From positions 1,329,361 to 1,393,360 of the forward strand of contig OZ240678.1 in NCBI GenBank assembly GCA_965198905.1: 64,000 bases of DNA, given 5' to 3'. Made by a program: the position numbers and the translations under genes. The stretch comes from Caulobacteraceae bacterium. Lineage in GTDB: Bacteria > Pseudomonadota > Alphaproteobacteria > Caulobacterales > Caulobacteraceae. Position 1 is the first letter of the stretch; every line of letters begins with the position of its first letter. Shown one piece after another: positions 1 to 64,000 of this stretch. Below the pieces are notes generated by a model. The model did not search any database and was not told the origin of the DNA. It was given only the letters and a program-made list of their open reading frames with translations.

Positions 1-771
1 AGCTCCGTGATCGAGGAGAGCGCCAGCATCTCCTCGCCCACCAACAGGCAGCGCTGGCCAAGGCCGCAGGTGAGGCCGGCGCGGTCGGTCCACTCGGTCT
101 CCCGGCCGAGGCGCAGGGGGTCGGTCATGGCGTCTGCCGGCGCGGGGTAGATCATGGGCAGGTAGACCACCCCGCTCGGCCCGTCGCGAAGCTCCAGCTC
201 GGCCGGGCGCCAGACCCGCTCGCGCGGGCGCTCCAGGGGGCGGAGCTGGAGCGACACCACCTGGCTCCAGGGCGCCCAGACGTACTTGCCGGTGGGGGTG
301 AGCAGCTCCAGCACGTCGGCGGTGCGGTCGTCGAGGTCGCGGAGCGTGGTGAACGCCGTCCCGTCGCAGGTCCCGGACAGCTCTGGCGCCGCCTCGTCCG
401 CCGCCTCGCGAAGGGCCGCGGCGCCCTCGCCGCCGCGGCTTTCCAGCAGGATGCGGAGCGCGGTTTCGATCACGGGCGTGGGCTCGGTGACCAAGTCGGG
501 GCTGCGGCCGGCGGCGAACACCTCCTCGCGGTGCACCGCGGCGCGGACCAGCTGGCGCAGCAGGGCGACCAGGGTGCCGAGCGTCGGGTCCTGGGTGCTC
601 GCCATGTCGAGGTGGGTGTCGGCGCGCTCGAAGTCGCCCTGCAGGATCAGCACCTCGGCCAGCGCGTAGCGGGCGGAGGCGTCGGCGGGGGCGCGCTTCA
701 CCGCCTCCACCAGCAGGGCGCGCGCGCCCGGCAGGTCGTTGCTCCGGATCAGGTCGGCGGCCGAGGTCATG
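1..771 (-). CDS. tagJ: Type VI secretion accessory protein TagJ/ImpE (partial; C-terminus lies beyond the left window edge)
   Basis: Absent from the ORF track because it has no stop inside the window. Reverse translation from the ATG at 771 gives MTSAADLIRSNDLPGARALLVEAVKRAPADASARYALAEVLILQGDFERADTHLDMAS (TPR-like), then ...LTPTGKYVWAPWSQVVSLQLRPLERP...VVYLPMIYP. This is the ImpE-family pattern. It follows impD directly, as in impABCDE clusters. Confidence 0.7.
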
Positions 772-782
772 TGACCCTCCAG

Positions 783-2330
783 TCAGAGCGCACGGGCGGC
801 GCCTTGCACGGTGGTGGTGAGCTGGAACTCGGCGATGGCCTGGTCGAGCTGCAGGTGCGGCTTCAGCCAGGCGCTGACCTCGTAGGAGCCGGGCTTGCCG
901 GGCGTCTCGCGCACGCTGACGCGGCCGTCCTGCAGGGGGTGGCGGGCCTTCATCTCGAAGGAGAGCTTGTCGCCGGCGCTGCAGTAGCCGAACAACCAGG
1001 TCTGCAGCTTGATCTCGCAGGCCTCGGGCGACTTCAACGAGCCGATCCACTCCCGCCCGATCACCTTCAGGTAATGGGCGAAGCGGGAGACGCAGAGCAC
1101 GTAGTTCAGCACGGCGCCGAGCTGGGCGTTGATGCGCGCGATCTCGGCGTTGGCGGTCATGGCCGGGCGGTGCAGGGTGGGCAGGCTGAAGAGCGCCGGG
1201 TAGGACGTGTCCTTGCAGCGGCGCAGGCAGATCACCCCGGCGCGGGTCATCTCCGACTCCAGGGTGCCCGAGACGTTGACCTCCAGTGTCGGCTTCAGGG
1301 CGGTGCCAGGGGAGTCGGTGGCGAAATCGGGGACCGGCAGGCCGGAGACCACCCCGCCGTCGATCTTGTCGGCGATCGTGCCGCGGATGGCGGCCAGCCA
1401 GCGGTGGTCGTCGAAGGCGCGGATGCAGACCTGGGCCACGGCCAAGGCCGCCGAGCCCCACAGCTCGTCTCGTCCGCCAGGCCGCACGCGCTCCTCGTAG
1501 CGGAAGCCGCAGTCGCCGGCCTCTCGCCCGCGATAGGCGGTGCGGAGCAGCACCCGGGGCGCGGCCAGGGCCAGGAAGCGGGTGTCGGGGGACTGCTGCA
1601 GGGTGGTGAAGCGGCGGTGGTCGGCGTCGGACAGGGTGTCGGCGATGGACTGGCGCAAATCCAGCTCGCCGAAGCGCTCCACCTCGAACAGGGCCGGCGA
1701 TGCGCCCATGACGATGGGGGCGAAGGCGGCGGCGCAGACCTCGCTCAACGCTCGCAGCGTCGCCACGTCGTCGGTGGAACGGCCGCGGCCGGGCTTGTGC
1801 CGCACCTCGTACAGGCCGACCAGCATGGAGAAGGGCACTCCGCCCGGCATGCCGAACTCCTGCTCGTAGACGAGCTGGAACAGCGTGCTCTGGTCGAACT
1901 CCGCGGCGCGCTCCAGGTCGCGCGTCAGCTCCGCCCAGCGGCAGTCGAGCAGGCGCAGCACCGTCATGCCGTCGCCGCCGAGCGTATCCACCAGCCAGAA
2001 GACGCCGCGCCAGGCGGCCTCCAGGGCCTGGAAGGCGGGGTGGTGGAGGAGGGCGTCGCAGGCGCGGGACAGGGCCTCGTCCAGGGCGGCGAGGTCCCGG
2101 TCGATCAGGCGGCGGAGGCGGCCGGCGTCGGCGCCCTGCAGTCGGTCGGGCCCGAACCAGAGGCGCAGAGCCTCTGCAGCGTCGGCTCTCAGGAAGGCGT
2201 CGATCTCTCCGGCGGACTCCTCGGACTGGGCGGTGTTGCGGATACGCGCGCCCAACGGAGGCTGGGTCGACCCGTCCGGGTCACGCCTCGCCTCCGCAAG
2301 GACCCCATGATGGCCGCCGTCGGCGGTCAT
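783..2330 (-). CDS. impD: TssC-family contractile sheath large subunit paralogue (ImpD / TssC2-type)
   Basis: 557-aa ORF with clear TssC/VipB signatures ([52 protein letters not shown]) that parallel the tssC product upstream. I place the start at the internal ATG 2330 (MTADGG...) because the longer extension to 2456 runs into a palindromic repeat. The start is uncertain; there is no good SD. Confidence 0.8.
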   Translation of the reverse strand: MTADGGHHGVLAEARRDPDGSTQPPLGARIRNTAQSEESAGEIDAFLRADAAEALRLWFGPDRLQGADAGRLRRLIDRDLAALDEALSRACDALLHHPAFQALEAAWRGVFWLVDTLGGDGMTVLRLLDCRWAELTRDLERAAEFDQSTLFQLVYEQEFGMPGGVPFSMLVGLYEVRHKPGRGRSTDDVATLRALSEVCAAAFAPIVMGASPALFEVERFGELDLRQSIADTLSDADHRRFTTLQQSPDTRFLALAAPRVLLRTAYRGREAGDCGFRYEERVRPGGRDELWGSAALAVAQVCIRAFDDHRWLAAIRGTIADKIDGGVVSGLPVPDFATDSPGTALKPTLEVNVSGTLESEMTRAGVICLRRCKDTSYPALFSLPTLHRPAMTANAEIARINAQLGAVLNYVLCVSRFAHYLKVIGREWIGSLKSPEACEIKLQTWLFGYCSAGDKLSFEMKARHPLQDGRVSVRETPGKPGSYEVSAWLKPHLQLDQAIAEFQLTTTVQGAARAL

Positions 2331-2366
2331 ATCGACGGCGGTTGGGTCTGAGCGTCCAAGGCTTGA

Positions 2367-2477
2367 TCCTCCCCCCCTGGGGGAGAGGAACCAGCGAAGC
2401 TGGTGGAGGGGGCTACGCCGCCGCTTCGCGCTGGCCCCCTCCGTCGGCTTCGCCAACAGCTCCCCCAGGGGGAGAGC
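2367..2477. repeat. Family-A composite palindromic repeat, copy A1 (between tssC and impD)
   Basis: A terminal hairpin cctccccccctgggggagagg, then aaccagcgaagctggtggaggggg, is mirrored by ccccctccgtcggcttcgccaacagctcccccagggggagag. Same architecture as the copies at 5934-6091 and 32780-32916. Confidence 0.8.
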
Positions 2478-2528
2478 ATTTCAGGGGCCCCGGCTTCGAC
2501 GCGATTCATGGCCAGCCGCCGTCGGCGA

Positions 2529-4031
2529 TCACGCCTTCTGGGGTATGCGGGCGACGAGGCGGAGCGAGGCGGTCAGCTCCTCCATCTGCAGCCAGGGCCG
2601 CAGGTAGGCCACCGCGTTATAGCTGCCGGGCGAGCCGACCACCGGCGTCACCTCGATGCGCGCGTCACGCAGCGGGTACTTGGCACGGATCTCCTGCCCG
2701 CCGCCTTCGGCCGCGTTCACGTAGTTCATGATCCAGCGGTTCAGCCAGTTGGCGCAGTCCTCGACCTCCATGAAGGAGCCGATCTTGTCGCGCGCCATCA
2801 CCTTCAGGTAGTGGGCGAAGCGCGAGGTGGCCATGATATAGGGCAGTCGCGCCGAGATCGCGGCGTTCTCGGTCGCCTCCGGCCGGTCGTACTTCTTGGG
2901 CTTCTGGGTGGTCTGAGCGCCGAAGAAGACCGCGTAGTCGGTGTTCTTGTAGTGGCAGAGCGGCAGGAAGCCGAGGTCCGACAGCTCCTTCTCACGCCGA
3001 GACGTGATAGCGATCTCGGTCGGGCACTGCTCGGCCATGTCGCCGTCGTCGGACATGAACAGGTGGGTCGGCAGGTCGGTGACCTTGCCGCCGCCCTCGG
3101 CGCCGCGGATGGCGGTGCACCAGCCGCTGTCGGCGAAGGCCTCGGTCATGCGCGAACCCAGGGCATAGGCCGCGTTCATCCAGCAGTAGTCGTCATGCGC
3201 CAGCGGCGTGTTGTTGCCGGCCACATCCCTGGCGGACTCCTCGTAGTTGAAGTCGTCCACCGCCCGCGAGCCTGCACCATAGGGCTGGCGAGCCAGCACC
3301 CGGGGCATGGTCAGGGTAACGAAGCGGCTGTCCTCGCTGTCGCGGAAGCTGCGCCACTTGGTGTACTCGGCGCTCTGGAAACGGTCGGACAGGTCGCGCG
3401 GCTTGGACAGCTCCTCGAAGCTCTCGAAGCCGAACATGGTGGGACCTGCGGCGGCCACGAAGGGCGCGAAGGCCCCGGCGGCGACGCCCGAGACGTCGCG
3501 CAGCAGCTCCATGTCCTCCTGGCCGGCGCCGAAGTAGTAGTCGCCGATCAGCGCGCCGTAGGGTTCGCCGCCGGGGGTGCCGAACTCGCCCTCGTAGATC
3601 TTCTTGAACAGGGTGCTCTGGTCGAACTCCACAGCCTTGGACAGGTCGCGCGCCAGCTCCTTCTTGCTGGCGTTCAGCACCCGGACCTTCAGGTCGCGCC
3701 CGGTCTCGGCGTTCATCACCAGATAGCTCAGTCCGCGCCAGCTTCCCTCCAGCGCCTTGAACTTCTCGTGGTGCATGACCGCGGCCAGCTGGGTCGAAAG
3801 CTGCTGGTCGATGGCCTCGATGGCCTTCTTGATGGTGATCGTGAAGTTGCGCGAAAAGCTGACCGTGCCGCGGGTAGACTCGTCGGTCAGGGCGCGCAAC
3901 AGCGCCTCGACCTCCTTCGGCTCGGTCTGGCGGGTGACGCTGATCGCCTGATCCAGCAGGCTCGCGCCCGATGTCTCGGCAATTGTCGTCCTGGCGCCCG
4001 AAGTCTGTGCGGAAGGCGATCTGTCGGCCAT
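2529..4031 (-). CDS. tssC: Type VI secretion contractile sheath large subunit TssC (ImpC/VipB)
   Basis: 500 aa with [58 protein letters not shown] and a C-terminal [11 protein letters not shown]. Lies 5 nt downstream of tssB. Confidence 0.93.
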
Positions 4032-4036
4032 CGCGG

Positions 4037-4546
4037 CTACTCCTTCTCAGGCCCGGAGGCGTCAAGTTCCTTGCTCAGCTCATCCATCTGGCTCGGATTT
4101 TGGAGCACCTGTTCTAGCAAGGATTCAAGCTTTTCGGAATTGTCGGCCTTGTTGAGCAGGTCGCGCAGCTTGTTGCGGGTCTGCATGAGCTTGCGCAGGG
4201 GCTCCACCTGCTCGACCACGCGGCCGGGCTCGAAGTCCTCCATGGACTCGAACTTCAGCTGCACGGCCATTTCGCTGCCGTCGCCCTTCAGGGTGTTCTC
4301 GACGCGCATGTTAAGGCCGGGAGACATGCGCCGCATTACCTGGTCGAAGTTGTCCCGGTCGATCTGGATGAACTTACGCTCCTTGAGCGACTTCAGTTCC
4401 TCGGTCGGATCACCGGAGAAGTCGCCCATCACGCCGACGACGAAGGGCAGCTCCTTCACCTCCTGGGCGCCTTCGGTCTCCACGTCGTAGGTGATGTGGA
4501 CGCGGGGCTTGCGCACCCGCTTCAGCTTGTCGTGCACACTCTTCAT
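4037..4546 (-). CDS. tssB: Type VI secretion contractile sheath small subunit TssB (ImpB/VipA)
   Basis: [45 protein letters not shown] is the canonical TssB N-terminus. GAGGGCGAGTTG precedes the ATG at 4546. The maximal ORF extends to 4624, but that start lacks an SD and would lie about 13 nt from the predicted sigma-54 transcription start. Confidence 0.9.
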
Positions 4547-4648
4547 CAACTCGCCCTCGCTGACGTCGGGGTCCGGCACGCCGGGGTCCGTCATGCCGGA
4601 CCCCGGCGTGCCGGTTTGGCGCATGAACGCCGGAAGATAGCCTACCGC

Positions 4649-4664
4649 TGCAAGCCTACAGCCA
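4649..4664 (-). promoter_or_regulatory. Candidate sigma-54 (-24/-12) promoter upstream of tssB
   Basis: The minus strand reads TGGCTGTAGGCTTGCA, i.e. GG-N10-GC with the TGGC...TTGCA core of the consensus TGGCACG-N4-TTGCW. It lies in the lower-GC 88-bp tssA-tssB gap. rpoN is encoded in this window. Confidence 0.4.
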
Positions 4665-4712
4665 CGCTGTACAGAATCTTAGCCGTAAAAGTCACCGTAG
4701 GTGCGCTTCGCG

Positions 4713-5840
4713 TCAATAATTGTTCTGGTTGTCGACCACCGTCTCGTCCTTCACGCCCGATCGCTGCAGGAACAGGGTGCGCTCGGCGGCGTCCGGCAGC
4801 AGTTCGCTTAGCAAATCCTCCAGCGGCAGGCGCCCCCGACGGACCACTTCGCGCAGGCTGCGCGCCACCAGCGATTGCGGCTCGGTCTCGGCGAAGAAGT
4901 CGGCGATGCGCAAGATGGCGTCATAGGCCTCGGCCCGGCTGGCGACCCGGCCCGGGGCGGCGCCGGCTGAGGGTGCGGCGCCCTCCACCCCGTCGACGCC
5001 AGCGACTCCGTCATCGCCAACGGGCTCGACGTCGGCGAGCCGCCCCCCCGCCTGGTCCTCGATCAGGGTCGCGATGGCGCGCAACGGCTGGACCACCTGG
5101 GAGCCGAACCGCCCCATGCCGGTGCAAGCGTCGAGCGCGGCCGAAAGCGCCTCCACCTTGCCCGCCGCCGCCCCGGCTTGACCATGCACGCTGCGCAGGA
5201 AGGCGTCGGAGGCGCGGATGATGGCTTGGCGCACCTGCTCCACCTGCTCGGTGCGGCGCGCCTGCATCCGCTCACGCGCCACCGCGTCCTCGCCCCCCTG
5301 CAGCGGCGCGAACGCGGTCTCCACGGTCCAGAGCGCCACCTCCGGCGCATGGTCGGACAGCGGCAGCAGGCGGATGGGCTGCAGCAGGGCGGCCACGCCC
5401 TCGAACCCCAGCAGCGCACCCACCGGGGCCGCCCTGGCGATGGGGCCGTCCTCGTCCTCAGGCGGCTGCAGGCCCTCGTCCCAGTAAAGCTCCACCAGCT
5501 TCAGGAGAAGTTCGAGCCCGCGGTTCAGACCGGCGAACCCATCCAGCCGGACCCAGGCCTCGCAGAGCCAGCAGGCGATCTCCAGGTCCTTTGCGTAAGC
5601 CTGCAGAGCGCCATCGGCCAGCTCAGCCAGCTCGGTCCACTGGCGCAGACCGGCCTGGATCACCGGCGTTTCGGTGTCGGGTGCGGACACGGCGTCGCGC
5701 TCCGCCGCACGGGCTTCCGAGCGCAGGTCCTTCAGCCTGAAGAACACGCCCGCGCCGCCGCCGGCGCGCAAATCCTCCGCCAGGGCGGCCTCGGGCGGCG
5801 CAGCCAGCAGCGGCTCTAGGTCGAAAGCCTGTGCGTCCAA
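4713..5840 (-). CDS. tssA: Type VI secretion protein TssA (ImpA N-terminal domain family)
   Basis: 375 aa. N-terminus DLEPLL...GEDLR...FFRLKDLRSEAR...AKDLEIACWLCEAWVRLDGFAGLNRGLELLLKLVELYWDEGLQP is the ImpA_N signature. First gene of the tssA-B-C string. Confidence 0.85.
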   Translation of the reverse strand: MDAQAFDLEPLLAAPPEAALAEDLRAGGGAGVFFRLKDLRSEARAAERDAVSAPDTETPVIQAGLRQWTELAELADGALQAYAKDLEIACWLCEAWVRLDGFAGLNRGLELLLKLVELYWDEGLQPPEDEDGPIARAAPVGALLGFEGVAALLQPIRLLPLSDHAPEVALWTVETAFAPLQGGEDAVARERMQARRTEQVEQVRQAIIRASDAFLRSVHGQAGAAAGKVEALSAALDACTGMGRFGSQVVQPLRAIATLIEDQAGGRLADVEPVGDDGVAGVDGVEGAAPSAGAAPGRVASRAEAYDAILRIADFFAETEPQSLVARSLREVVRRGRLPLEDLLSELLPDAAERTLFLQRSGVKDETVVDNQNNY

Positions 5841-5933
5841 GCGATGCGTCCCCCGTCCAAGCGAGGATTGAGGAGATACACGCCCAGGTCAATGCGCCTC
5901 GCGTCCGGATGATCGCTCCGGCTGGAGGCTGTC

Positions 5934-6091
5934 TTCTCCTCCCCTGCTCAGCGGGGGAGGAGAACCCTGCGCAGCATGGTGGAGGGTCGCCGCCGCTGCC
6001 GCATCAAGACTGGATACCGTAACCGCGGGAACGCCCCCTCCGCCACGACGCTACGCGCCGCGCCACCTCCCCCGCTGCGCAGGGGAGGAGA
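5934..6091. repeat. Family-A composite palindromic repeat, copy A2 (tssA / kinase divergent intergenic region)
   Basis: ttctcctcccctgctcagcgggggaggagaaccctgcgcagcatggtggaggg ... ccccctccgccacgacgctacgcgccgcgccacctcccccgctgcgcaggggaggagac. Arms are homologous to A1 and A3. Confidence 0.8.
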
Positions 6092-6160
6092 CTAGGCGCC
6101 GCCCTGGCCCGCCCTGCGCACCTCTGCTACTCAAATGCGAGTTGTCTGGGGAGACTCGTT

Positions 6161-8038
6161 TTGCTGGATCGGGTGGGCCGGTATCGCGTCGAGGCGCTGA
6201 TCGGCGAAGGCGCCATGGCCGACGTCTACCGGGCGTTCGACCCCGGCATCCATCGCACCCTGGCCATCAAGGTGCTGAAGCCCGAGTTCCGCCAGAACCG
6301 CGAATACGCCTCGCGATTCCTGCGCGAAGCCAAGGCCGCCGGCGCGCTGAACCACCCCAGCATCGTCACCATCTACGATGTCGGCCAGGTGGACGGCTAT
6401 CCCTACATCGCCATGGAGCTGATCGACGGCCGCCCGCTGAGCGAGGTTGTGCACGAGCGCGAACGCCTGCTCCCCGAGGAGGTCATCGCCATCGGCCTGC
6501 AGCTGGCCGACGGCCTGCGCTACGCCCACGGCCTCGGCGTCGTCCACCGCGACATCAAGCCGTCCAACATCATGCTCCTCGGCGACGGGCGGACCCTGAA
6601 GATCCTGGACTTCGGCATCGCGCGCATGGCCGAAGGCGACGGCCCCTTCGACGACGGCGAGGGGCTGAAGACCCAGATCGGCCAGGTGCTGGGCAGCCCG
6701 CGCTATATGAGCCCGGAGCAGGCGCTGGGCCGCGACCTCGACGGCCGCTCCGACCTCTTCTCCGTCGGCGTGGTGCTCTACGAGCTGATCACCGGCCAGA
6801 AAGCCTTTTCCGGCGTCAGCCCCGCTTCGCTCGCCATCCAGATCACCCAGCAGGACCCGCCCTCCCTGGCGGAGACCGCCTCCGACGCCCCCCGCGGGCT
6901 CCAGTTCATCATCAACAAGCTCCTGGCCAAGCGGCCAGAGCGGCGCTTCCGCGACGGCGCTCAGCTGGCCGAGGCGCTCCGCCGGGAGCAGGCGGCCTAC
7001 GCCGCGGTGCAGGCGGAAGCCGAGACCCGCCGCCGCTACCTGCCGCTGCAGTTGCGCACCACCCTGCTGGTCGTGTCGATCACCGCGGTCGTCCTGCTGG
7101 CCAGCATCACCACCGTGCTGAACCGCCAGGACGCGGCCATGCAGCACGTGGCCCTGACCTCCGGCTCGGCGGTGGCCGCCTTCGTCGCCAACAACGCGGC
7201 GCTGCGGGCGGTGGACAACGCCACCCTGCCGCCGGACCAGCGCGACTGGCTGCCCACACAGGCCTTCGTCCAAGCCGCGGTGAGCGATCCCAATATCCGC
7301 CAGCTCACCATCGTGGATGCGGACGGGATCGTGCGCGGCTCCAAGACGCCGGGCCAGATCGGCCGGCCCTACCAGCCCGCAGAGCGCGAGCGCGTCATCG
7401 ACCGGGCGGGCTCGGATACGGTCACGATCACCCGGGACGGCAAGGGCTTCCGCTTCGTGCGCGCCATCACCTATGCGGGCCGGCCGTTCGGGGTGGTGGA
7501 CGTGGTGCTGGACCGGGCCGAGCTGCGTTCGGCGGCCGACCTGTCGCGCCTGCTCATGCTGCTGCTGGGCGTGGTGACGCTCGGAAGCGTGGGCGCTGCG
7601 AGCTACGTGGTGGCGCGATCCCTCGCCGCCCCGATCCGGCGGCTGAAGGCGGCGCTCACCGACGCCGCGAAGGGCGACCTGGACTTCCACATCTCGCACC
7701 ACCGCAAGGACGAGTTCGGCGAGCTGTTCGACGCCTACAACCTTATGACCAGCAATCTTGAGGAACGCCTGGCCGCGGCCGAGGGCTATGCGCTTGAGGA
7801 GGCGGGAGAAGACGCGGCCCCTCCGGCGGCGAGCCCGGCCGCCCGGCCCGTCGTCGCCAGTGTTAGCTGGCCCGAGGAAGAGCCGGCGGCGAGCGACTTC
7901 GCCCTGCCGCCCCGGCCGAGCCTGAACGCCGACAGCCCGGCGCGCCGCCCCTCGCCCTTCGATCCGCCGCCACGGCCGGCGGAGCCGGAAGACGGCGACC
8001 GCACCGTGATCGGCCCACGCGACGAGCACTATCCGTAA
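6161..8038 (+). CDS. Transmembrane Ser/Thr protein kinase with periplasmic sensor region and C-terminal HAMP domain (PpkA/TagE-like by context)
   Basis: Hanks kinase motifs are present: GEGAMADVY, AIKVL, HRDIKPSNIML, DFGIA, GSPRYMSPEQ. Then TM1 (LLVVSITAVVLLASI), a ~170-aa extracytoplasmic segment, TM2 (LLMLLLGVVTLGSVGAASYVV), HAMP-like APIRRLKAALTDAAKGDLDFHISHHRKDEFGELFDAYNLMTSNLEE, and a Pro/Ala-rich tail. TTG start. Confidence 0.85.
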   Translation: MLDRVGRYRVEALIGEGAMADVYRAFDPGIHRTLAIKVLKPEFRQNREYASRFLREAKAAGALNHPSIVTIYDVGQVDGYPYIAMELIDGRPLSEVVHERERLLPEEVIAIGLQLADGLRYAHGLGVVHRDIKPSNIMLLGDGRTLKILDFGIARMAEGDGPFDDGEGLKTQIGQVLGSPRYMSPEQALGRDLDGRSDLFSVGVVLYELITGQKAFSGVSPASLAIQITQQDPPSLAETASDAPRGLQFIINKLLAKRPERRFRDGAQLAEALRREQAAYAAVQAEAETRRRYLPLQLRTTLLVVSITAVVLLASITTVLNRQDAAMQHVALTSGSAVAAFVANNAALRAVDNATLPPDQRDWLPTQAFVQAAVSDPNIRQLTIVDADGIVRGSKTPGQIGRPYQPAERERVIDRAGSDTVTITRDGKGFRFVRAITYAGRPFGVVDVVLDRAELRSAADLSRLLMLLLGVVTLGSVGAASYVVARSLAAPIRRLKAALTDAAKGDLDFHISHHRKDEFGELFDAYNLMTSNLEERLAAAEGYALEEAGEDAAPPAASPAARPVVASVSWPEEEPAASDFALPPRPSLNADSPARRPSPFDPPPRPAEPEDGDRTVIGPRDEHYP

Positions 8039-8051
8039 GGCGCAGCTCTTC

Positions 8052-8088
8052 ACCCTCCCCCCCTGAGGGGAGGGTCGGGGTGGGGGGC
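8052..8088. repeat. Family-B hairpin repeat, copy B1 (between convergent kinase and LysM genes)
   Basis: ccctccccccctgaggggagggtcggggtgggggg. Same unit as at 24139, 41866, 41993, 42085, 42463 and 42556. Confidence 0.8.
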
Positions 8089-8182
8089 CGCCGCCGCTAC
8101 GCTCGAACCTTAATCACTCGCATCGGGCGGCGGCTTTCAAGGACCTGCCGGAGCCGCTTGGAAGCTTCACCGGGGCTGCACT

Positions 8183-9022
8183 CTACTTGTGGGTGACGCC
8201 CTGGATGCGCAGGGCGCGGGCGAGGTCGGCGCTGATCGGGCCGCTGTCGGGATCGAGCTGCGAGGCCTCGCGCAGCAGCGACACTGCACGGTCGATGGCC
8301 CCCTTGTTCATCTCCACCAGCGCCTGGCTGCGCAGCGCATTGGCGCGGGCTGGGTCGTGGGCCGGGGTCGACGGTTTGGCCGGCTGGGTCTCCGTCGGCG
8401 CGGCTGCGGGCTTCTTAGGTTCCGGCTCCTCGCGCCGCCTCAGCACGGGCGGCGTGTCCCTGTGTTCGCCATGAGCAGCGTGGTCGCCGTGATCCGGTCG
8501 GTCGGCGTGGTCGCCCTGGTCGCCGTGGGCCGACCGGTCGGCGTGATCGCCCTTGTCGGCGTGCTCAGCGGTGGGGATCAGGATGGTCTGGCCAGGCGCC
8601 GCGTCGTTGGGCACATCGATGTTGTTGTAGCGGGCCAGAGCGTAGAACAGGTTGGAGTCGCCCAGGAATCGGTCGGCCAGGGTGGCCAGCGTTTCCCCCG
8701 GCTGGATCGTGTAGGGCTTGTTCTGGGCGCCCAGCAGCACCTGCGGATCGGCGTCGATTTCGTTCAGCAGGGTGGTGGCCTCGGCGTTGGTAGGCTGATC
8801 CTGCGCCAGCTTCTGGGCCTCCACCCTGGCCTGGTCGCGCTTGCCGGCCCCCAGCAGCTCCAGGATGTAGTGCTGCCGCTCGGGAGGCGTGGTGTTGACG
8901 GCCGTCAGGGCGGGCGGCTTGTCCGGCTCGGGCTTGGGGCGATGCGCGCACCCGGCGACCAGCAAGGCGCAAAGTCCGACATGCGCCATGGCGCGCGGCA
9001 CGCTCGATAAGCTCATGAACAC
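8183..9022 (-). CDS. LysM-domain lipoprotein with TPR-like ends and a His/Asp-rich tandem repeat
   Basis: Lipobox LLVAGC. LysM motif YTIQPGETLATLADRFLGDSNLFYALARYNNIDVPNDAAPGQTILIP. Repeat EHADKGDHADRSAHGDQGDHADRPDHGDHAAHGEHRD. Confidence 0.75.
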   Translation of the reverse strand: MFMSLSSVPRAMAHVGLCALLVAGCAHRPKPEPDKPPALTAVNTTPPERQHYILELLGAGKRDQARVEAQKLAQDQPTNAEATTLLNEIDADPQVLLGAQNKPYTIQPGETLATLADRFLGDSNLFYALARYNNIDVPNDAAPGQTILIPTAEHADKGDHADRSAHGDQGDHADRPDHGDHAAHGEHRDTPPVLRRREEPEPKKPAAAPTETQPAKPSTPAHDPARANALRSQALVEMNKGAIDRAVSLLREASQLDPDSGPISADLARALRIQGVTHK

Positions 9023-9209
9023 CCCCGAAACGGGATCGATATAGCGCGATTGCGGAGCTTACGTGAAGGGCGTGGATCGAGGGCTGGGGCGGTGACGGAC
9101 GCCAGGAGAGGTTGCGCCGTCCACGCGCCGGTGCGCGATCATATCCTCGCGCCCGCCTTGTCCAGACGACCCCTTGGGCGGTACTGCGGGGTTGCAGAAA
9201 GGCCGCCCC

Positions 9210-9704
9210 ATGCCTGACGAGACCAAGCCGACGGCGACCTATCGGATGAATGAGGGCGACCTCGCCCTGGATGTGCCTGCGACCTGGCGGGATGAAACGC
9301 TGCACGTCTTGCGCCTGCCGGGAGACGGTCAGGCGACCGCGAGCCTGGTCATCACCCGCGAACCGCTGCCGCTCGGCATGGAGGTCGCCGACTATGTCGC
9401 AGCCGAACTCGTGCGGCTGCGCACCACCTTGCCGGAGTTCGTCCAGGTCGGCTCGGCCTCGGTGGCGTGGCCGGATATCGTCACAGACGCCGCGCTGACG
9501 CGGTGGCGATCCAGCGACGGGCTGGTGGACCAGATCACCGCCTGTCGTCGCGCAAATGGGCAGAACCTGCTGATCTTCACCGCCACCCACCCGGCGCCCA
9601 TGCCTGCCGCGGCCTACGAAGCCCTGTTGTCTGCGATCATCAGCTTCATCCCTCGCGCCATGTCAGATGCCGATCAACATGCATCAGAGCGGTCGCAGCG
9701 ATGA
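9210..9704 (+). CDS. DUF1795 family protein (DcrB / Eag-type T6SS effector chaperone-like)
   Basis: TYRMNEGDLALDVPATWRDETLHVLRLPGDGQATASLVITREPLPLGMEVADYVAAELVRL...LLIFTATHP matches my recollection of the DUF1795 pattern (Y-x-NEG-x-L-x-P-x-W-x-D-x-T-x-N/H-V, slVIsRd, dYv..ql). ATG at 9210 is preceded by gaaagg. Confidence 0.6.
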   Translation: MPDETKPTATYRMNEGDLALDVPATWRDETLHVLRLPGDGQATASLVITREPLPLGMEVADYVAAELVRLRTTLPEFVQVGSASVAWPDIVTDAALTRWRSSDGLVDQITACRRANGQNLLIFTATHPAPMPAAAYEALLSAIISFIPRAMSDADQHASERSQR

Positions 9705-9803
9705 CGGACCGCTCGCAGCACCCGGGAGGGTCCAGGAAGCGCTTGTCGAACGACGCACCCAGGCAGGGCGGCGCGCCGGACGCCCCGAGCGCTGAAGGCG
9801 TCG

Positions 9804-10490
9804 CTAGCCGGCGAACACGTACCCCGTGCTCACCGCGGTGAGGAGGAGCTTGGGGTTGGTCGGGTCGGCTTCGAGCTTTTGGCGCAGGTGCTGCATGACG
9901 ATGCGCAGATAGTGCACGTCCTCGGCGTGGGACGACCCCCAGATGCTGGTCAGCAGCTGACGGTGCGTGACGACCCGGCCCGCCGCCTTGGCAAGCTGGG
10001 CCAAGACATTGTACTCCCGTGGCGTCAGTTTCACGAAGACGCCCGCTCGCTTGACGGTATGATGGGCAAGATCGATCTCGATATCGTGCGCCATAATGCT
10101 CGCCTGAGCGCCTTCCAAGCGCAGCTTGTTGCGCATCGCAGCGCGTAACCTGGCTAGAAGCTCGCCGATGGCGAAGGGCTTCTGGACATAGTCGTCTGCC
10201 CCCAGGTCCAAGGCGGTGATCTTCTCCATCTCCCGCTCTCGGGCCGAAAGAATCAGCACAGGTCCCTTATAAAAGGCGCGTGCGCGCTCCAGGACCACCT
10301 TGCCGTCGAGGTCAGGCAGGCCGAGGTCCAGGATCAGGGCGTCCGGCGGCTGGGTCGCGAGAAGCTTCAGGCCGTCTTCGCCGAGCAGGGCCGGGATGGG
10401 TTCATAGCCGGCCGCCTCCAGCGCCGGCGCCAGGAAGCGGTGGATCTGAGGCTCGTCGTCCACGACGAGGATGCGTGGCTTGATGGACAT
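9804..10490 (-). CDS. kdpE: Two-component response regulator KdpE (OmpR family)
   Basis: 228 aa. Receiver domain ILVVDDEPQI...LDLGLPDLDG plus a winged-helix domain LTPREYNVLAQLAKAAGRVVTHRQLL. Lies immediately downstream of kdpD. Confidence 0.9.
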   Translation of the reverse strand: MSIKPRILVVDDEPQIHRFLAPALEAAGYEPIPALLGEDGLKLLATQPPDALILDLGLPDLDGKVVLERARAFYKGPVLILSAREREMEKITALDLGADDYVQKPFAIGELLARLRAAMRNKLRLEGAQASIMAHDIEIDLAHHTVKRAGVFVKLTPREYNVLAQLAKAAGRVVTHRQLLTSIWGSSHAEDVHYLRIVMQHLRQKLEADPTNPKLLLTAVSTGYVFAG

Positions 10491-10499
10491 GGCCGAAAC

Positions 10500-13211
10500 T
10501 TAGAGCAGGAGATGGCTCGTCGGAACGGTCTTCGGCAGGCTGATCAGGATGCGCGTGCCCCGCAGTCCGACTATGGCGTCGCCATGGATCGGGCTGGCGG
10601 CGGCGATGCGCCCGCCCATCGCCTCGACGAAGCCCTTGGAGATGGACAGGCCCAGTCCCACGCCCTTGCCGCGCTCGTTTCCCGCGCGGTCGCTGTTCTC
10701 TTCGATACGGCGGAAGCGATCGAACACGCGTTCGAGTTCGGGGGCCGGGATCCCTTTGCCCTCGTCCTCGATGCTGATGACGACGTTGTGCCTGTCCTCG
10801 TAGGCGGAGACCTCGATGGAGCTGTCCGCCGGGCTGTAGGCGATCGCGTTCTCCAAGATGTTGACGACTGCCTGTTCAAGCAAGGCGGGGTCGAGCTCGA
10901 CCGAGCTCAGCTCGGTGGGGAAGTCCCGCGTGAGCACGCGGTCGGCCAGGCGGCGATCGACGCGTTCGATCGCCGCGGTCAGCACTTCTCGCACATCGAT
11001 GAGCTGGCGGCGGAGATTGAGGGCGTCCCCCTCGAGCTTGGTCATATCCAAAAGGTTGCCGATGTAGCGATTGAGCCGTTCCGCCTCCTCCCGGATGCTC
11101 TCCAGCAGGTCTGCGCGAATCTCGCTTTTCAGCTGCGGCCCAAAGTCGATCAACGTGGTGGCGGCGCCCATCACCGTCGCCAGGGGCGTGCGCAGGTCGT
11201 GGCTGATGGAGTTCAGCAAGGCGGCGCGCAGCCGGTCGGAGCGCCGAGAGGCTACGGTCTCCGCCTGTTCCGCCGCCAGGGCCGCCCGCTCGATCGCCAC
11301 CGCGCCCTGGTCGAGCAGCGCGCTCAGGAGCCGCTCCTCGTCGGTGGAGCGGTCCAGGACGGCCTGATAGCCGGCCACGCCCGCCGGCCCGCGCACGCCC
11401 ATCAGGGGGCGGAACGTCCAGCCGACCTGGGGCAGGGTGCCGGTGCCCGCCCCCGCCGCCTCGCGGCGGTCCCAGGCCCAGCGTGCGGCGCTCATGGCGG
11501 CGGTGGACAGGGAGGCCGTCTCCGGCGCGCTGGCGGCGAGCGCCAGGTCGGCGCCCGTCTTCAAGAGCACGACGGCGGGCGAGCCGGACGCCGCGGACGC
11601 CTGCTCCGCGAGCGCCCGGACCGCGCTGTCCCGGTCCGCGGTCCCGGAGAGCCGGCGGCTGGCGGCCAGCAGGGTGGCGACGAGCGACGCGCGGCGTGCG
11701 CTCTGCTTCGCCTGGTCGCGCACCCGGCCCGAGAGCCAGCCGGTCACCCCGGCCACGGCGAAGAAGATGGCGAAGGTGATGATGTCTTCGACATGGCCGA
11801 TGACCAGGGAGAAGCGCGGCGGGAGGAAAAGGAAGTTGTAGGCGAGGATTGACAGGGCGGCGGCGGTCAAGGCCGGCCTCAAGCCGGCGAGGACGCCGCT
11901 GACCAGGACGCTGAGCATATAGATCATGGCCAGGTTGGCGCTCGACGACAGGCGATCCAGGGCGGCGGAGATCGCGGTGGCCACCGTCACCAGCCCGACC
12001 GCATAGACGTAGCCGCGCCATTCCAGGGTGGGGGTCCGACCAACGGGAGACGCCTGGCTTGCGCCTTCTGGCGCGCCTTCGGTGATGAAGTGCAGGGCCG
12101 CGCCGCCGGAACGGCGAAGCAGCGCCTGGGCGAGGTCGCGGCCGAACAGACGGCTGGCGCGCCGAGGCCGCGACTTGCCGAGCACGATCTGGGTGACGTT
12201 GTTGCGTCGCGCATAGTCCAGCACTGTGCCGGGCAGGTCCGCGCCCGAGAGCACCAGGGTCGAGCCGCCGAGCTGCTCGGCGAGCTGCAGAGCTTCGGTG
12301 ACCCGTCGGCCGCGATCCAGGCTCGGGGCCGAACGGTTGGTCTGCTCGATGTGGGCGACGGTCCAGGGGCCGTCCATGACCTCCGCGAGGCGGCGGCCTG
12401 CACGCACCAGGGCGGTGGACATGGCGTCGCCGCCGATGAGCACCAGGATGCGCTCCCCGGCCGCCCAGGGACCCTCTATGCCCTGGCGCTTCATGGCGGC
12501 GTTCAAGTGGTCGTCGACGGTCTGGGCCGCGCGGCGCAGCGCCAGCTCGCGCAGAGCCGTCAGGTTCTCCAGCTTGAAAAATCGGTCGGCGGCCAGGCGC
12601 GCCGTTTCGGGGACATAGACCTTGCCGCAGTCCAGGCGTGCGCGCAGCTCCTCGGGCGTGATGTCCACCAGCTCGATATCGTCGGCGTTGGAGAGGGCGG
12701 AGTCCGGCACGGTCTCGCGCTGGCGGATGCCGGTGATGCGCCAGACCACGTCAACCAAGCTCTCCAGGTGCTGGACGTTCAGCGTGGTCCAGACGTTGAC
12801 GCCCGCCGAGAGCAGCTCTTCGATGTCCTGCCAGCGCTTGGGGTGGCGCGAGCCCGGGGCGTTGGAGTGGGCGTATTCATCCACCAGCAAAAGGCCGGGG
12901 CGGCGCGCCAGGGCCGCGTCGAGGTCGAACTCCATGAGCACCCGGCCCTTGTGCTCCACGGGCTCGCGGGGGAGCACTTCCAGCTCGGCCAGCAGGGCCT
13001 CGGTCTCCTTGCGGCCGTGGGTTTCGACCAGTCCCACGGCCACGTCCACGCCGTCCGCCTGGCGGCGCGCGGCCGCGCTCAGCATCTCGTAGGTCTTGCC
13101 GACCCCTGGCGACATGCCGAGATAGACCCGCAGACGGCCGCGCCCCTGGCGTCGAGCCTCAGCGAGCAGGGCGTCCGGGTCGGGACGGGTCGGGTCGCGA
13201 CTTTCGCCCAA
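10500..13211 (-). CDS. kdpD: Sensor histidine kinase KdpD
   Basis: 903 aa. N-terminal KdpD P-loop domain (YLGMSPGVGKTYEML), Usp-like region, four TM helices, H-box LLNSISHDLRTPL and an HATPase domain. Confidence 0.93.
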   Translation of the reverse strand: MGESRDPTRPDPDALLAEARRQGRGRLRVYLGMSPGVGKTYEMLSAAARRQADGVDVAVGLVETHGRKETEALLAELEVLPREPVEHKGRVLMEFDLDAALARRPGLLLVDEYAHSNAPGSRHPKRWQDIEELLSAGVNVWTTLNVQHLESLVDVVWRITGIRQRETVPDSALSNADDIELVDITPEELRARLDCGKVYVPETARLAADRFFKLENLTALRELALRRAAQTVDDHLNAAMKRQGIEGPWAAGERILVLIGGDAMSTALVRAGRRLAEVMDGPWTVAHIEQTNRSAPSLDRGRRVTEALQLAEQLGGSTLVLSGADLPGTVLDYARRNNVTQIVLGKSRPRRASRLFGRDLAQALLRRSGGAALHFITEGAPEGASQASPVGRTPTLEWRGYVYAVGLVTVATAISAALDRLSSSANLAMIYMLSVLVSGVLAGLRPALTAAALSILAYNFLFLPPRFSLVIGHVEDIITFAIFFAVAGVTGWLSGRVRDQAKQSARRASLVATLLAASRRLSGTADRDSAVRALAEQASAASGSPAVVLLKTGADLALAASAPETASLSTAAMSAARWAWDRREAAGAGTGTLPQVGWTFRPLMGVRGPAGVAGYQAVLDRSTDEERLLSALLDQGAVAIERAALAAEQAETVASRRSDRLRAALLNSISHDLRTPLATVMGAATTLIDFGPQLKSEIRADLLESIREEAERLNRYIGNLLDMTKLEGDALNLRRQLIDVREVLTAAIERVDRRLADRVLTRDFPTELSSVELDPALLEQAVVNILENAIAYSPADSSIEVSAYEDRHNVVISIEDEGKGIPAPELERVFDRFRRIEENSDRAGNERGKGVGLGLSISKGFVEAMGGRIAAASPIHGDAIVGLRGTRILISLPKTVPTSHLLL

Positions 13212-13234
13212 GGGCTGCTCCCCGATCCTGCGCC

Positions 13235-14143
13235 TCAGAACTTCTGGGATACGCCCACATAGGCCTGGACGCCTGCGGTCTCCCGGTTCAGGCCAAAGTT
13301 CACGCCGGTGTCAAGCTGGAGCTCGCTGGTCACGCCGTAGGCGACGGCGAAGTCGGCCGAGTACTGGCGGATCGTTCCGGCCGGATCGAAATTCCAGTCG
13401 CCGTAAAGCTCACCATAGACGGTGAAGTTCTTCGGCAGGCTGACGCCGACGTTCACAAGCTGGGCGGTGTTGAGGTGGCGACCGCCGCCGGTGGAGTCCA
13501 GCAGGGCGTCCACCTCCGGCACGGTGGTCAAGGTGATGGTGTCTGTGAGCTTGTAGTTGATCGGCAGGATGCCGCCGCCCTCCACCACGCCGTTGCCGAT
13601 CCCGATGCGGGCGGTGGGCGCCTTGACATAGGGGATGATGGCCGCCTGCAGCTTGCCGCCCGTGGTGTTCAGAAACTCGTATTTCAGCCGCAGGATCAGG
13701 TCGCCGACGCCGGCGATAGTGCGGCTGTCGCCGAACTTGTCGGAGGTGTGCACGATCTCCAGCGGGGAGATGTTGGCCTCCACGTCGAGATTAGAGGTGA
13801 CGCCGTACTTGAACGTCGGGTTGGTCGCCAGGTAGGTGTCCGTCGTCACGCCGTTCAGGCGGAAGAAGCTGCCGTTGAACACGTCGGCCTCGTACTGGAA
13901 ATGGCCGGCGTCCACGGTGCAGGCGTAGTTCGACTTGGTGGGCCGGTCGGTGCAGATCGGGCTCAGCGTCGGAGCGGCCGTGGAGACGGGGGCGCCGGGC
14001 GCCGGGGACGTGGCCGGGTTCGCCGAAGAGGCGTTGGCCGCCGCATCGGGGCCCGACGTGGGGGGTGGCTCCGTCGCGGGCTGGGCGTGGGCCAGCGCCG
14101 GGGCGACCAGGAGGGCGACGAGGATGGAAAGACAAACGCGCAC
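13235..14143 (-). CDS. Outer-membrane beta-barrel protein (MetA-pathway/'transporter' family-like), embedded in the kdp locus
   Basis: Signal peptide ...APALAHA, Pro/Ala/Ser-rich linker, CTDRPTKSNYACTVDAGHFQYEAD motif, alternating beta-strand pattern and a C-terminal ...YVGVSQKF (terminal Phe). Confidence 0.65.
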   Translation of the reverse strand: MRVCLSILVALLVAPALAHAQPATEPPPTSGPDAAANASSANPATSPAPGAPVSTAAPTLSPICTDRPTKSNYACTVDAGHFQYEADVFNGSFFRLNGVTTDTYLATNPTFKYGVTSNLDVEANISPLEIVHTSDKFGDSRTIAGVGDLILRLKYEFLNTTGGKLQAAIIPYVKAPTARIGIGNGVVEGGGILPINYKLTDTITLTTVPEVDALLDSTGGGRHLNTAQLVNVGVSLPKNFTVYGELYGDWNFDPAGTIRQYSADFAVAYGVTSELQLDTGVNFGLNRETAGVQAYVGVSQKF

Positions 14144-14147
14144 GGGA

Positions 14148-14729
14148 TCAGCTCCGGGGGGTGGGAAGGCGCGCGTCCAGCGCGCGGTTGACGAGCAGGA
14201 CGTTGACCCGCGGCTCCCCGAAGATCGCCAGGGTGCGGCCCCGGGTCAGCCCGTCGATGACGGCCTGGACCTCGGCGGTGCTGACGTGGCGGGCCGTCGC
14301 GATGCGGGGCGCCTGCAGGCCGGCGTTGCCAGGCGAGATGTCGGGGTCGAGGCCGGAGGCGGAGGCCGTCACCGCGTCGGCCGGGATGACGGCGCCCGGC
14401 GAGGCCTTGGAGAGCGTCGCGGCGTCGCCCGCAACCCGCTGCGCCAGCTTGGGGTCGAGCGGGCCGTAATTGCTGCCGCCCGAGGAGGTCGGATCGTAGC
14501 CGTTCCCGGCCGCCGAGGGGCGCGGGTGCAGATACTGCGGCTTGGCGAAGCCCTGGGCGATCAGGCTGGAGCCCAGCACATGCCCGGCGCTGTCGCGAAG
14601 CAGGCTGCCGTTGGCAGGGCTGCTGAGCAGGACCTGGGAGAGGCCGGTCATAGCCAGGGGGTAGAGCAGGCCGGTGAGCAGGGTGAACAGGGCGATCATC
14701 ACGACCGCGGGTCGCAGGTGGGTGAGCAT
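14148..14729 (-). CDS. kdpC: K+-transporting ATPase subunit KdpC
   Basis: 193 aa. MLTHLRPAVVMIALFTLLTGLLYPLAMTGLSQ..., SGGSNYGPLDPKL, ASGLDPDISP. Confidence 0.92.
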   Translation of the reverse strand: MLTHLRPAVVMIALFTLLTGLLYPLAMTGLSQVLLSSPANGSLLRDSAGHVLGSSLIAQGFAKPQYLHPRPSAAGNGYDPTSSGGSNYGPLDPKLAQRVAGDAATLSKASPGAVIPADAVTASASGLDPDISPGNAGLQAPRIATARHVSTAEVQAVIDGLTRGRTLAIFGEPRVNVLLVNRALDARLPTPRS

Positions 14730-14739
14730 GGTGTGGGCC

Positions 14740-16773
<2,034 letters not shown>

Positions 16774-16815
16774 TGTGTCTCAGACTTTCAAGTGATGGGA
16801 CAAGTAAAGCAAAGG

Positions 16816-18525
16816 TCAGCGGGCCAGAGCCTGGAGCATCTGGAAGTGCTCTACGACCGGACCGAGCGCCATGGCGGGGAAGAACTGCAGGCCGCCCAGG
16901 ATCAGGATCACCCCGATCAGCAACCCGATGAACAGCCCGTTGTGGGTGGGCAGGGTGCCCGCGGTGGGCGCCAACTTCGGCTTCGCCACCAGAGCGCCGG
17001 CGATGGCCATCACCGGGACCAGGTAGGCGAACCGCCCCATGGCCATGGTGATCCCCAGCGTGGTGTCCCACCAGGGCGCGTTCGCCGTCAGCCCGGCGAA
17101 GGCCGAGCCATTGTTCCCCGCCGCTGAGGTATAGGCGTAGAGGATCTCGGTCAGCCCGTGCGGACCGCTGGCCGACACGCCCTTCAGCGCTGCGGGCAGG
17201 ACCGCGGCGACCGCCGAGAAGCCCTTGATGAACAGGGGCAGGATCAGCACCGCCAGCATGGCGAACTTGATCTCGCGGGCATCGACCTTCTTGCCGAGAT
17301 ATTCCGGCGTGCGCCCCACCATCAACCCGGCGATGAACACCGAGAACAGCGCCATGACGATGATGCCGTAGAGCCCAGAGCCGACGCCGCCGGGCAGGAT
17401 TTCGCCGAGCTGGATCAGGAACAGGGCGACGCCGCCGCCCATGGGCGTGAAGCTCTCGTGCATGCCGTTCACCGCACCGCAGCTGGCGCCGGTGGTCATG
17501 GCGGCGAACACCGAGGTGGCTGCAGCCCCGAAGCGGACCTCCTTGCCTTCCAGATTGGGCGCAGGCGCCACGTGCAAGGCGTGAGCTAGGGCGGGCGCCG
17601 CGCCCGTTTCGGCCACGTAGATGATCGTCGCCGCCGACCCCAGCAGGATGACCATGGCGGCGACCAGCGCACGCGCCTCCTTGCGCGCGCCGACGACGAT
17701 GCCGAAGGCGATCACGCAGGCGAAGCCCAGGCAGTTCATCGCCACCATGGCGATCAGGTTGGTGAGCGGGGTGGGGTTCTCGTACGGATGGGAAGAATTG
17801 GCGTTGAAGAAGCCGCCGCCATTGGTGCCGATCTGCTTGATGGCTTCCTGGCTGGCGATGGGACCCATGGCCAGGGTCTGGTGCGCGCCCTCCAGCGTGG
17901 TCGCGTCCACATGCTGGGTCAGGGTCTGGGGCACGCCCTGGATCACCAGCGCTATCGCCATGAGGATGGAGAAGGGCAGCAGCAGATAGAGCGTCACTCG
18001 CGTCAGGTCGCGCCAGAAGTTGCCGAGCCCTTCACCCTTGTGGGCGGCGAAGGCGCGGGCGACCACGGCGACAACCACGATGCCTGTCGCGGCGGAGGCG
18101 AAGTTCTGCACCACCAGCCCGCACATCTGGCTGAAGTTGGAAAGCGCGCTCTCCCCCGAATAGGACTGCCAGTTGGTGTTGGTGACGAAGCTGATGGCGG
18201 TGTTGAAGGCCAGGTGCGGACTGAAGCCCGCGAACTTCAACGGGTTCAGCGGCAGGACGCCCTGTATCCGCAATATAAGATAGAGCAGGAAGAAGCCGGC
18301 GGCGTTGAAGGCCAGCAGCGCGCCCGTATAGCCGAGCCACCCTTGGCTTTTGGTCTCATCGATCCCGGACGCGCGGTAGAACAGGGTCTCCACCGGCTTC
18401 AGCACCGGGTCGAGCCAGGTGCGGCCGCCCTGGAAGATGCGCGCCAGATATGCGCCGAGCGGCCACGCGAGCGCGACCGACAGCGCGATGGTGCAGGCGA
18501 TCTCCGCCCACCCTTGCCATGTCAT
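16816..18525 (-). CDS. kdpA: K+-transporting ATPase subunit KdpA
   Basis: 569 aa polytopic protein with the typical KdpA motifs [30 protein letters not shown] and GNNGSAFAG. Confidence 0.95.
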
Positions 18526-18537
18526 GATTACTGTCCG

Positions 18538-18624
18538 TCAGAAGCTCTCGGGACGCAGGAGCGCCACGACCATGTAGATAGCGACGCCCAGGGCGGCGGC
18601 GGCGTAGATCAGGCCCACGATCAT
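18538..18624 (-). CDS. kdpF: K+-transporting ATPase subunit KdpF (28 aa)
   Basis: MIVGLIYAAAALGVAIYMVVALLRPESF. GGAGGC lies 6 nt upstream, and the gene lies 12 nt upstream of kdpA. The 71-aa ORF-track entry is an N-terminal over-extension. Confidence 0.8.
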   Translation of the reverse strand: MIVGLIYAAAALGVAIYMVVALLRPESF

Positions 18625-18625
18625 C

Positions 18626-18709
18626 TCAGAGCCTCCGCAACGCATGCGCATAGGCGCCGAAGACTGCGAACAGCCCCGCGCCGAGTGCGAGGAACACCAG
18701 ATCTTGCAC
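18626..18709 (-). CDS. Candidate 27-aa hydrophobic micro-ORF immediately upstream of kdpF
   Basis: Hand translation: GTG CAA GAT ... = MQDLVFLALGAGLFAVFGAYAHALRRL*. GGGAGG lies 6 nt upstream of the GTG. Its stop (TGA) lies 1 nt before the kdpF ATG, and the kdpF SD is inside its last codons. Confidence 0.35.
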   Translation of the reverse strand: MQDLVFLALGAGLFAVFGAYAHALRRL

Positions 18710-18784
18710 GTCAAGCCTCCCGTCGATCTTCGAAACCTACACGTGATCGCCATAAAAAGTCTGTCGGGATTTTCCGGCCATCCG

Positions 18785-18801
18785 CATAAAGGGCTTATAA
18801 A
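18785..18801 (-). promoter_or_regulatory. Candidate KdpE binding box (direct repeat TTTATA-N5-TTTATG)
   Basis: The minus strand reads TTTATAAGCCCTTTATG, two hexamers 11 bp apart. This is the same geometry and nearly the same half-sites as the E. coli kdpFABC operator (TTTATA-N5-TTTACA). It lies in the AT-rich stretch ~75 nt upstream of the micro-ORF. Confidence 0.4.
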
Positions 18802-19210
18802 GATCCCCCTTAGCCTACAAAGCGCGCCGCTAGCTCTCCTAAATGAGCGAGATATACTTATGTCGTGGCGCCGGGTGCACCGAATACCGCTCGATTGTCA
18901 TTCATCTATTTGAATGATGAGGTCACGCCCGTGGAAGATATGTTCACACAGGGACTGGTCTCTTGTAGTCGTTCAGGTCAGACGGTCACCGTTACTGAAC
19001 CGCCCCGAGATCAGCTGCAGCGGGCGGAGGTGGAAGTCTGTCACACCTTCGGCCGGTTTTCCCTGGAGTCGGCCCTACAGGCCGAAACGGGTCTCCGAGG
19101 CGACCCGGCCCATGTCCGTGTGGAACAGCAGCGCGTCGCTCGTGGGCGACGGCGGCGTCAAACTTTTCAAAGATGAATGGAGTTCGCCCGAAGCGGCGGG
19201 TGGGAGGCGT

Positions 19211-19795
19211 CTAGATCAGGCCTTCGTGCTTCATGGCCTTTTGAACCGAAGGTAGCGCCCTCATCCGCTCGCGATAACCGCTGAGCCGGGCGGGAGCTTC
19301 CACCCCAAACTTCTGCGCCCATAAAAGCATGACGAACAGATAAAAGTCGGCGACGCTTACATCGTCGCCGAGCAGGTAGCCTCCCTTGAGGGTGTCGGCG
19401 AGGTAGGCCATCCGCTTGACGATCGTCTCACCGGCCTTTGACTTCTCGTCATCACCAGCACCGGCGAAGAATGGCTTGAAGCTCTTGTGGATTTCGGTGG
19501 AGATATAGGCGAGCGCTTCGAGAAGACGCGTGTGCCCCATCGGGCCGGACGGCTGGAGCGCAGAGTCCTGATGGGCGATCCAGTCGAGGATCGCGATGTT
19601 TTCGCTCAGCGTCTCGCCGGAGTCGAGTGTCAGCGCGGGCACATAGCCTTTGGGGTTGATCGCTGTGAAGTCAGCGCCGCTTTCGGTTCGCCCGGTCTTC
19701 AGGTCGACCTTCTCATGATCAAACGCCAACCCCGCCTGATGCAAGGCGATGTGGTCGGCGAGGCTGCAGGCCCCGGGAGCGTAATAAAGCTTCAT
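19211..19795 (-). CDS. Glutathione S-transferase
   Basis: 194 aa. MKLYYAPGACSLADHIALHQAGLAFDHEKVDL...NPKGYVPAL...LSENIAILDWIA is the beta-class GST pattern. Confidence 0.85.
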   Translation of the reverse strand: MKLYYAPGACSLADHIALHQAGLAFDHEKVDLKTGRTESGADFTAINPKGYVPALTLDSGETLSENIAILDWIAHQDSALQPSGPMGHTRLLEALAYISTEIHKSFKPFFAGAGDDEKSKAGETIVKRMAYLADTLKGGYLLGDDVSVADFYLFVMLLWAQKFGVEAPARLSGYRERMRALPSVQKAMKHEGLI

Positions 19796-19984
19796 CTATC
19801 TTCCCTTTGCGTGCGGGAAGACAACGCCCAGACCCGCTGTAGGTCGCCGGCCGGATGCGGATCAACGTCTGGGCGATGCGAGGGAGCAGCCGGGTCGGTG
19901 CGCCGGCGCACCCGCCGGCGCCTTAGCCGGCCTGGATACGTTGTATCCGCGAGCCGAGCTTCGGCCATCGACCGAGAGACCGCC

Positions 19985-20875
19985 ATGTCAGACACCGCCA
20001 TGTCAGACGACGCCGCGCCGCAACTGTTGAGCAAGGAAGATCGGGAGGCGTTGCGGCTGGCCATGCTCAGCCTCGAGCAGAGAGGCCTCACCGATCATCT
20101 CCTAGGCCTGACGAGCAAGCTCACCCAGCCCGGCCTGACAATGCTCTCGAAGCTCTCGCCGAAAGCCGCTCACGGATTGGTGGAGCGGATGGTTCAGACG
20201 GCGCTGAGAAAGGCGTTCGATGTCGTGCTCGTCAGCGTCGCGAAGCACGGGTCTCGCCTCACCGGCCTTGGATGGCTCGACCGGGGGCTGTCGTCGTCAT
20301 GGGTGGATAGCGCCGCAAGCGTCGCGTCCGGCGCCGTGGGCGGGTTCGGCGGCTTGGCGTCCACCGCGGTGGAACTTCCCATCACCACGGCCTTCCTGAT
20401 GCGCTCCGTCGCCCAGATCGCGGTCAAGGCCGGCGAGGACCTTCAAACCGACGAGGCCAAGCTCCAGTGCCTTCAGGTTTTCGCCCTCGGGGGGACGCCG
20501 ACGTCCGCCTTCAGCACCGAGAGCGAATACTATGGCGCGCGCCTGGCGCTTTCAGGCTACCTGCCGAAGCTGGCCGACAAGTCCCTTAAAGAGGTCCTGC
20601 CCAAGCTGATCGTGGACGTGTCGCGCAAGTTCTCGGTCGACGTTGCGGCGAAGATATCCTCGCAGGCCGTGCCGTTCATCGGTGCGGCGACCGGGGCGAG
20701 CCTGAATCTCATGTTCATGCGCTACTACAATGAAAAGGCGAGGGCCCATTTTGCGATCAGACGGCTGGAACGCGCCTACGGCGTGGAGCCGGTGCGGTCC
20801 GAGTATGAAAGACTGGTCGCGCAGTGGAAGCTCGGCGGCCAGCCTCATGACGGCGCAAGGGTCGCCGCCGCCTAG
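19985..20875 (+). CDS. EcsC-family protein
   Basis: Start at MSDTAMSDD (ATG 19985); the ORF-track extension back to 19487 overlaps the GST gene. The C-terminal ...AVPFIGAATGASLNLMFMRYYNEKARAHFAIRRLERAYG resembles the EcsC family. Its stop overlaps the convergent DsbA-like stop in CTAG. Confidence 0.55.
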   Translation: MSDTAMSDDAAPQLLSKEDREALRLAMLSLEQRGLTDHLLGLTSKLTQPGLTMLSKLSPKAAHGLVERMVQTALRKAFDVVLVSVAKHGSRLTGLGWLDRGLSSSWVDSAASVASGAVGGFGGLASTAVELPITTAFLMRSVAQIAVKAGEDLQTDEAKLQCLQVFALGGTPTSAFSTESEYYGARLALSGYLPKLADKSLKEVLPKLIVDVSRKFSVDVAAKISSQAVPFIGAATGASLNLMFMRYYNEKARAHFAIRRLERAYGVEPVRSEYERLVAQWKLGGQPHDGARVAAA

Positions 20876-21519
20876 CTTTCCGCCGCGATGGACCGCAGCG
20901 CCGTCTCGAACGCCGCCGCAGGCTGGCCGCCCGAGATGAGGTACTGGTCGTTGATGACCACGGCGGGGACCGAGCTGATCCCACGCTCCTGCCACAGACG
21001 CTCCGCCGCCCGCACGTCTTCGGCATAGCGGCCCGAGGTCAGCACGGCCCGCGCCTCGACGGGGTCGAGACCGACCTCCTGCGCCTTCGCAACGAGCACG
21101 TCGGGATCGCCGGGATTAAGCCCTTCGGTGAAGTAGGCGTCGAAAAGCGCGTGCTTCAGCGCCGCCTGCTTGCCTGTGGGTTCGGCCCAGTGCAGCAGGC
21201 GATGGGCGTCGAAGGTATTGTAGACACGGCTGTCCGGCCCGGTCTTGATCTCGAACCCCACTTCGCTGGCGCGGTCTCGTATCGCCTGCCGGTTGGTGGC
21301 CCATTGTGCGGGCGTGGAGCCATATTTCTGCGTGATGTGCTCGACGATGTTCTGCCCCTCGGGCGGCATGGTCGGGTTCAGTTCGAAGGGCTGGAAGTGG
21401 ATGTCGGCCTGAACCAGATCGCCCACCCGATCCAGCGCCTCTTCCAGACCCCCCAGGCCGACGACGCACCACGGGCAGGATACGTCGGAGACGAAATCAA
21501 TTTTCATGGGCTTGGGCAT
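20872..21519 (-). CDS. DsbA-family oxidoreductase (FrnE / 2-hydroxychromene-2-carboxylate isomerase-like)
   Basis: 215 aa. KIDFVSDVSCPWCVVG is a CxxC thioredoxin-fold motif. GISSVPAVVINDQYLISGGQP. Confidence 0.8.
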   Translation of the reverse strand: MPKPMKIDFVSDVSCPWCVVGLGGLEEALDRVGDLVQADIHFQPFELNPTMPPEGQNIVEHITQKYGSTPAQWATNRQAIRDRASEVGFEIKTGPDSRVYNTFDAHRLLHWAEPTGKQAALKHALFDAYFTEGLNPGDPDVLVAKAQEVGLDPVEARAVLTSGRYAEDVRAAERLWQERGISSVPAVVINDQYLISGGQPAAAFETALRSIAAES

Positions 21520-21695
21520 CGAACGACCTCATGCGGGGTGTGAGGTCGATATGGCCGCCGGCGCCGACGACGCAAGCCGAACGCGGATAGGGCGGCTTTA
21601 ACTGGAGAACGCCACGTTGGCGCGGCTCGACGCAGATCTCGGCCCGGCCAAGGCCCTCTTGCTGGGTGCGCTCGGGTCGAAGGCGCGGCTCTCAC

Positions 21696-22151
21696 CTATC
21701 CCTGTCCGGTCGAGCCGAAGCCCGCCTGCCCGCGCGTCGTCGTGGCGTGGTCTTCCACCACCGCCCATTCGACCGTGGCATGGGCGGCGACCACCAGTTG
21801 GGCGATGCGGTCGCCGCGGGTCACCGTAAAGGGCTCTGCGCCCATGTTGGCCAGGATCACCCCGATCTCGCCCCGATAGTCGCTATCCACCGTGCCGGGC
21901 GAGTTCAGGCAGGTGACGCCGAACTTCAGGGCGAGCCCGGAGCGGGGCCGCACCTGCGCCTCGAAGCCCTCCGGCACAGCGATCCTCAGGCCGGTCGGGA
22001 CCAGAGCCCGGCCGCCCGGCGGCAGGACCACGGGCGCGTCGAGGGGGACGGCGGCGCGCAGGTCCATGCCCGCCGCGCCCGCACTGGCGTAGGCCGGAAG
22101 CTCCAGCCCTTGGTGGTGGGGCAGGACGGTGACGTCCACGCTCAGCTTCAC
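21696..22151 (-). CDS. dut: dUTP diphosphatase
   Basis: [60 protein letters not shown] start at 22151 overlaps the coaBC stop (GTGA). The longer ORF-track N-terminus is an artefact. Confidence 0.9.
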
Positions 22152-23419
22152 GCCAGCGCCTCCGCGATCCGCTCCGCCAGCCGCTCGGCCACGGCGCGCT
22201 TGGAGGCCGGGGGCCAGGGCTCCGGCCCCTGGCGGGTGACCAGCGTCACCACGGTGTCCTCGCCGCCGAACACGCCGGGTCGGGTGACGTCGTTGGCCAC
22301 CAGCCAGTCGCAACCCTTGCGGGCCAACTTGGAGGCGGCGTTGGCCTCCAGTTCGTCGGTCTCGGCCGCAAAGCCCACCACCAGCCTGGGCCGGGCCGGA
22401 CCGGGGGCGGACAGGCCGGCCAGGATGTCCGGGTTCTCCACCAGGCGCAGGGGCTCAGGCCCGCCCGCGCCCTTCTTCAGCTTGCGCCCTGCGAGCGTTG
22501 CGGGGCGCCAGTCGGCGACGGCGGCGACCATCACCGCTACGTCCACCGGCAGGGCGGCGTCGCAGGCGGCCTGCATCTCGCGCGCGCTCTGCACGTCCAC
22601 CCGCCGCACGCCCGGCGGTGCGTCAAGAACGGTGGGGCCGGAGACCAGGGTCACCTCGGCCCCGAGCGCCGCCAGCGCGGCGGCGACCGCATAGCCCTGC
22701 TTGCCGCTGGAGTGGTTGGTCAGATAGCGCACCGGGTCGATCGCCTCGCGGGTCGGCCCAGCGGTCACCAGCGCCCGGCGCCCCGCCAGCGGCCGCGCCT
22801 GAAGCGAGCCCCCCCCCTCCCTGAGCCTGTCCAGCACGGCCTCGGCGATCGCTTCGGGTTCGGCCAGCCGGCCTTCGCCGTACTCGCCGCAGGCCATGGC
22901 GCCGTCGGTCGGGCCCACGAAGCGGACGCCGTCCGCCTTGAGCCGCTCCAGGTTCCGGACCGTGGCGGGGTGGCTCCACATGCGCACGTTCATGGCCGGG
23001 GCCATCAGCACCGGGGTGTCGGTGGCCAGCAGCGTGGTGGAGGCGAGATCGTCGCAGAGTCCCGCGGCGGCCTTGGCCATCAGGTCGGCGGTGGCGGGGA
23101 CCACCACGATCAGGTCGGCCGAACGCGAAAGTTCGATATGGCCCATCTCCGCCTCGTCGGTGAGGGAGAACAGGTCCTGATAGACCTTGTCCCCGCAAAG
23201 CGCTGCGAGCGACAGCGGGGTGACGAACTTCGCCCCGGCCCGGGTGAGCAGGGGGCGCACGGCCACGCCGCGCTTCCTCAGCAACCGCGCCAGCTCCAGC
23301 GCCTTGAAGGCGGCGACGCCGCCGCCGACGATCAGCAGGATGCGCTTGCCGTCCAAGCCTGCGGCCTCCCTTGCAACCGACCTAGCGCCTCCCACAGGCT
23401 CGTGGAAAGCACAAGACAA
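22148..23419 (-). CDS. coaBC: Bifunctional phosphopantothenoylcysteine decarboxylase / phosphopantothenate-cysteine ligase
   Basis: 423 aa. [71 protein letters not shown]. The exact start is uncertain. Confidence 0.92.
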
Positions 23420-23484
23420 AGGCCAGAGGTTCGCGTTAAGGTTTTTGCCGAACGGACCCGATCTGGGGCTGTACGGGGGACGAT

Positions 23485-24129
23485 ATGGGGCAGGAAAGAC
23501 GCGGCCGCGCGACGCTGATGACGTTCGCGGCCATGGGGGCGCTGGCGATCGCCGGCTGCAGCCGCAGCAACGGGACGAGCGAGGCGGCGTCCGGCGGCGC
23601 GAGCGGGGCGGCCGCGGCGGGAGGCGACCAAGCCTATGCCGCAGGCCGCAGCCGCAGCGGCTCGGCCTATGGCGGCGGCTACGGGGAGCGGGCGGACCGC
23701 GCCCCTGCGCCCATGTTCCACGGCGAGCCGGAGTGGAGCCAGAACCGCAGCCACACCGCCCAGGAGAACGCGCAATACCACTTCGAGCGCGCGGGCGCAG
23801 ACCTCGGCGCCAAGACGCTCGACGACTTCCTGACCAAGGTGCACCACTTCGGCGACCACCCGCCGGCGGGCGCCCTGAAGCTTACCCGGGCCAATGGCGA
23901 CCGGCTGCTCTACGATCCAAAGTCCAACCTGTTCGCCGTGTTCACCCGCGACGGGGCGCCGCGAACCGTGTTCAAGCCGTCCAGCGGCATGGACTACTGG
24001 ACCGAGCAGAAGGCGCGCGAACAGGCGGACGCCAGCGGCGGCGGCTATCACCGGCGGTCCTACAGCGGCGGCGGGTACGGGCGGAGCGAGGGCTCCGGCG
24101 GCTCGACCTCCGGCGACCAGGGCGACTGA
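23485..24129 (+). CDS. Hypothetical lipoprotein with Gly/Ser/Tyr-rich linkers
   Basis: Lipobox LAIAGCS. Central folded-looking segment NAQYHFERAGADLGAKTLDDFLTKVHHFGDHPP...LLYDPKSNLFAVFTRDGAPRTVFKPSSGMDYW. I recognise no family. Confidence 0.55.
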   Translation: MGQERRGRATLMTFAAMGALAIAGCSRSNGTSEAASGGASGAAAAGGDQAYAAGRSRSGSAYGGGYGERADRAPAPMFHGEPEWSQNRSHTAQENAQYHFERAGADLGAKTLDDFLTKVHHFGDHPPAGALKLTRANGDRLLYDPKSNLFAVFTRDGAPRTVFKPSSGMDYWTEQKAREQADASGGGYHRRSYSGGGYGRSEGSGGSTSGDQGD

Positions 24130-24138
24130 TCCGTCGCG

Positions 24139-24174
24139 CCCTTCCCCTCCCCTCAAGGGGGAGGGAGAAGGGTC
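24139..24174. repeat. Family-B-like hairpin, copy B2 (just 3' of the lipoprotein gene)
   Basis: cccttcccctcccctcaagggggagggagaagggtc is a perfect long hairpin. It starts 10 nt after the stop codon and is a likely transcript-end structure. Confidence 0.7.
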
Positions 24175-24239
24175 CGGCGGTTAACCGTTCGGTGGGAGAC
24201 GGCGGGCTAGGCTGAAGCAAGTTCCAGGCCAGGAGGGCC

Positions 24240-25763
24240 GTGGTGTCGCTCAGCCCGCGTCTAGAGTTCCGGCAAGGCCAGAGCCTTGTCATCACCCCCC
24301 AGCTGCAGCAGGCGATCAAGCTGCTGCAGCTTTCCAACATCGAGCTCGACGCCTTCGTGGAAGCGGAGCTGGAGCGCAACCCGCTGCTGGCCCGAGACGA
24401 GCCGGACGCGGAGGCGGAGAGCGAGCCCGCGGGAGACGCCGCGCCGTCTGAGGCCGGTCTGCTGTCGGACAGCGCGCCGGGCGGGGCGGTGGAGAGCGAC
24501 CTGGACGCGCGCTCCGACGACATCCACGTGGACGCCTCCCCGGGCGATCGGGCCTGCGGCGACGCGCCTGCGGCCGAGGGCGCCGACGCCGGTGGACTGA
24601 CCGACTGGTCCCAGGCCTCCAAGGGCGCGGTCCTGGACGGCGACGGCGAAGACTACATCTCGGCGATCCGGCGCGAGCCCACGCTGAACGAGCATCTGCG
24701 CGAGCAGATCGCGCTGCTGAGCCTGCAGGGCGCCGACGCCGCGATCGCCGCGGTGCTCACGGACGCGGTGGACGAGGGCGGCTATCTGCGAGCCGAGACC
24801 GCGGACGTGGCCTGGCGTCTTGGATGCGGGACGGCGCGGGTCGAGGCGGTCCTGGGTCGGCTGCAGGGGCTTGATCCCACCGGCGTCTTCGCCCGGGACG
24901 TGCGCGAATGCCTGATGCTGCAGCTGCGCGAACGGGACCGGCTCGATCCCGCCATGCAGGCCCTGCTGGACAACCTGTCGCTGGTCGCCAGGCGCGACAT
25001 CGCTGGCCTCAGGCGGGTGTGCGGCGTGGACGAGGACGACGTCCGCGAAATGATGGCCGAGGTGCGCGCGCTGACGCCCCGCCCGGGCGCCGCGTTCGGC
25101 GGAGACCCGGTGCAAGGCGTCGTGCCGGACGTCTTCGTCCGCGCCGACGGCCTGGGCTTGTGGCGGGTGGAGCTGAACACCGACACCCTGCCCAAGGTGC
25201 TGCTCGACCGGCGCTATCACGCCCGGGTCTGCGCCGGCGCCAAGACCGATGCGGAAAAGACCTTCGTCGCCGACTGCCACGCCCAGGCCAACTGGCTGGT
25301 GAAGAGCCTGGACCAGCGGGTGCGCACGATCCTGAAGGTCTCCTCCGAGATCGTCCGCCAGCAGGACGCCTTCCTGGCGCTGGGCGTGGAGCACCTGCGG
25401 CCACTGAACCTGAAGACGGTGGCCGACGCCATCGGCATGCACGAATCCACCGTCAGCCGCGTCACCTCCAACAAGTACCTGGCGACGCCCCGGGGCGTGT
25501 TCGAGATGAAGTTCTTCTTCACCTCCTCGATCGCGTCGTCGGACGGCGGCGAGGCGCATTCGGCCGAAGCGGTCCGCCACCGCATCCGCGGCCTGATCGA
25601 CTCCGAGCTGGAGCGGGAGGGCGTGCTGTCGGACGACCGCATCGTGGACATCCTGAAGGAGACGGGGGTGGAGATCGCCCGCCGCACGGTGGCCAAGTAC
25701 CGCGAGGCCATGCGCATCCCCTCCTCGGTCGAACGTCGCCGGCACGCCGTGGCGGCGGGCTGA
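24240..25763 (+). CDS. rpoN: RNA polymerase sigma-54 factor RpoN
   Basis: 507 aa. LEFRQGQSLVITPQLQQAIKLLQLSNIELDAFVEAELERNPLL (region I). C-terminal RpoN box ARRTVAKYREAMRIPSS. Confidence 0.95.
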   Translation: MVSLSPRLEFRQGQSLVITPQLQQAIKLLQLSNIELDAFVEAELERNPLLARDEPDAEAESEPAGDAAPSEAGLLSDSAPGGAVESDLDARSDDIHVDASPGDRACGDAPAAEGADAGGLTDWSQASKGAVLDGDGEDYISAIRREPTLNEHLREQIALLSLQGADAAIAAVLTDAVDEGGYLRAETADVAWRLGCGTARVEAVLGRLQGLDPTGVFARDVRECLMLQLRERDRLDPAMQALLDNLSLVARRDIAGLRRVCGVDEDDVREMMAEVRALTPRPGAAFGGDPVQGVVPDVFVRADGLGLWRVELNTDTLPKVLLDRRYHARVCAGAKTDAEKTFVADCHAQANWLVKSLDQRVRTILKVSSEIVRQQDAFLALGVEHLRPLNLKTVADAIGMHESTVSRVTSNKYLATPRGVFEMKFFFTSSIASSDGGEAHSAEAVRHRIRGLIDSELEREGVLSDDRIVDILKETGVEIARRTVAKYREAMRIPSSVERRRHAVAAG

Positions 25764-25899
25764 TCCCGCCGGCCTCCCCGCCGCCCTGGCGACGGAGCCG
25801 CGCGATCGCCTGAACTTCGCCGCGTCCACCACGTTTGATGTGCATGCGGGGCGACGTTCCGCCGTCCCGCTGCAAACCTCAGCTTACGGACGGACGCGA

Positions 25900-26577
25900 A
25901 TGGCTTCCAACACCGCTCCCTCTTCCCTGACCGTTCAGGTCTCCGGCCGGCACATGGCCGTCGGCGACGCCTTGCGAACCCGCGTCACCGACGAACTGGT
26001 GGCCGGGATCGGGAAGTATTTCGATCGCGGCGGCAGTGCCGAGGTCACGGTGGCGCGCGACGGCCATGGCGTCTGCGTCGACGTGGTGGTGATGCTGGCG
26101 ACCGGACAGCAGCTGGTCGCCAGCGGTCAGGGCGGCGACGCCCACGCCGCGTTCGACGCCGCCCTGACCAAGGTCGAGACCCGCATCCGCCGCTACAAGC
26201 GACGCCTGGTGAACCACCACGGCGCCGGCGGGGTCAAGGGCGCGCCGGAGATGGCGGCCTTCACCGTTCTGCGCGCCCCCGAGGACGAGGACGAGTTCGA
26301 CGAGGAGTGGGGCGCCGACGGCTCCGCCGGGGCCGGCGCGCCCGCCGCCATGATCATCGCCGAGGCCCAGGCCGCGGTGAAGACCCAGACCGTCTCCATG
26401 GCGGTGATGGAGCTGGACCTGTCCGGTTCCCCCGTCGTGCTGTTCAGGAACGCCGCGCACGGAGGGCTGTCGGTGGTCTATCGCCGAGCCGATGGAAACA
26501 TCGGCTGGATCGACCCGGAACGGACGCCGGTCACGCCGGCTCCCGCCGCCGTCGCGCCCGAGCACGCGCGGATGTGA
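25900..26577 (+). CDS. hpf: Ribosome hibernation promoting factor (long HPF / sigma-54 modulation protein family)
   Basis: Start at MASNT (ATG 25900). VSGRHMAVGDALRTRVTDEL, AAFDAALTKVETRIRRYKRRL, plus a C-terminal dimerisation-type domain (SMAVMELDLSGSPVVLFRNAAHGGLSVVYRRADGNIGWIDP). Canonical rpoN-hpf-ptsN order. Confidence 0.85.
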   Translation: MASNTAPSSLTVQVSGRHMAVGDALRTRVTDELVAGIGKYFDRGGSAEVTVARDGHGVCVDVVVMLATGQQLVASGQGGDAHAAFDAALTKVETRIRRYKRRLVNHHGAGGVKGAPEMAAFTVLRAPEDEDEFDEEWGADGSAGAGAPAAMIIAEAQAAVKTQTVSMAVMELDLSGSPVVLFRNAAHGGLSVVYRRADGNIGWIDPERTPVTPAPAAVAPEHARM

Positions 26578-26637
26578 TATGCGCCCGCCGCACATCCGGA
26601 CTAAGGGACGGCGCGCGGGCGGGGAAGACCTTTCGAG

Positions 26638-27102
26638 ATGGATATCGGCCAATGGCTTGAGCCCAACGCCATCGCGTTGCGGCAGGGCGCCGAAAGCAAG
26701 CGGCAGGCCCTGTCGGTGATGTCCGAGCTGGCGGGAAGGGCGTTGCGCCATCCCGCGGCCGACATCCTGGAGCTGTTGCTGGCGCGCGAGGCGACGGGAT
26801 CAACGGGGATGGGGCATGGGGTCGCTTTGCCCCATGCCCGCCTGACAGGCCTGCCGGGGCTCCGGGCGGTGTTCGTCCGCCTGGAAACCCCGGTCGCGTT
26901 CGACGCCGTCGACGACCAGCCGGTCGACCTCATGCTCGCCCTGTTCGCGCCGGAAGGGGCGGGCGGAGAGCACCTGCGGGCGCTGGCGCGCGCCTCCCGG
27001 GCGCTGCGCCGGTCGGAGCTGCGCGAACAGCTCCGCCAGGCACGGACGGGCGATGCGATCTACGCCCTGCTCTCCCAGGAAAGTTCGACCTCGGCGGCCT
27101 AG
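26638..27102 (+). CDS. ptsN: PTS(Ntr) EIIA component PtsN
   Basis: 154 aa. REATGSTGMGHGVALPHARL contains the phosphorylatable His motif. DDQPVDLMLALFAPE. Confidence 0.9.
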   Translation: MDIGQWLEPNAIALRQGAESKRQALSVMSELAGRALRHPAADILELLLAREATGSTGMGHGVALPHARLTGLPGLRAVFVRLETPVAFDAVDDQPVDLMLALFAPEGAGGEHLRALARASRALRRSELREQLRQARTGDAIYALLSQESSTSAA

Positions 27103-27112
27103 CCGCGGCAGG

Positions 27113-27370
27113 TCAGTGGACGGAGACCGGGGCCAGCTCGTTGGCGCGCGCGGCCGCATAGGCCGAATCCCGATCGGTCAGGATGGCGAGACGCGAGCCG
27201 TCGGCGCCATGCACGGCGTAGAGGATCTGGTGGGGCAGGATATCCAGACCTTCCTGTGCGGCGAGCGGCGTCTGGGCCAGAACATCCTCGGCCTTCACCG
27301 GACGGACATAAACCATGTCCGGGGCGCCGAGGGCGGCGAAAGCTTCATTGGTCAGAGAGTGCGTCATCAT
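27113..27370 (-). CDS. DUF1150 family protein
   Basis: 85 aa from MMTHSL (GGAGG lies 8 nt upstream). LGAPDMVYVRPV...LYAVHGADGSRLAILTDRDSAYAAARANELAPVSVH is the DUF1150 pattern. It is in the usual pairing downstream of hsp20. Confidence 0.7.
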   Translation of the reverse strand: MMTHSLTNEAFAALGAPDMVYVRPVKAEDVLAQTPLAAQEGLDILPHQILYAVHGADGSRLAILTDRDSAYAAARANELAPVSVH

Positions 27371-27412
27371 TGGACCGCCTCCAGAGTTCGGGGTTGTCCA
27401 CACGGCGGCCAG

Positions 27413-27835
27413 TCAGCCCGCGGTGCGGATGGGGATATGCTTGACGAGAGGGTCGGGGGTGGGACGAACGACGTCCAAATGCAGCAGGCCGTGCTCGAGA
27501 TGCACGTCCTCCACATCCATACCGTCGGCCAGGACGAAGGTGCGCTGAAAGCCTCGCGCCGCGATCCCGCGATGGAGATAGGACGAGCCGTCCCCCGCCT
27601 CGTTGTCGCGACGACCGACCACCAGTAACTGGTTGGCTTCCACCGTCACCTGGAGCTGGTCGGCGGAAAAGCCGGCCACCGCCATGACGATACGTAGCCG
27701 GTCTGCCGAGACCTGCTCCACATTGTAGGGAGGATAGCCCTCGGCCGCCGCCTTCGCGGCCCGCTCGATCAGCGCACGAGTCGGTTCGAACCCGAGCAGG
27801 AAGGGACCGTCGAACACCAGCGTTCGTGAATTCAT
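27413..27835 (-). CDS. Hsp20/alpha-crystallin family small heat-shock protein
   Basis: 140 aa from MNSRT (AAGAGGA upstream). [41 protein letters not shown]...ERTFVLADGMDVEDVHLEHGLLHLDV. Confidence 0.9.
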   Translation of the reverse strand: MNSRTLVFDGPFLLGFEPTRALIERAAKAAAEGYPPYNVEQVSADRLRIVMAVAGFSADQLQVTVEANQLLVVGRRDNEAGDGSSYLHRGIAARGFQRTFVLADGMDVEDVHLEHGLLHLDVVRPTPDPLVKHIPIRTAG

Positions 27836-27905
27836 CGCCAAGTCCTCTTGCAAGCGACTTCGCGAAGACCTCGCACCCACGATCGGCATGCGTCGTCCTC
27901 GACGG

Positions 27906-27938
27906 ATGGAAGGTGGCCCTGAAGGCCCAAGTTTTCAA
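27906..27938 (-). promoter_or_regulatory. Possible sigma-32-type heat-shock promoter for hsp20
   Basis: The minus strand reads TTGAAAA-N15-CCACCTTCCAT, loosely like CTTGAAA-N13-17-CCCCATNT, ~70 nt upstream of the hsp20 ATG. The match is weak. Confidence 0.25.
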
Positions 27939-28061
27939 TGCGTTCCGTTTTCTCCTCGGGGTTGAAAGCGCGCGTCGGAGGCAGCCGAACGGCGCAAGGC
28001 TCGCTCTGCGTTAACGTTTTACGGCCGTGTCGCCGTGAGCCCTGCGATGGAGGATCCTGCT

Positions 28062-28952
28062 ATGCGGTCAGCGATGATTTTGGCGAGCGCCCTGCTGGCC
28101 TCGGCCGGCGTGGCGCAGGCGGGCGGCTTTGGCGGCGGCGGCCATGGGGGCGGTGGTCAAGGAGGAGGTGGTTTCCACGGCGGCGGAGTCGGCGGCGGCG
28201 GTCGGGGCGGCGCCTATGTCGGTTCGGTGGCGGGCGCCAGCGCCCAGTCCCACAGCAGCGCCTTCGCCACCTCCACCGCGGGCGGCGGATCGAGCTTCAG
28301 GAACGGCGGTTTCACCCGCTTCGGCAGCGGCGGACAGGCCTGGGGCTTCAACCATACGGGCGGCGGTTATGGCCGATCGCGCTATGGCGGCGGCCAGGAG
28401 TATGGCGGGCGGCAGGACGGCGGCTACCACAATCAGGGCCACGGCGGCGGCTACGCCCCAGGGGGTTACGGGCGGGGCGGCTATGGGCAGGGAGGCTACG
28501 GCCATGGCGGTTACGGCCGGTACGGCTATGACCACGCGCTAAGCTTTGGCGCCGGTGCGGGGCTCGGTCTGTACGCCGGTGGTTACGGCTCTCCCTACGG
28601 CGGCTACGGCTATGGTGGAGACGGCGGCTACGGCGGAGGTGGCTACGGCGGCTATGAAGCTGGCGAGTCTTATGGCGATGGCGGTTACGGGGAGGCCGCG
28701 TACGGCCCCGAGCAACCCTATAGCCCCGAGCAACCCTACGGCCAGGAGGGCGGCTACAGCTATCCCGAACAAGGCTATGCGCAGGGCCCGGCCTATGGCG
28801 GGTCTCCGATCCTCAATTACGGCGCGTCCGGCGAAGGCGCTTACGCCTACGGCTATAACGGCTACGCCGAAACGCCAGACCTGAACCTGCCGCAGGCGAG
28901 CTACACCGGCTATGCGAGCTACGGATATGCGCCCCCCGCCTGCGGCTGCTAA
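28062..28952 (+). CDS. Secreted Gly/Tyr-rich low-complexity protein
   Basis: GGAGG lies 7 nt before ATG 28062. Signal peptide MRSAMILASALLASAGVAQA, then ~275 aa dominated by G and Y (GGGHGGGGQGGGGFHGGG, GGYGQGGYGHGGYGRYGY, GYGYGGDGGYGGGGYGGYE). Ends in ...PPACGC. Confidence 0.7.
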   Translation: MRSAMILASALLASAGVAQAGGFGGGGHGGGGQGGGGFHGGGVGGGGRGGAYVGSVAGASAQSHSSAFATSTAGGGSSFRNGGFTRFGSGGQAWGFNHTGGGYGRSRYGGGQEYGGRQDGGYHNQGHGGGYAPGGYGRGGYGQGGYGHGGYGRYGYDHALSFGAGAGLGLYAGGYGSPYGGYGYGGDGGYGGGGYGGYEAGESYGDGGYGEAAYGPEQPYSPEQPYGQEGGYSYPEQGYAQGPAYGGSPILNYGASGEGAYAYGYNGYAETPDLNLPQASYTGYASYGYAPPACGC

Positions 28953-28979
28953 GCCCATCGCAGATGGAGCTTCATCGGC

Positions 28980-29864
28980 TCAGTAAGGCATGAGGTCCTG
29001 CTGGCGGCGCCGAACCAGCGTCGCCAGCCACCGTCCCACCGCTCGCACCCGGGCGGTTCCCGCCACGTCGCGGTGGGTGCTCACCCAGAACTGCCGGGTG
29101 AACAGCACCTCTCGCTCCAGCACCCTCACCAAGCCTTGGGACATGAAGCACGGCAGCACGCCGAGACCCGCCCCTGACAGGATGATCTCGCGCTGAGCCC
29201 GGATCGAGGTGCTGGACAGAATGGGTTGCAGCCCGGCGTGGACCTCGTTCAGATAGCGCAGCTGCGGGGCGTAGATCAGATCGTCGATATAGCCAACCAG
29301 CTCCCGGCGCACGAGATCGGCGGTTCGTTCGGGTGCGCCGCACCGGTCGAGATAGGCCGGCGAGGCGTAGAGGGCCAGCTGGTAGTCGGTTAGGGGTTCG
29401 ACCACGAGCCGCGCCTCCGAGGGCGCGCTCAGCGTGACCGCCATGTCCACCTCCCGGCGGGCGAGGGACAGGAAGCCGGCGTTGGCCGCCAGCTCGATCC
29501 TCAATCCACTGTACTGCAGGCGCAGATCGCCCAGGGCCGGAGCCAGGATGGCGCCGCCGAAGCCCTCTGCCACGCTGAGACGGACCGTACCGCCGATGGC
29601 GTCGGCCACTGCGGCGTCGGTCGCTGTGGCGATGGCGCTTTCGGCCGCCAGCGCGATCTCGTGCAACCTCACGCCAGACGAGGTGAGCGCCAGCCCGGAT
29701 GCCGAGCGGGTCAGCAGCGTGGACTTAAGCGCGCTCTCCAGCCGGCTGACGCGCCGGCCCACGGTCGCGGCGTCCACCCCAAGCCGCCCTGCAGCCAGGG
29801 TGAGGCTGCCCGCCCGGGCCGCGGCGAGGAAGATGCGGAGGTCGTCCCAGTCGAAGCTGCTCAT
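28980..29864 (-). CDS. LysR-family transcriptional regulator (divergent from mmsA)
   Basis: 294 aa. N-terminal HTH FDWDDLRIFLAAARAGSLTLAAGRLGVDAATVGRRVSRLE and a LysR substrate-binding domain. Confidence 0.88.
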   Translation of the reverse strand: MSSFDWDDLRIFLAAARAGSLTLAAGRLGVDAATVGRRVSRLESALKSTLLTRSASGLALTSSGVRLHEIALAAESAIATATDAAVADAIGGTVRLSVAEGFGGAILAPALGDLRLQYSGLRIELAANAGFLSLARREVDMAVTLSAPSEARLVVEPLTDYQLALYASPAYLDRCGAPERTADLVRRELVGYIDDLIYAPQLRYLNEVHAGLQPILSSTSIRAQREIILSGAGLGVLPCFMSQGLVRVLEREVLFTRQFWVSTHRDVAGTARVRAVGRWLATLVRRRQQDLMPY

Positions 29865-29950
29865 GCAATCCTGCAGGGGTGGAGGCGCGTTTTTGCAGTA
29901 TCCGCTTTTCGCTTCAGATGGTAGCGACGCCGGGTTCGAGGAGGATCGCC

Positions 29951-31456
29951 ATGCGCGAGGTTCAGCATTTTGTCGGCGGCCATGCGCTGGCGGGCGCCTC
30001 CGGCCGTTTCGCCGACATCTACGATCCCAATATCGGCGAGGTGCAGGCGCGGGTGGCGCTGGCCTCCGTCGAGGAAATGGACGCCGCCGTACAGGTCGCG
30101 GCGAAGGCGCAAGGTCCCTGGGCGGCGACCAACCCCCAGCGCCGCGCCCGGGTGATGTTCGAGTTCAAGCGGCTGGTCGAGGCCAATATGACCGAGCTGG
30201 CGGAGCTGCTCTCCAGCGAGCACGGCAAGGTGGTGGCCGATAGCAAGGGCGACGTTCAGCGCGGGCTGGAGGTGATCGAGTTCGCCTGCGGCATCCCGCA
30301 CGCCCTGAAGGGCGAGTACACCGAAGGCGCCGGCCCGGGCATCGACGTCTATTCCATGCGCCAGCCCCTGGGCGTGGTGGCGGGCATCACGCCGTTCAAC
30401 TTCCCCGCCATGATCCCGATGTGGATGTTCGGGGTGGCGATCGCGGTCGGCAACAGCTTCATCCTGAAGCCCAGCGAGCGCGACCCCTCCGTGCCGGTCC
30501 GCCTGGCCGAGCTGATGATGGAGGCTGGCGCGCCGGAGGGGGTGCTGAACGTGGTTCACGGCGACAAGGTCGCGGTGGACGCCATCCTGCACCATCCCGA
30601 CATCAAGGCGGTCAGCTTCGTCGGCTCCTCCGACATCGCGCAATATGTCTATGTGACGGGCGCGCAGAACGGCAAGCGGGTCCAGGCCATGGGCGGGGCC
30701 AAGAACCACGGCGTCATCCTGCCCGACGCCGACATGGACCAGGTGGTCAAGGACCTGTCGGGCGCGGCCTTCGGCTCGGCGGGCGAGCGGTGCATGGCCC
30801 TGCCGGTGGCGGTCCCCGTGGGCAAGAAGACCGCCGACGAGCTGCGCGAGCGCATGGTGGCCGAGATGGAGACGCTGAAGGTCGGCGTGTCCAGCGACGC
30901 CGGCGCCCAGTACGGCCCCGTCGTTTCCGCGGCCCACCGCCAGCGTATCGCCGACTATATCGGCATGGGCGTGGAGGAAGGCGCCGAGCTGGTGGTGGAC
31001 GGGCGCGGCTTCGCGCTGCAGGGCTATGAGAAGGGCTTCTTCATTGGGCCGACCCTGTTCGACCACGTCAAGCCGACCATGACGTCGTATCAGGACGAGA
31101 TCTTCGGCCCCGTCCTGCAGCTGGTGCGCGCCGACAGCTTCGAGGAGGCCCTGGCCCTGCCCTCCCGGCACCAGTACGGCAACGGGGTGGCGATCTACAC
31201 CCAGAACGGCCGCGCGGCGCGCGACTTCGCGGCGCGGGTGAACGTCGGCATGGTGGGCATCAACGTGCCTATTCCCGTGCCGGTGGCCTATCACACCTTC
31301 GGCGGCTGGAAGCGCTCCGCCTTCGGCGACACCAACCAGCACGGCATGGAGGGCGTGAAGTTCTGGACCAAGATCAAGACCATCACCTCCCGCTGGCCGG
31401 ACAGCTCGCTGGAAGCCCACGCCGACTCCAGCTTCGTCATCCCGACGATGCAGTGA
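29951..31456 (+). CDS. mmsA: Methylmalonate-semialdehyde dehydrogenase (CoA-acylating)
   Basis: Start at MREVQHFVGG (gaggagga upstream). GITPFNFPAMIPMWMF, FVGSS, GERCMA and the typical C-terminal KTITSRWP. Confidence 0.93.
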   Translation: MREVQHFVGGHALAGASGRFADIYDPNIGEVQARVALASVEEMDAAVQVAAKAQGPWAATNPQRRARVMFEFKRLVEANMTELAELLSSEHGKVVADSKGDVQRGLEVIEFACGIPHALKGEYTEGAGPGIDVYSMRQPLGVVAGITPFNFPAMIPMWMFGVAIAVGNSFILKPSERDPSVPVRLAELMMEAGAPEGVLNVVHGDKVAVDAILHHPDIKAVSFVGSSDIAQYVYVTGAQNGKRVQAMGGAKNHGVILPDADMDQVVKDLSGAAFGSAGERCMALPVAVPVGKKTADELRERMVAEMETLKVGVSSDAGAQYGPVVSAAHRQRIADYIGMGVEEGAELVVDGRGFALQGYEKGFFIGPTLFDHVKPTMTSYQDEIFGPVLQLVRADSFEEALALPSRHQYGNGVAIYTQNGRAARDFAARVNVGMVGINVPIPVPVAYHTFGGWKRSAFGDTNQHGMEGVKFWTKIKTITSRWPDSSLEAHADSSFVIPTMQ

Positions 31457-31501
31457 GCGAGGCTGTCGGATCGTCTGACGTGATCTCCGAGCCCTCATTC
31501 G

Positions 31502-31581
31502 GCCTCATCCTGAGCCCGTAGAAGGACGGGGCCGCGGCACGCCCGGTGGACGCCTCGTCCTTCGACAAGCTCAGGATGAGG
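31502..31581. repeat. Family-C palindromic element, copy C1 (inside the operon, mmsA / acyl-CoA DH gap)
   Basis: gcctcatcctgagcccgtagaaggacgggg ... gcctcgtccttcgacaagctcaggatgaggc. These are ~30-bp inverted arms of the 'SFDKLRMR'-type repeat. Same arms as at 44463-44555. Confidence 0.8.
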
Positions 31582-31623
31582 CGACTGCCGGCGTGGCGGC
31601 TATCAGGAGCGGAGGCAAGCTGA

Positions 31624-32763
31624 ATGGACTTCGCCCTCAACGACGATCAGACCGCGATCTGGGATGCGGCCAGGAGCTTCGCCGACGCCGAGCTCGCGCC
31701 CCATTCCGCGCGCTGGGACGAGGAGCACCACTTTCCCGTCGACGTGATGCGCAAGGCCGCGGAACTCGGCTTTGCGGGGCTGTACGTGCGCGAGGACGTG
31801 GGCGGTTCGGCGCTCACCCGGCTCGACGCGACGCTGGTGTTCGAGGCTTTGAGCTACGGCGACGTGGCGACGGCGGCCTTCATCTCCATTCACAACATGG
31901 CGAGCTGGATGATCGACCGGTTCGGCTCCGAGGCGCTGCGCCGGCGCTTCCTGCCGCGCATGACCACCATGGAGCTGATCGGCTCGTACTGCCTGACCGA
32001 GCCGGGGTCGGGCTCCGACGCTGCGGCGCTGCGCACCACGGCACGGCTGGACGGCGACCACTATGTGCTGAACGGCGCCAAGGCCTTCATCTCCGGCGCC
32101 GGGACCAGCGACGTCTATGTCTGCATGGTGCGGACCGGCGGCGAAGGGCCGAAGGGCGTCTCGACGCTGGTGGTCGAGACCGGGACACCGGGCCTCTCCT
32201 TCGGCGCGCCGGAGCGCAAGATGGGCTGGAACGCCCAACCGACCGCGGTGGTGAACTTCGACGATTGCCGCGTACCGGCGGAGAACCTCGTCGGCGTGGA
32301 GGGCGAGGGGTTCCGCATCGCCATGTCGGGGCTGGACGGTGGGCGGCTGAACATCGGCGCCTGCTCCCTCGGGGGCGCCCAGCTCGCGCTCGACACCGCC
32401 CAGGCCTACGTGCAGACCCGCAAGCAGTTCGGCCGCGCCCTGTCGGACTTCCAGGCCCTGCAGTTCAAGCTGGCCGACATGGCGACCGAGCTGGAGGCCG
32501 CGCGGCTGATGATCCGCAACGCCGCCGACGCGCTGGACCGCAAGCACCGCGACGCCACCAAGCTCTGCGCCATGGCCAAGCGGTTCGCGACCGACACCGG
32601 CTCGCGCGTCGCTAACGACGCCCTGCAGCTGCACGGCGGCTACGGCTATCTCAAGGACTACCCGCTGGAGCGGATCGTGCGGGACCTGCGCGTGCATCAG
32701 ATCCTGGAAGGGACCAACGAGATCATGCGCGTGATCACCGCCCGCGAAATGCTGCGCCAATGA
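31624..32763 (+). CDS. Acyl-CoA dehydrogenase (isobutyryl-CoA dehydrogenase by context)
   Basis: 379 aa. CLTEPGSGSDAAALRTTA, QLHGGYGYLKDYPLERIVRDLRVHQILEGTNEIMR. Confidence 0.88.
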   Translation: MDFALNDDQTAIWDAARSFADAELAPHSARWDEEHHFPVDVMRKAAELGFAGLYVREDVGGSALTRLDATLVFEALSYGDVATAAFISIHNMASWMIDRFGSEALRRRFLPRMTTMELIGSYCLTEPGSGSDAAALRTTARLDGDHYVLNGAKAFISGAGTSDVYVCMVRTGGEGPKGVSTLVVETGTPGLSFGAPERKMGWNAQPTAVVNFDDCRVPAENLVGVEGEGFRIAMSGLDGGRLNIGACSLGGAQLALDTAQAYVQTRKQFGRALSDFQALQFKLADMATELEAARLMIRNAADALDRKHRDATKLCAMAKRFATDTGSRVANDALQLHGGYGYLKDYPLERIVRDLRVHQILEGTNEIMRVITAREMLRQ

Positions 32764-32779
32764 GGGGAGCGGGCTCCTT

Positions 32780-32916
32780 ATCCTTTCATGCGCAGCGGGA
32801 AAGGAGGACCACGTGCAGCGTGGTGGAGGGGGCGTCCAGCCCGCCGTCGCGCCCAGGGAGACCCCTCCGTCACGGCGCTTGGCGCCGCGCCACTTCCCCC
32901 GCTTCGCAGGGGAGGA
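32780..32916. repeat. Family-A composite palindromic repeat, copy A3 (inside the valine operon)
   Basis: atcctttcatgcgcagcgggaaaggaggaccacgtgcagcgtggtggaggggg ... cccctccgtcacggcgcttggcgccgcgccacttcccccgcttcgcaggggagga. Its right-hand GGGGAGGA lies 8 nt upstream of the next start codon. Confidence 0.8.
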
Positions 32917-32923
32917 TGACCTG

Positions 32924-34000
32924 ATGAGCGAACTTCCTGTCATCGCGCGGGCGGAGGGCGGTTGGGGGCGGCTGACGCTGAACCGGCCGGCGGCGCTTCA
33001 CGCACTGACCACCGAGATGTGCGAGATCATGAGCCAAGCCTTGCTGAGCTGGCGCGATGACCCGGCGGTTCGGGCGATCATGCTCGACCACACCGGGCCG
33101 CGGGGCTTCTGCGCCGGCGGAGACATCCGGATGATCATGCAGAGCGGCGCGCAGGATGGAGTGGCCGCCCGCGCCTTCTTCGCCGAGGAGTACCGGCTGA
33201 ACGCGCTGCTATTCGGCTACGAGAAGCCCGTCGCAGCGATCATGGACGGAGTGGTGATGGGCGGCGGTGTCGGCATCTCCGCGCCCGCCACCTACCGCGT
33301 GGCCACCGAGCGCACCGTCTTCGCCATGCCCGAGACCGGCATCGGCCTGTTTCCCGATGTAGGCGGGGGCTGGTTCCTGCCCCGGCTTCCTGGCGAAACG
33401 GGGATGTGGCTGGCGCTGACCGGGGCGAGGCTTAAGGCGGCGGACTGCCTGCTGCTGGGGCTGGCCACCGACTATGTGGAGCAGGCGAACGTCGATGCGC
33501 TAAAGGCTGCGCTGCTCGCGGCCCCCGACGCGCTCGACACGATCCTGACCGAGTTCGAAGCGGAAGCGGGCGAGCCGGCGATCGCGCGTCATCGCCAGGC
33601 TATCGACCGGCTGTTCGGCGGCGACAGCGTGGAGGCGATCTTCCAGGCCCTGGCCGACGACGGAGGCGAGTGGGCGCTGGCGCAGCTCGTCATCCTGAAT
33701 ACCAAGTCGCCCCAGGCGCTGAAGGTCGCCTTCCGCCAGCTCCGCCAGGGCCGCGACATGGAGAGCTTCGAAGCCGAGATGGCGGTGGAATACCGCCTCG
33801 CCTGCCGCGTCTCCCGCTCGGCCGACTTCCGCGAGGGCGTGCGTGCGGTGATCGTGGACAAGGACAATGCGCCCCGTTGGACGCCCTCGACCCTTGATGG
33901 CGTCACCGAGGCCAGCCTGGACGCCATCTTCGAACCCCTGCCGGAGGGCGAGGCGTGGACGCCGCACCCCGCCGGCGCATCGACAGGAGCCGCCGCTTGA
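32924..34000 (+). CDS. Enoyl-CoA hydratase/isomerase family protein (3-hydroxyisobutyryl-CoA hydrolase type)
   Basis: Start at MSELPV (ATG 32924). RLTLNRPAALHALT, FCAGGDIR, MGGGVGIS, MPETGIGLFPDVGG, ~358 aa, typical HIBCH length. The ORF-track N-terminal extension is read through repeat A3. Confidence 0.85.
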   Translation: MSELPVIARAEGGWGRLTLNRPAALHALTTEMCEIMSQALLSWRDDPAVRAIMLDHTGPRGFCAGGDIRMIMQSGAQDGVAARAFFAEEYRLNALLFGYEKPVAAIMDGVVMGGGVGISAPATYRVATERTVFAMPETGIGLFPDVGGGWFLPRLPGETGMWLALTGARLKAADCLLLGLATDYVEQANVDALKAALLAAPDALDTILTEFEAEAGEPAIARHRQAIDRLFGGDSVEAIFQALADDGGEWALAQLVILNTKSPQALKVAFRQLRQGRDMESFEAEMAVEYRLACRVSRSADFREGVRAVIVDKDNAPRWTPSTLDGVTEASLDAIFEPLPEGEAWTPHPAGASTGAAA

Positions 34001-34914
34001 GCCGCATCGCCTTCATCGGCCTCGGGAACATGGGCGCCGGGATGGCGGCCAACCAGGCCAAGGCCGGCCACGAGGTCCGCGCCTTCGACCTCAGCGGCCA
34101 GGCGGTGGAGCGCGCGGTCCAGGCCGGGTGCGCGGCGGCGGCGTCTGCGGCGGCCGCCGTGGACGGCGCCGAGGTGGTGCTGACCATGCTGCCGGCCGGC
34201 GCCCATGTGCGCCAGGTGTTCGCTGACGAGGTGCTGCCGAACGCGGCCAGGTCCGCCCTGCTGATCGACTGCTCCACCATCGACGTGGACAGCGCCCGCG
34301 CAGTGGCGGCCCAGGCGAAGGAGGCCGGGCTCGCCTTCGCCGACGCGCCGGTGTCCGGCGGGATCGCGGCGGCGGAAGCGGGCTCGCTGACCTTCATGGT
34401 CGGATGCGACGAGGCGCGCTTCGCCGACGTGCAGGCGGCGCTGAAGCCCATGGCCAAGGCGGTGGTCCACGCCGGCGAGGCGGGCGCTGGCCAGGCGGCC
34501 AAGATCTGCAACAACATGGTGCTGGGCGTCTCGATGCTGGGCGTGTGCGAGGGGTTCGCCCTGGCCGAGCGGCTCGGATTGAAGGCCGACAAGTTCTTCG
34601 ACATCGCCTCCCAGTCGTCGGGCCAGTGCTGGTCGATCTCCAGCTACTGCCCTTGGCCGGGAGTCGGGCCCGCCTCGCCGTCGGACCGCGGCTATGAGGG
34701 CGGCTTCCTGACCAAGCTCATGCTGAAGGACCTCAAGCTCGCCCAGGCCGCCGCGGCGAGCGCGGGCGCGGCCACGCCCATGGGCGCCCAGGCCGAGGGG
34801 CTGTACGCCATGTTCGAGCGGCTGGGCTATGGCGACAAGGACTTCTCCGCCGTGCTGCAGCTGATGCGCGGCCATCTCGACGAGCTGGACGTGAGCGCCC
34901 GAGGCGGTGGGTGA
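33997..34914 (+). CDS. mmsB: 3-hydroxyisobutyrate dehydrogenase
   Basis: TTG start overlapping the upstream stop (TTGA), with acaggag as SD. SRIAFIGLGNMGAGMAANQAKAGHEV, DAPVSGG, KICNNM. Confidence 0.88.
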   Translation: MSRIAFIGLGNMGAGMAANQAKAGHEVRAFDLSGQAVERAVQAGCAAAASAAAAVDGAEVVLTMLPAGAHVRQVFADEVLPNAARSALLIDCSTIDVDSARAVAAQAKEAGLAFADAPVSGGIAAAEAGSLTFMVGCDEARFADVQAALKPMAKAVVHAGEAGAGQAAKICNNMVLGVSMLGVCEGFALAERLGLKADKFFDIASQSSGQCWSISSYCPWPGVGPASPSDRGYEGGFLTKLMLKDLKLAQAAAASAGAATPMGAQAEGLYAMFERLGYGDKDFSAVLQLMRGHLDELDVSARGGG

Positions 34915-34952
34915 GCGGGGGTGGTTGATGGGCGGCGGTTGAGGATCAGGCC

Positions 34953-35735
34953 ATGAGCGAACACCAGACCATCATCCTGGAGCCGACCGACGACGGCGTC
35001 GCCCTGATCCGGCTGAACCGGCCCGAAGCTCTGAACGCGCTGAACGGCCAGTTGATGGCGGAGCTGTCCACCTGCATCGCCGCGCTGGATACCGACGACG
35101 CCGTGCGCTGCCTGGTGCTGACAGGCTCCGACAAGGCCTTCGCCGCCGGGGCCGACATCAAGGAGATGCAGGCCAAGACCTACGCCCAGGCCTTCAAGGA
35201 GGACTACTTCACCGAGACCTCGGAGCGGATCGTGCGGTCTCGCAAGCCGATCATCGCGGCGGTGGCGGGCTATGCGCTGGGCGGCGGGTGCGAGCTGGCC
35301 ATGATGTGCGACTTCATCATCGCCGCCGAAAACGCCAGGTTCGGCCAGCCGGAGATCAACCTCGGGGTCATGCCGGGCATAGGCGGCACCCAGCGCCTGA
35401 CCCGGCTGGTGGGCAAGTCCAAGGCTATGGACATGATGCTGACCGCCCGGATGATGGACGCGGCCGAGGCGGAACGCGCCGGCCTCGTCAGCCGGGTCGT
35501 GCCGCTGGACAGGCTGATGGACGAGGCGATGGCCGCGGCCAGGAAGATTGCCTCGCTGTCGCCCCTCGCGGTGGTGATGAACAAGGAACTGGTCGACACC
35601 GCGCTGGAGACCACCCTGACCGAGGGCATCAAGGTCGAACGCCGCCTGTTCCACTCCCTGTTCGCCTTCGAAGACCAGAAGGAAGGCATGGCCGCCTTCG
35701 TCGAGAAGCGGAAACCGCAGTTCAAGGGAAGTTAA
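34953..35735 (+). CDS. Enoyl-CoA hydratase (crotonase)
   Basis: 260 aa. [58 protein letters not shown]. Confidence 0.9.
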
Positions 35736-35843
35736 GTGCGCCGGAGGTGTTCGGACCTGCAACAAGGCTGCTTTGCATCGCGTTGACCCTGACCCGCCGC
35801 TATGCCAGCCACGGTTCTGGACTTCGCTGCATAGAGGCCACCT

Positions 35844-36410
35844 GTGACAACCCCGTTCATTGTCGGCCTCGGCGGCACCCTGCGCCCCGACTCCTCCACC
35901 GAGAAGGCGCTGCGCGTCGTTCTCGCCGCGGCGGAGGCGGCGGGGGCGAGGACGCTGTTGATCGGCGGCGAGGCCCTCGATCTGCCGCTCTACGCCCCTC
36001 ACCTGTCGGAACGCCATGAGAAGGCGCGCGCCCTGGTCGAGGCGCTGCGGCAGGCGGACGGCGTGGTGCTGGGCTCGCCGGGATACCACGGGGCGATCTC
36101 GGGCCAGGTGAAGAACGCCATCGACTATGTCGAGGACATGAGCCGGGACCCCCGGCCCTACCTGTCCGGGCGCGCAGTCGGCTGCGTGGCGACGGCCGCG
36201 GGCTGGCAGGCGGCGGTCACCACCCTGACCGGCCTGCGCGGGGTGGTGCATGCGCTGCGCGGATGGCCGACGCCGCTAGGCGTCGCGATCAACACCGCCG
36301 AACCCGCCTTCGACGCGTCGGGGGCCTGCCTGTCGCCCCGCGTGCAGGAGTCGCTTGATCGGGTCGCCAGCGAACTGATGCAGTTCGCCGGCTGGACCGC
36401 CGGGACGTAG
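35844..36410 (+). CDS. NAD(P)H-dependent FMN reductase family oxidoreductase
   Basis: 188 aa. GLGGTLRPDSSTEKAL, ADGVVLGSPGYHGAISGQVKNAIDY. Confidence 0.75.
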   Translation: MTTPFIVGLGGTLRPDSSTEKALRVVLAAAEAAGARTLLIGGEALDLPLYAPHLSERHEKARALVEALRQADGVVLGSPGYHGAISGQVKNAIDYVEDMSRDPRPYLSGRAVGCVATAAGWQAAVTTLTGLRGVVHALRGWPTPLGVAINTAEPAFDASGACLSPRVQESLDRVASELMQFAGWTAGT

Positions 36411-36507
36411 CGGCGGCCTGCATGTCGGGGCGCCCCGAATGAACTTGGGCCGGCGCCGGCTACGACCGTTCGGCGCAAGGGGTCATATGACGACGCCGGG
36501 TAGTTAG

Positions 36508-36745
36508 GTGTGGGTCGATCTGCTCAGCAACCCGTGGGATCCGCGCCTCGGCTCGGGCGAGTTGAGCTTCGATGCCGGCCTGCGCCTGCGCTACAAGATT
36601 AACCCGCAAGTTCGCCCCATATGTCGGGGTCACCCGCGAGAAAGCTTTCGCCGCAGCACCGACGATGCACGCGCGGCGGGCGACCTGCGCTTACCAGCGG
36701 TGGTGCGATCAGCCGAGGTTGGGATGCGGGCCGACGGACCCGCCC
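36508..36745 (+). pseudogene. Remnant of the C-terminal end of a CopB-family (copper-resistance B) outer-membrane protein, frameshifted
   Basis: Frame 1 reads ...DPRLGSGELSFDAGLRLRYKI. Frame 2 continues RKFAPYVGVTREKAF. Frame 1 resumes ...RSTDDARAAGD. Together these resemble the conserved CopB C-terminus (GLGSGLSD-LE-GLRLRYEI-REFAPYIGV-W-RKFG-TAD-ARA-GE). Only ~75 codons remain, with no N-terminal 200+ aa. Confidence 0.5.
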
Positions 36746-36753
36746 CGTCCTGG

Positions 36754-37053
36754 TCAGTGCGCGGCTTGATAAGCCTTGTCGCCGGCCTTTTCGGCGGCCT
36801 TGCCGGCCATGGCGGCGTTCTTGCCGGCGGCCTGGGCGGTGTCGGCGGCGACCTTGGCGCTGAGCGTGCCCGGCTGGGCGTCGACGGCGTTCTGGGCCGC
36901 CCCCGCCGCCTGCTGGGCCGCGGCGGCCGTCTGGTTGGCGGCCTCGGCCGCGTCGGCGGCCGCATTGGCGGCCTTCTGCTGGTTCTGAGCCCCGTGACAT
37001 GCGCTCAGGGTCAGAGCTGCGCCCAAGGCGACCGCCACTTTCAGACAGCTCAT
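36754..37053 (-). CDS. Small Ala/Gln-rich lipoprotein
   Basis: MSCLKVAVALGAALTLSAC (lipobox), followed by a helical low-complexity region AANAAADAAEAANQTAAAAQQAAGAAQNA. 99 aa. Confidence 0.55.
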   Translation of the reverse strand: MSCLKVAVALGAALTLSACHGAQNQQKAANAAADAAEAANQTAAAAQQAAGAAQNAVDAQPGTLSAKVAADTAQAAGKNAAMAGKAAEKAGDKAYQAAH

Positions 37054-37219
37054 CGGTTCATCCCCAGGCCAAATCCAGCCTATTGTTTTTAAGCTGAGCC
37101 GGGCGGCGGAGTCGATGCTTATTCGCCGTCGGGTCCGGGCTGCTTTAGTCGTCGCATCGATCATGGCCGCGCCGATTAGCGCGCGCCGCCTGAACTCTTG
37201 AAGATCTGGGACCCGATCC

Positions 37220-38467
37220 GTGGAAAAGTGGAAGTTCCTCCTCCAGCAGCTGTCGCAGCGGCTGTGGCTGCGCGCTTCGCTCTACGCGGCCTTGGGGATC
37301 GCCGTCGCCTTGTCGGCGGCGGCCTTTTCCCCGTTCGTGCCCGCCTCGGTCGCCAAGCCTTTCGGCGGCGGGACGGTGAACAGCCTGCTGAATGTGCTGG
37401 CCACCAGCCTGCTGGCGGTGGCGACCTTTTCGGTGGCGGCGATGCTGACCGCCTACACCAACGTCGCTCAGGGCGCGTCCCCCCGAGCCGCCACCCTGAT
37501 CACCGGCGACAGCCAGGCGCAGTCGGCCCTGGCCACCTTCGTAGGCGCCTTCCTCTATTCGGTGGTGGCGTTCAGCGCCAACGGGACCGGCTATTACGGC
37601 AGCGGCGGACGGGCGATCGTCTTCTTCGTCACGCTCGGCGTGCTGGCGCTGGTGGCCATCAACCTGCTGCGATGGCTGGACCAGCTGCTCAGCCTGGCGC
37701 GGGTCGGCCACGCCATCGCCCGGGTGGAGGAGGCGACCTCGGAGGCGATGAAGAGCCCCTTCGGCCGTTCGGCCCCGCCGGACGCCGAGCCGCCGCCGGG
37801 GGTGCGCTCCATCTATCCGCGCTCCATCGGCTATGTGCAGAACGTCGATATCCACGCACTGGCCAAGCTGGCCGAGCGCGACGGGCTGCAGATCTGGGTC
37901 GAGGGGCCGCCCGGCGCCTTCGCCGAGCCCAGCCGCGTGCTGGCCAGGGTCCAGGGCGAGGTCAGCGCCGATTGCGAGACCGATATCGAGGGCGCCTTCG
38001 CCATCGGTCACGAGCGCTCCTTCTCCCAGGACCCGCGCTTCGGCTTCATCGTGCTGGGCCAGATCGCCTCCAAGGCGCTGTCGCCCGGGATCAACGACCC
38101 CGGCACCGCCATCGATGTGGCCGCCAGCGCCGTGCGCCTGCTCAGGGCGTGGCTCCAGCCGGAGATGGAGCATCCCAAACAGCCCGCCGAAAGGGTCAGG
38201 GTCTCGCGCCCCCCGTTCGAGGTCCTGCTGCGCGACGTGTTCGAGCCGATTGCGCTCGACGGCTCGGGGAGCCTGCTGGTCTCCATGCGCCTGCAGCGCG
38301 CCATGGCCGCCCTCGCCCACATCGCCGAGCCGGACGACCAGCGCGCCATCCGCCGCTTCGCCGAAGAGTCGCTGCAACGCAGCGACAAGGCGATGGACTT
38401 CGACTTCGACCGAAAGCGGGTCAGGGGGGCGTCCGGCGGGCTGCTGGCCGACCAAGGGGTTGGCTAG
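37220..38467 (+). CDS. DUF2254-like membrane protein
   Basis: 415 aa. Four N-terminal TM helices, then a soluble domain (GINDPGTAIDV...). Family assignment is from memory of the DUF2254 architecture. GTG start. Confidence 0.5.
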   Translation: MEKWKFLLQQLSQRLWLRASLYAALGIAVALSAAAFSPFVPASVAKPFGGGTVNSLLNVLATSLLAVATFSVAAMLTAYTNVAQGASPRAATLITGDSQAQSALATFVGAFLYSVVAFSANGTGYYGSGGRAIVFFVTLGVLALVAINLLRWLDQLLSLARVGHAIARVEEATSEAMKSPFGRSAPPDAEPPPGVRSIYPRSIGYVQNVDIHALAKLAERDGLQIWVEGPPGAFAEPSRVLARVQGEVSADCETDIEGAFAIGHERSFSQDPRFGFIVLGQIASKALSPGINDPGTAIDVAASAVRLLRAWLQPEMEHPKQPAERVRVSRPPFEVLLRDVFEPIALDGSGSLLVSMRLQRAMAALAHIAEPDDQRAIRRFAEESLQRSDKAMDFDFDRKRVRGASGGLLADQGVG

Positions 38468-38516
38468 GGCCGCCTAAATCGCCGACCTTACGTTCGGCCG
38501 TGCGATCAATGCCCTG

Positions 38517-38563
38517 CGTCATCCTGAGGAGCCCCGAAGGGGCGTCGCGAAGGACGCGAGCCC
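38517..38563. repeat. Family-C variant half-element (gtcatcctgagg...cgaaggacg)
   Basis: tgcgtcatcctgaggagccccgaaggggcgtcgcgaaggacgcgagc, with an inner hairpin ccccgaagggg. Lies between convergent genes. Confidence 0.6.
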
Positions 38564-40114
38564 TCACGCCGGCGCCACCCCCGCCGCCGGGGAGAGCCTG
38601 AAGGCCGCGCCGCCGCCTCCGGTCGCCGTCACGCCCATTCCCGAGGCGCGCAGCACGGCGGCGGCGGCCGTGGCCCGGCGCTGGTCGAGGGTCGGTTGCG
38701 GCGGCGGGCTCGCGCCCCCCGGCAGTCCGGGTACGCCGAGCGTCGCGACGTTCCAGCGCCTGGCCGCCCACGCCGATGTGGTGACCGCCGCCTGCGCCGC
38801 GGCGTCGAGCGTATCGTCGCGCCGAGCGAAACGGATCACGGGGAGCGGCTGCAGCGGCGGGGTGATCTGGACGTCCCAGCCCTGGGCCACGGCGGCCTGG
38901 GCGCGGGCCTCCAGCGCCCGATAGGTGGCGAGGTCGGCGCCCGGCAGGGGGATGGCGGCGGCCACGGCGCGCTGATGGTCGGCGTCGACGACCACGGCGT
39001 CCGCCGACACGCCGGCGGCGAGCGCGACGATGTCGGAAACGGAGCGGACCTTGGCCTGGGCCGCCGCTATGTCTTGCGCCTGGCTCAGGCTGGCGCGCTG
39101 AGCTTCGAGGCTGTCGGCGCCCCCCTGCAACAGCACCTGGTCCACCTGCACCGCGACCTTGCGGTGGAGCTTCTTCTCCAAGCCGCCGCGCAGGGTCCCG
39201 CTCGGGACCGCCCGGGTGGGGGCCGCGATGACCACGGCGCGCACCGCGATCGGCTCGGCGCCAAAATCCACGGCGAGCTGGCTGACCCGGGCCTGCGGGC
39301 CGAACCGCTTCACCAGATAGCTGCGCACCTCGCCGACCGTCACCGCCTCCTTGGCGATGCGGCCGAGCGATAGGGCGAGCGGCACGGCCATGGCCACGAA
39401 CACCAGGATCAGCAGCACCGTCTGGGTCAGGGTCTGGCTGCGGGTGAGATGGCCCCCGAACCCGTACAGCCGCGCCATGATGGTGGCGGACAGCGCGATG
39501 GTGACGAAGTTGGTCCCATACAGCGCCAGCGAGCCGAACAGCACCGCCATGTTCTGGGTAGCGAGGCCATAGCCGACGACCGCCAGCGGCGGCATCAGGG
39601 CGGTGGCGATGGCGACGCCGGTGATGGTCTCGCCGCGTCCCCGGATGATGGCGAAGCTGCCGGCCAGGGACGCGAACAGCGCCACCAGCAGGTCGAACAG
39701 ATTGGGACGGGTGCGCGACAGTATCTCCGCCGTCGCAGCCTTCAGCGGCGAAGCCAGCACCACCAGGGCGGTGAACAGCACCGCCAGGACCGAGCCGACC
39801 GCCAGCGCCAGCAGCGAGCGGCGCATTTCGCGAAAGTCGAACAGCGCCAGACTGAAGCCCAGGCCCAGGATGGGGTTCATCAACGGCGAGATCAGCATGG
39901 CGCCGATGACGACCGCGGGCGAGGACAGCAACAGCCCCAGCACCGCGATCCCGGCCGACATCAGGATCATGAAGGCGTGCCGCGGGCTCCAGCCGCTCTC
40001 CTCCACAATGCGGGCGACCACGCGATCGTGCTCGACGCCTCGGGTCAGCGCAGCGCGCCAACGATCGTACATCGAAGGGGACACGTCGCCTGGAGCGCCT
40101 TCGATCGCCTGCAT
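38564..40114 (-). CDS. DUF389 domain membrane protein with extended C-terminal region
   Basis: 516 aa. SPRHAFMILMSAGIAVLGLLLSSPAVVIGAMLISPLMNPILGLG is the DUF389 signature. Multiple TM helices, then a ~200-aa Ala-rich C-terminal domain. Confidence 0.7.
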   Translation of the reverse strand: MQAIEGAPGDVSPSMYDRWRAALTRGVEHDRVVARIVEESGWSPRHAFMILMSAGIAVLGLLLSSPAVVIGAMLISPLMNPILGLGFSLALFDFREMRRSLLALAVGSVLAVLFTALVVLASPLKAATAEILSRTRPNLFDLLVALFASLAGSFAIIRGRGETITGVAIATALMPPLAVVGYGLATQNMAVLFGSLALYGTNFVTIALSATIMARLYGFGGHLTRSQTLTQTVLLILVFVAMAVPLALSLGRIAKEAVTVGEVRSYLVKRFGPQARVSQLAVDFGAEPIAVRAVVIAAPTRAVPSGTLRGGLEKKLHRKVAVQVDQVLLQGGADSLEAQRASLSQAQDIAAAQAKVRSVSDIVALAAGVSADAVVVDADHQRAVAAAIPLPGADLATYRALEARAQAAVAQGWDVQITPPLQPLPVIRFARRDDTLDAAAQAAVTTSAWAARRWNVATLGVPGLPGGASPPPQPTLDQRRATAAAAVLRASGMGVTATGGGGAAFRLSPAAGVAPA

Positions 40115-40171
40115 CCGACCATCTCAAGGCTTTAAGCGGACGGTGACAAGCCTTGGCCGTCAGACGCCGCG

Positions 40172-41248
40172 TCAGGCGAGCCGTCCCAGCCCCGCCTCCA
40201 GGGCTTTGCGGAAGACGCTGGGCAGGCCTTCGCCGGCTTGGGCCTGCGGCGACCACGATCCGGTCGGGGGCGGGGCGTCCACCTCGGCGCGCAGCACCGT
40301 CAAGGTGAGCGCGAAGTGGGTGAAGACGTGCTCCACCTCGCCCACCGACACCCAGGCGCCGTCCGCGGGTGCGAGGTCCCGCGCCTCCCGCTCTGAGAAG
40401 GGCGCGCTTCGCCACGCGCTGGTGGGGAGCCCCGCCATACCGCCGAGCAGGCCCCGGGGCGGCCGGCGGACCAGCGCCACCTGCCCATCCCTCACCGCGA
40501 CATAGGCCACGCCGTAGCGACGCGGCCGCTCAAGCTTGGCGCGCTTGCGGGGGAGCAGCTCCGGCGCGCCTTCCGCCAAGCCCCGGCAGAAGCTGGCGAC
40601 CGGACATCGGGCGCAGAGGGGCTGGCGCGGCCGACAGACGGTGGCGCCGAGGTCCATGGTGGCCTGAGCCCAGTCGCCGGGCCGCGTGGTCGACGCGATC
40701 AGGGTCGCCAGCCGCTTCAGCTCGGGCCGGGCGTCCGGCAACGGGGCGTGGACAGCGAACAGGCGCGAGACCACGCGCTCCACATTGCCGTCCACCACCA
40801 CCGTCGCCCGGTCGAAGGCGATGGCCGCCACCGCCGCGGCGGTATAGGGGCCGAGCCCCGGCAGGGCCCGCAGCCCCGCCTCCGTATCGGGGAAAACCCC
40901 GCCCTGCGCCTGCGCCACCGCCCGGGCGCAGGCCAGCAGGTTGCGGGCCCGGGCGTAGTAGCCGAGGCCCGCCCAGGCGGCCATCACCTCGGCGTCGTCC
41001 GCCGCAGCGAGGTCGCTCACCTTGGGCCAGCGTTGGGTGAAGGCCTGGAAGTAGGGCGTCGCGTGCGGGACGGTGGTCTGCTGCAGCATGACCTCCGAAA
41101 GCCAGACCCGGTAGGGATCGGCGCGCGCGCCGGCGGCATGGGCCTGCGGTCCGACCCGCCAGGCGAGGGTGCGCGCGTGGGCGTCGTACCAGTTGAGCAG
41201 GGCGGCTTGCAGGGCGGCGACATCGGCGGGAGGCATCTGGCCGGTCAT
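40172..41248 (-). CDS. mutY: A/G-specific adenine DNA glycosylase MutY
   Basis: 358 aa. DPYRVWLSEVMLQQTTV, GLGYYARARNL, Fe-S cluster Cys-x6-Cys-x2-Cys-x5-Cys (CRPRQPLCARCPVASFC), and a NUDIX-like C-terminal domain. Confidence 0.92.
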   Translation of the reverse strand: MTGQMPPADVAALQAALLNWYDAHARTLAWRVGPQAHAAGARADPYRVWLSEVMLQQTTVPHATPYFQAFTQRWPKVSDLAAADDAEVMAAWAGLGYYARARNLLACARAVAQAQGGVFPDTEAGLRALPGLGPYTAAAVAAIAFDRATVVVDGNVERVVSRLFAVHAPLPDARPELKRLATLIASTTRPGDWAQATMDLGATVCRPRQPLCARCPVASFCRGLAEGAPELLPRKRAKLERPRRYGVAYVAVRDGQVALVRRPPRGLLGGMAGLPTSAWRSAPFSEREARDLAPADGAWVSVGEVEHVFTHFALTLTVLRAEVDAPPPTGSWSPQAQAGEGLPSVFRKALEAGLGRLA

Positions 41249-41316
41249 AGCCGGGTTTCACGCCGCTCGCGCCTGCGTGACGCGCGGGGCGGCGGCTTTT
41301 GCGCTAGGCTCCGGCC

Positions 41317-41859
41317 ATGCCTCGCCGCCTGCCGACGCCCGCCGAAGCCGCCGACATCCTGTCGCGAAAGCGCACCCGGCCTACCTTCCGCCCGCCGCCC
41401 CCGGCCGGAAAGGCGCTGGCCGGCTATCTCAAGACCCTGGACGCTAAGTTCAGCGGCGCGTCCGCCGGCCCGCGGGTGCTGATCCAGCGCTGGCGCGAGA
41501 TCGTCGGCGAGACCCTGTCGCGCCGCACCGAGCCGGTGAAGCTGATCCGCCCCCGCAAGGGCGGCCCGGCGACCCTGGAGGTGCGCGTGGACGGCCCCGC
41601 CGCCGCCTTGATCCAGCACCAGAGCGCCGACATCCTGGCGCGCGTGAACCTGACGCTGGGCGAAGGGACGGTGGACCGCCTGCGCATCGTCCAGGGCCCA
41701 GTTCGAGCGCCCGCCGCCACCACGCCCGCCCGCCGCAAACCGCCCCCGCTCGACGCCGCCCAGGAAGCCGAGATCGCCGCCGGCCTGACCGAAGCGCCGG
41801 AAGGCGGACTGAAAGCGGCGCTGCTGAAGCTCGGACGGGAAGTCACGCGACGAGGCTGA
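41317..41859 (+). CDS. DUF721 domain protein (DciA-like), divergent from mutY
   Basis: 180 aa. IQRWREIVGETLSRRTEPVKLIRPRKGGPATLEVRVDGPAAALIQHQSADILARVN is the DUF721 pattern. The mutY-DUF721 divergent pairing is common in alphaproteobacteria. Confidence 0.65.
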   Translation: MPRRLPTPAEAADILSRKRTRPTFRPPPPAGKALAGYLKTLDAKFSGASAGPRVLIQRWREIVGETLSRRTEPVKLIRPRKGGPATLEVRVDGPAAALIQHQSADILARVNLTLGEGTVDRLRIVQGPVRAPAATTPARRKPPPLDAAQEAEIAAGLTEAPEGGLKAALLKLGREVTRRG

Positions 41860-41861
41860 AG

Positions 41862-41939
41862 CCGCTTCTCCCTCCCCCTTGAGGGGAGGGTCGGGGTGGG
41901 GGTCAGCCGCCGCTGCAGAGGCCGAGTTCGATCTCCAGC
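41862..41939. repeat. 78-bp perfect direct repeat, copy 1 (family-B hairpin + 3' end of a DUF559 ORF)
   Basis: ccgcttctccctcccccttgaggggagggtcggggtgggggtcagccgccgctgcagaggccgagttcgatctccagc is identical, base for base, to 42080-42157. Confidence 0.9.
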
Positions 41940-42030
41940 GCGCCGAGTCCTGATAAGTGTTTGTTATCGAAAGCCCGACGAACGTGCACCGGCCCCCCAC
42001 CCCGACCCTCCCCTCCGGGGGGAGGGGGAT
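41903..42030 (-). pseudogene. Internally deleted DUF559 endonuclease-domain gene remnant
   Basis: The minus strand reads ...GEGRGGGPVHVRRAFDNKHLSGLGALEIELGLCSGG*. This keeps the first (GEGRGGGP-HVRRA) and last (LEIELGLCSGG*) residues of the intact neighbour at 42121-42534, but lacks the ~95-codon core. Confidence 0.6.
41993..42027. repeat. Family-B hairpin repeat, inverted orientation (B4)
   Basis: ccccccaccccgaccctcccctccggggggaggggg. Confidence 0.75.
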
Positions 42031-42079
42031 TGAGCCCTCCTCGGACATGGTGCGAAGAAACACGGTGAAGAAGTTGCGC

Positions 42080-42157
42080 CCGCTTCTCCCTCCCCCTTGA
42101 GGGGAGGGTCGGGGTGGGGGTCAGCCGCCGCTGCAGAGGCCGAGTTCGATCTCCAGC
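42080..42157. repeat. 78-bp perfect direct repeat, copy 2 (overlaps the 3' end of the intact DUF559 gene)
   Basis: Identical to 41862-41939. Confidence 0.9.
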
Positions 42158-42534
42158 ATGCGGACGACGTCGTCCCAGTCGTTGGCGACCTGCCAGTTTG
42201 AGAGCCGGATCGTGCGGTAGCCTTGCGCCGCAAGCCATGCGTCACGACGGCCGTCGTACGCCTCGTCGTGGGTGTGCCCGTCGATCTCGATGATCAGCTT
42301 GCGATCGTGGCAGGCGAAGTCGGCGATGTAGGGGCCGATGGGGACTTGGCGACGGAAGTGCAGGCCGCGGCTGCGACGGGTTTCGCGCAGCAGGGACCAG
42401 AGCTTCTTCTCGAACGGCGTGGCGGCGTTTCTGAGCTCGCGCGCCCGGCGGACGTGCAGCGGCCCCCCACCCCGACCCTCCCCTCGAAGGGGAGGGAGAC
42501 CTGCGCCACTTCCTGCCATGCCTGAACAAAGCAC
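42121..42534 (-). CDS. DUF559 (Vsr-like endonuclease fold) domain protein
   Basis: ARELRNAATPFEKKLWSLLR...GLHFRRQVPIGPYIADFACHDRKLIIEIDGHTHD...RDAWLAAQGYRTIRLSNWQV is the classic DUF559 pattern. The N-terminal ~25 codons are read through a family-B repeat, so the true start is uncertain. Confidence 0.8.
   Translation of the reverse strand: MLCSGMAGSGAGLPPLRGEGRGGGPLHVRRARELRNAATPFEKKLWSLLRETRRSRGLHFRRQVPIGPYIADFACHDRKLIIEIDGHTHDEAYDGRRDAWLAAQGYRTIRLSNWQVANDWDDVVRMLEIELGLCSGG
42463..42496. repeat. Family-B hairpin repeat, inverted orientation (B6), inside the 5' end of the DUF559 ORF
   Basis: ccccccaccccgaccctcccctcgaaggggaggg. Confidence 0.75.
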
Positions 42535-42555
42535 GCCAGGATTGCAGCCGCAATT

Positions 42556-42588
42556 CCCTCCCCCTTGAGGGGAGGGTCAGGGTGGGGG
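42556..42588. repeat. Family-B hairpin repeat (B7), between DUF559 and thiC
   Basis: ccctcccccttgaggggagggtcagggtggggg. Confidence 0.75.
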
Positions 42589-42599
42589 CGGTTCAGCCG

Positions 42600-44555
<1,956 letters not shown>

Positions 44556-44611
44556 GCAGCGCGGACATCGGCAGACCAGAGCCGCAACGAAAAGGAAAAT
44601 CACGGGCCCAA

Positions 44612-44698
44612 CTCGACGCCCCTGTTCCCTCCCTTCGCCGGCATGACCCGGATCAGGTTCGGCGGATCGCGGGACTACCCGCCTCTCAGCCGCTCAAG
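44612..44698 (-). promoter_or_regulatory. TPP (THI-box) riboswitch aptamer upstream of thiC
   Basis: The minus strand reads CUUGAGCGGCUGAGAGGCGGGUAGUCCCGCGAUCCGCCGAACCUGAUCCGGGUCAUGCCGGCGAAGGGAGGGAACAGGGGCGUCGAG. It contains the invariant CUGAGA and ACCUGAUCCGG-N-AUGCCGGCG-AGGGA cores, with P1 CUUGA(G)CG/CGUCGAG. A U-rich tract (GAUUUUCCUUUUCG, 44588-44601) follows. Confidence 0.9.
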
Positions 44699-44822
44699 CG
44701 CGGCCCTCCGGAGAACGCCCTACCTTAGATCGTGAAGGAAGGCGGGGGAACCCGCTTTCCGAGCTTGGCGGGAACATCGGCGACGCGGCCCCGTTCGCGC
44801 TGGGCAATCGCGGAGATATTCC

Positions 44823-45149
44823 ATGACGCCAGCTCTGAAGCCTATCTCCGGGGGCCTGGGGCTCGGCCTGATGCTGGCAGTGTCGATGACCACCCTGGCG
44901 ACCGCGCAGACCCCCATCTCCGGCCACGTGACGCCGAGCGGCGCTTTCGACCAGGAGCACCTGGGGCCCGGGGGTTTGCACAAGTGCCGGGCCTACAAGC
45001 AGGTTCGTCACCATAGCGACGAGATGCAGGCCAAGGACCATGGCCAGCTGACCCCAGGCGACACCAGGCGGCTGATTGCCGAGTTGAGCCGCGCCCGCCA
45101 CATGCCGCCCGCAAAGCTGACCCCCGCCGACTGCGGCGTGCCGCTGTGA
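44823..45149 (+). CDS. Small secreted hypothetical protein
   Basis: 108 aa. Signal peptide LGLGLMLAVSMTTLATAQT. Two Cys. No family recognised. Confidence 0.45.
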   Translation: MTPALKPISGGLGLGLMLAVSMTTLATAQTPISGHVTPSGAFDQEHLGPGGLHKCRAYKQVRHHSDEMQAKDHGQLTPGDTRRLIAELSRARHMPPAKLTPADCGVPL

Positions 45150-45276
45150 CCTAGCCCGACCTCGCAGCCCAGGTGGCTTGCTGCGTCGCCACACCCGCGA
45201 CGCCACTCTCCAGTAGAGGGTGGATAAGGCGTCGCGGCGCCGTAGGTGTCACGGATCGGTTTCGAGGCGCATCCTA

Positions 45277-46182
45277 TTAAAGGCGGGAGCCTTTCAACCG
45301 CGCGTAGACATCAGCCAAACCCCTCGCCAGAGGGATTTTAGGCTCGAACCCGATCTCGCGCCGAAGCATGTTTATATCCGCCACCAGCAACGGAGGCTCG
45401 TCGGGAGAAGTCGGCTTGGCGCCCAGCCGGACCAAGTCGTGACGTTGAGCGGCGTCAGCCAGGCGCTGCACCACGTCGCGGACGCTCACGGCGACACCTG
45501 AGCCGATGTTGAAGGGTCCGCAGAAGTCGTTCTCCAACGCGGCGACGAAGGCGCCCGCCACGTCGTCGACGTGGATGAAGTCGCGCCTCTGCCATCCTTC
45601 GCCCACTTCCGCCGGGCGTCCCTCGGCCAGCGCCCGGGCGACGTCGGCGACCAGCCTCCCGGCCGCCTCGTCCGGCCCGTAGAGCCAAAACACACGCCCC
45701 CACGCGACAGGAACCCCGAATTGGACGCCGGCGGCGCAGACCGCGCGCCTCACCGCGTCTTTAGCGGCGCCGTACAGCGTGGCCGGACCTATGGGAGAGT
45801 CCTCGGAAAGCCTCCCCTCGCCGGTCCAGTCGTATTCCGCCCCCGTGCCGGCCATCACCGCCCTACGGCCGCCGGCCTCGATAAAAGCGCTGCACAGCGA
45901 AAGGCTGGCGGCCGCCCAGTCCAGGTTGTCCGCCGCATGCCAGAACTTGCCGGGGGTGGCGTTCCAAGCCAGGTGCAAGAGATGCGTCGGACGCACCCTG
46001 GCGATCAGTTCACGCGCAGCGGCGGGCGCGAGAAGATCGACAGGCTCGAAACGGACCGAGCCAGGCGCCGCAGGATGGGGGCGACGGCTCGCCGCGACGA
46101 CCTCGAGGTCCGGCCGATCCGACAACCGGGAAACGACGCGGCGGCCGATAAAACCCGAAGCCCCGGTGACAAGGACCCTCAC
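45277..46182 (-). CDS. NAD-dependent epimerase/dehydratase family SDR (putative NDP-4-ketohexose reductase)
   Basis: 301 aa. VLVTGASGFIGRRV Rossmann motif, catalytic YGAAK. 4-nt overlap with the upstream epimerase gene. Confidence 0.8.
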   Translation of the reverse strand: MRVLVTGASGFIGRRVVSRLSDRPDLEVVAASRRPHPAAPGSVRFEPVDLLAPAAARELIARVRPTHLLHLAWNATPGKFWHAADNLDWAAASLSLCSAFIEAGGRRAVMAGTGAEYDWTGEGRLSEDSPIGPATLYGAAKDAVRRAVCAAGVQFGVPVAWGRVFWLYGPDEAAGRLVADVARALAEGRPAEVGEGWQRRDFIHVDDVAGAFVAALENDFCGPFNIGSGVAVSVRDVVQRLADAAQRHDLVRLGAKPTSPDEPPLLVADINMLRREIGFEPKIPLARGLADVYARLKGSRL

Positions 46183-46709
46183 GGCCGCCAGTCGGGATAG
46201 GTCGCGTCACGCTGTGACAGGAGGGGACCGGAAAGGGGCCACTCGATCGCGACGGCAGGATCGTTCCAGCGCAGGCCCTCGCCGTGGCCTGGCCGATAGG
46301 CGGGGGTGATCTGATAAAGCACGTCGCTGTCGTCTTCCAAGGTCTGGAAGCCGTGGGCGATCCCGGCGGGGACATAAAGCCCGACGCCATTCTCGGCGCT
46401 CAACGTGGCCGCCACCCACTTCAAATAGGTCGGTGATTGTCGCCTCAGATCGACCGCGACGTCGAACACCGCGCCCCTGACGCAGCGGACAAACTTCGCT
46501 TCCGCATATGGGTCGGGCTGGTAGTGGAGGCCCCGCAACGTAGCTCTATGGATGTTGCGCGACAGGCTGGACTGCTCGAACATCTCAGGAAGGCCGTGCG
46601 CGCGGAACTCGTCTGCGCAGAAGACCCTCGCGAAGTAACCGCGGTCGTCCGTGTTGGGGGTGAGCGACACTCTGTAAACCCCGGAGATGAAGGTCTCCTC
46701 AAAGGTCAT
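46179..46709 (-). CDS. RmlC-fold NDP-4-keto-6-deoxyhexose 3,5- (or 3- / 5-) epimerase family protein
   Basis: 176 aa. DDRGYFARVF, LRGLHYQ, EAKFVRCVRGAVFDVAVDLR, LYVPAGIAHGFQTLED. Confidence 0.85.
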   Translation of the reverse strand: MTFEETFISGVYRVSLTPNTDDRGYFARVFCADEFRAHGLPEMFEQSSLSRNIHRATLRGLHYQPDPYAEAKFVRCVRGAVFDVAVDLRRQSPTYLKWVAATLSAENGVGLYVPAGIAHGFQTLEDDSDVLYQITPAYRPGHGEGLRWNDPAVAIEWPLSGPLLSQRDATYPDWRP

Positions 46710-46830
46710 CTTATAGCGCCCTCAATCAGCCGTCTTGCGCCGCCGGGCGCGGAACGCCTGTCCACCGCCGCAGATCGCCGCGTGCAAAGCAAACGTGAGC
46801 GCTTCATCCGGACATCCAGGCCGCCGCTGC

Positions 46831-48066
46831 CTAATGTATTTCGACCATCGGTATGGGCGTGACGAATTTGCCGCCCCACTCTCGAACGGCTTGCATTTGA
46901 CTTATGATCTCGTCCTTGAGGTTCCAGGGAAGGATGAGCACGTAGTCCGGGCGACGTTCAAAGATGACTTCAGGCCGTTCGATCGGAATCCGCACGCCGG
47001 GGAGAAGCTTGCCCACCTTATGAGGGCTCCGATCCACGGTGAACTCCAGTAGATCGGGCTTCACGCCGCAGTAATTCAAGAGCGTGTTCCCCTTCGCCGG
47101 CGCGCCATAGCCGACCACGGATTTTCCTTGCCGGCGCGCCTCTATGAGAAAGTCCAGCAGATCGCACTTGGCCGAGATCACGGACTCGGAGAAGCGGCGA
47201 TAGGTGTCGAGGTCAGCCAGACCGGCCGCCTCCTCGCGCTGCAGCATCTCAGCGATCGCCGGCATGTCGGGTCGCGCCACATCTTCGGCGTGACAGACGT
47301 AGAGGCGTAGCGACCCTCCGTGGGTCGTAAGCTCTTCCATGTCATAAACCCGCATTCCATGCGCCGCGAAAATCTTCCTGGCGACCGTCAGCGACAGATA
47401 TGAAAAATGCTCGTGATAGATAGTATCGAACTGGCGGTGCTCGATCTGACTGAGTAGGTGGGGGAACTCTACGTTGGCCAGTCCGCCTGGCTTTAGGAGG
47501 ATGGGGTATCCGGAGACGAAATCATTGATGTCAGGAACATGAGCGAGGACATTGTTGGCGGCCATCAGGTCGGCTCGCACCCCCCGGTCCACCAGACGCT
47601 GCGCGGTTTCGCGGCCGAAGAAGGCGATCTCCGTCGCAACCCCTCGCTCCTCCATGGCCACGCGCGCAGTGTTGGCCGTCGGTTCGACGCCAAGGACCGG
47701 AACGCCCGCGTGCCTGAAATACTGTAGAAGATAGCCGTCGTTGGACGCGATCTCGACAACCATGGACGCCGGCCCGAGCGCCTCCTGTCGGATCATCGTC
47801 TTCGCATACGCCTCAGCATGGCGTAGCCAGGAGTCCGAATAGGAGGAGAAGTAGGCGTAATCATCCGAAAACATGCTTTCGGCCTTCTCGAAATCTATCA
47901 GCTGAACGAGAAAGCAGCTTTCGCAGACATAGGCATGGAGAGGATAGAACGGCTCCATGGCCTGGGCCCTCTCACGCGCGACATAATTATTCGAGATCGG
48001 CGACATCCCGAGATCAGCGAAGGTCACGTTCAACGGTGCGGAGCAGAAGCGACAATTGCGGCTCAT
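46831..48066 (-). CDS. NDP-hexose C-methyltransferase-type enzyme (Zn-ribbon + class I SAM MTase + C-methyltransferase C-terminal domain)
   Basis: 411 aa. N-terminal CRFCSAPL...YVCESCFLVQ (4-Cys Zn site), SAM motif VVEIASNDG, long C-terminal domain (VVGYGAPAKGNTLLNYCG...DRSPHKVGKLLPG..IPI). The architecture is as in TylC3-type sugar C-methyltransferases. ATGA overlap with rfbG. Confidence 0.75.
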   Translation of the reverse strand: MSRNCRFCSAPLNVTFADLGMSPISNNYVARERAQAMEPFYPLHAYVCESCFLVQLIDFEKAESMFSDDYAYFSSYSDSWLRHAEAYAKTMIRQEALGPASMVVEIASNDGYLLQYFRHAGVPVLGVEPTANTARVAMEERGVATEIAFFGRETAQRLVDRGVRADLMAANNVLAHVPDINDFVSGYPILLKPGGLANVEFPHLLSQIEHRQFDTIYHEHFSYLSLTVARKIFAAHGMRVYDMEELTTHGGSLRLYVCHAEDVARPDMPAIAEMLQREEAAGLADLDTYRRFSESVISAKCDLLDFLIEARRQGKSVVGYGAPAKGNTLLNYCGVKPDLLEFTVDRSPHKVGKLLPGVRIPIERPEVIFERRPDYVLILPWNLKDEIISQMQAVREWGGKFVTPIPMVEIH

Positions 48067-49163
48067 GCGAACGTCTTTCTGTCCATGGACTCACTCATGG
48101 TCTGGTACTGCTCGATCTGATTGATGGTGAGTTCCAGCGCAGGGCGGCCATCCCGCACCGCCTTGTACCAATCTACACTCCAGGTCAGGGCGTCTTCGAC
48201 CCCGAGCCTCGGTCGCCACCCCAGACCCAGCCTCGCCTTCGTCGCATCCACCCGCAGCAGCATCGCCTCCTTGGGCCAGGTGTCTCCATCCAGGCCCCAT
48301 GTCGCGCCCTCGCCCCAGAGACGCGCGATGCAGCCCACGATCCGCTCCACCGGCCAGGCTTCGGAGTCCGGCGGTCCGAAGTTCCACCCCTGCGCCATCT
48401 CTTGACCCCTTTCGTAGAGCGCTTGGGCCAGGAGCAGGTATCCGCAGACCGGCTCCAGCACGTGTTGCCACGGTCTCGTCGCCAGGGGATTGCGGATCTT
48501 GACCCGATCGCCGACGCCGAAAGCGCGTACGCAGTCCGGGATCAGGCGGTCGGCGGACCAGTCCCCCCCGCCGATGACGTTGCCCGCCCTCCCGGAGGCC
48601 AGAAACGGACCCTCCGGACGCTTGAAGAAGGATCGGCGGTAGGAGGCCGTGACCAGCTCGGCGCATCCCTTGCTGGCGCTGTACGGGTCAGAGCCGCCCA
48701 TCGGCTCGCTCTCGCGGTAGGCCCAGATCTGCTCGCTGTTCTCGTAGCACTTGTCGCTGGTGACGTTCACGATGGCGCGGGTCGAAGGACTGGTCCGCGC
48801 GGCGTCCAGCACGCGCACCAGACCCATGACGTTCGTCTCGAAGGTCTCCGCAGGCTCCTTATAGGAGGGATGAACCAACGCCTGCGCCGCCATGTGGATG
48901 ACGATCTGCGGCTGAGCCCGGGCGAAGGCCGCCGCCACGACAGCCGGATCGCGCACGTCGCCCAGGTCCTCGCCGGCCTCGTCGGCGCCGATCAGGTCGT
49001 GAAGGGCGGGTTGGGTCTGCGGCCTCAGCGACAGGCCGAACACCTCCGCCCCCAACCGCCGCAGCCATGTGGCGCACCAGGCGCCCTTGAACCCCGTGTG
49101 CCCGGTCAAGAGCACTCGCTTGCCGGACCAGAAGGCGGTGGAGGGCGTCACCATACCTTCCAC
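48063..49163 (-). CDS. rfbG: CDP-glucose 4,6-dehydratase
   Basis: 366 aa. [39 protein letters not shown]. Confidence 0.9.
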
Positions 49164-49915
49164 TTGGCCTGGCCGCTGTCCCAGAGTTCCTCCAGGTGAC
49201 GCTTGTCCCGGATCGTATCCATCGGCTGCCAGAATCCTTCGTGGCGGAATGCGGAGAGTTGGCCGTCACGCGCCAACCCCTCCAAGGGCTCGCGTTCCCA
49301 CGTCGTATGATCGCCCTCGATGCGGTCCAGCACCTCGGGTTCAAGCACGAAGAAGCCGCCGTTGATCCAGCTGCCGTCTCCCAGGGGCTTTTCCATGAAC
49401 CCCCGCACTTCACCGCTGCGCACATCCAGCGCACCGAAGCGCCCGGGAGGCCTCACCGCGGTCACGGTGGCCTGCCTTCCGGAGGCGGTGTGGAAAGCCA
49501 TTAGAGCGCCGATGTCAACGTCGCCGACGCCGTCTCCATAGGTCATGCAGAAGGCCTCATCGCCGATATGCGGCCTGACACGCTTGATGCGTCCGCCCGT
49601 CATCGTGTCGGCCCCAGTATCCACCAGGGTGATACGCCACTGCTCCGCCCGAGATTGATGCACCTCGATGGAATTGGCGCCTATATCCAGGGTGACGTCG
49701 GCCATATGCAGGAAGTAGTTCGCGAAATACTCCTTGATATGGTAGCCCTTGTACCCGAGACATATGATGAAGTCATTGACGCCGTACGCCGAGTATATCT
49801 TCATTACATGCCACAAGATCGGGCGGCCGCCGATCTCGACCATGGGCTTAGGTCGTGACGAGGTCTCCTCGGCCAGTCTGGTGCCCAGGCCGCCGGCTAA
49901 GATTACGAGTTTCAA
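49148..49915 (-). CDS. rfbF: Glucose-1-phosphate cytidylyltransferase
   Basis: TTG start at 49915 (AGAGAGG upstream) gives (M)[69 protein letters not shown], the canonical RfbF N-terminus. The longer ORF-track start is an over-extension. Confidence 0.92.
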
Positions 49916-50295
49916 CGCGAACCTCTCTGCGCCTGCACTAAGGCGCCTTTCCCTAGGACGCCCCCGTGAAGGCTGACAAGGGGCGACGACGAGCTTCGGC
50001 CGTAAAGGATCGAACCCCCGGGACACGGCGCCGCGGCGCCACCGCGTGAGAAAGGCCTCCCGATGCGACCTTGGAGCAAAGGCCGTCGCCAGACCGCCAA
50101 CATAACGGTCTTGCTTTTAGTCGCGATTGAGAGGAGCGTACACCGCTTGTCGCGGTGGGGTCCGCCACTCCACGCGATGAAGGGCGTCCACGGGTGGGCG
50201 CAACCCCAGGCGAGCAGGCGAAAGCCCTCACTGCGGCGAGGCCAAAATCGCAACGCGTCACTTTCAATCAGCCGAAATTGCCTTAAGGCGAAAGA

Positions 50296-51051
50296 ATGAT
50301 TTCCGGTCGCGCCCTTATCTCCACCTTGGCGCCTCTGAGCTTCCTGATCATCGCAGGTTGCGCCGCCCCGCCGCCGCACCGCTACTTCCAGGCCACGGCC
50401 AATCAGATCGGTCCCGAGCCGAACAGCTATGGGGAGGCGGTGGTGCCCTCCTGCGGCCTGGTGGCGGTTCAGGGCGACGACTTCGCCTACGGTCGCGCGC
50501 CAGGACGGTCCAGACGAACGATCAACGGCGCCACGCAAGGTCAGGCGGCCATCACCATAAGCCAGGCCTTGCGAAAGGCCGTCGATGGCGTGCGTGTCGA
50601 GAACCGGGGCTTTCCAGGCGATACGGTCGAGGCCAGCACGACGCGATGGTCGAGCCACCCTCCCGGTAACCTGCTGATCCTTGCGTTGGGCTATGGAGAC
50701 GCCGAGGCGCAGACGCCGATCGGCCACTTCGCAGAAGGCTTCGATGCGCTGGTGCGCGGCGCGCAGGCCAAGGGCGCCGCGGTCTTCGTCATCGTGCCGC
50801 CGCCGATCTCCGATCCGCTGAAGAACACCACCATCGAAGCCTACCGCAACCAGATGCGAGGCATCGCTCAAGCCGACGGTGCGGAGATGTTCGAGGCTTT
50901 CACCGCCGAGACAAGGATCAAGGCGAAGCCGAGCAGGACGTTGGCGCAGTCTTCGGCGGTCTATCAGGCCGTAGCCGCTGACATGGCGCCCTACATCAAG
51001 GCCGCCGCCGCTTCGAACAGCGGTGCAAGGCCCTTGCCGCACCATTGCTAA
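50296..51051 (+). CDS. SGNH/GDSL-hydrolase family lipoprotein
   Basis: Lipobox LIIAGC. ...VENRGFPGDT..., LLILALGYGDA, AAVFVIVPPP resemble SGNH blocks II-III. Lies between the two minus-strand glycan gene sets. Confidence 0.55.
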   Translation: MISGRALISTLAPLSFLIIAGCAAPPPHRYFQATANQIGPEPNSYGEAVVPSCGLVAVQGDDFAYGRAPGRSRRTINGATQGQAAITISQALRKAVDGVRVENRGFPGDTVEASTTRWSSHPPGNLLILALGYGDAEAQTPIGHFAEGFDALVRGAQAKGAAVFVIVPPPISDPLKNTTIEAYRNQMRGIAQADGAEMFEAFTAETRIKAKPSRTLAQSSAVYQAVAADMAPYIKAAAASNSGARPLPHHC

Positions 51052-51101
51052 ACGTCGCTCGCCAACCCGTGAGATACGCGGTGGACTAACGAGTAAGCAC
51101 T

Positions 51102-52451
51102 TCACCCAGGAACGTGCTGACGCGGCTTCCAAAGCTCCTCGACGTAGCCTTTCCGCACCCAGCACGGAAATCGATATTCTCGTTCAAATCTCTGACTTAA
51201 GACGTCTCCCACCACGACCTGGCGTGGACCATTAATATCTGCCGTCAGTGGCGCGGCCGCCTCTTGGTTTATACTTAGTATTGGGGAATTGATCTTTCGG
51301 CTATAATCACTGACCACTTTAGAACCCATTTCGGGAAAGGAGTCACAGTTCAAGACAAGGTCGTACCCCGAAGGAAAAGACCAAGCCGGCAAAAGATTAA
51401 TCTTGCCGTCGCCGTCAACCGTCACGCTAATATCTGGCAAGGAGCGACGCAGAACAAAATATTGAAGCAAGCAGATCAGTGGTAAATCAACGATCGTATA
51501 TTTACTAATCCCTAGTAAGACAGCGAAATATGCGGCCCTTCCTACCCCGCCCCCTACCTCGCATACGTGGCCTCGTGTAATTGACGCCACTCTCAAGGCA
51601 GCATAAAGACCTTGGATATCCCGGATATTTAATCCATCACATAGACCAAAGAGCCCATCAAAGATCAGTGGGGGTGTAATCGAGCCAAAACCAAGTTTCT
51701 CCTCAATCGCGCGCTTGACCGCATACGAGTCCTGATGAAGGGCGCTGCCAAACTCCCCCTGTTCCGGACACTCAACGTGATCTCCCAAATATTGCCCCAA
51801 AGCTAAAAGAGCATCATGGTACAAAGCAACATCCATAGATCGTCCAAGATCTGACGCCGCCATTAACGCTTCATAGGCTGGCCGCCCTTGATACATCCCG
51901 TCCGTTACCATTTCTCTGGGTAACGATACGAATACCGACGCTACACGTTCCACGTCGCCAGCCTCTAATGGGGCAATGATGTCCCTCTGCCTCGTCTCTA
52001 TGTGCATCGCCCAAATGCCCTCCAGATCAAGCACGCCCTCCCGGATGCGACGCCATATTTTGATTAATTCATTGGCGACTTCTAAGTCCTCCGGGCCCAC
52101 TTCTTTTCTTGTCAATATCCAAGGCGGACTCGGGTAGCCACGCAGCGGCGACACCATAAACATCTCTTTGTGTCGCAACTGCTCCGCCTCCGCTCCATTG
52201 GTGAGGACTGGCCCACCAACGATCTGCGCTGAAATCGAGCCGGTCAACCAGAGGTGCTCAGGCACAAGGAACTCGTAAGCGTGCCGGCCGTCGCCGTAAC
52301 CGGCATGCATCAAGTCTTCGCGAAACCTGTCTGCGAGCACCAAGCCGATCGGTTCGCCATTTAGCAGAATGCTGACCCGAACAGGCTCATCCCCGTCGAC
52401 CGCCCAACCGGCAACCGTTCGCGCGCGGATCGAGTCAATATATCCAATCAT
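51102..52451 (-). CDS. Class I SAM-methyltransferase-like protein (putative sugar O-methyltransferase) with N-terminal beta-rich domain
   Basis: 449 aa, low-GC gene. N-terminus GYIDSIRARTVAGWAVDGDEPVRVSILLNGEPIGLVLADRFREDLMHAGYGDGRHAYEF is a module often seen at the N-termini of polysaccharide-modifying enzymes. GxGxG-type motif VCEVGGGVGRAAYFAV...IVDLP. Confidence 0.5.
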   Translation of the reverse strand: MIGYIDSIRARTVAGWAVDGDEPVRVSILLNGEPIGLVLADRFREDLMHAGYGDGRHAYEFLVPEHLWLTGSISAQIVGGPVLTNGAEAEQLRHKEMFMVSPLRGYPSPPWILTRKEVGPEDLEVANELIKIWRRIREGVLDLEGIWAMHIETRQRDIIAPLEAGDVERVASVFVSLPREMVTDGMYQGRPAYEALMAASDLGRSMDVALYHDALLALGQYLGDHVECPEQGEFGSALHQDSYAVKRAIEEKLGFGSITPPLIFDGLFGLCDGLNIRDIQGLYAALRVASITRGHVCEVGGGVGRAAYFAVLLGISKYTIVDLPLICLLQYFVLRRSLPDISVTVDGDGKINLLPAWSFPSGYDLVLNCDSFPEMGSKVVSDYSRKINSPILSINQEAAAPLTADINGPRQVVVGDVLSQRFEREYRFPCWVRKGYVEELWKPRQHVPG

Positions 52452-52540
52452 GAGTGAAAACGATTGCTCCTGACTTACTGAATTAAAGGTTCAGCCAAAC
52501 TGGCAACGAAAACAAGCTGGCTCACCCAACCCACTCCTCG

Positions 52541-54142
52541 TCAACCGATGGTTGGGAATGACCGTAAAGCGCTTTTCAAAATCGTCAAGATTCTCCACCA
52601 TGGGCGAGATTGAATATAATTCATGCGCTTGGCGAGCTCCAAACCTTTAGCTTGACTACCTTCCGCCTGCCGCCGTTCTCTTTCCAGGTTGGCGGTCAGC
52701 TCGTCCACAGTCGCCATCAGCTCGGCTTCGCGCTCAAGGGTGTGTCGGCGGGACTGCTCTAGAGCGTCCAAGAGAGCCGCGGCCTTCTCGCGCTCGTTAT
52801 CCAGGCTGGTGGCGTTATGCGCTTCCTGGATAGCGTTCGCGTTCCGCATTTTCACGCCCTCCACCTCGAGGCGGCTTATCTCTTGGCGCAACATCAGTGA
52901 GCGCTGCCGCTCGTCCTCTACAGTGACGTCTCTGTCTGCCAGAAGTTCGGAAAGCGCCTGACTTTCGTTTTCAGCGTTGACTTGCCGACGGAGCGCCTCA
53001 CCGACTTCGATGACTGATCGCGTCTTTTCGTCGCCCAGGGCCTTGGCGACCTCACCGACTTTCGCCTGCAGCATTTCGGACGCACCAGCCCACTCGGCGG
53101 CCGACTGGCTCGATGTGAGCCGCTCTACACGAAGTTGTTCTTCCAGAGCCTCAGCCCTGAGCGCTGTGGCATCATTAGCCGCTTGCAAGCTGGCGCTCCT
53201 GAGTCGCTCGGCGTCGGCTTCAACCCTGCAGAGCCCAAGTTGGGCCTGAGAGATCTGGTGATTTTGTATGATCGCTCCGAGGGACAGACGCATTTCCGCA
53301 AGGACACCTCCGACGACCTCCTCACAACGGGACAGTCGTCGTGAGACATTATCGAGCACTGAGCCGTCCGGCGTCTCACCCTTGGCGCTTTGGGTGAACC
53401 AGGCGTATGTTTCGGTCACCATCTTTCGCAGCTCACCGCGAAGCGGCAGAGGCCCGGCCGCCGTGTGATGGCGGAGGTCACCCTTCAGGGCGCGCTCCAC
53501 CTCGAGATCGGACGCTCGGGTACGCCGAGGGAGCGCCTCGCCAAGTGTCGTCTCGATCTCATCCAGGACGCTATGAGGGTCTTCCAGCAAACCCTCGTAG
53601 GTGACAAAGAGTCGGCGGCTACCTCGCGATTTGCGCTCCGCCGCGAGCATGTTCGTCAGCCAGATCAGCAAGCCCCTCTCGTTCGAGAACCCGTCCCTAC
53701 GGGCCAGTGAGGCGGCCACCTCGGCGGGGTTTCGAACCATCAGGACAAAGGCGCATTCGTACCCCGCCCCTTCGAGCGCCGTTCGCCAAAATCCGGCGAG
53801 GATCGAGATGCGAGGATCCTTCAGGACGATGCGGGGCGCACCGTCGAACTCCGATCCCAGGAGTGTGACCGCTCTCGCCATAACGGCGGAGCCTGAACGG
53901 GACAGCAGCGGCGCCTCGTCGGGCGCGAACATGTCATGCCAACTCGCATCCCGCATCGCCAGTAACTCGTCATTCAAGTTGACGATATTTACCGACTCCC
54001 AAAAGCCCTCCGGGTTGTCAGTCTGGGGAGGCAGGACGGTGCAAGGCAGACTGAACCCACTGAGCGCCAGAGTGCGCGCCATGACGGACGTTCCACTCCG
54101 ATGAGCACCGACAACCACCAGAGCCAACTTCGTGTTTGACAT
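52541..54142 (-). CDS. Sulfotransferase-family domain fused to ~220-aa coiled coil and C-terminal amphipathic helix
   Basis: 533 aa. N-terminus LVVVGAHRSGTSVMARTL (5'-PSB-like P-loop), RIVLKDPRISIL, VLMVRNPAEVAASL. Residues ~290-505 are heptad-rich (LRAEALEEQLRVERL..., ERQRSLMLRQEISRLEVEGVKMRN..., ELMATVDELTANLERERRQAE). Tail RPWWRILTILKSALRSF. Confidence 0.65.
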   Translation of the reverse strand: MSNTKLALVVVGAHRSGTSVMARTLALSGFSLPCTVLPPQTDNPEGFWESVNIVNLNDELLAMRDASWHDMFAPDEAPLLSRSGSAVMARAVTLLGSEFDGAPRIVLKDPRISILAGFWRTALEGAGYECAFVLMVRNPAEVAASLARRDGFSNERGLLIWLTNMLAAERKSRGSRRLFVTYEGLLEDPHSVLDEIETTLGEALPRRTRASDLEVERALKGDLRHHTAAGPLPLRGELRKMVTETYAWFTQSAKGETPDGSVLDNVSRRLSRCEEVVGGVLAEMRLSLGAIIQNHQISQAQLGLCRVEADAERLRSASLQAANDATALRAEALEEQLRVERLTSSQSAAEWAGASEMLQAKVGEVAKALGDEKTRSVIEVGEALRRQVNAENESQALSELLADRDVTVEDERQRSLMLRQEISRLEVEGVKMRNANAIQEAHNATSLDNEREKAAALLDALEQSRRHTLEREAELMATVDELTANLERERRQAEGSQAKGLELAKRMNYIQSRPWWRILTILKSALRSFPTIG

Positions 54143-54202
54143 CCGCCCTGCTTCTCGCGCATCGCCTGCGCGCTATCTTTATTCTCATGCTGAGGAAGTA
54201 CT

Positions 54203-56833
54203 CTACGCTGTGTAGTCCATCAGCATAGGGCGCGGGTACAAGCTGATTTCATTAGTCGACGAATTCTGGCTCAGGTTTCGGTTGTACATGGGGTCTGATC
54301 CAATCACGTCGCCCCACTTCTGATTAAAGTCGATGAGCTCTTGCGGCGGCCCCGGTTCACGGCTGACGGACTCGTAATGGTATAGGTTCGCGAAAGGCGT
54401 ATATACCAGACGACCTCTCTGCCTAAGTCGAAGACAGAAATCGACATCGTTATAGTTCAGCCGGAAACGGGTGTCGAAACCGCCTACTCCCTCATAGTCG
54501 GCTTTCCGGCACATGAAACAGGCTCCAGTAAGAGCCGAATAGTTACGCACGAGCAGACCCGATCCAGCTAGCCCCGCCGTGTCAGCGGGAAGGTCGTAGT
54601 AGACGTGCCCGGGTCCCTGTCCCAGCAGGAGCACCCCAGCGTGCTGTATTGTTCCACTGGGAAAGAACAGCTTAGCCCCGACCCCGGCAACCTCGGGATC
54701 GTCAAGCCACATTAGCATCTGTTCCAACCAGTCGCCGCTGATGACAGTCATGTCGTCATTCAGAAGCAAGACAACTTCCGCACTCGCACGTGCGACACCA
54801 AGGTTCATCTTTTCAGCTATGTTAAAGACCGGCCTGTCATAATCGACGTAGACTATGTCATATGTCCTCAGCGCCGCTTCAAGCTCCGGCTCCATGTCGC
54901 CATTGTGTACGACGACGATCTCGAAGGCCCGGTGCGTCGACTTGTAAAAGATCGACCGAACCAAATCCAAGAGGTACCACCTCGCAATATCTTTATTGAG
55001 CCGGCGTGCGGCCGATGGGATTACGATACTGACCTTCTGGTTCGGATCGACGTTCGGAAGGACTCGGTGACTGCCTGCGAAGGGACCGCGAACAACACGA
55101 CCTTTGCGCCCGGCGTCGTCGCGGTGAGCCTGGACCGCACGGCGTGCGGCGAGTTCGGCGGAGGGTTTGGCGTCCGCGCCCGCAGCTGTGGACGTGGGGA
55201 GGATGCGCCAATGATAGAGCACATCGGGGACATGTACGATCGCGCGAGCCTTTGTTGAGACCCGAAAAGCGAGGTCATAGTCTTGGGCCAAATCGAATTC
55301 CGGACGAAAGCCGCCGATCTCCCGCACCAGAGCGGTACGATAAACCCCGAGATGGCAGGTGTACATACACCCCAGCATGAACTCGGGGGACCAATCAGGC
55401 TTGAAAAGGGGCCCGAACCGCACGCCCCCTTCTGTTATCTTGTCTTCGTCAGAATAAAGGAAATCGGCTTCCGGCGTTTGATTGATGGCGTGCGCCATAG
55501 CGAACAGAGCGTGGGGAGCGAGTTCGTCATCGTGATCCAGTAAGGCGATGAATTCTCCGTCGGCAAATGATAAGGCCTTATTGGTCGCCCGGGCGATCCC
55601 GCCGTTGGCTTCGGATCTCTGAATTCGAATGCGATCATCTTTTGCCTGCAAGCCCGTGAGATATGTCGCCACCTCAGGCTTGGTCGAGCCGTCATCTACG
55701 ATGCAAAGTTGCCAGTCGTCATAGGTCTGAGCCAGAACGGATTGAACCGCGAGTTCGAGGTAGTGCAAGTCCGAATTATAGGTAGGCATCAGCACCGAAA
55801 ACTTGGGGCGGACTCCAAGTTCGCGGCCAAGTTTAATCAATTGGGAGCGTAAAGGTTGATCAATCTGACGATGCGCAATCCAGGCCGCATAGCGATCGCC
55901 TTGAACTCGACGCGGATTTGCCAGCGCTTGAGTGAGATGGCGCGCCCGGGTCGGATGAAAAAACTCGGCTATCAACGGTGCCGTCCGCCAAGAATGATCA
56001 TCGCTTTGCAGCAATGCACGCCATTGACCAAACATCTGCACTTTTGCTTCTTCTGGACTTATTGACCAGATATCGAAGTCCTCGAACTTAAATGAGCCAG
56101 GTTGGTTTGTCGGGTCGATTCGAACAAACCTGACATCTTCAAAGCTATATAATATCGTATCTAATTTTAGAAAGATGGAAGCCGCATCTAAGGTCCAGCT
56201 GTTCGCATCTGAGATACCGTCGTTAGTCGCAAGGAAAATCTGGGTGTACCTGGAATGGCCATATGGATCGACAGCGGCGGGAAACGTGACTTGGTACTTG
56301 ACTCTTAGATATCCAGCCTCGGCGGACCGTTCCACGATCATGTAGGGATCGGGCCCTAGCGAATTGTACTGATCTGGAATTTGCGTACTGGCCAACTCAT
56401 TTATAAGTCTAATCTTGTTTGTGTGGCTTTTGGATGGAGGCGAAACTACCTCGCTGTCGGCCGCCGTATCGAGCAGTTCCGAAGCCAGGTCTATGTCCGT
56501 CAGCAATATCCGTGCTAGGGCTTCACGCGAGGCGGCTTCGGACAGACGGGCGCGGCAGCTTTCGCTGATGGGTAACGTCGTCGCCCAGTCGACAAAAGCC
56601 CGCCAAGACTGATCGGTCGACACCGGCTCCGGAGCGCGATCAAGGCTGGCCTTATATTCGAATGACGATATAAATTTTCTGATTGTACTGACGATGGATC
56701 CATCCACCTGATTATGGATAACATCCTCATTCTCGGGAGCTCGTCCGAGGAATATATGGTAGCAAGCGCGCACGTCTTCGCTGGTGGCGCCCATAGCCCC
56801 AGACCGAGGTTGCAATAAGCCGGAGCTATCCAT
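54203..56833 (-). CDS. Large multidomain glycosyltransferase (DUF4214-like N-terminus + two GT2 domains)
   Basis: 876 aa. N-terminus CYHIFLGRAPENEDVIHNQVDG...IRKFISSFEY. First GT2 domain FSVLMPTYNSDLHYLELAVQSVLAQTYDDWQLCIVDDGS...LLDHDDEL (DxD). Second GT2 domain VSIVIPS...LLLNDDM... Confidence 0.8.
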   Translation of the reverse strand: MDSSGLLQPRSGAMGATSEDVRACYHIFLGRAPENEDVIHNQVDGSIVSTIRKFISSFEYKASLDRAPEPVSTDQSWRAFVDWATTLPISESCRARLSEAASREALARILLTDIDLASELLDTAADSEVVSPPSKSHTNKIRLINELASTQIPDQYNSLGPDPYMIVERSAEAGYLRVKYQVTFPAAVDPYGHSRYTQIFLATNDGISDANSWTLDAASIFLKLDTILYSFEDVRFVRIDPTNQPGSFKFEDFDIWSISPEEAKVQMFGQWRALLQSDDHSWRTAPLIAEFFHPTRARHLTQALANPRRVQGDRYAAWIAHRQIDQPLRSQLIKLGRELGVRPKFSVLMPTYNSDLHYLELAVQSVLAQTYDDWQLCIVDDGSTKPEVATYLTGLQAKDDRIRIQRSEANGGIARATNKALSFADGEFIALLDHDDELAPHALFAMAHAINQTPEADFLYSDEDKITEGGVRFGPLFKPDWSPEFMLGCMYTCHLGVYRTALVREIGGFRPEFDLAQDYDLAFRVSTKARAIVHVPDVLYHWRILPTSTAAGADAKPSAELAARRAVQAHRDDAGRKGRVVRGPFAGSHRVLPNVDPNQKVSIVIPSAARRLNKDIARWYLLDLVRSIFYKSTHRAFEIVVVHNGDMEPELEAALRTYDIVYVDYDRPVFNIAEKMNLGVARASAEVVLLLNDDMTVISGDWLEQMLMWLDDPEVAGVGAKLFFPSGTIQHAGVLLLGQGPGHVYYDLPADTAGLAGSGLLVRNYSALTGACFMCRKADYEGVGGFDTRFRLNYNDVDFCLRLRQRGRLVYTPFANLYHYESVSREPGPPQELIDFNQKWGDVIGSDPMYNRNLSQNSSTNEISLYPRPMLMDYTA

Positions 56834-57090
56834 AATCAGAGCGTCCTTAATTGAAGATATGATGTCGAGACGATGGGAACTTACGCGAGTTGGCGCGCGA
56901 CGACCTTTTATAAGCGGCTAGATTAGCGGCGTCCTGGCTAGTCGGATAGACTATAGAGAGGATGGAGAGGTATCTAGGCTGCTGGTTCGACCGGCGCGCC
57001 TCGTTGGCCTCAGCCGTTGCGCGCTCCATAGCTCTATTCTCCCCCGTGCATTCCCGCTCGCCTTCCTTACAGCTGATTAGGGGATGGCCG

Positions 57091-57384
57091 CTATGGCTTC
57101 ATTGCGGGAAGATCGACAGAGGTGACGTCTCCCTTCAAGTGCGCGAAGATGGAGTCCACCATCGAGCCCTGGCCGCTCTGGTAAAGGCTCGCCAGCATCT
57201 TGAGCGTGGCGGCCGCCGGCCCCTGGAACAGGATTTGGCAGTCCACGATGCGCGTGTCCTTGAACTCGGGCAGTTGAGCGCCCCTGAAGGTCAGGCGACA
57301 CTCGGTCAGCTGGCAATCGACGAAGCGCTTGCCGTCCAGGGCAAGGTTCAATCCGCGCAGTTCGCGATTGGCGTAAGTCTGCAT
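57091..57384 (-). CDS. Small hypothetical protein with pentapeptide-repeat-like N-terminal half
   Basis: 97 aa from MQTYANRELRGLNLALDGKRFVDCQLTECRLTFRGAQLPEFKDTRIVDCQILFQG. The start at 57384 lies just after the terminator. The ORF-track start at 57408 would overlap the T-tract. Confidence 0.4.
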   Translation of the reverse strand: MQTYANRELRGLNLALDGKRFVDCQLTECRLTFRGAQLPEFKDTRIVDCQILFQGPAAATLKMLASLYQSGQGSMVDSIFAHLKGDVTSVDLPAMKP

Positions 57385-57404
57385 GTCGACTCGGCAACTA
57401 CGGA

Positions 57405-57447
57405 TCAAAAAAGAACGGCGGTGTAAAGCTTTCGCCTCGCACCGCCG
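57405..57447 (-). terminator. Rho-independent terminator after the giant GLUG gene
   Basis: The minus-strand RNA reads CGGCGGUG-(16 nt loop)-CACCGCCG-UUCUUUUUUG. This is a perfect 8-bp GC-rich stem plus a U-tract, starting 36 nt after the stop codon. Confidence 0.7.
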
Positions 57448-57482
57448 CCCGACATTACACTATGGCGTTCAACCTGACCGGC

Positions 57483-60400
57483 TTAGTCGCCGGTAAGATT
57501 GGACAGGGTGTTCTCCACCATCAGGTAGGGATAGCCCCCATTGGTGTCCGGGTTGATCGCCCAGATGTTGGTGAAGTCAAAGCCTGCGTACGAAGCCTGC
57601 ATCATCGCCTGTGCGTCGGTGAGCGGGGTCAACCCCAGGATCGAGCCCGTGCCGACCCCAGGAACGGCCGTCCCGTTGATGCCGGTGTCGTAGTAGGTCG
57701 AGGTCAACGTCCCGGCGTTGTTGCCCACGAAGGCTCCGACGTTGGTTCCCCCCGTGTTGTCAGTCATAGCCACCGAGCCGATCGTATAAGAGGTGGAGAT
57801 AGCCCCAGTGTTGTAGCCGGCGAAGCCGCCGATGTTCATCATGCCGGAGCTGTTTTGCACCACACCCGTCGAGTAGCTGTTGGTCACCGTGCCGGCGTTC
57901 CAGCCGATCAGGCCACCGAAGTCGGCGCCCGCCGTATAGTCCCCGTTCAGGTAGACGGGGCCCGTCGCCACGACCTGGTCGACCGTCGCCATGGTGGCGG
58001 CCCCGACCGTGGGCGCCCCGCTGTAGCCGATCGCGCCGCCGACATAATCCGCACCGTAGACGTCGAAGTCGCTCTCAGCTTGCGATACGGCGCCGAAGTT
58101 ACGTCCGACGACGCCACCGATCGAGTCCATGCCAAGGACCTCACCGCCGCCTGTGGCGGACACGAGGCTGACCGTTCCGTAGTTCTTGCCCACGATCCCG
58201 CCCACGGAGTTGCTGTCGTTAGAGGTGATGGACGAGCCTATGATCGCGGAGCTTGTAACGAGGCCGTACGGGTCGTTGAACCCGACGAGGCCGCCGACGT
58301 CCGCTTCGCTGCCGCTACCCGTCACCCCGAACCCGGAAATCGACAGGTCCGCGGCAGTCGCGTTGCTGACGACCGCGGGTGTTGTGGAGCCGGAGCCTTG
58401 CATCACGCCGTTGTAGCCGACGATGCCGCCGACATACTCGTCGCCGACAACGTTGCCGCCATCCACCGTCGCGAGGTTCACCGTGCCAAAGTTCTTACCG
58501 ACGGCGCCGCCGACGGCGGCCGACCCTAATACCTCGTTTCCGATCGTCTTGACGCTGCTGACCAGCCCCGCGTTCTTGCCGACGACGCCGCCGACTGCGA
58601 AGCCGCCATAGGATGATTCCCCAGTCCCCGCCGTGTTTATCGAACCGAGGACGGGGTTTCCAAAGCTCGAAACGTTGGTGATCTGGCCGTAGGGATCGTT
58701 GAAGCCGACCACGCCACCGACATCTGCCTCGGCGTTGGTCGTCGCCGTGCCTTCCACGGTCGTGCGGTAAACAGTGTATTCGAAGTCGCTGTTCGACACG
58801 GTCGCAGGCGTCGTCGATCCGGACCCCTCTGGCACGCCGTTATAACCCACCAGGCCGCCGACGTATTCGCCGCCCGCCACCGTACTGTATTCAGTGCTGT
58901 CATAGGCCACCGTGCCGAAGTTCTTGCCGATCAGGCCGCCCACGGCGGCGGCGCCGGTGATGTTGGAGTCTTCGACGTAGCTGAACTCGACACCGCCGTA
59001 GTTCTTACCCACCAGGCCGCCGACCGCATAGCCCGCCCCGGTCACCGTCCCTCCGCCCTGAGAGTTGATCACGAGGCCGCTCGACGCGTTGTAGCCGACC
59101 ACGCCGCCGACATCATTTTCGACGTTGGCGCCCGTGTCGGTGACCGTTCCCTCAAACACTGCGTTCGAGAGCGTCGCCGTCGCCGTCGAGGTCCCGGACT
59201 GCGGAGCGCCGTTATAGCCGACCACACCGCCGACATAGGTGCCGGACCCCGTGACGTCGGAGTTGGAGGTCAGGGAGAAGGCGTTGCCGAAGTTCTTGCC
59301 GATGACGCCGCCGACGCCCCCCGAGCCGCTGACCGTAGAGTCGTAGACCGCGACGTCCAGCAGCGTACCGGAGTTCTTTCCGATCAGCCCGCCGACGGCG
59401 TTGAAGCCCATGACGTCGGCGCTCTCAAGCGTCAGATCCTCGACGGAACCCGCCGCGCCAAGGTTGGCGATCAGGCCGACCGAGGTGGAGGTCGGGCGCC
59501 CGATAGTGAGGTCGGAGATGCTGTAACCATTCCCCTGCAGCGAGCCGGTGAAGGGTGTCGCGTCTGAGCCGAGCGGCACGAAGCCGTAATTGCCCGCCGC
59601 GTCTGCAGTGGTGGAGTTCCGCCACACGTCGCCTGGAGCGTTGCCGGTGGCGGAGGCGTCGATGGCGCCGGCCAGGGTGTAGCTGGCGGTCGGATCGAGC
59701 GCGATCAGCTGCAGCTGGTGCGCGTTGTTGATGGTGGTGGAGTATTCAGCCCGCAGCAGCGGCCGGGTCGAGCCGTCGATGATGTACCAGGTGTTGGAGA
59801 AGTCGAACGCGCCATAGGTCGCCTGGGCGTAGGGGTCGTTGCTGGAGCCGCCGACGCGCGTGGCGCCGACCGTTCCGGTGTTCGAGCCCACCGCCGTCCC
59901 GGTCCCCGTGGACGACTGGTCGAAGAAGAGGTTGGACAGGGCGCCCGCATTGGTTCCTGCCAAGGCGCCGACGACGCCGTCGATGCTCCGCGGGTCGGTC
60001 GTGGCGGAGCCATCGGTCATCAGGGGCCCTGAAGCATAGGCCCGGGTGATCGCGCCCATGGCGCCGTTCACGCCGACCAGTCCGCCGACCGTGTAGCCGG
60101 CGTCGTTCCCGTTGGAGACGCTGGTGGTCCCGACCGAGTAGACGTCTGAGACGGCGCCGGCGTTCTCGCCGATCAGGCCGCCCATGACGACCATGTTGTT
60201 GGCGTTGACGTCGTTATCCGAGACATAGGCCCCCGAATAGGACGTATTGATCGCGCCGGCGTTGTAGCCGACCAGGCCGCCGATCGGGCCCACAACGTCG
60301 CTATTGTCATAGTTCTGCAGATAGACTTCGCCGTCGGACCAGGAGCCGGAGAGGGTTCCGGCCGCGTCGTTGCGACCGAGCACTCCACCCACGTCCATCT

Positions 60401-63400
60401 GCCCCACGACCTCGTTGTAGGCGCTGGAGTTGCTCACCGTCGGCGCGTAGCCGCTGGTGGCGCCGGTCGGCGTGGTGTTCCAGCCGACGACGCCGCCCAC
60501 ATAGTCGCGACCGGAGACGTAGCCGCTGTAGGCGATCGAGTTGGAGACCGACCCGAAGTTCTTGCCGACGATGCCGCCGACCGCGTCCTGGCCGTAAACC
60601 TTCACATTGCCATTGAGATTGACGCTGAGAGCTTTCACGGCATCGATATTATCGTCGCCATTGAAGGAGCCGTACTGGCTTGCGGTCACCGTGCCGTAGT
60701 TCTTACCGACGATGCCGCCGACCGCATTTGCGCTGGTGTCGACGTAGGTCGCCGCCAAGGCGCCGGTCACCAAGCCGCCGGCCGCGTTCAGGCCGACCAC
60801 GCCGCCGAAGCTCGAGGCAGCGCCCGCAGCGGCTTCAGACTGAACGGTGGTGGCCTCGACCTGGACCGTGCCTGTCGTGCCGGAGTTGTAGCCCGCCACG
60901 CCGCCGACGTTGGACGCGGAGAAAGCGATGATGTTCGTACCGGACACCGTATCGACGCCAGTGGCGCCGGTCAGCGAACCAGCGTTGAAGCCGACCAAGC
61001 CACCGATGTCGACCGCCGAGTCTCCAAAGGCGAATACTGCCGTATTGATGGCGCTGACGTTGCTGATTGTGGATCCGACATCGTTGTAGCCCACCGCGCC
61101 ACCGAGATAGTTCCCGCTGCCCACAACTGTACCCGTCACGGTAGAGTCGCTGACCACGGCGGTGGACGCTGCGGTGGAGCCGCTCGGGACGGTGTTCCAG
61201 CCCACCAGGCCGCCGACATAATCAGCCCCGGTAACCTTGCCCGAGATGCCGGCCACCCCGGCGGACGCATAGGCGAGCGTGCCGAAGTTCTTGCCGATCA
61301 CGCCGCCGACCGCGTCGTTGCCGGCCACCGTATCGTTGGAGAGGATGACGTCGGTCACCAGGCCGGAGTTCTTGCCCGCCACCGTGCCGACGGCGTTGAA
61401 GCCGGTGATGTTCGCCCCGGTCAGGATGACGTTCTCCACCGTGCCCGCCGCGCCCACATTGCCGAACAGGCCGATGGACGTCGCCGTCGGGGTGTTGATG
61501 GTGAGGTTGGAGATGGTGTGGTTCGCCCCGGAGGTCGCGTCCGCCCCATTAAACGTGCCGGTGTAGGACGTCGCGTCCGTGCCGATCGGGGAGAAGCCCT
61601 TGGTGCTCCACATGTCGGAAGCGTTGGCGCCGTTGGTCGGCGTCGCGTCGATGTCGGCGCCCAGGGTGTAGCTGAAGCCCGGGTTCAACGCCGCCAGCTG
61701 AAGCTGGTGCAGGTTGATGATCACGCCGTTGTCGGCGACAGCTTCCGACTGCAGGAAGGGCCGGGTCGAACCTTCGAAGATCACGAAGCCGCCCGTGCCG
61801 AAGTTCAGATTGGGATAGCTGGACATGGCGTAGGGGCTGAGGGCGCCGCCGCCGGTATCGATGGCCGAGGCCTCATCCGTACCCATCTCGGAACCCGCCG
61901 TGAGGGTCTGGCCGGTGGTCGTCTGGTCGAAGTAGACGCTGTTGGCGATCGCGCCGTAGTTGATCCCGGTCACCCCGCCCATGGTCGAGCCGTTGGCCGC
62001 AGAGACCAGGCCCGTCGCGTAGGCCTGGCTCACCGCCGCATCGGCGTCGTTATAGCCGATGAGGCCGCCCAGATAGTCGTCCGTCGAATTCGCGGCCGTC
62101 ACCGAACCGAGCGAATAGGCGTAGGAGACTGCGCCGTCGTTGTAGCCGACGAGACCCCCGAGGTTGGCCCCATCCGCCCCGCCCCCGGCATAGGTGTCGG
62201 TCACCGCGCCTGTGGCGTAGGCCTGGCCGATGACGGCGTTGGTGTAGTTGTAGCCTACGAGGCCGCCTGCATACGAGAAGCCGCCGTCGATGGTGACCGA
62301 GCCGGTCGCGAAAGACGCCTGCGCGCCGCCGATCGTCCCGACATTGTATCCGACCAAGCCGCCGACGAAGGCGTTGGCCGCGCCGGTTACGGAAACCGCT
62401 CCAGCCGCAGAAGAACTGCTGATCATGCCGTTGTTTTCGCCGATGAGGCCGCCGACGAGATCCGCACCTTGCGCCGTGACAGCCCCGGTCGCGACTGTGT
62501 TGGCGACCGTGGCGTTGCTGCCGTTATAGCCAACCAACCCGCCGATGCTGTTGCGGTCCGAGCCATCCGCCGTGCCCGTTTCGCCCACCGCGCCGGCAGC
62601 GCTGGATCCAGAGATCGCGCCGTCGTTATAGCCGACGAGGCCACCGGCGTAGTTGGACATTCCGCTCATTGCGGCGTCGACGCTGACCGTGCCGCTCGCG
62701 CTGGACCCTGCGATCGTTCCGCCCATGACGTTGAAGCCGACCAGGCCGCCGGCGATCGTCTGGCCGCCGGTTCCGCTCACCGCCGCCGAGGACGTGGACC
62801 CCGTGATCGCGCCGGAATTGTAGCCGGCAAGGCCGCCTTCGTAGCTGAAGCTGCCTGTCACGATCCCGGTTGCGCCATAGCTGGCGTTGTAGCCTGCGAT
62901 CGGCGCGACGGTGACGCCGTCGAGGGTTCCGGTGGTCGTGTTATAGCCGACCGCGCCACCGAGATAGTCCGGCGAGCCGCTGGTCGGGTTGGCTGCGGCC
63001 TCCACGACCTGCGCGCCGACATTGGAGTTGCTGATGGCGCCGGCGTTATAGCCCACCAGGCCGCCGATGGCCTCGCCCGCGCTGCCGGCGCCCATCACCT
63101 GGCCGCCGCCACCGGACGAGCCTTGGATGATCGAGCCGACGTCGTTGTAGCCGACCAGCCCGCCGATATAGTTGCCGCTGCCGCTGACCCGGGTCGATGC
63201 GCCGGTATAGCTGCCGTCCTCGACGATGGCGGTGGAAGGCGCGGTGGACCCCGACGGCGTGGTGTTCCAGCCGACGACCCCGCCGACATAGTTGACGCCG
63301 CTCACCGTCGAGCTGCTGACGATGAAGTCGTCGTCGACGGTGGCGAAGTTCTTGCCGACCACGCCGCCGGTCGCGTCCTCACCGACGATATGGCTGGCCT

Positions 63401-64000
63401 GGGCGTCGCTGTTGCTGACGGTTCCGTAGTTCTTGCCGACCACGCCGCCCGTGGCGTTCCCGCCGGTGATGCTGGATACGTAGGCGCTGTCGCCGGAGAT
63501 CACGCCCCCGACGTCGTTCAGACCGACCACGCCGCCGGTGCTCACGCCGCCGGCGGTGTTGGTGACGGTGGCGTAGTAGGCCTGCGCCCCGGAGATCGTA
63601 CCGGCGTTGTAGCCGGCCACGCCGCCGACGCCCGTGCTCGTCGCGCCCGTACCCTGAACTGAGCCACCACCGATAAAGTTAAACCCGAACTGGGCGCCGT
63701 AGAGGTTCGCCTCAATGATCGAGCCCGCGGAGTTGTAGCCCGCCAGGCCGCCGATGTAGTTGCCCGCGCCGCTGACGTTGGCTGCGGAAAATATGTCGGA
63801 CGCCACGGCGGTGGAGGGTGCGGTGGAGCCGCTCAGGACGGTGTTGTATCCGATCACCCCGCCGACATAGTCCTGGCCGGTGATCGTCGCGCCGTCGAAG
63901 CCGGACTCGCTGTCCCCGACGTTGGCGAAGTTCTTGCCGACCACGCCGCCGACCGCATCGTTGCCGTTGACGGTGAGGTCGACGTCGACGCCGTAGACCG
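57483..64000 (-). CDS. Giant GLUG-motif repeat surface protein / putative adhesin (partial; N-terminus beyond the right window edge)
   Basis: More than 2,170 codons are open to the window edge; the 'M' at 63944 is an internal GTG in ...DAVGGVVGKNF. Dozens of GLUG-type units are present (GGLVGYNxGxIxxS, GGVVGKNFGTV), organised in three ~650-750-aa supermodules separated by the junction motif FDF..W.I.GSTRP.L..E...HQLQL.AL.P..SYTL.A.IDA. Confidence 0.85.
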   Translation of the reverse strand, partial: VYGVDVDLTVNGNDAVGGVVGKNFANVGDSESGFDGATITGQDYVGGVIGYNTVLSGSTAPSTAVASDIFSAANVSGAGNYIGGLAGYNSAGSIIEANLYGAQFGFNFIGGGSVQGTGATSTGVGGVAGYNAGTISGAQAYYATVTNTAGGVSTGGVVGLNDVGGVISGDSAYVSSITGGNATGGVVGKNYGTVSNSDAQASHIVGEDATGGVVGKNFATVDDDFIVSSSTVSGVNYVGGVVGWNTTPSGSTAPSTAIVEDGSYTGASTRVSGSGNYIGGLVGYNDVGSIIQGSSGGGGQVMGAGSAGEAIGGLVGYNAGAISNSNVGAQVVEAAANPTSGSPDYLGGAVGYNTTTGTLDGVTVAPIAGYNASYGATGIVTGSFSYEGGLAGYNSGAITGSTSSAAVSGTGGQTIAGGLVGFNVMGGTIAGSSASGTVSVDAAMSGMSNYAGGLVGYNDGAISGSSAAGAVGETGTADGSDRNSIGGLVGYNGSNATVANTVATGAVTAQGADLVGGLIGENNGMISSSSAAGAVSVTGAANAFVGGLVGYNVGTIGGAQASFATGSVTIDGGFSYAGGLVGYNYTNAVIGQAYATGAVTDTYAGGGADGANLGGLVGYNDGAVSYAYSLGSVTAANSTDDYLGGLIGYNDADAAVSQAYATGLVSAANGSTMGGVTGINYGAIANSVYFDQTTTGQTLTAGSEMGTDEASAIDTGGGALSPYAMSSYPNLNFGTGGFVIFEGSTRPFLQSEAVADNGVIINLHQLQLAALNPGFSYTLGADIDATPTNGANASDMWSTKGFSPIGTDATSYTGTFNGADATSGANHTISNLTINTPTATSIGLFGNVGAAGTVENVILTGANITGFNAVGTVAGKNSGLVTDVILSNDTVAGNDAVGGVIGKNFGTLAYASAGVAGISGKVTGADYVGGLVGWNTVPSGSTAASTAVVSDSTVTGTVVGSGNYLGGAVGYNDVGSTISNVSAINTAVFAFGDSAVDIGGLVGFNAGSLTGATGVDTVSGTNIIAFSASNVGGVAGYNSGTTGTVQVEATTVQSEAAAGAASSFGGVVGLNAAGGLVTGALAATYVDTSANAVGGIVGKNYGTVTASQYGSFNGDDNIDAVKALSVNLNGNVKVYGQDAVGGIVGKNFGSVSNSIAYSGYVSGRDYVGGVVGWNTTPTGATSGYAPTVSNSSAYNEVVGQMDVGGVLGRNDAAGTLSGSWSDGEVYLQNYDNSDVVGPIGGLVGYNAGAINTSYSGAYVSDNDVNANNMVVMGGLIGENAGAVSDVYSVGTTSVSNGNDAGYTVGGLVGVNGAMGAITRAYASGPLMTDGSATTDPRSIDGVVGALAGTNAGALSNLFFDQSSTGTGTAVGSNTGTVGATRVGGSSNDPYAQATYGAFDFSNTWYIIDGSTRPLLRAEYSTTINNAHQLQLIALDPTASYTLAGAIDASATGNAPGDVWRNSTTADAAGNYGFVPLGSDATPFTGSLQGNGYSISDLTIGRPTSTSVGLIANLGAAGSVEDLTLESADVMGFNAVGGLIGKNSGTLLDVAVYDSTVSGSGGVGGVIGKNFGNAFSLTSNSDVTGSGTYVGGVVGYNGAPQSGTSTATATLSNAVFEGTVTDTGANVENDVGGVVGYNASSGLVINSQGGGTVTGAGYAVGGLVGKNYGGVEFSYVEDSNITGAAAVGGLIGKNFGTVAYDSTEYSTVAGGEYVGGLVGYNGVPEGSGSTTPATVSNSDFEYTVYRTTVEGTATTNAEADVGGVVGFNDPYGQITNVSSFGNPVLGSINTAGTGESSYGGFAVGGVVGKNAGLVSSVKTIGNEVLGSAAVGGAVGKNFGTVNLATVDGGNVVGDEYVGGIVGYNGVMQGSGSTTPAVVSNATAADLSISGFGVTGSGSEADVGGLVGFNDPYGLVTSSAIIGSSITSNDSNSVGGIVGKNYGTVSLVSATGGGEVLGMDSIGGVVGRNFGAVSQAESDFDVYGADYVGGAIGYSGAPTVGAATMATVDQVVATGPVYLNGDYTAGADFGGLIGWNAGTVTNSYSTGVVQNSSGMMNIGGFAGYNTGAISTSYTIGSVAMTDNTGGTNVGAFVGNNAGTLTSTYYDTGINGTAVPGVGTGSILGLTPLTDAQAMMQASYAGFDFTNIWAINPDTNGGYPYLMVENTLSNLTGD

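Follow-up and report, generated by a model that had tools for sequence, protein, structure and literature searches.

Organization of the locus

The window, meaning the whole 64-kb stretch of DNA analyzed, carries a gene for a 533-residue protein in which a predicted sulfotransferase domain is joined to a long helical stalk and a short basic tail. A first-pass annotation had placed an open reading frame at 52541-54142 and divided its product into these three parts. The frame is present on the minus strand and the layout is borne out, with the sulfotransferase at residues 1-260, the stalk at residues 261-511, and a basic amphipathic helix at about residues 514-529. The gene, its parts, and its neighbors are listed below.

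52541..54142, minus strand: sulfotransferase-coil-tail gene; ATG start, 533 aa (open reading frame list and translation)
53363..54142, minus strand: predicted PAPS-dependent sulfotransferase domain, residues 1-260 (Pfam, AlphaFold2, Foldseek, domain profile)
54086..54109, minus strand: GAHRSGTS, residues 12-19, 5'-phosphosulfate-binding (5'-PSB) loop; G12, R15, and G17 invariant, H14, S16, and S19 nearly so
53708..53737, minus strand: VRNPAEVAAS, residues 136-145, 3'-phosphate-binding (3'-PB) motif; R137, P139, and S145 invariant
52610..53362, minus strand: proline-free helical stalk of coiled-coil type, residues 261-511 (AlphaFold2 helices, heptad score)
52541..52609, minus strand: basic amphipathic helix, residues 512-533, plus stop codon (hydrophobic moment, AlphaFold2 helix)
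54203..56833, minus strand: GT2-GT2 protein, 876 aa, 60 bp upstream (Pfam GT2 twice; N-terminal ~340 residues without assignment)
51102..52451, minus strand: putative sugar O-methyltransferase, 449 aa, 89 bp downstream (weak TIGR04371 match; GGGVGR motif)
45277..50026, minus strand: CDP-hexose operon with cytidylyltransferase, CDP-glucose 4,6-dehydratase, C-methyltransferase, 3,5-epimerase, and reductase (NCBIfam and Pfam)

The public annotation of the protein (P0001) has 513 residues, begins at Met21, and loses the conserved GxHRSGTS loop. Judged from the sequence, the start that gives 533 residues is the correct one for P0001, not Met21.

The operon runs in the order GT2-GT2, sulfotransferase-coil, and putative sugar O-methyltransferase, and lies beside a CDP-sugar pathway in a low-GC island. 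The upstream neighbor has the two GT2 modules that had been ascribed to it and is a candidate polymerase partner of the sulfotransferase-coil protein. The 449-residue downstream product has no Pfam match and resembles TIGR04371, 'putative sugar O-methyltransferase', over residues 295-388 (E 1.7e-10, under the cut-off); it is possibly a sugar O-methyltransferase and a second end-modifying enzyme. The CDP-hexose operon matches TIGR02623 (447 bits) and TIGR02622 (454 bits), both over their cut-offs, together with PF08421/PF08484, PF00908, and PF01370, and would probably furnish a sugar for the glycan on which the sulfotransferase-coil protein is proposed to act. A minus-strand reading frame at 49912-51165 was rejected as a gene because the overlapping plus-strand GDSL-like frame has higher GC3 and Pfam support. 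The cluster also adjoins a gene for a giant GLUG-repeat protein of 2,153 aa.

Within the 64 kb, neither wzm/wzt nor any other glycan ABC transporter was found, and the same holds for an initiating phosphoglycosyltransferase and an O-antigen ligase. PAPS-synthesis genes were seen neither in the window nor in the homologous loci, and no APS kinase motif turned up in the window or the 84 comparison loci, which is a weak negative.

The sulfotransferase domain

Residues 1-260 are confidently modeled as a PAPS-type sulfotransferase, with the fold and cofactor motifs of that class. Pfam recognizes Sulfotransfer_3 (PF13469) at residues 8-203 with 31.5 bits against a gathering cut-off of 27, and AlphaFold2 models residues 1-290 with a pLDDT of 94.5 and a pTM of 0.92. 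When the domain was compared with PDB structures in Foldseek, PAPS sulfotransferases were the best matches, in line with the first-pass annotation: TPST2, TPST1, CurM, OLS, SULT, and 3-OST enzymes were retrieved with E-values of 1e-6 to 1e-3, and each of the 18 best matches is a sulfotransferase in complex with PAP or PAPS (lowest E 1.4e-6). A domain-only sequence profile likewise has exclusively sulfotransferases as its top PDB matches. A phmmer search with the whole protein against PDB sequences gave no match, and a profile that included the coil matched myosin, tropomyosin, SMC, and crescentin, hits that were rejected as likeness of composition and heptads, not homology.

The motifs occur at the sites where they had been placed, namely G12-A-H-R15-S-G17-T-S19, K108-D-P-R111, and V136-R137-N-P139...S145. 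Both the 5'-PSB and the 3'-PB elements of a PAPS site are there and conserved, K108-D-P-R111 forms a third motif, and the motif residues are invariant or nearly invariant in sets of 16-83 homologues. A conserved E49 is also found across distant homologues. In the HMMER alignment, VRNPAEVAAS pairs with VRNPKDTAVS of mouse SULT7A1.

The helical stalk and the C-terminal tail

Residues 262-511 contain no proline and are rich in Ala (16%), Glu (14%), Leu (12%), and Arg (10%). The full-length AlphaFold2 model predicts helices at 261-368 and 376-511, separated by a low-confidence break at 367-375 that may be a hinge. The earlier description of this region as uninterrupted is accordingly nearly right: the proline-free stretch stands, but the break does not fit it. 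Its description as heptad-like applies strongly to the family and modestly to the protein itself. A register-tolerant heptad score gave z = 2.15 for the 533-residue protein, a value equaled by 12 of 500 shuffles, while all 30 relatives tested exceeded z = 2, with a median of 5.2; a global Fourier analysis of hydrophobicity in the 533-residue protein showed no 3.5-residue peak. Given the hinge and the weak heptad signal, the stalk might double back on itself, with its reach cut by half or the separation it provides lost altogether.

The segment equivalent to the stalk spans 92-460 residues in homologues. Its sequence is poorly conserved across the family, whereas the catalytic domain and the motif at the coil end are conserved. 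Three homologues carry recent tandem repeats within the coil, with units of 42, 45, and 18 aa, a pattern that would fit a rod of tuned length.

The tail, PWWRILTILKSALRSF, has a hydrophobic moment of 0.60, reached by 1.2% of shuffles, and a net charge of +3; AlphaFold2 predicts it as a separate helix at 514-528, as expected from its earlier description as basic and amphipathic. It holds a local version of the family motif S-x-[ST]-W-[KRW], which marks the end of the coil. This motif is conserved in split and fused homologues alike and stands about 110-150 residues ahead of the GT2 module in the fused ones.

Homologous loci

An initial search with the 533-residue protein returned 141 homologues. 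A genome scan of GTDB species representatives, with a profile built from 15 closer homologues, found a closest match of 46% identity. The family comprises 2,784 cluster representatives at E<=1e-30 (50%-identity clusters) and extends over Caulobacterales, which predominate, Xanthomonadales, purple sulfur bacteria, cyanobacteria, and others.

For comparison, 84 loci were assembled: 49 with a coil (24 fused, 25 split) and 35 without one. In the 24 fused cases, a single polypeptide of 1,084-2,267 aa contains the sulfotransferase, the coil, S-x-S-W-R, and GT2-GT1(/WbsX) modules, and multi-module glycosyltransferases are present in most of the homologous loci. Of the 49 loci with a coil, 17 have wzm/wzt next to the family member; of the 35 without a coil, one does (Fisher p = 3e-4). 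At least 13 of the 24 fused relatives lie beside wzm/wzt; for split relatives, the pair occurs within 10 kb in 4 of 25 loci and is absent in 21.

A Wzt_C carbohydrate-binding module was recognized in one homologous locus only (L037), and no binding module emerged when four further Wzt proteins were compared with Pfam at permissive settings. Several fused relatives adjoin a short Wzt (248-261 aa) without a binding module, so export in those loci cannot couple to the cap as it does in E. coli O9a.

One split homologue comes from Pseudoxanthomonas wuyuanensis, where it is part of a standard wzm-wzt O-antigen locus that runs metB, wzm, wzt, sulfotransferase-coil (622 aa), three-module glycosyltransferase, methyltransferase, and GT2-GT2. 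The last of these is the best match in the 84 loci to the 876-residue enzyme of the window (37% identity over 755 aa), and the Wzt bears a 150-aa C-terminal extension without domain assignment.

Comparison with known systems

In the chain terminator WbdD of E. coli O9a/O8 and K. pneumoniae O3/O5, whose coiled coil acts as a molecular ruler, an N-terminal capping enzyme is followed by the coil and a C-terminal amphipathic membrane-binding region (PMC11231755). The same order of parts is predicted for the 533-residue protein, and WbdD too is a polypeptide separate from the multi-module polymerase of its locus. The catalytic parts differ: WbdD combines methyltransferase and kinase domains, while the 533-residue protein has a PAPS sulfotransferase without sequence or fold relation to them. 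The WbdD cap is methyl or methylphosphate; here it would be sulfate. Moreover, the window lacks the wzm/wzt genes of WbdD systems. Membership of the WbdD family by descent was rejected, since Pfam and NCBIfam show only the sulfotransferase domain and the catalytic domains are not shared. On sequence grounds, the protein is an architectural analogue of WbdD, not a homologue.

The nearest parallels to the fused relatives are WbbB (Raoultella terrigena and K. pneumoniae O12) and ORF6 of K. pneumoniae O7, which hold terminator, coil, and glycosyltransferase in one chain, as the 24 fused relatives do; the protein in the window represents the split version of this design. Termination in WbbB and ORF6 falls to a Kdo transferase (GT99) or a methyltransferase-kinase, whereas the relatives described here have a sulfotransferase in that position. 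Characterized proteins in which a terminator and coil are fused N-terminally to a multi-GT polymerase are all chain terminators (PMC11231755).

Among sulfotransferases, TPST1/2, the sulfotransferase domains of CurM and olefin synthase, cytosolic SULTs, and heparan 3-OST share the fold (Foldseek probability 1.0, TM about 0.5), the 5'-PSB loop, and an RNPxxxxxS 3'-PB motif. They differ in having 12-23% identity and no coiled-coil stalk, and in their acceptors, which for the 533-residue protein would be a bacterial lipid-linked glycan. A parallel in context is ORF19 of Aeromonas salmonicida A450 (216 aa), a sulfotransferase-like protein encoded between wzt and wbbB in an O-antigen cluster (PMC4483657). 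The likeness consists of the domain type and the position of the gene, which falls within an ABC-dependent O-antigen locus and neighbors a WbbB-type polymerase with a coiled coil; ORF19 is short and without a coil of its own. No sulfate was seen in the published structure (PMC4483657).

A precedent for terminal sulfation is provided by the HNK-1 sulfotransferase acting on matriglycan, where sulfation limits chain extension. This system differs in its eukaryotic Golgi location, in having no coiled-coil ruler, and in belonging to an unrelated pathway. The chemistry is 3-O-sulfation of the glucuronate that ends a growing repeat polymer (PMC7673472).

A proposed role in glycan capping

The 533-residue protein may be a sulfotransferase of the cytoplasm that associates with the membrane and caps a polysaccharide. 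It would then share its design with the coiled-coil chain terminators of ABC-dependent systems, a functional class that takes in WbdD, WbbB, and K. pneumoniae O4 ORF7 and O7 ORF6; we give this explanation about an even chance. In such a mechanism, the helix at residues 514-529 would anchor the protein at the inner membrane face, on the upstream GT2-GT2 polymerase, or on both. The stalk, which comprises about 250 residues and as a fully extended parallel coiled coil could measure up to ~33-37 nm, would space the sulfotransferase from the membrane, and a lipid-linked chain growing at the membrane would reach the catalytic site only when long enough. Sulfation of its non-reducing end would then stop extension, and the capped chain would be exported by a transporter encoded outside the window. 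We infer that the protein oligomerizes, docks to the membrane or polymerase, acts on this acceptor, and sulfates chain ends instead of internal residues, and that the coil works as a ruler.

The WbdD-like reading is partly supported by the sequence comparisons. The first-pass proposal of a terminator and ruler draws strength from the layout, the fold, the fusions, and the wzm/wzt link of coil-bearing relatives, but finds no counterpart in the window, which is without wzm/wzt, and only a sparse one among the split relatives, few of which lie near these genes. For the family as a whole, a tentative generalization, which we rate a little short of even, is that it consists of sulfate-capping terminators with a coiled-coil ruler, in split and fused forms, with sulfate as a new stop signal and some Wzt modules acting as readers of the sulfate cap.

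The protein might instead decorate a glycan within a membrane polymerase complex, sulfating internal residues or some of the chains, with the coil serving oligomerization and glycosyltransferase docking. Length would then be set elsewhere, for example by the methyltransferase-like neighbor or by the ratio of polymerase to transporter. We consider this unlikely, yet a genuine contender. It accords with the many fused relatives that adjoin a short Wzt without a binding module and with the single Wzt_C recognized, as well as with the position of the putative sugar O-methyltransferase immediately downstream, which could itself be the real terminator. Locus L037 has a second, stand-alone sulfotransferase beside the fused one. 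Described bacterial sulfated polysaccharides carry sulfate within the repeat unit (e.g. PMC11766843), and in K. pneumoniae O1 a pyruvate end group can diversify the glycan without controlling its length (PMC11231755). A variable stalk that sets the catalytic domain tens of nanometers from the polymerase is, however, hard to square with access to every repeat unit. In addition, coil-less family members exist without a link to wzm/wzt, which indicates that the coil tracks a particular mode of assembly and not sulfation in general.

Two further explanations concern the substrate and the activity of the domain. A RaxST-like protein or peptide sulfotransferase tied to type I secretion, with target tyrosines or glycans on an RTX/adhesin-type protein such as the 2,153-aa GLUG protein that the cluster abuts, is improbable. 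Tyrosylprotein sulfotransferases are the best structural matches, but such matches are expected of any Pfam Sulfotransfer_3 member. RaxST systems pair a dedicated type I exporter with a small sulfated peptide; unlike them, the window contains no exporter of that kind (ABC plus membrane-fusion protein), and one is adjacent in only a few relatives. One relative with 64% identity (P0003) directly follows TolC-like, ABC exporter, and AprE/HlyD-like genes; another (P0025) is flanked on one side by a giant RTX/cadherin protein with a TolC-like gene and on the other by an RTX protease; and upstream in locus L010 are a fused-type ABC ATPase predicted to cross the membrane five times and an unannotated 447-aa gene. 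In Caulobacter crescentus, O-antigen genes adjoin those for type I secretion of the S-layer protein, an adjacency that could alone explain such co-location in a largely Caulobacterales family. Against a protein target stand the operon partners (a glycosyltransferase with two modules and a protein resembling sugar methyltransferases), the nucleotide-sugar pathway next to them, and the multi-module glycosyltransferases of most homologous loci, which in 24 are fused to the sulfotransferase itself. Least probable of all, and very much so, is an inactive or repurposed fold that binds nucleotide or glycan without transferring sulfate, as a pure polymerase scaffold. The missing PAPS-synthesis genes nearby would suit it, but R15, S16, G17, K108, R137, S145, and E49 show little or no variation even between very distant members, which indicates selection for catalysis.

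Significance

Capping is one of the few well-understood ways in which bacteria size their surface glycans, and the proven caps are few: methyl, methylphosphate, and Kdo, with pyruvate as a candidate. If the capping explanation is true, sulfate would add a new cap chemistry and a new specificity class for transporter binding modules. In agreement with the first-pass annotation, which had called a sulfate-capping coiled-coil ruler uncharacterized, none is described in the full-text literature searched; a 2019 census in Glycobiology (Mann, Kimber, and Whitfield) may already list sulfotransferase candidates. A later summary of that census names methyl, methylphosphate, Kdo, and pyruvate and no other cap (PMC10629545). 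Structural analyses can easily lose or overlook one sulfate at a chain end, a possible reason why sulfotransferase genes in O-antigen loci, such as that of Aeromonas, have stayed unassigned (PMC4483657).

End-sulfated glycans of defined length would serve glycoengineering. The family offers natural experiments, in its fused and split forms and in coils whose length varies severalfold with recent internal repeats. Because a complete locus is present in the cultured strain Pseudoxanthomonas wuyuanensis CGMCC 1.10978, a direct test of the capping hypothesis is feasible there.

A probable coil-tethered glycan sulfotransferase

The protein encoded at 52541-54142 is probably a glycan sulfotransferase that its coil tethers to polymerase machinery. 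Four observations together point to a glycan-directed enzyme tied to a polymerase complex on the cytoplasmic side of the membrane: the protein's architecture, the existence of fused relatives, a coil-specific association with wzm/wzt (the ABC-2 permease and ATPase of glycan export), and the local operon. The open reading frame, on the minus strand with an ATG start, yields the 533-aa product named in the first-pass annotation (ORF listing and translation). Its single Pfam domain is Sulfotransfer_3 (residues 8-203, scoring 31.5 bits where the threshold is 27), and NCBIfam profiles gave no match. An identical public protein, P0001, lies on a 3.76-Mb contig and is annotated as 513 aa from Met21. 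Because this later start omits window positions 54083-54142 (-), and with them the conserved G-x-H-R-S-G-T-S PAPS-binding loop that homologues retain at their N-terminus, the 533-aa reading is the correct one. Several database homologues seem similarly truncated, their residue 1 aligning to query residue 21.

Structural comparison agrees with the domain assignment. For the AlphaFold2 model of residues 1-290 (pLDDT 94.5, pTM 0.92, 83-sequence alignment), the top 18 Foldseek matches in the PDB are all sulfotransferases (E 1.4e-6 to 1e-3, TM about 0.5). The Foldseek matches include human TPST2 and TPST1 with PAP, tick TPST, the olefin-synthase and CurM ST domains, SULT1D1, SULT2A1, SULT7A1 and a bacterial ST. 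A domain-only profile run against PDB sequences retrieved mostly sulfotransferases, including all top matches, at marginal E-values; its alignment pairs VRNPAEVAAS of the target with the classical 3'-phosphate-binding motif of SULT7A1, VRNPKDTAVS. Across 16 aligned sequences, down to 30% identity, G12, R15, G17, E49, K108, P110, R111, R137, P139 and S145 are invariant. The sulfotransferase fold and both PAPS-binding motifs, 5' and 3', are present and under selection, as the motifs noticed at first pass had indicated, and sequence conservation suggests that the protein has sulfotransferase activity.

Stalk and predicted amphipathic tail

In the full-length model (pLDDT 85.6), three helices span residues 261-368, 376-511 and 514-528; confidence is low at 367-375, the break between the first two. 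Proline is absent from residues 262-511, and Ala, Glu, Leu and Arg are abundant. The proposed stretch of about 220 aa of uninterrupted heptad-like sequence is proline-free and modelled as helical, but it carries a predicted break, and in a register-tolerant heptad test it exceeds shuffled sequences by only a modest margin (z = 2.15). All 30 family members tested exceed z = 2, with a median of 5.2. The basic amphipathic tail is predicted as proposed: PWWRILTILKSALRSF has a hydrophobic moment of 0.60 (matched by 1.2% of shuffles), a net charge of +3 and a modelled helix of its own (514-528).

As a fully extended parallel coiled coil, the stalk would span about 33-37 nm; folded back at the predicted 367-375 hinge, it would leave its ends unseparated. 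Three homologues (P0008, P0025 and P0031) contain near-perfect tandem repeats within the coil, with unit lengths of 42 aa (six heptads), 45 aa and 18 aa. These repeats are recent changes in stalk length and offer a simple route to altered rod length. Since they would disrupt a hairpin, they provide mild evidence for an extended rod.

Family architectures

A word-indexed search with the target returned 141 matches, and an exhaustive HMMER search with residues 1-290 yielded 17,917 cluster representatives with E<=1e-3, of which 2,784 reached E<=1e-30. The 139 new best matches comprise 8 proteins below 350 aa, 102 of 350-1,000 aa and 29 of at least 1,000 aa, with the sulfotransferase domain mostly N-terminal. 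In family sequences, the conserved catalytic domain is followed by 92-460 residues of proline-free, heptad-patterned sequence that varies widely between members. This segment closes with a brief basic motif that is conserved, S-x-[ST]-W-[KRW]-x-[TLA]...R (SRPWWRILTILKSALRSF in the target, STSWKLTALPRRLIS elsewhere). Some other members terminate in a 'DPLxHY' repeat instead. A scan of one genome per species gave 80 loci, mostly from Caulobacterales and Brevundimonas, with others from Hyphomonas, Sphingomicrobium, Thiocapsa and other Chromatiales, Pseudoxanthomonas, Roseomonas and relatives, cyanobacteria and further groups; four metagenomic loci were added.

Table. Architectures at the comparison loci
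Stand-alone sulfotransferase: 27 loci
Sulfotransferase after another N-terminal region: 8 loci
Sulfotransferase plus coil, below 1,000 aa (split form): 25 loci
Giant proteins, 1,084-2,267 aa (fused form): 24 loci

The fused forms link the sulfotransferase-coil unit to polymerase modules. In six giants, Pfam places the sulfotransferase 400-650 residues ahead of GT2 and GT1 and/or WbsX modules, with no domain assigned in the gap, and the S-x-S-W-R motif of the giants falls at the coil end, about 110-150 residues ahead of the GT2 module. WbbB and K. pneumoniae O7 ORF6 share this layout, their N-terminal module being a chain terminator and their coil a ruler (PMC11231755). In a Hyphomonas MAG (L013:9911-15005), a 464-aa sulfotransferase ORF overlaps, out of frame, a 1,324-aa GT2-WbsX ORF; the pair is probably a fused protein broken by a frameshift, and not a genuine split.

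Association with glycan export genes

Pairs of an ABC-2 permease and a Wzt-like ATPase were confirmed by Pfam at three loci (L013, L017 and L041) and called across the set by BLAST and membrane-span counts within the fetched flanks, which often end early, so that the counts are lower bounds. They lie near at least 13 of 24 fused and at least 4 of 25 split forms; among coil-less forms the figure is at most 1 of 35 (coil versus no coil, Fisher p 3e-4). The association is plainest in the isolate Pseudoxanthomonas wuyuanensis CGMCC 1.10978 (L041), where a Cys/Met-metabolism gene, wzm, wzt (402 aa, with an unassigned C-terminal extension), the sulfotransferase-coil gene (622 aa), a three-module GT (1,180 aa), a methyltransferase (416 aa) and a GT2-GT2 gene (930 aa) follow in order.

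The Wzt_C carbohydrate-binding module was found in one Wzt, in a Thiotrichales locus (L037:7596-14701). There it precedes a stand-alone 323-aa sulfotransferase and a 1,582-aa protein that joins sulfotransferase, coil, GT2 and GT1, placing two sulfotransferases in one ABC-dependent glycan locus. The Wzt-like ATPases at L017:7887-9185 and L020:10411-11709 end in a DUF29 domain in place of a known carbohydrate-binding module; each may be a genuine fusion or the product of merging two ORFs. At L010, an unannotated ABC-type gene pair lies upstream of the sulfotransferase-coil gene.

Gene neighbourhood

Table. Genes around the sulfotransferase-coil gene
57483-63944 (-), GLUG-repeat protein, 2,153 aa, directly flanking the glycan island
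54203-56833 (-), glycosyltransferase, 876 aa: about 340 unassigned residues and two GT2 modules
52541-54142 (-), sulfotransferase-coil gene, 60 bp downstream of the glycosyltransferase gene
51102-52451 (-), 449-aa protein, 89 bp beyond the target; sub-threshold 'putative sugar O-methyltransferase' match, GGGVGR motif
50296-51051 (+), GDSL-like gene, convergent, next after the 449-aa gene
45277-50026 (-), CDP-hexose operon, beyond the GDSL-like gene on the side away from the GLUG-repeat gene; pathway called complete

The adjacent two-domain GT2 enzyme reported earlier is the 876-aa protein, whose best match in all fetched loci is the GT2-GT2 protein of L041 (37% over 755 aa, E 8e-128). P0002, the nearest full-length relative of the target (44% identity), is encoded among IS elements, next to a GT2-GT2 gene at 40% identity and a fragment of the CDP-hexose operon's cytidylyltransferase at 72%. 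The CDP-hexose operon encodes a glucose-1-phosphate cytidylyltransferase, CDP-glucose 4,6-dehydratase, NDP-hexose C-methyltransferase, RmlC-like 3,5-epimerase and reductase, a set that points to a rare sugar in the local glycan, a branched (C-methyl) 6-deoxyhexose. GC content is 56-65% at 46-58 kb against 66-74% over most of the remaining window; the low values at 46000-58000 are typical of a horizontally exchanged glycan island and suggest horizontal acquisition.

The 449-aa protein matches no Pfam family, and its TIGR04371 match, in the C-terminal part, is weak and below cut-off (E 1.7e-10). Its N-terminal ~70 residues (GWA..V.V..NG..) resemble a small module in their own right. The protein may act as a second end-modifying enzyme.

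Chain termination, decoration or protein sulfation

By analogy with all characterised proteins of the same layout, the target would be both chain terminator and ruler. We give this full model about an even chance. The WbdD-like role first proposed fits the layout, the fused relatives and the coil-specific wzm/wzt link, but the 64-kb window contains no ABC-2 permease or glycan-type ABC ATPase. The likeness to WbdD is one of layout and proposed working mode and not of homology, the target's catalytic domain belonging to the PAPS sulfotransferase superfamily. The main rival, that the enzyme decorates the glycan without terminating it, draws on the many short Wzt proteins that lack a binding module and on the methyltransferase-like gene beside the target; we consider it rather unlikely.

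Sulfation of a protein or peptide linked to type I secretion is suggested by the TPST-like structural matches and by the type I exporter, RTX or giant-adhesin genes beside a few relatives and the target locus. The target's partners, however, are glycosyltransferases, and in Caulobacter the S-layer secretion genes adjoin the O-antigen genes, an innocent explanation for such co-location; this reading is very improbable. Among relatives, type I secretion or RTX/adhesin genes adjoin the sulfotransferase-coil genes of P0025 (locus L004) and P0003 (locus L085).

Relation to known termination chemistries

In keeping with the first-pass remark that no sulfate-capping coiled-coil ruler is known to be characterised, the literature searched contained no report of a sulfotransferase linked to a coiled-coil terminator. 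A later summary of a 2019 bioinformatic census of termination chemistries gives methyl, methylphosphate, Kdo and pyruvate only (PMC10629545). The census may already mention sulfotransferase candidates, which limits the claim of novelty. In Aeromonas salmonicida, an unassigned sulfotransferase-like ORF lies between wzt and wbbB, and the O-antigen is without detected sulfate (PMC4483657). The mammalian HNK-1 sulfotransferase is reported to sulfate the terminal glucuronate of matriglycan (PMC7673472), a case in which a sulfate cap can act on a glycan's growing end.

Elsewhere the window carries genes for type VI secretion, kdp and rpoN, and genes of fatty-acid or valine catabolism. Its type VI locus (783-8038) has a duplicated sheath subunit, with two tandem TssC/VipB paralogues (783-2456 and 2529-4031), together with TssB, a TssA-like gene and a Ser/Thr kinase with a HAMP domain (6161-8038).
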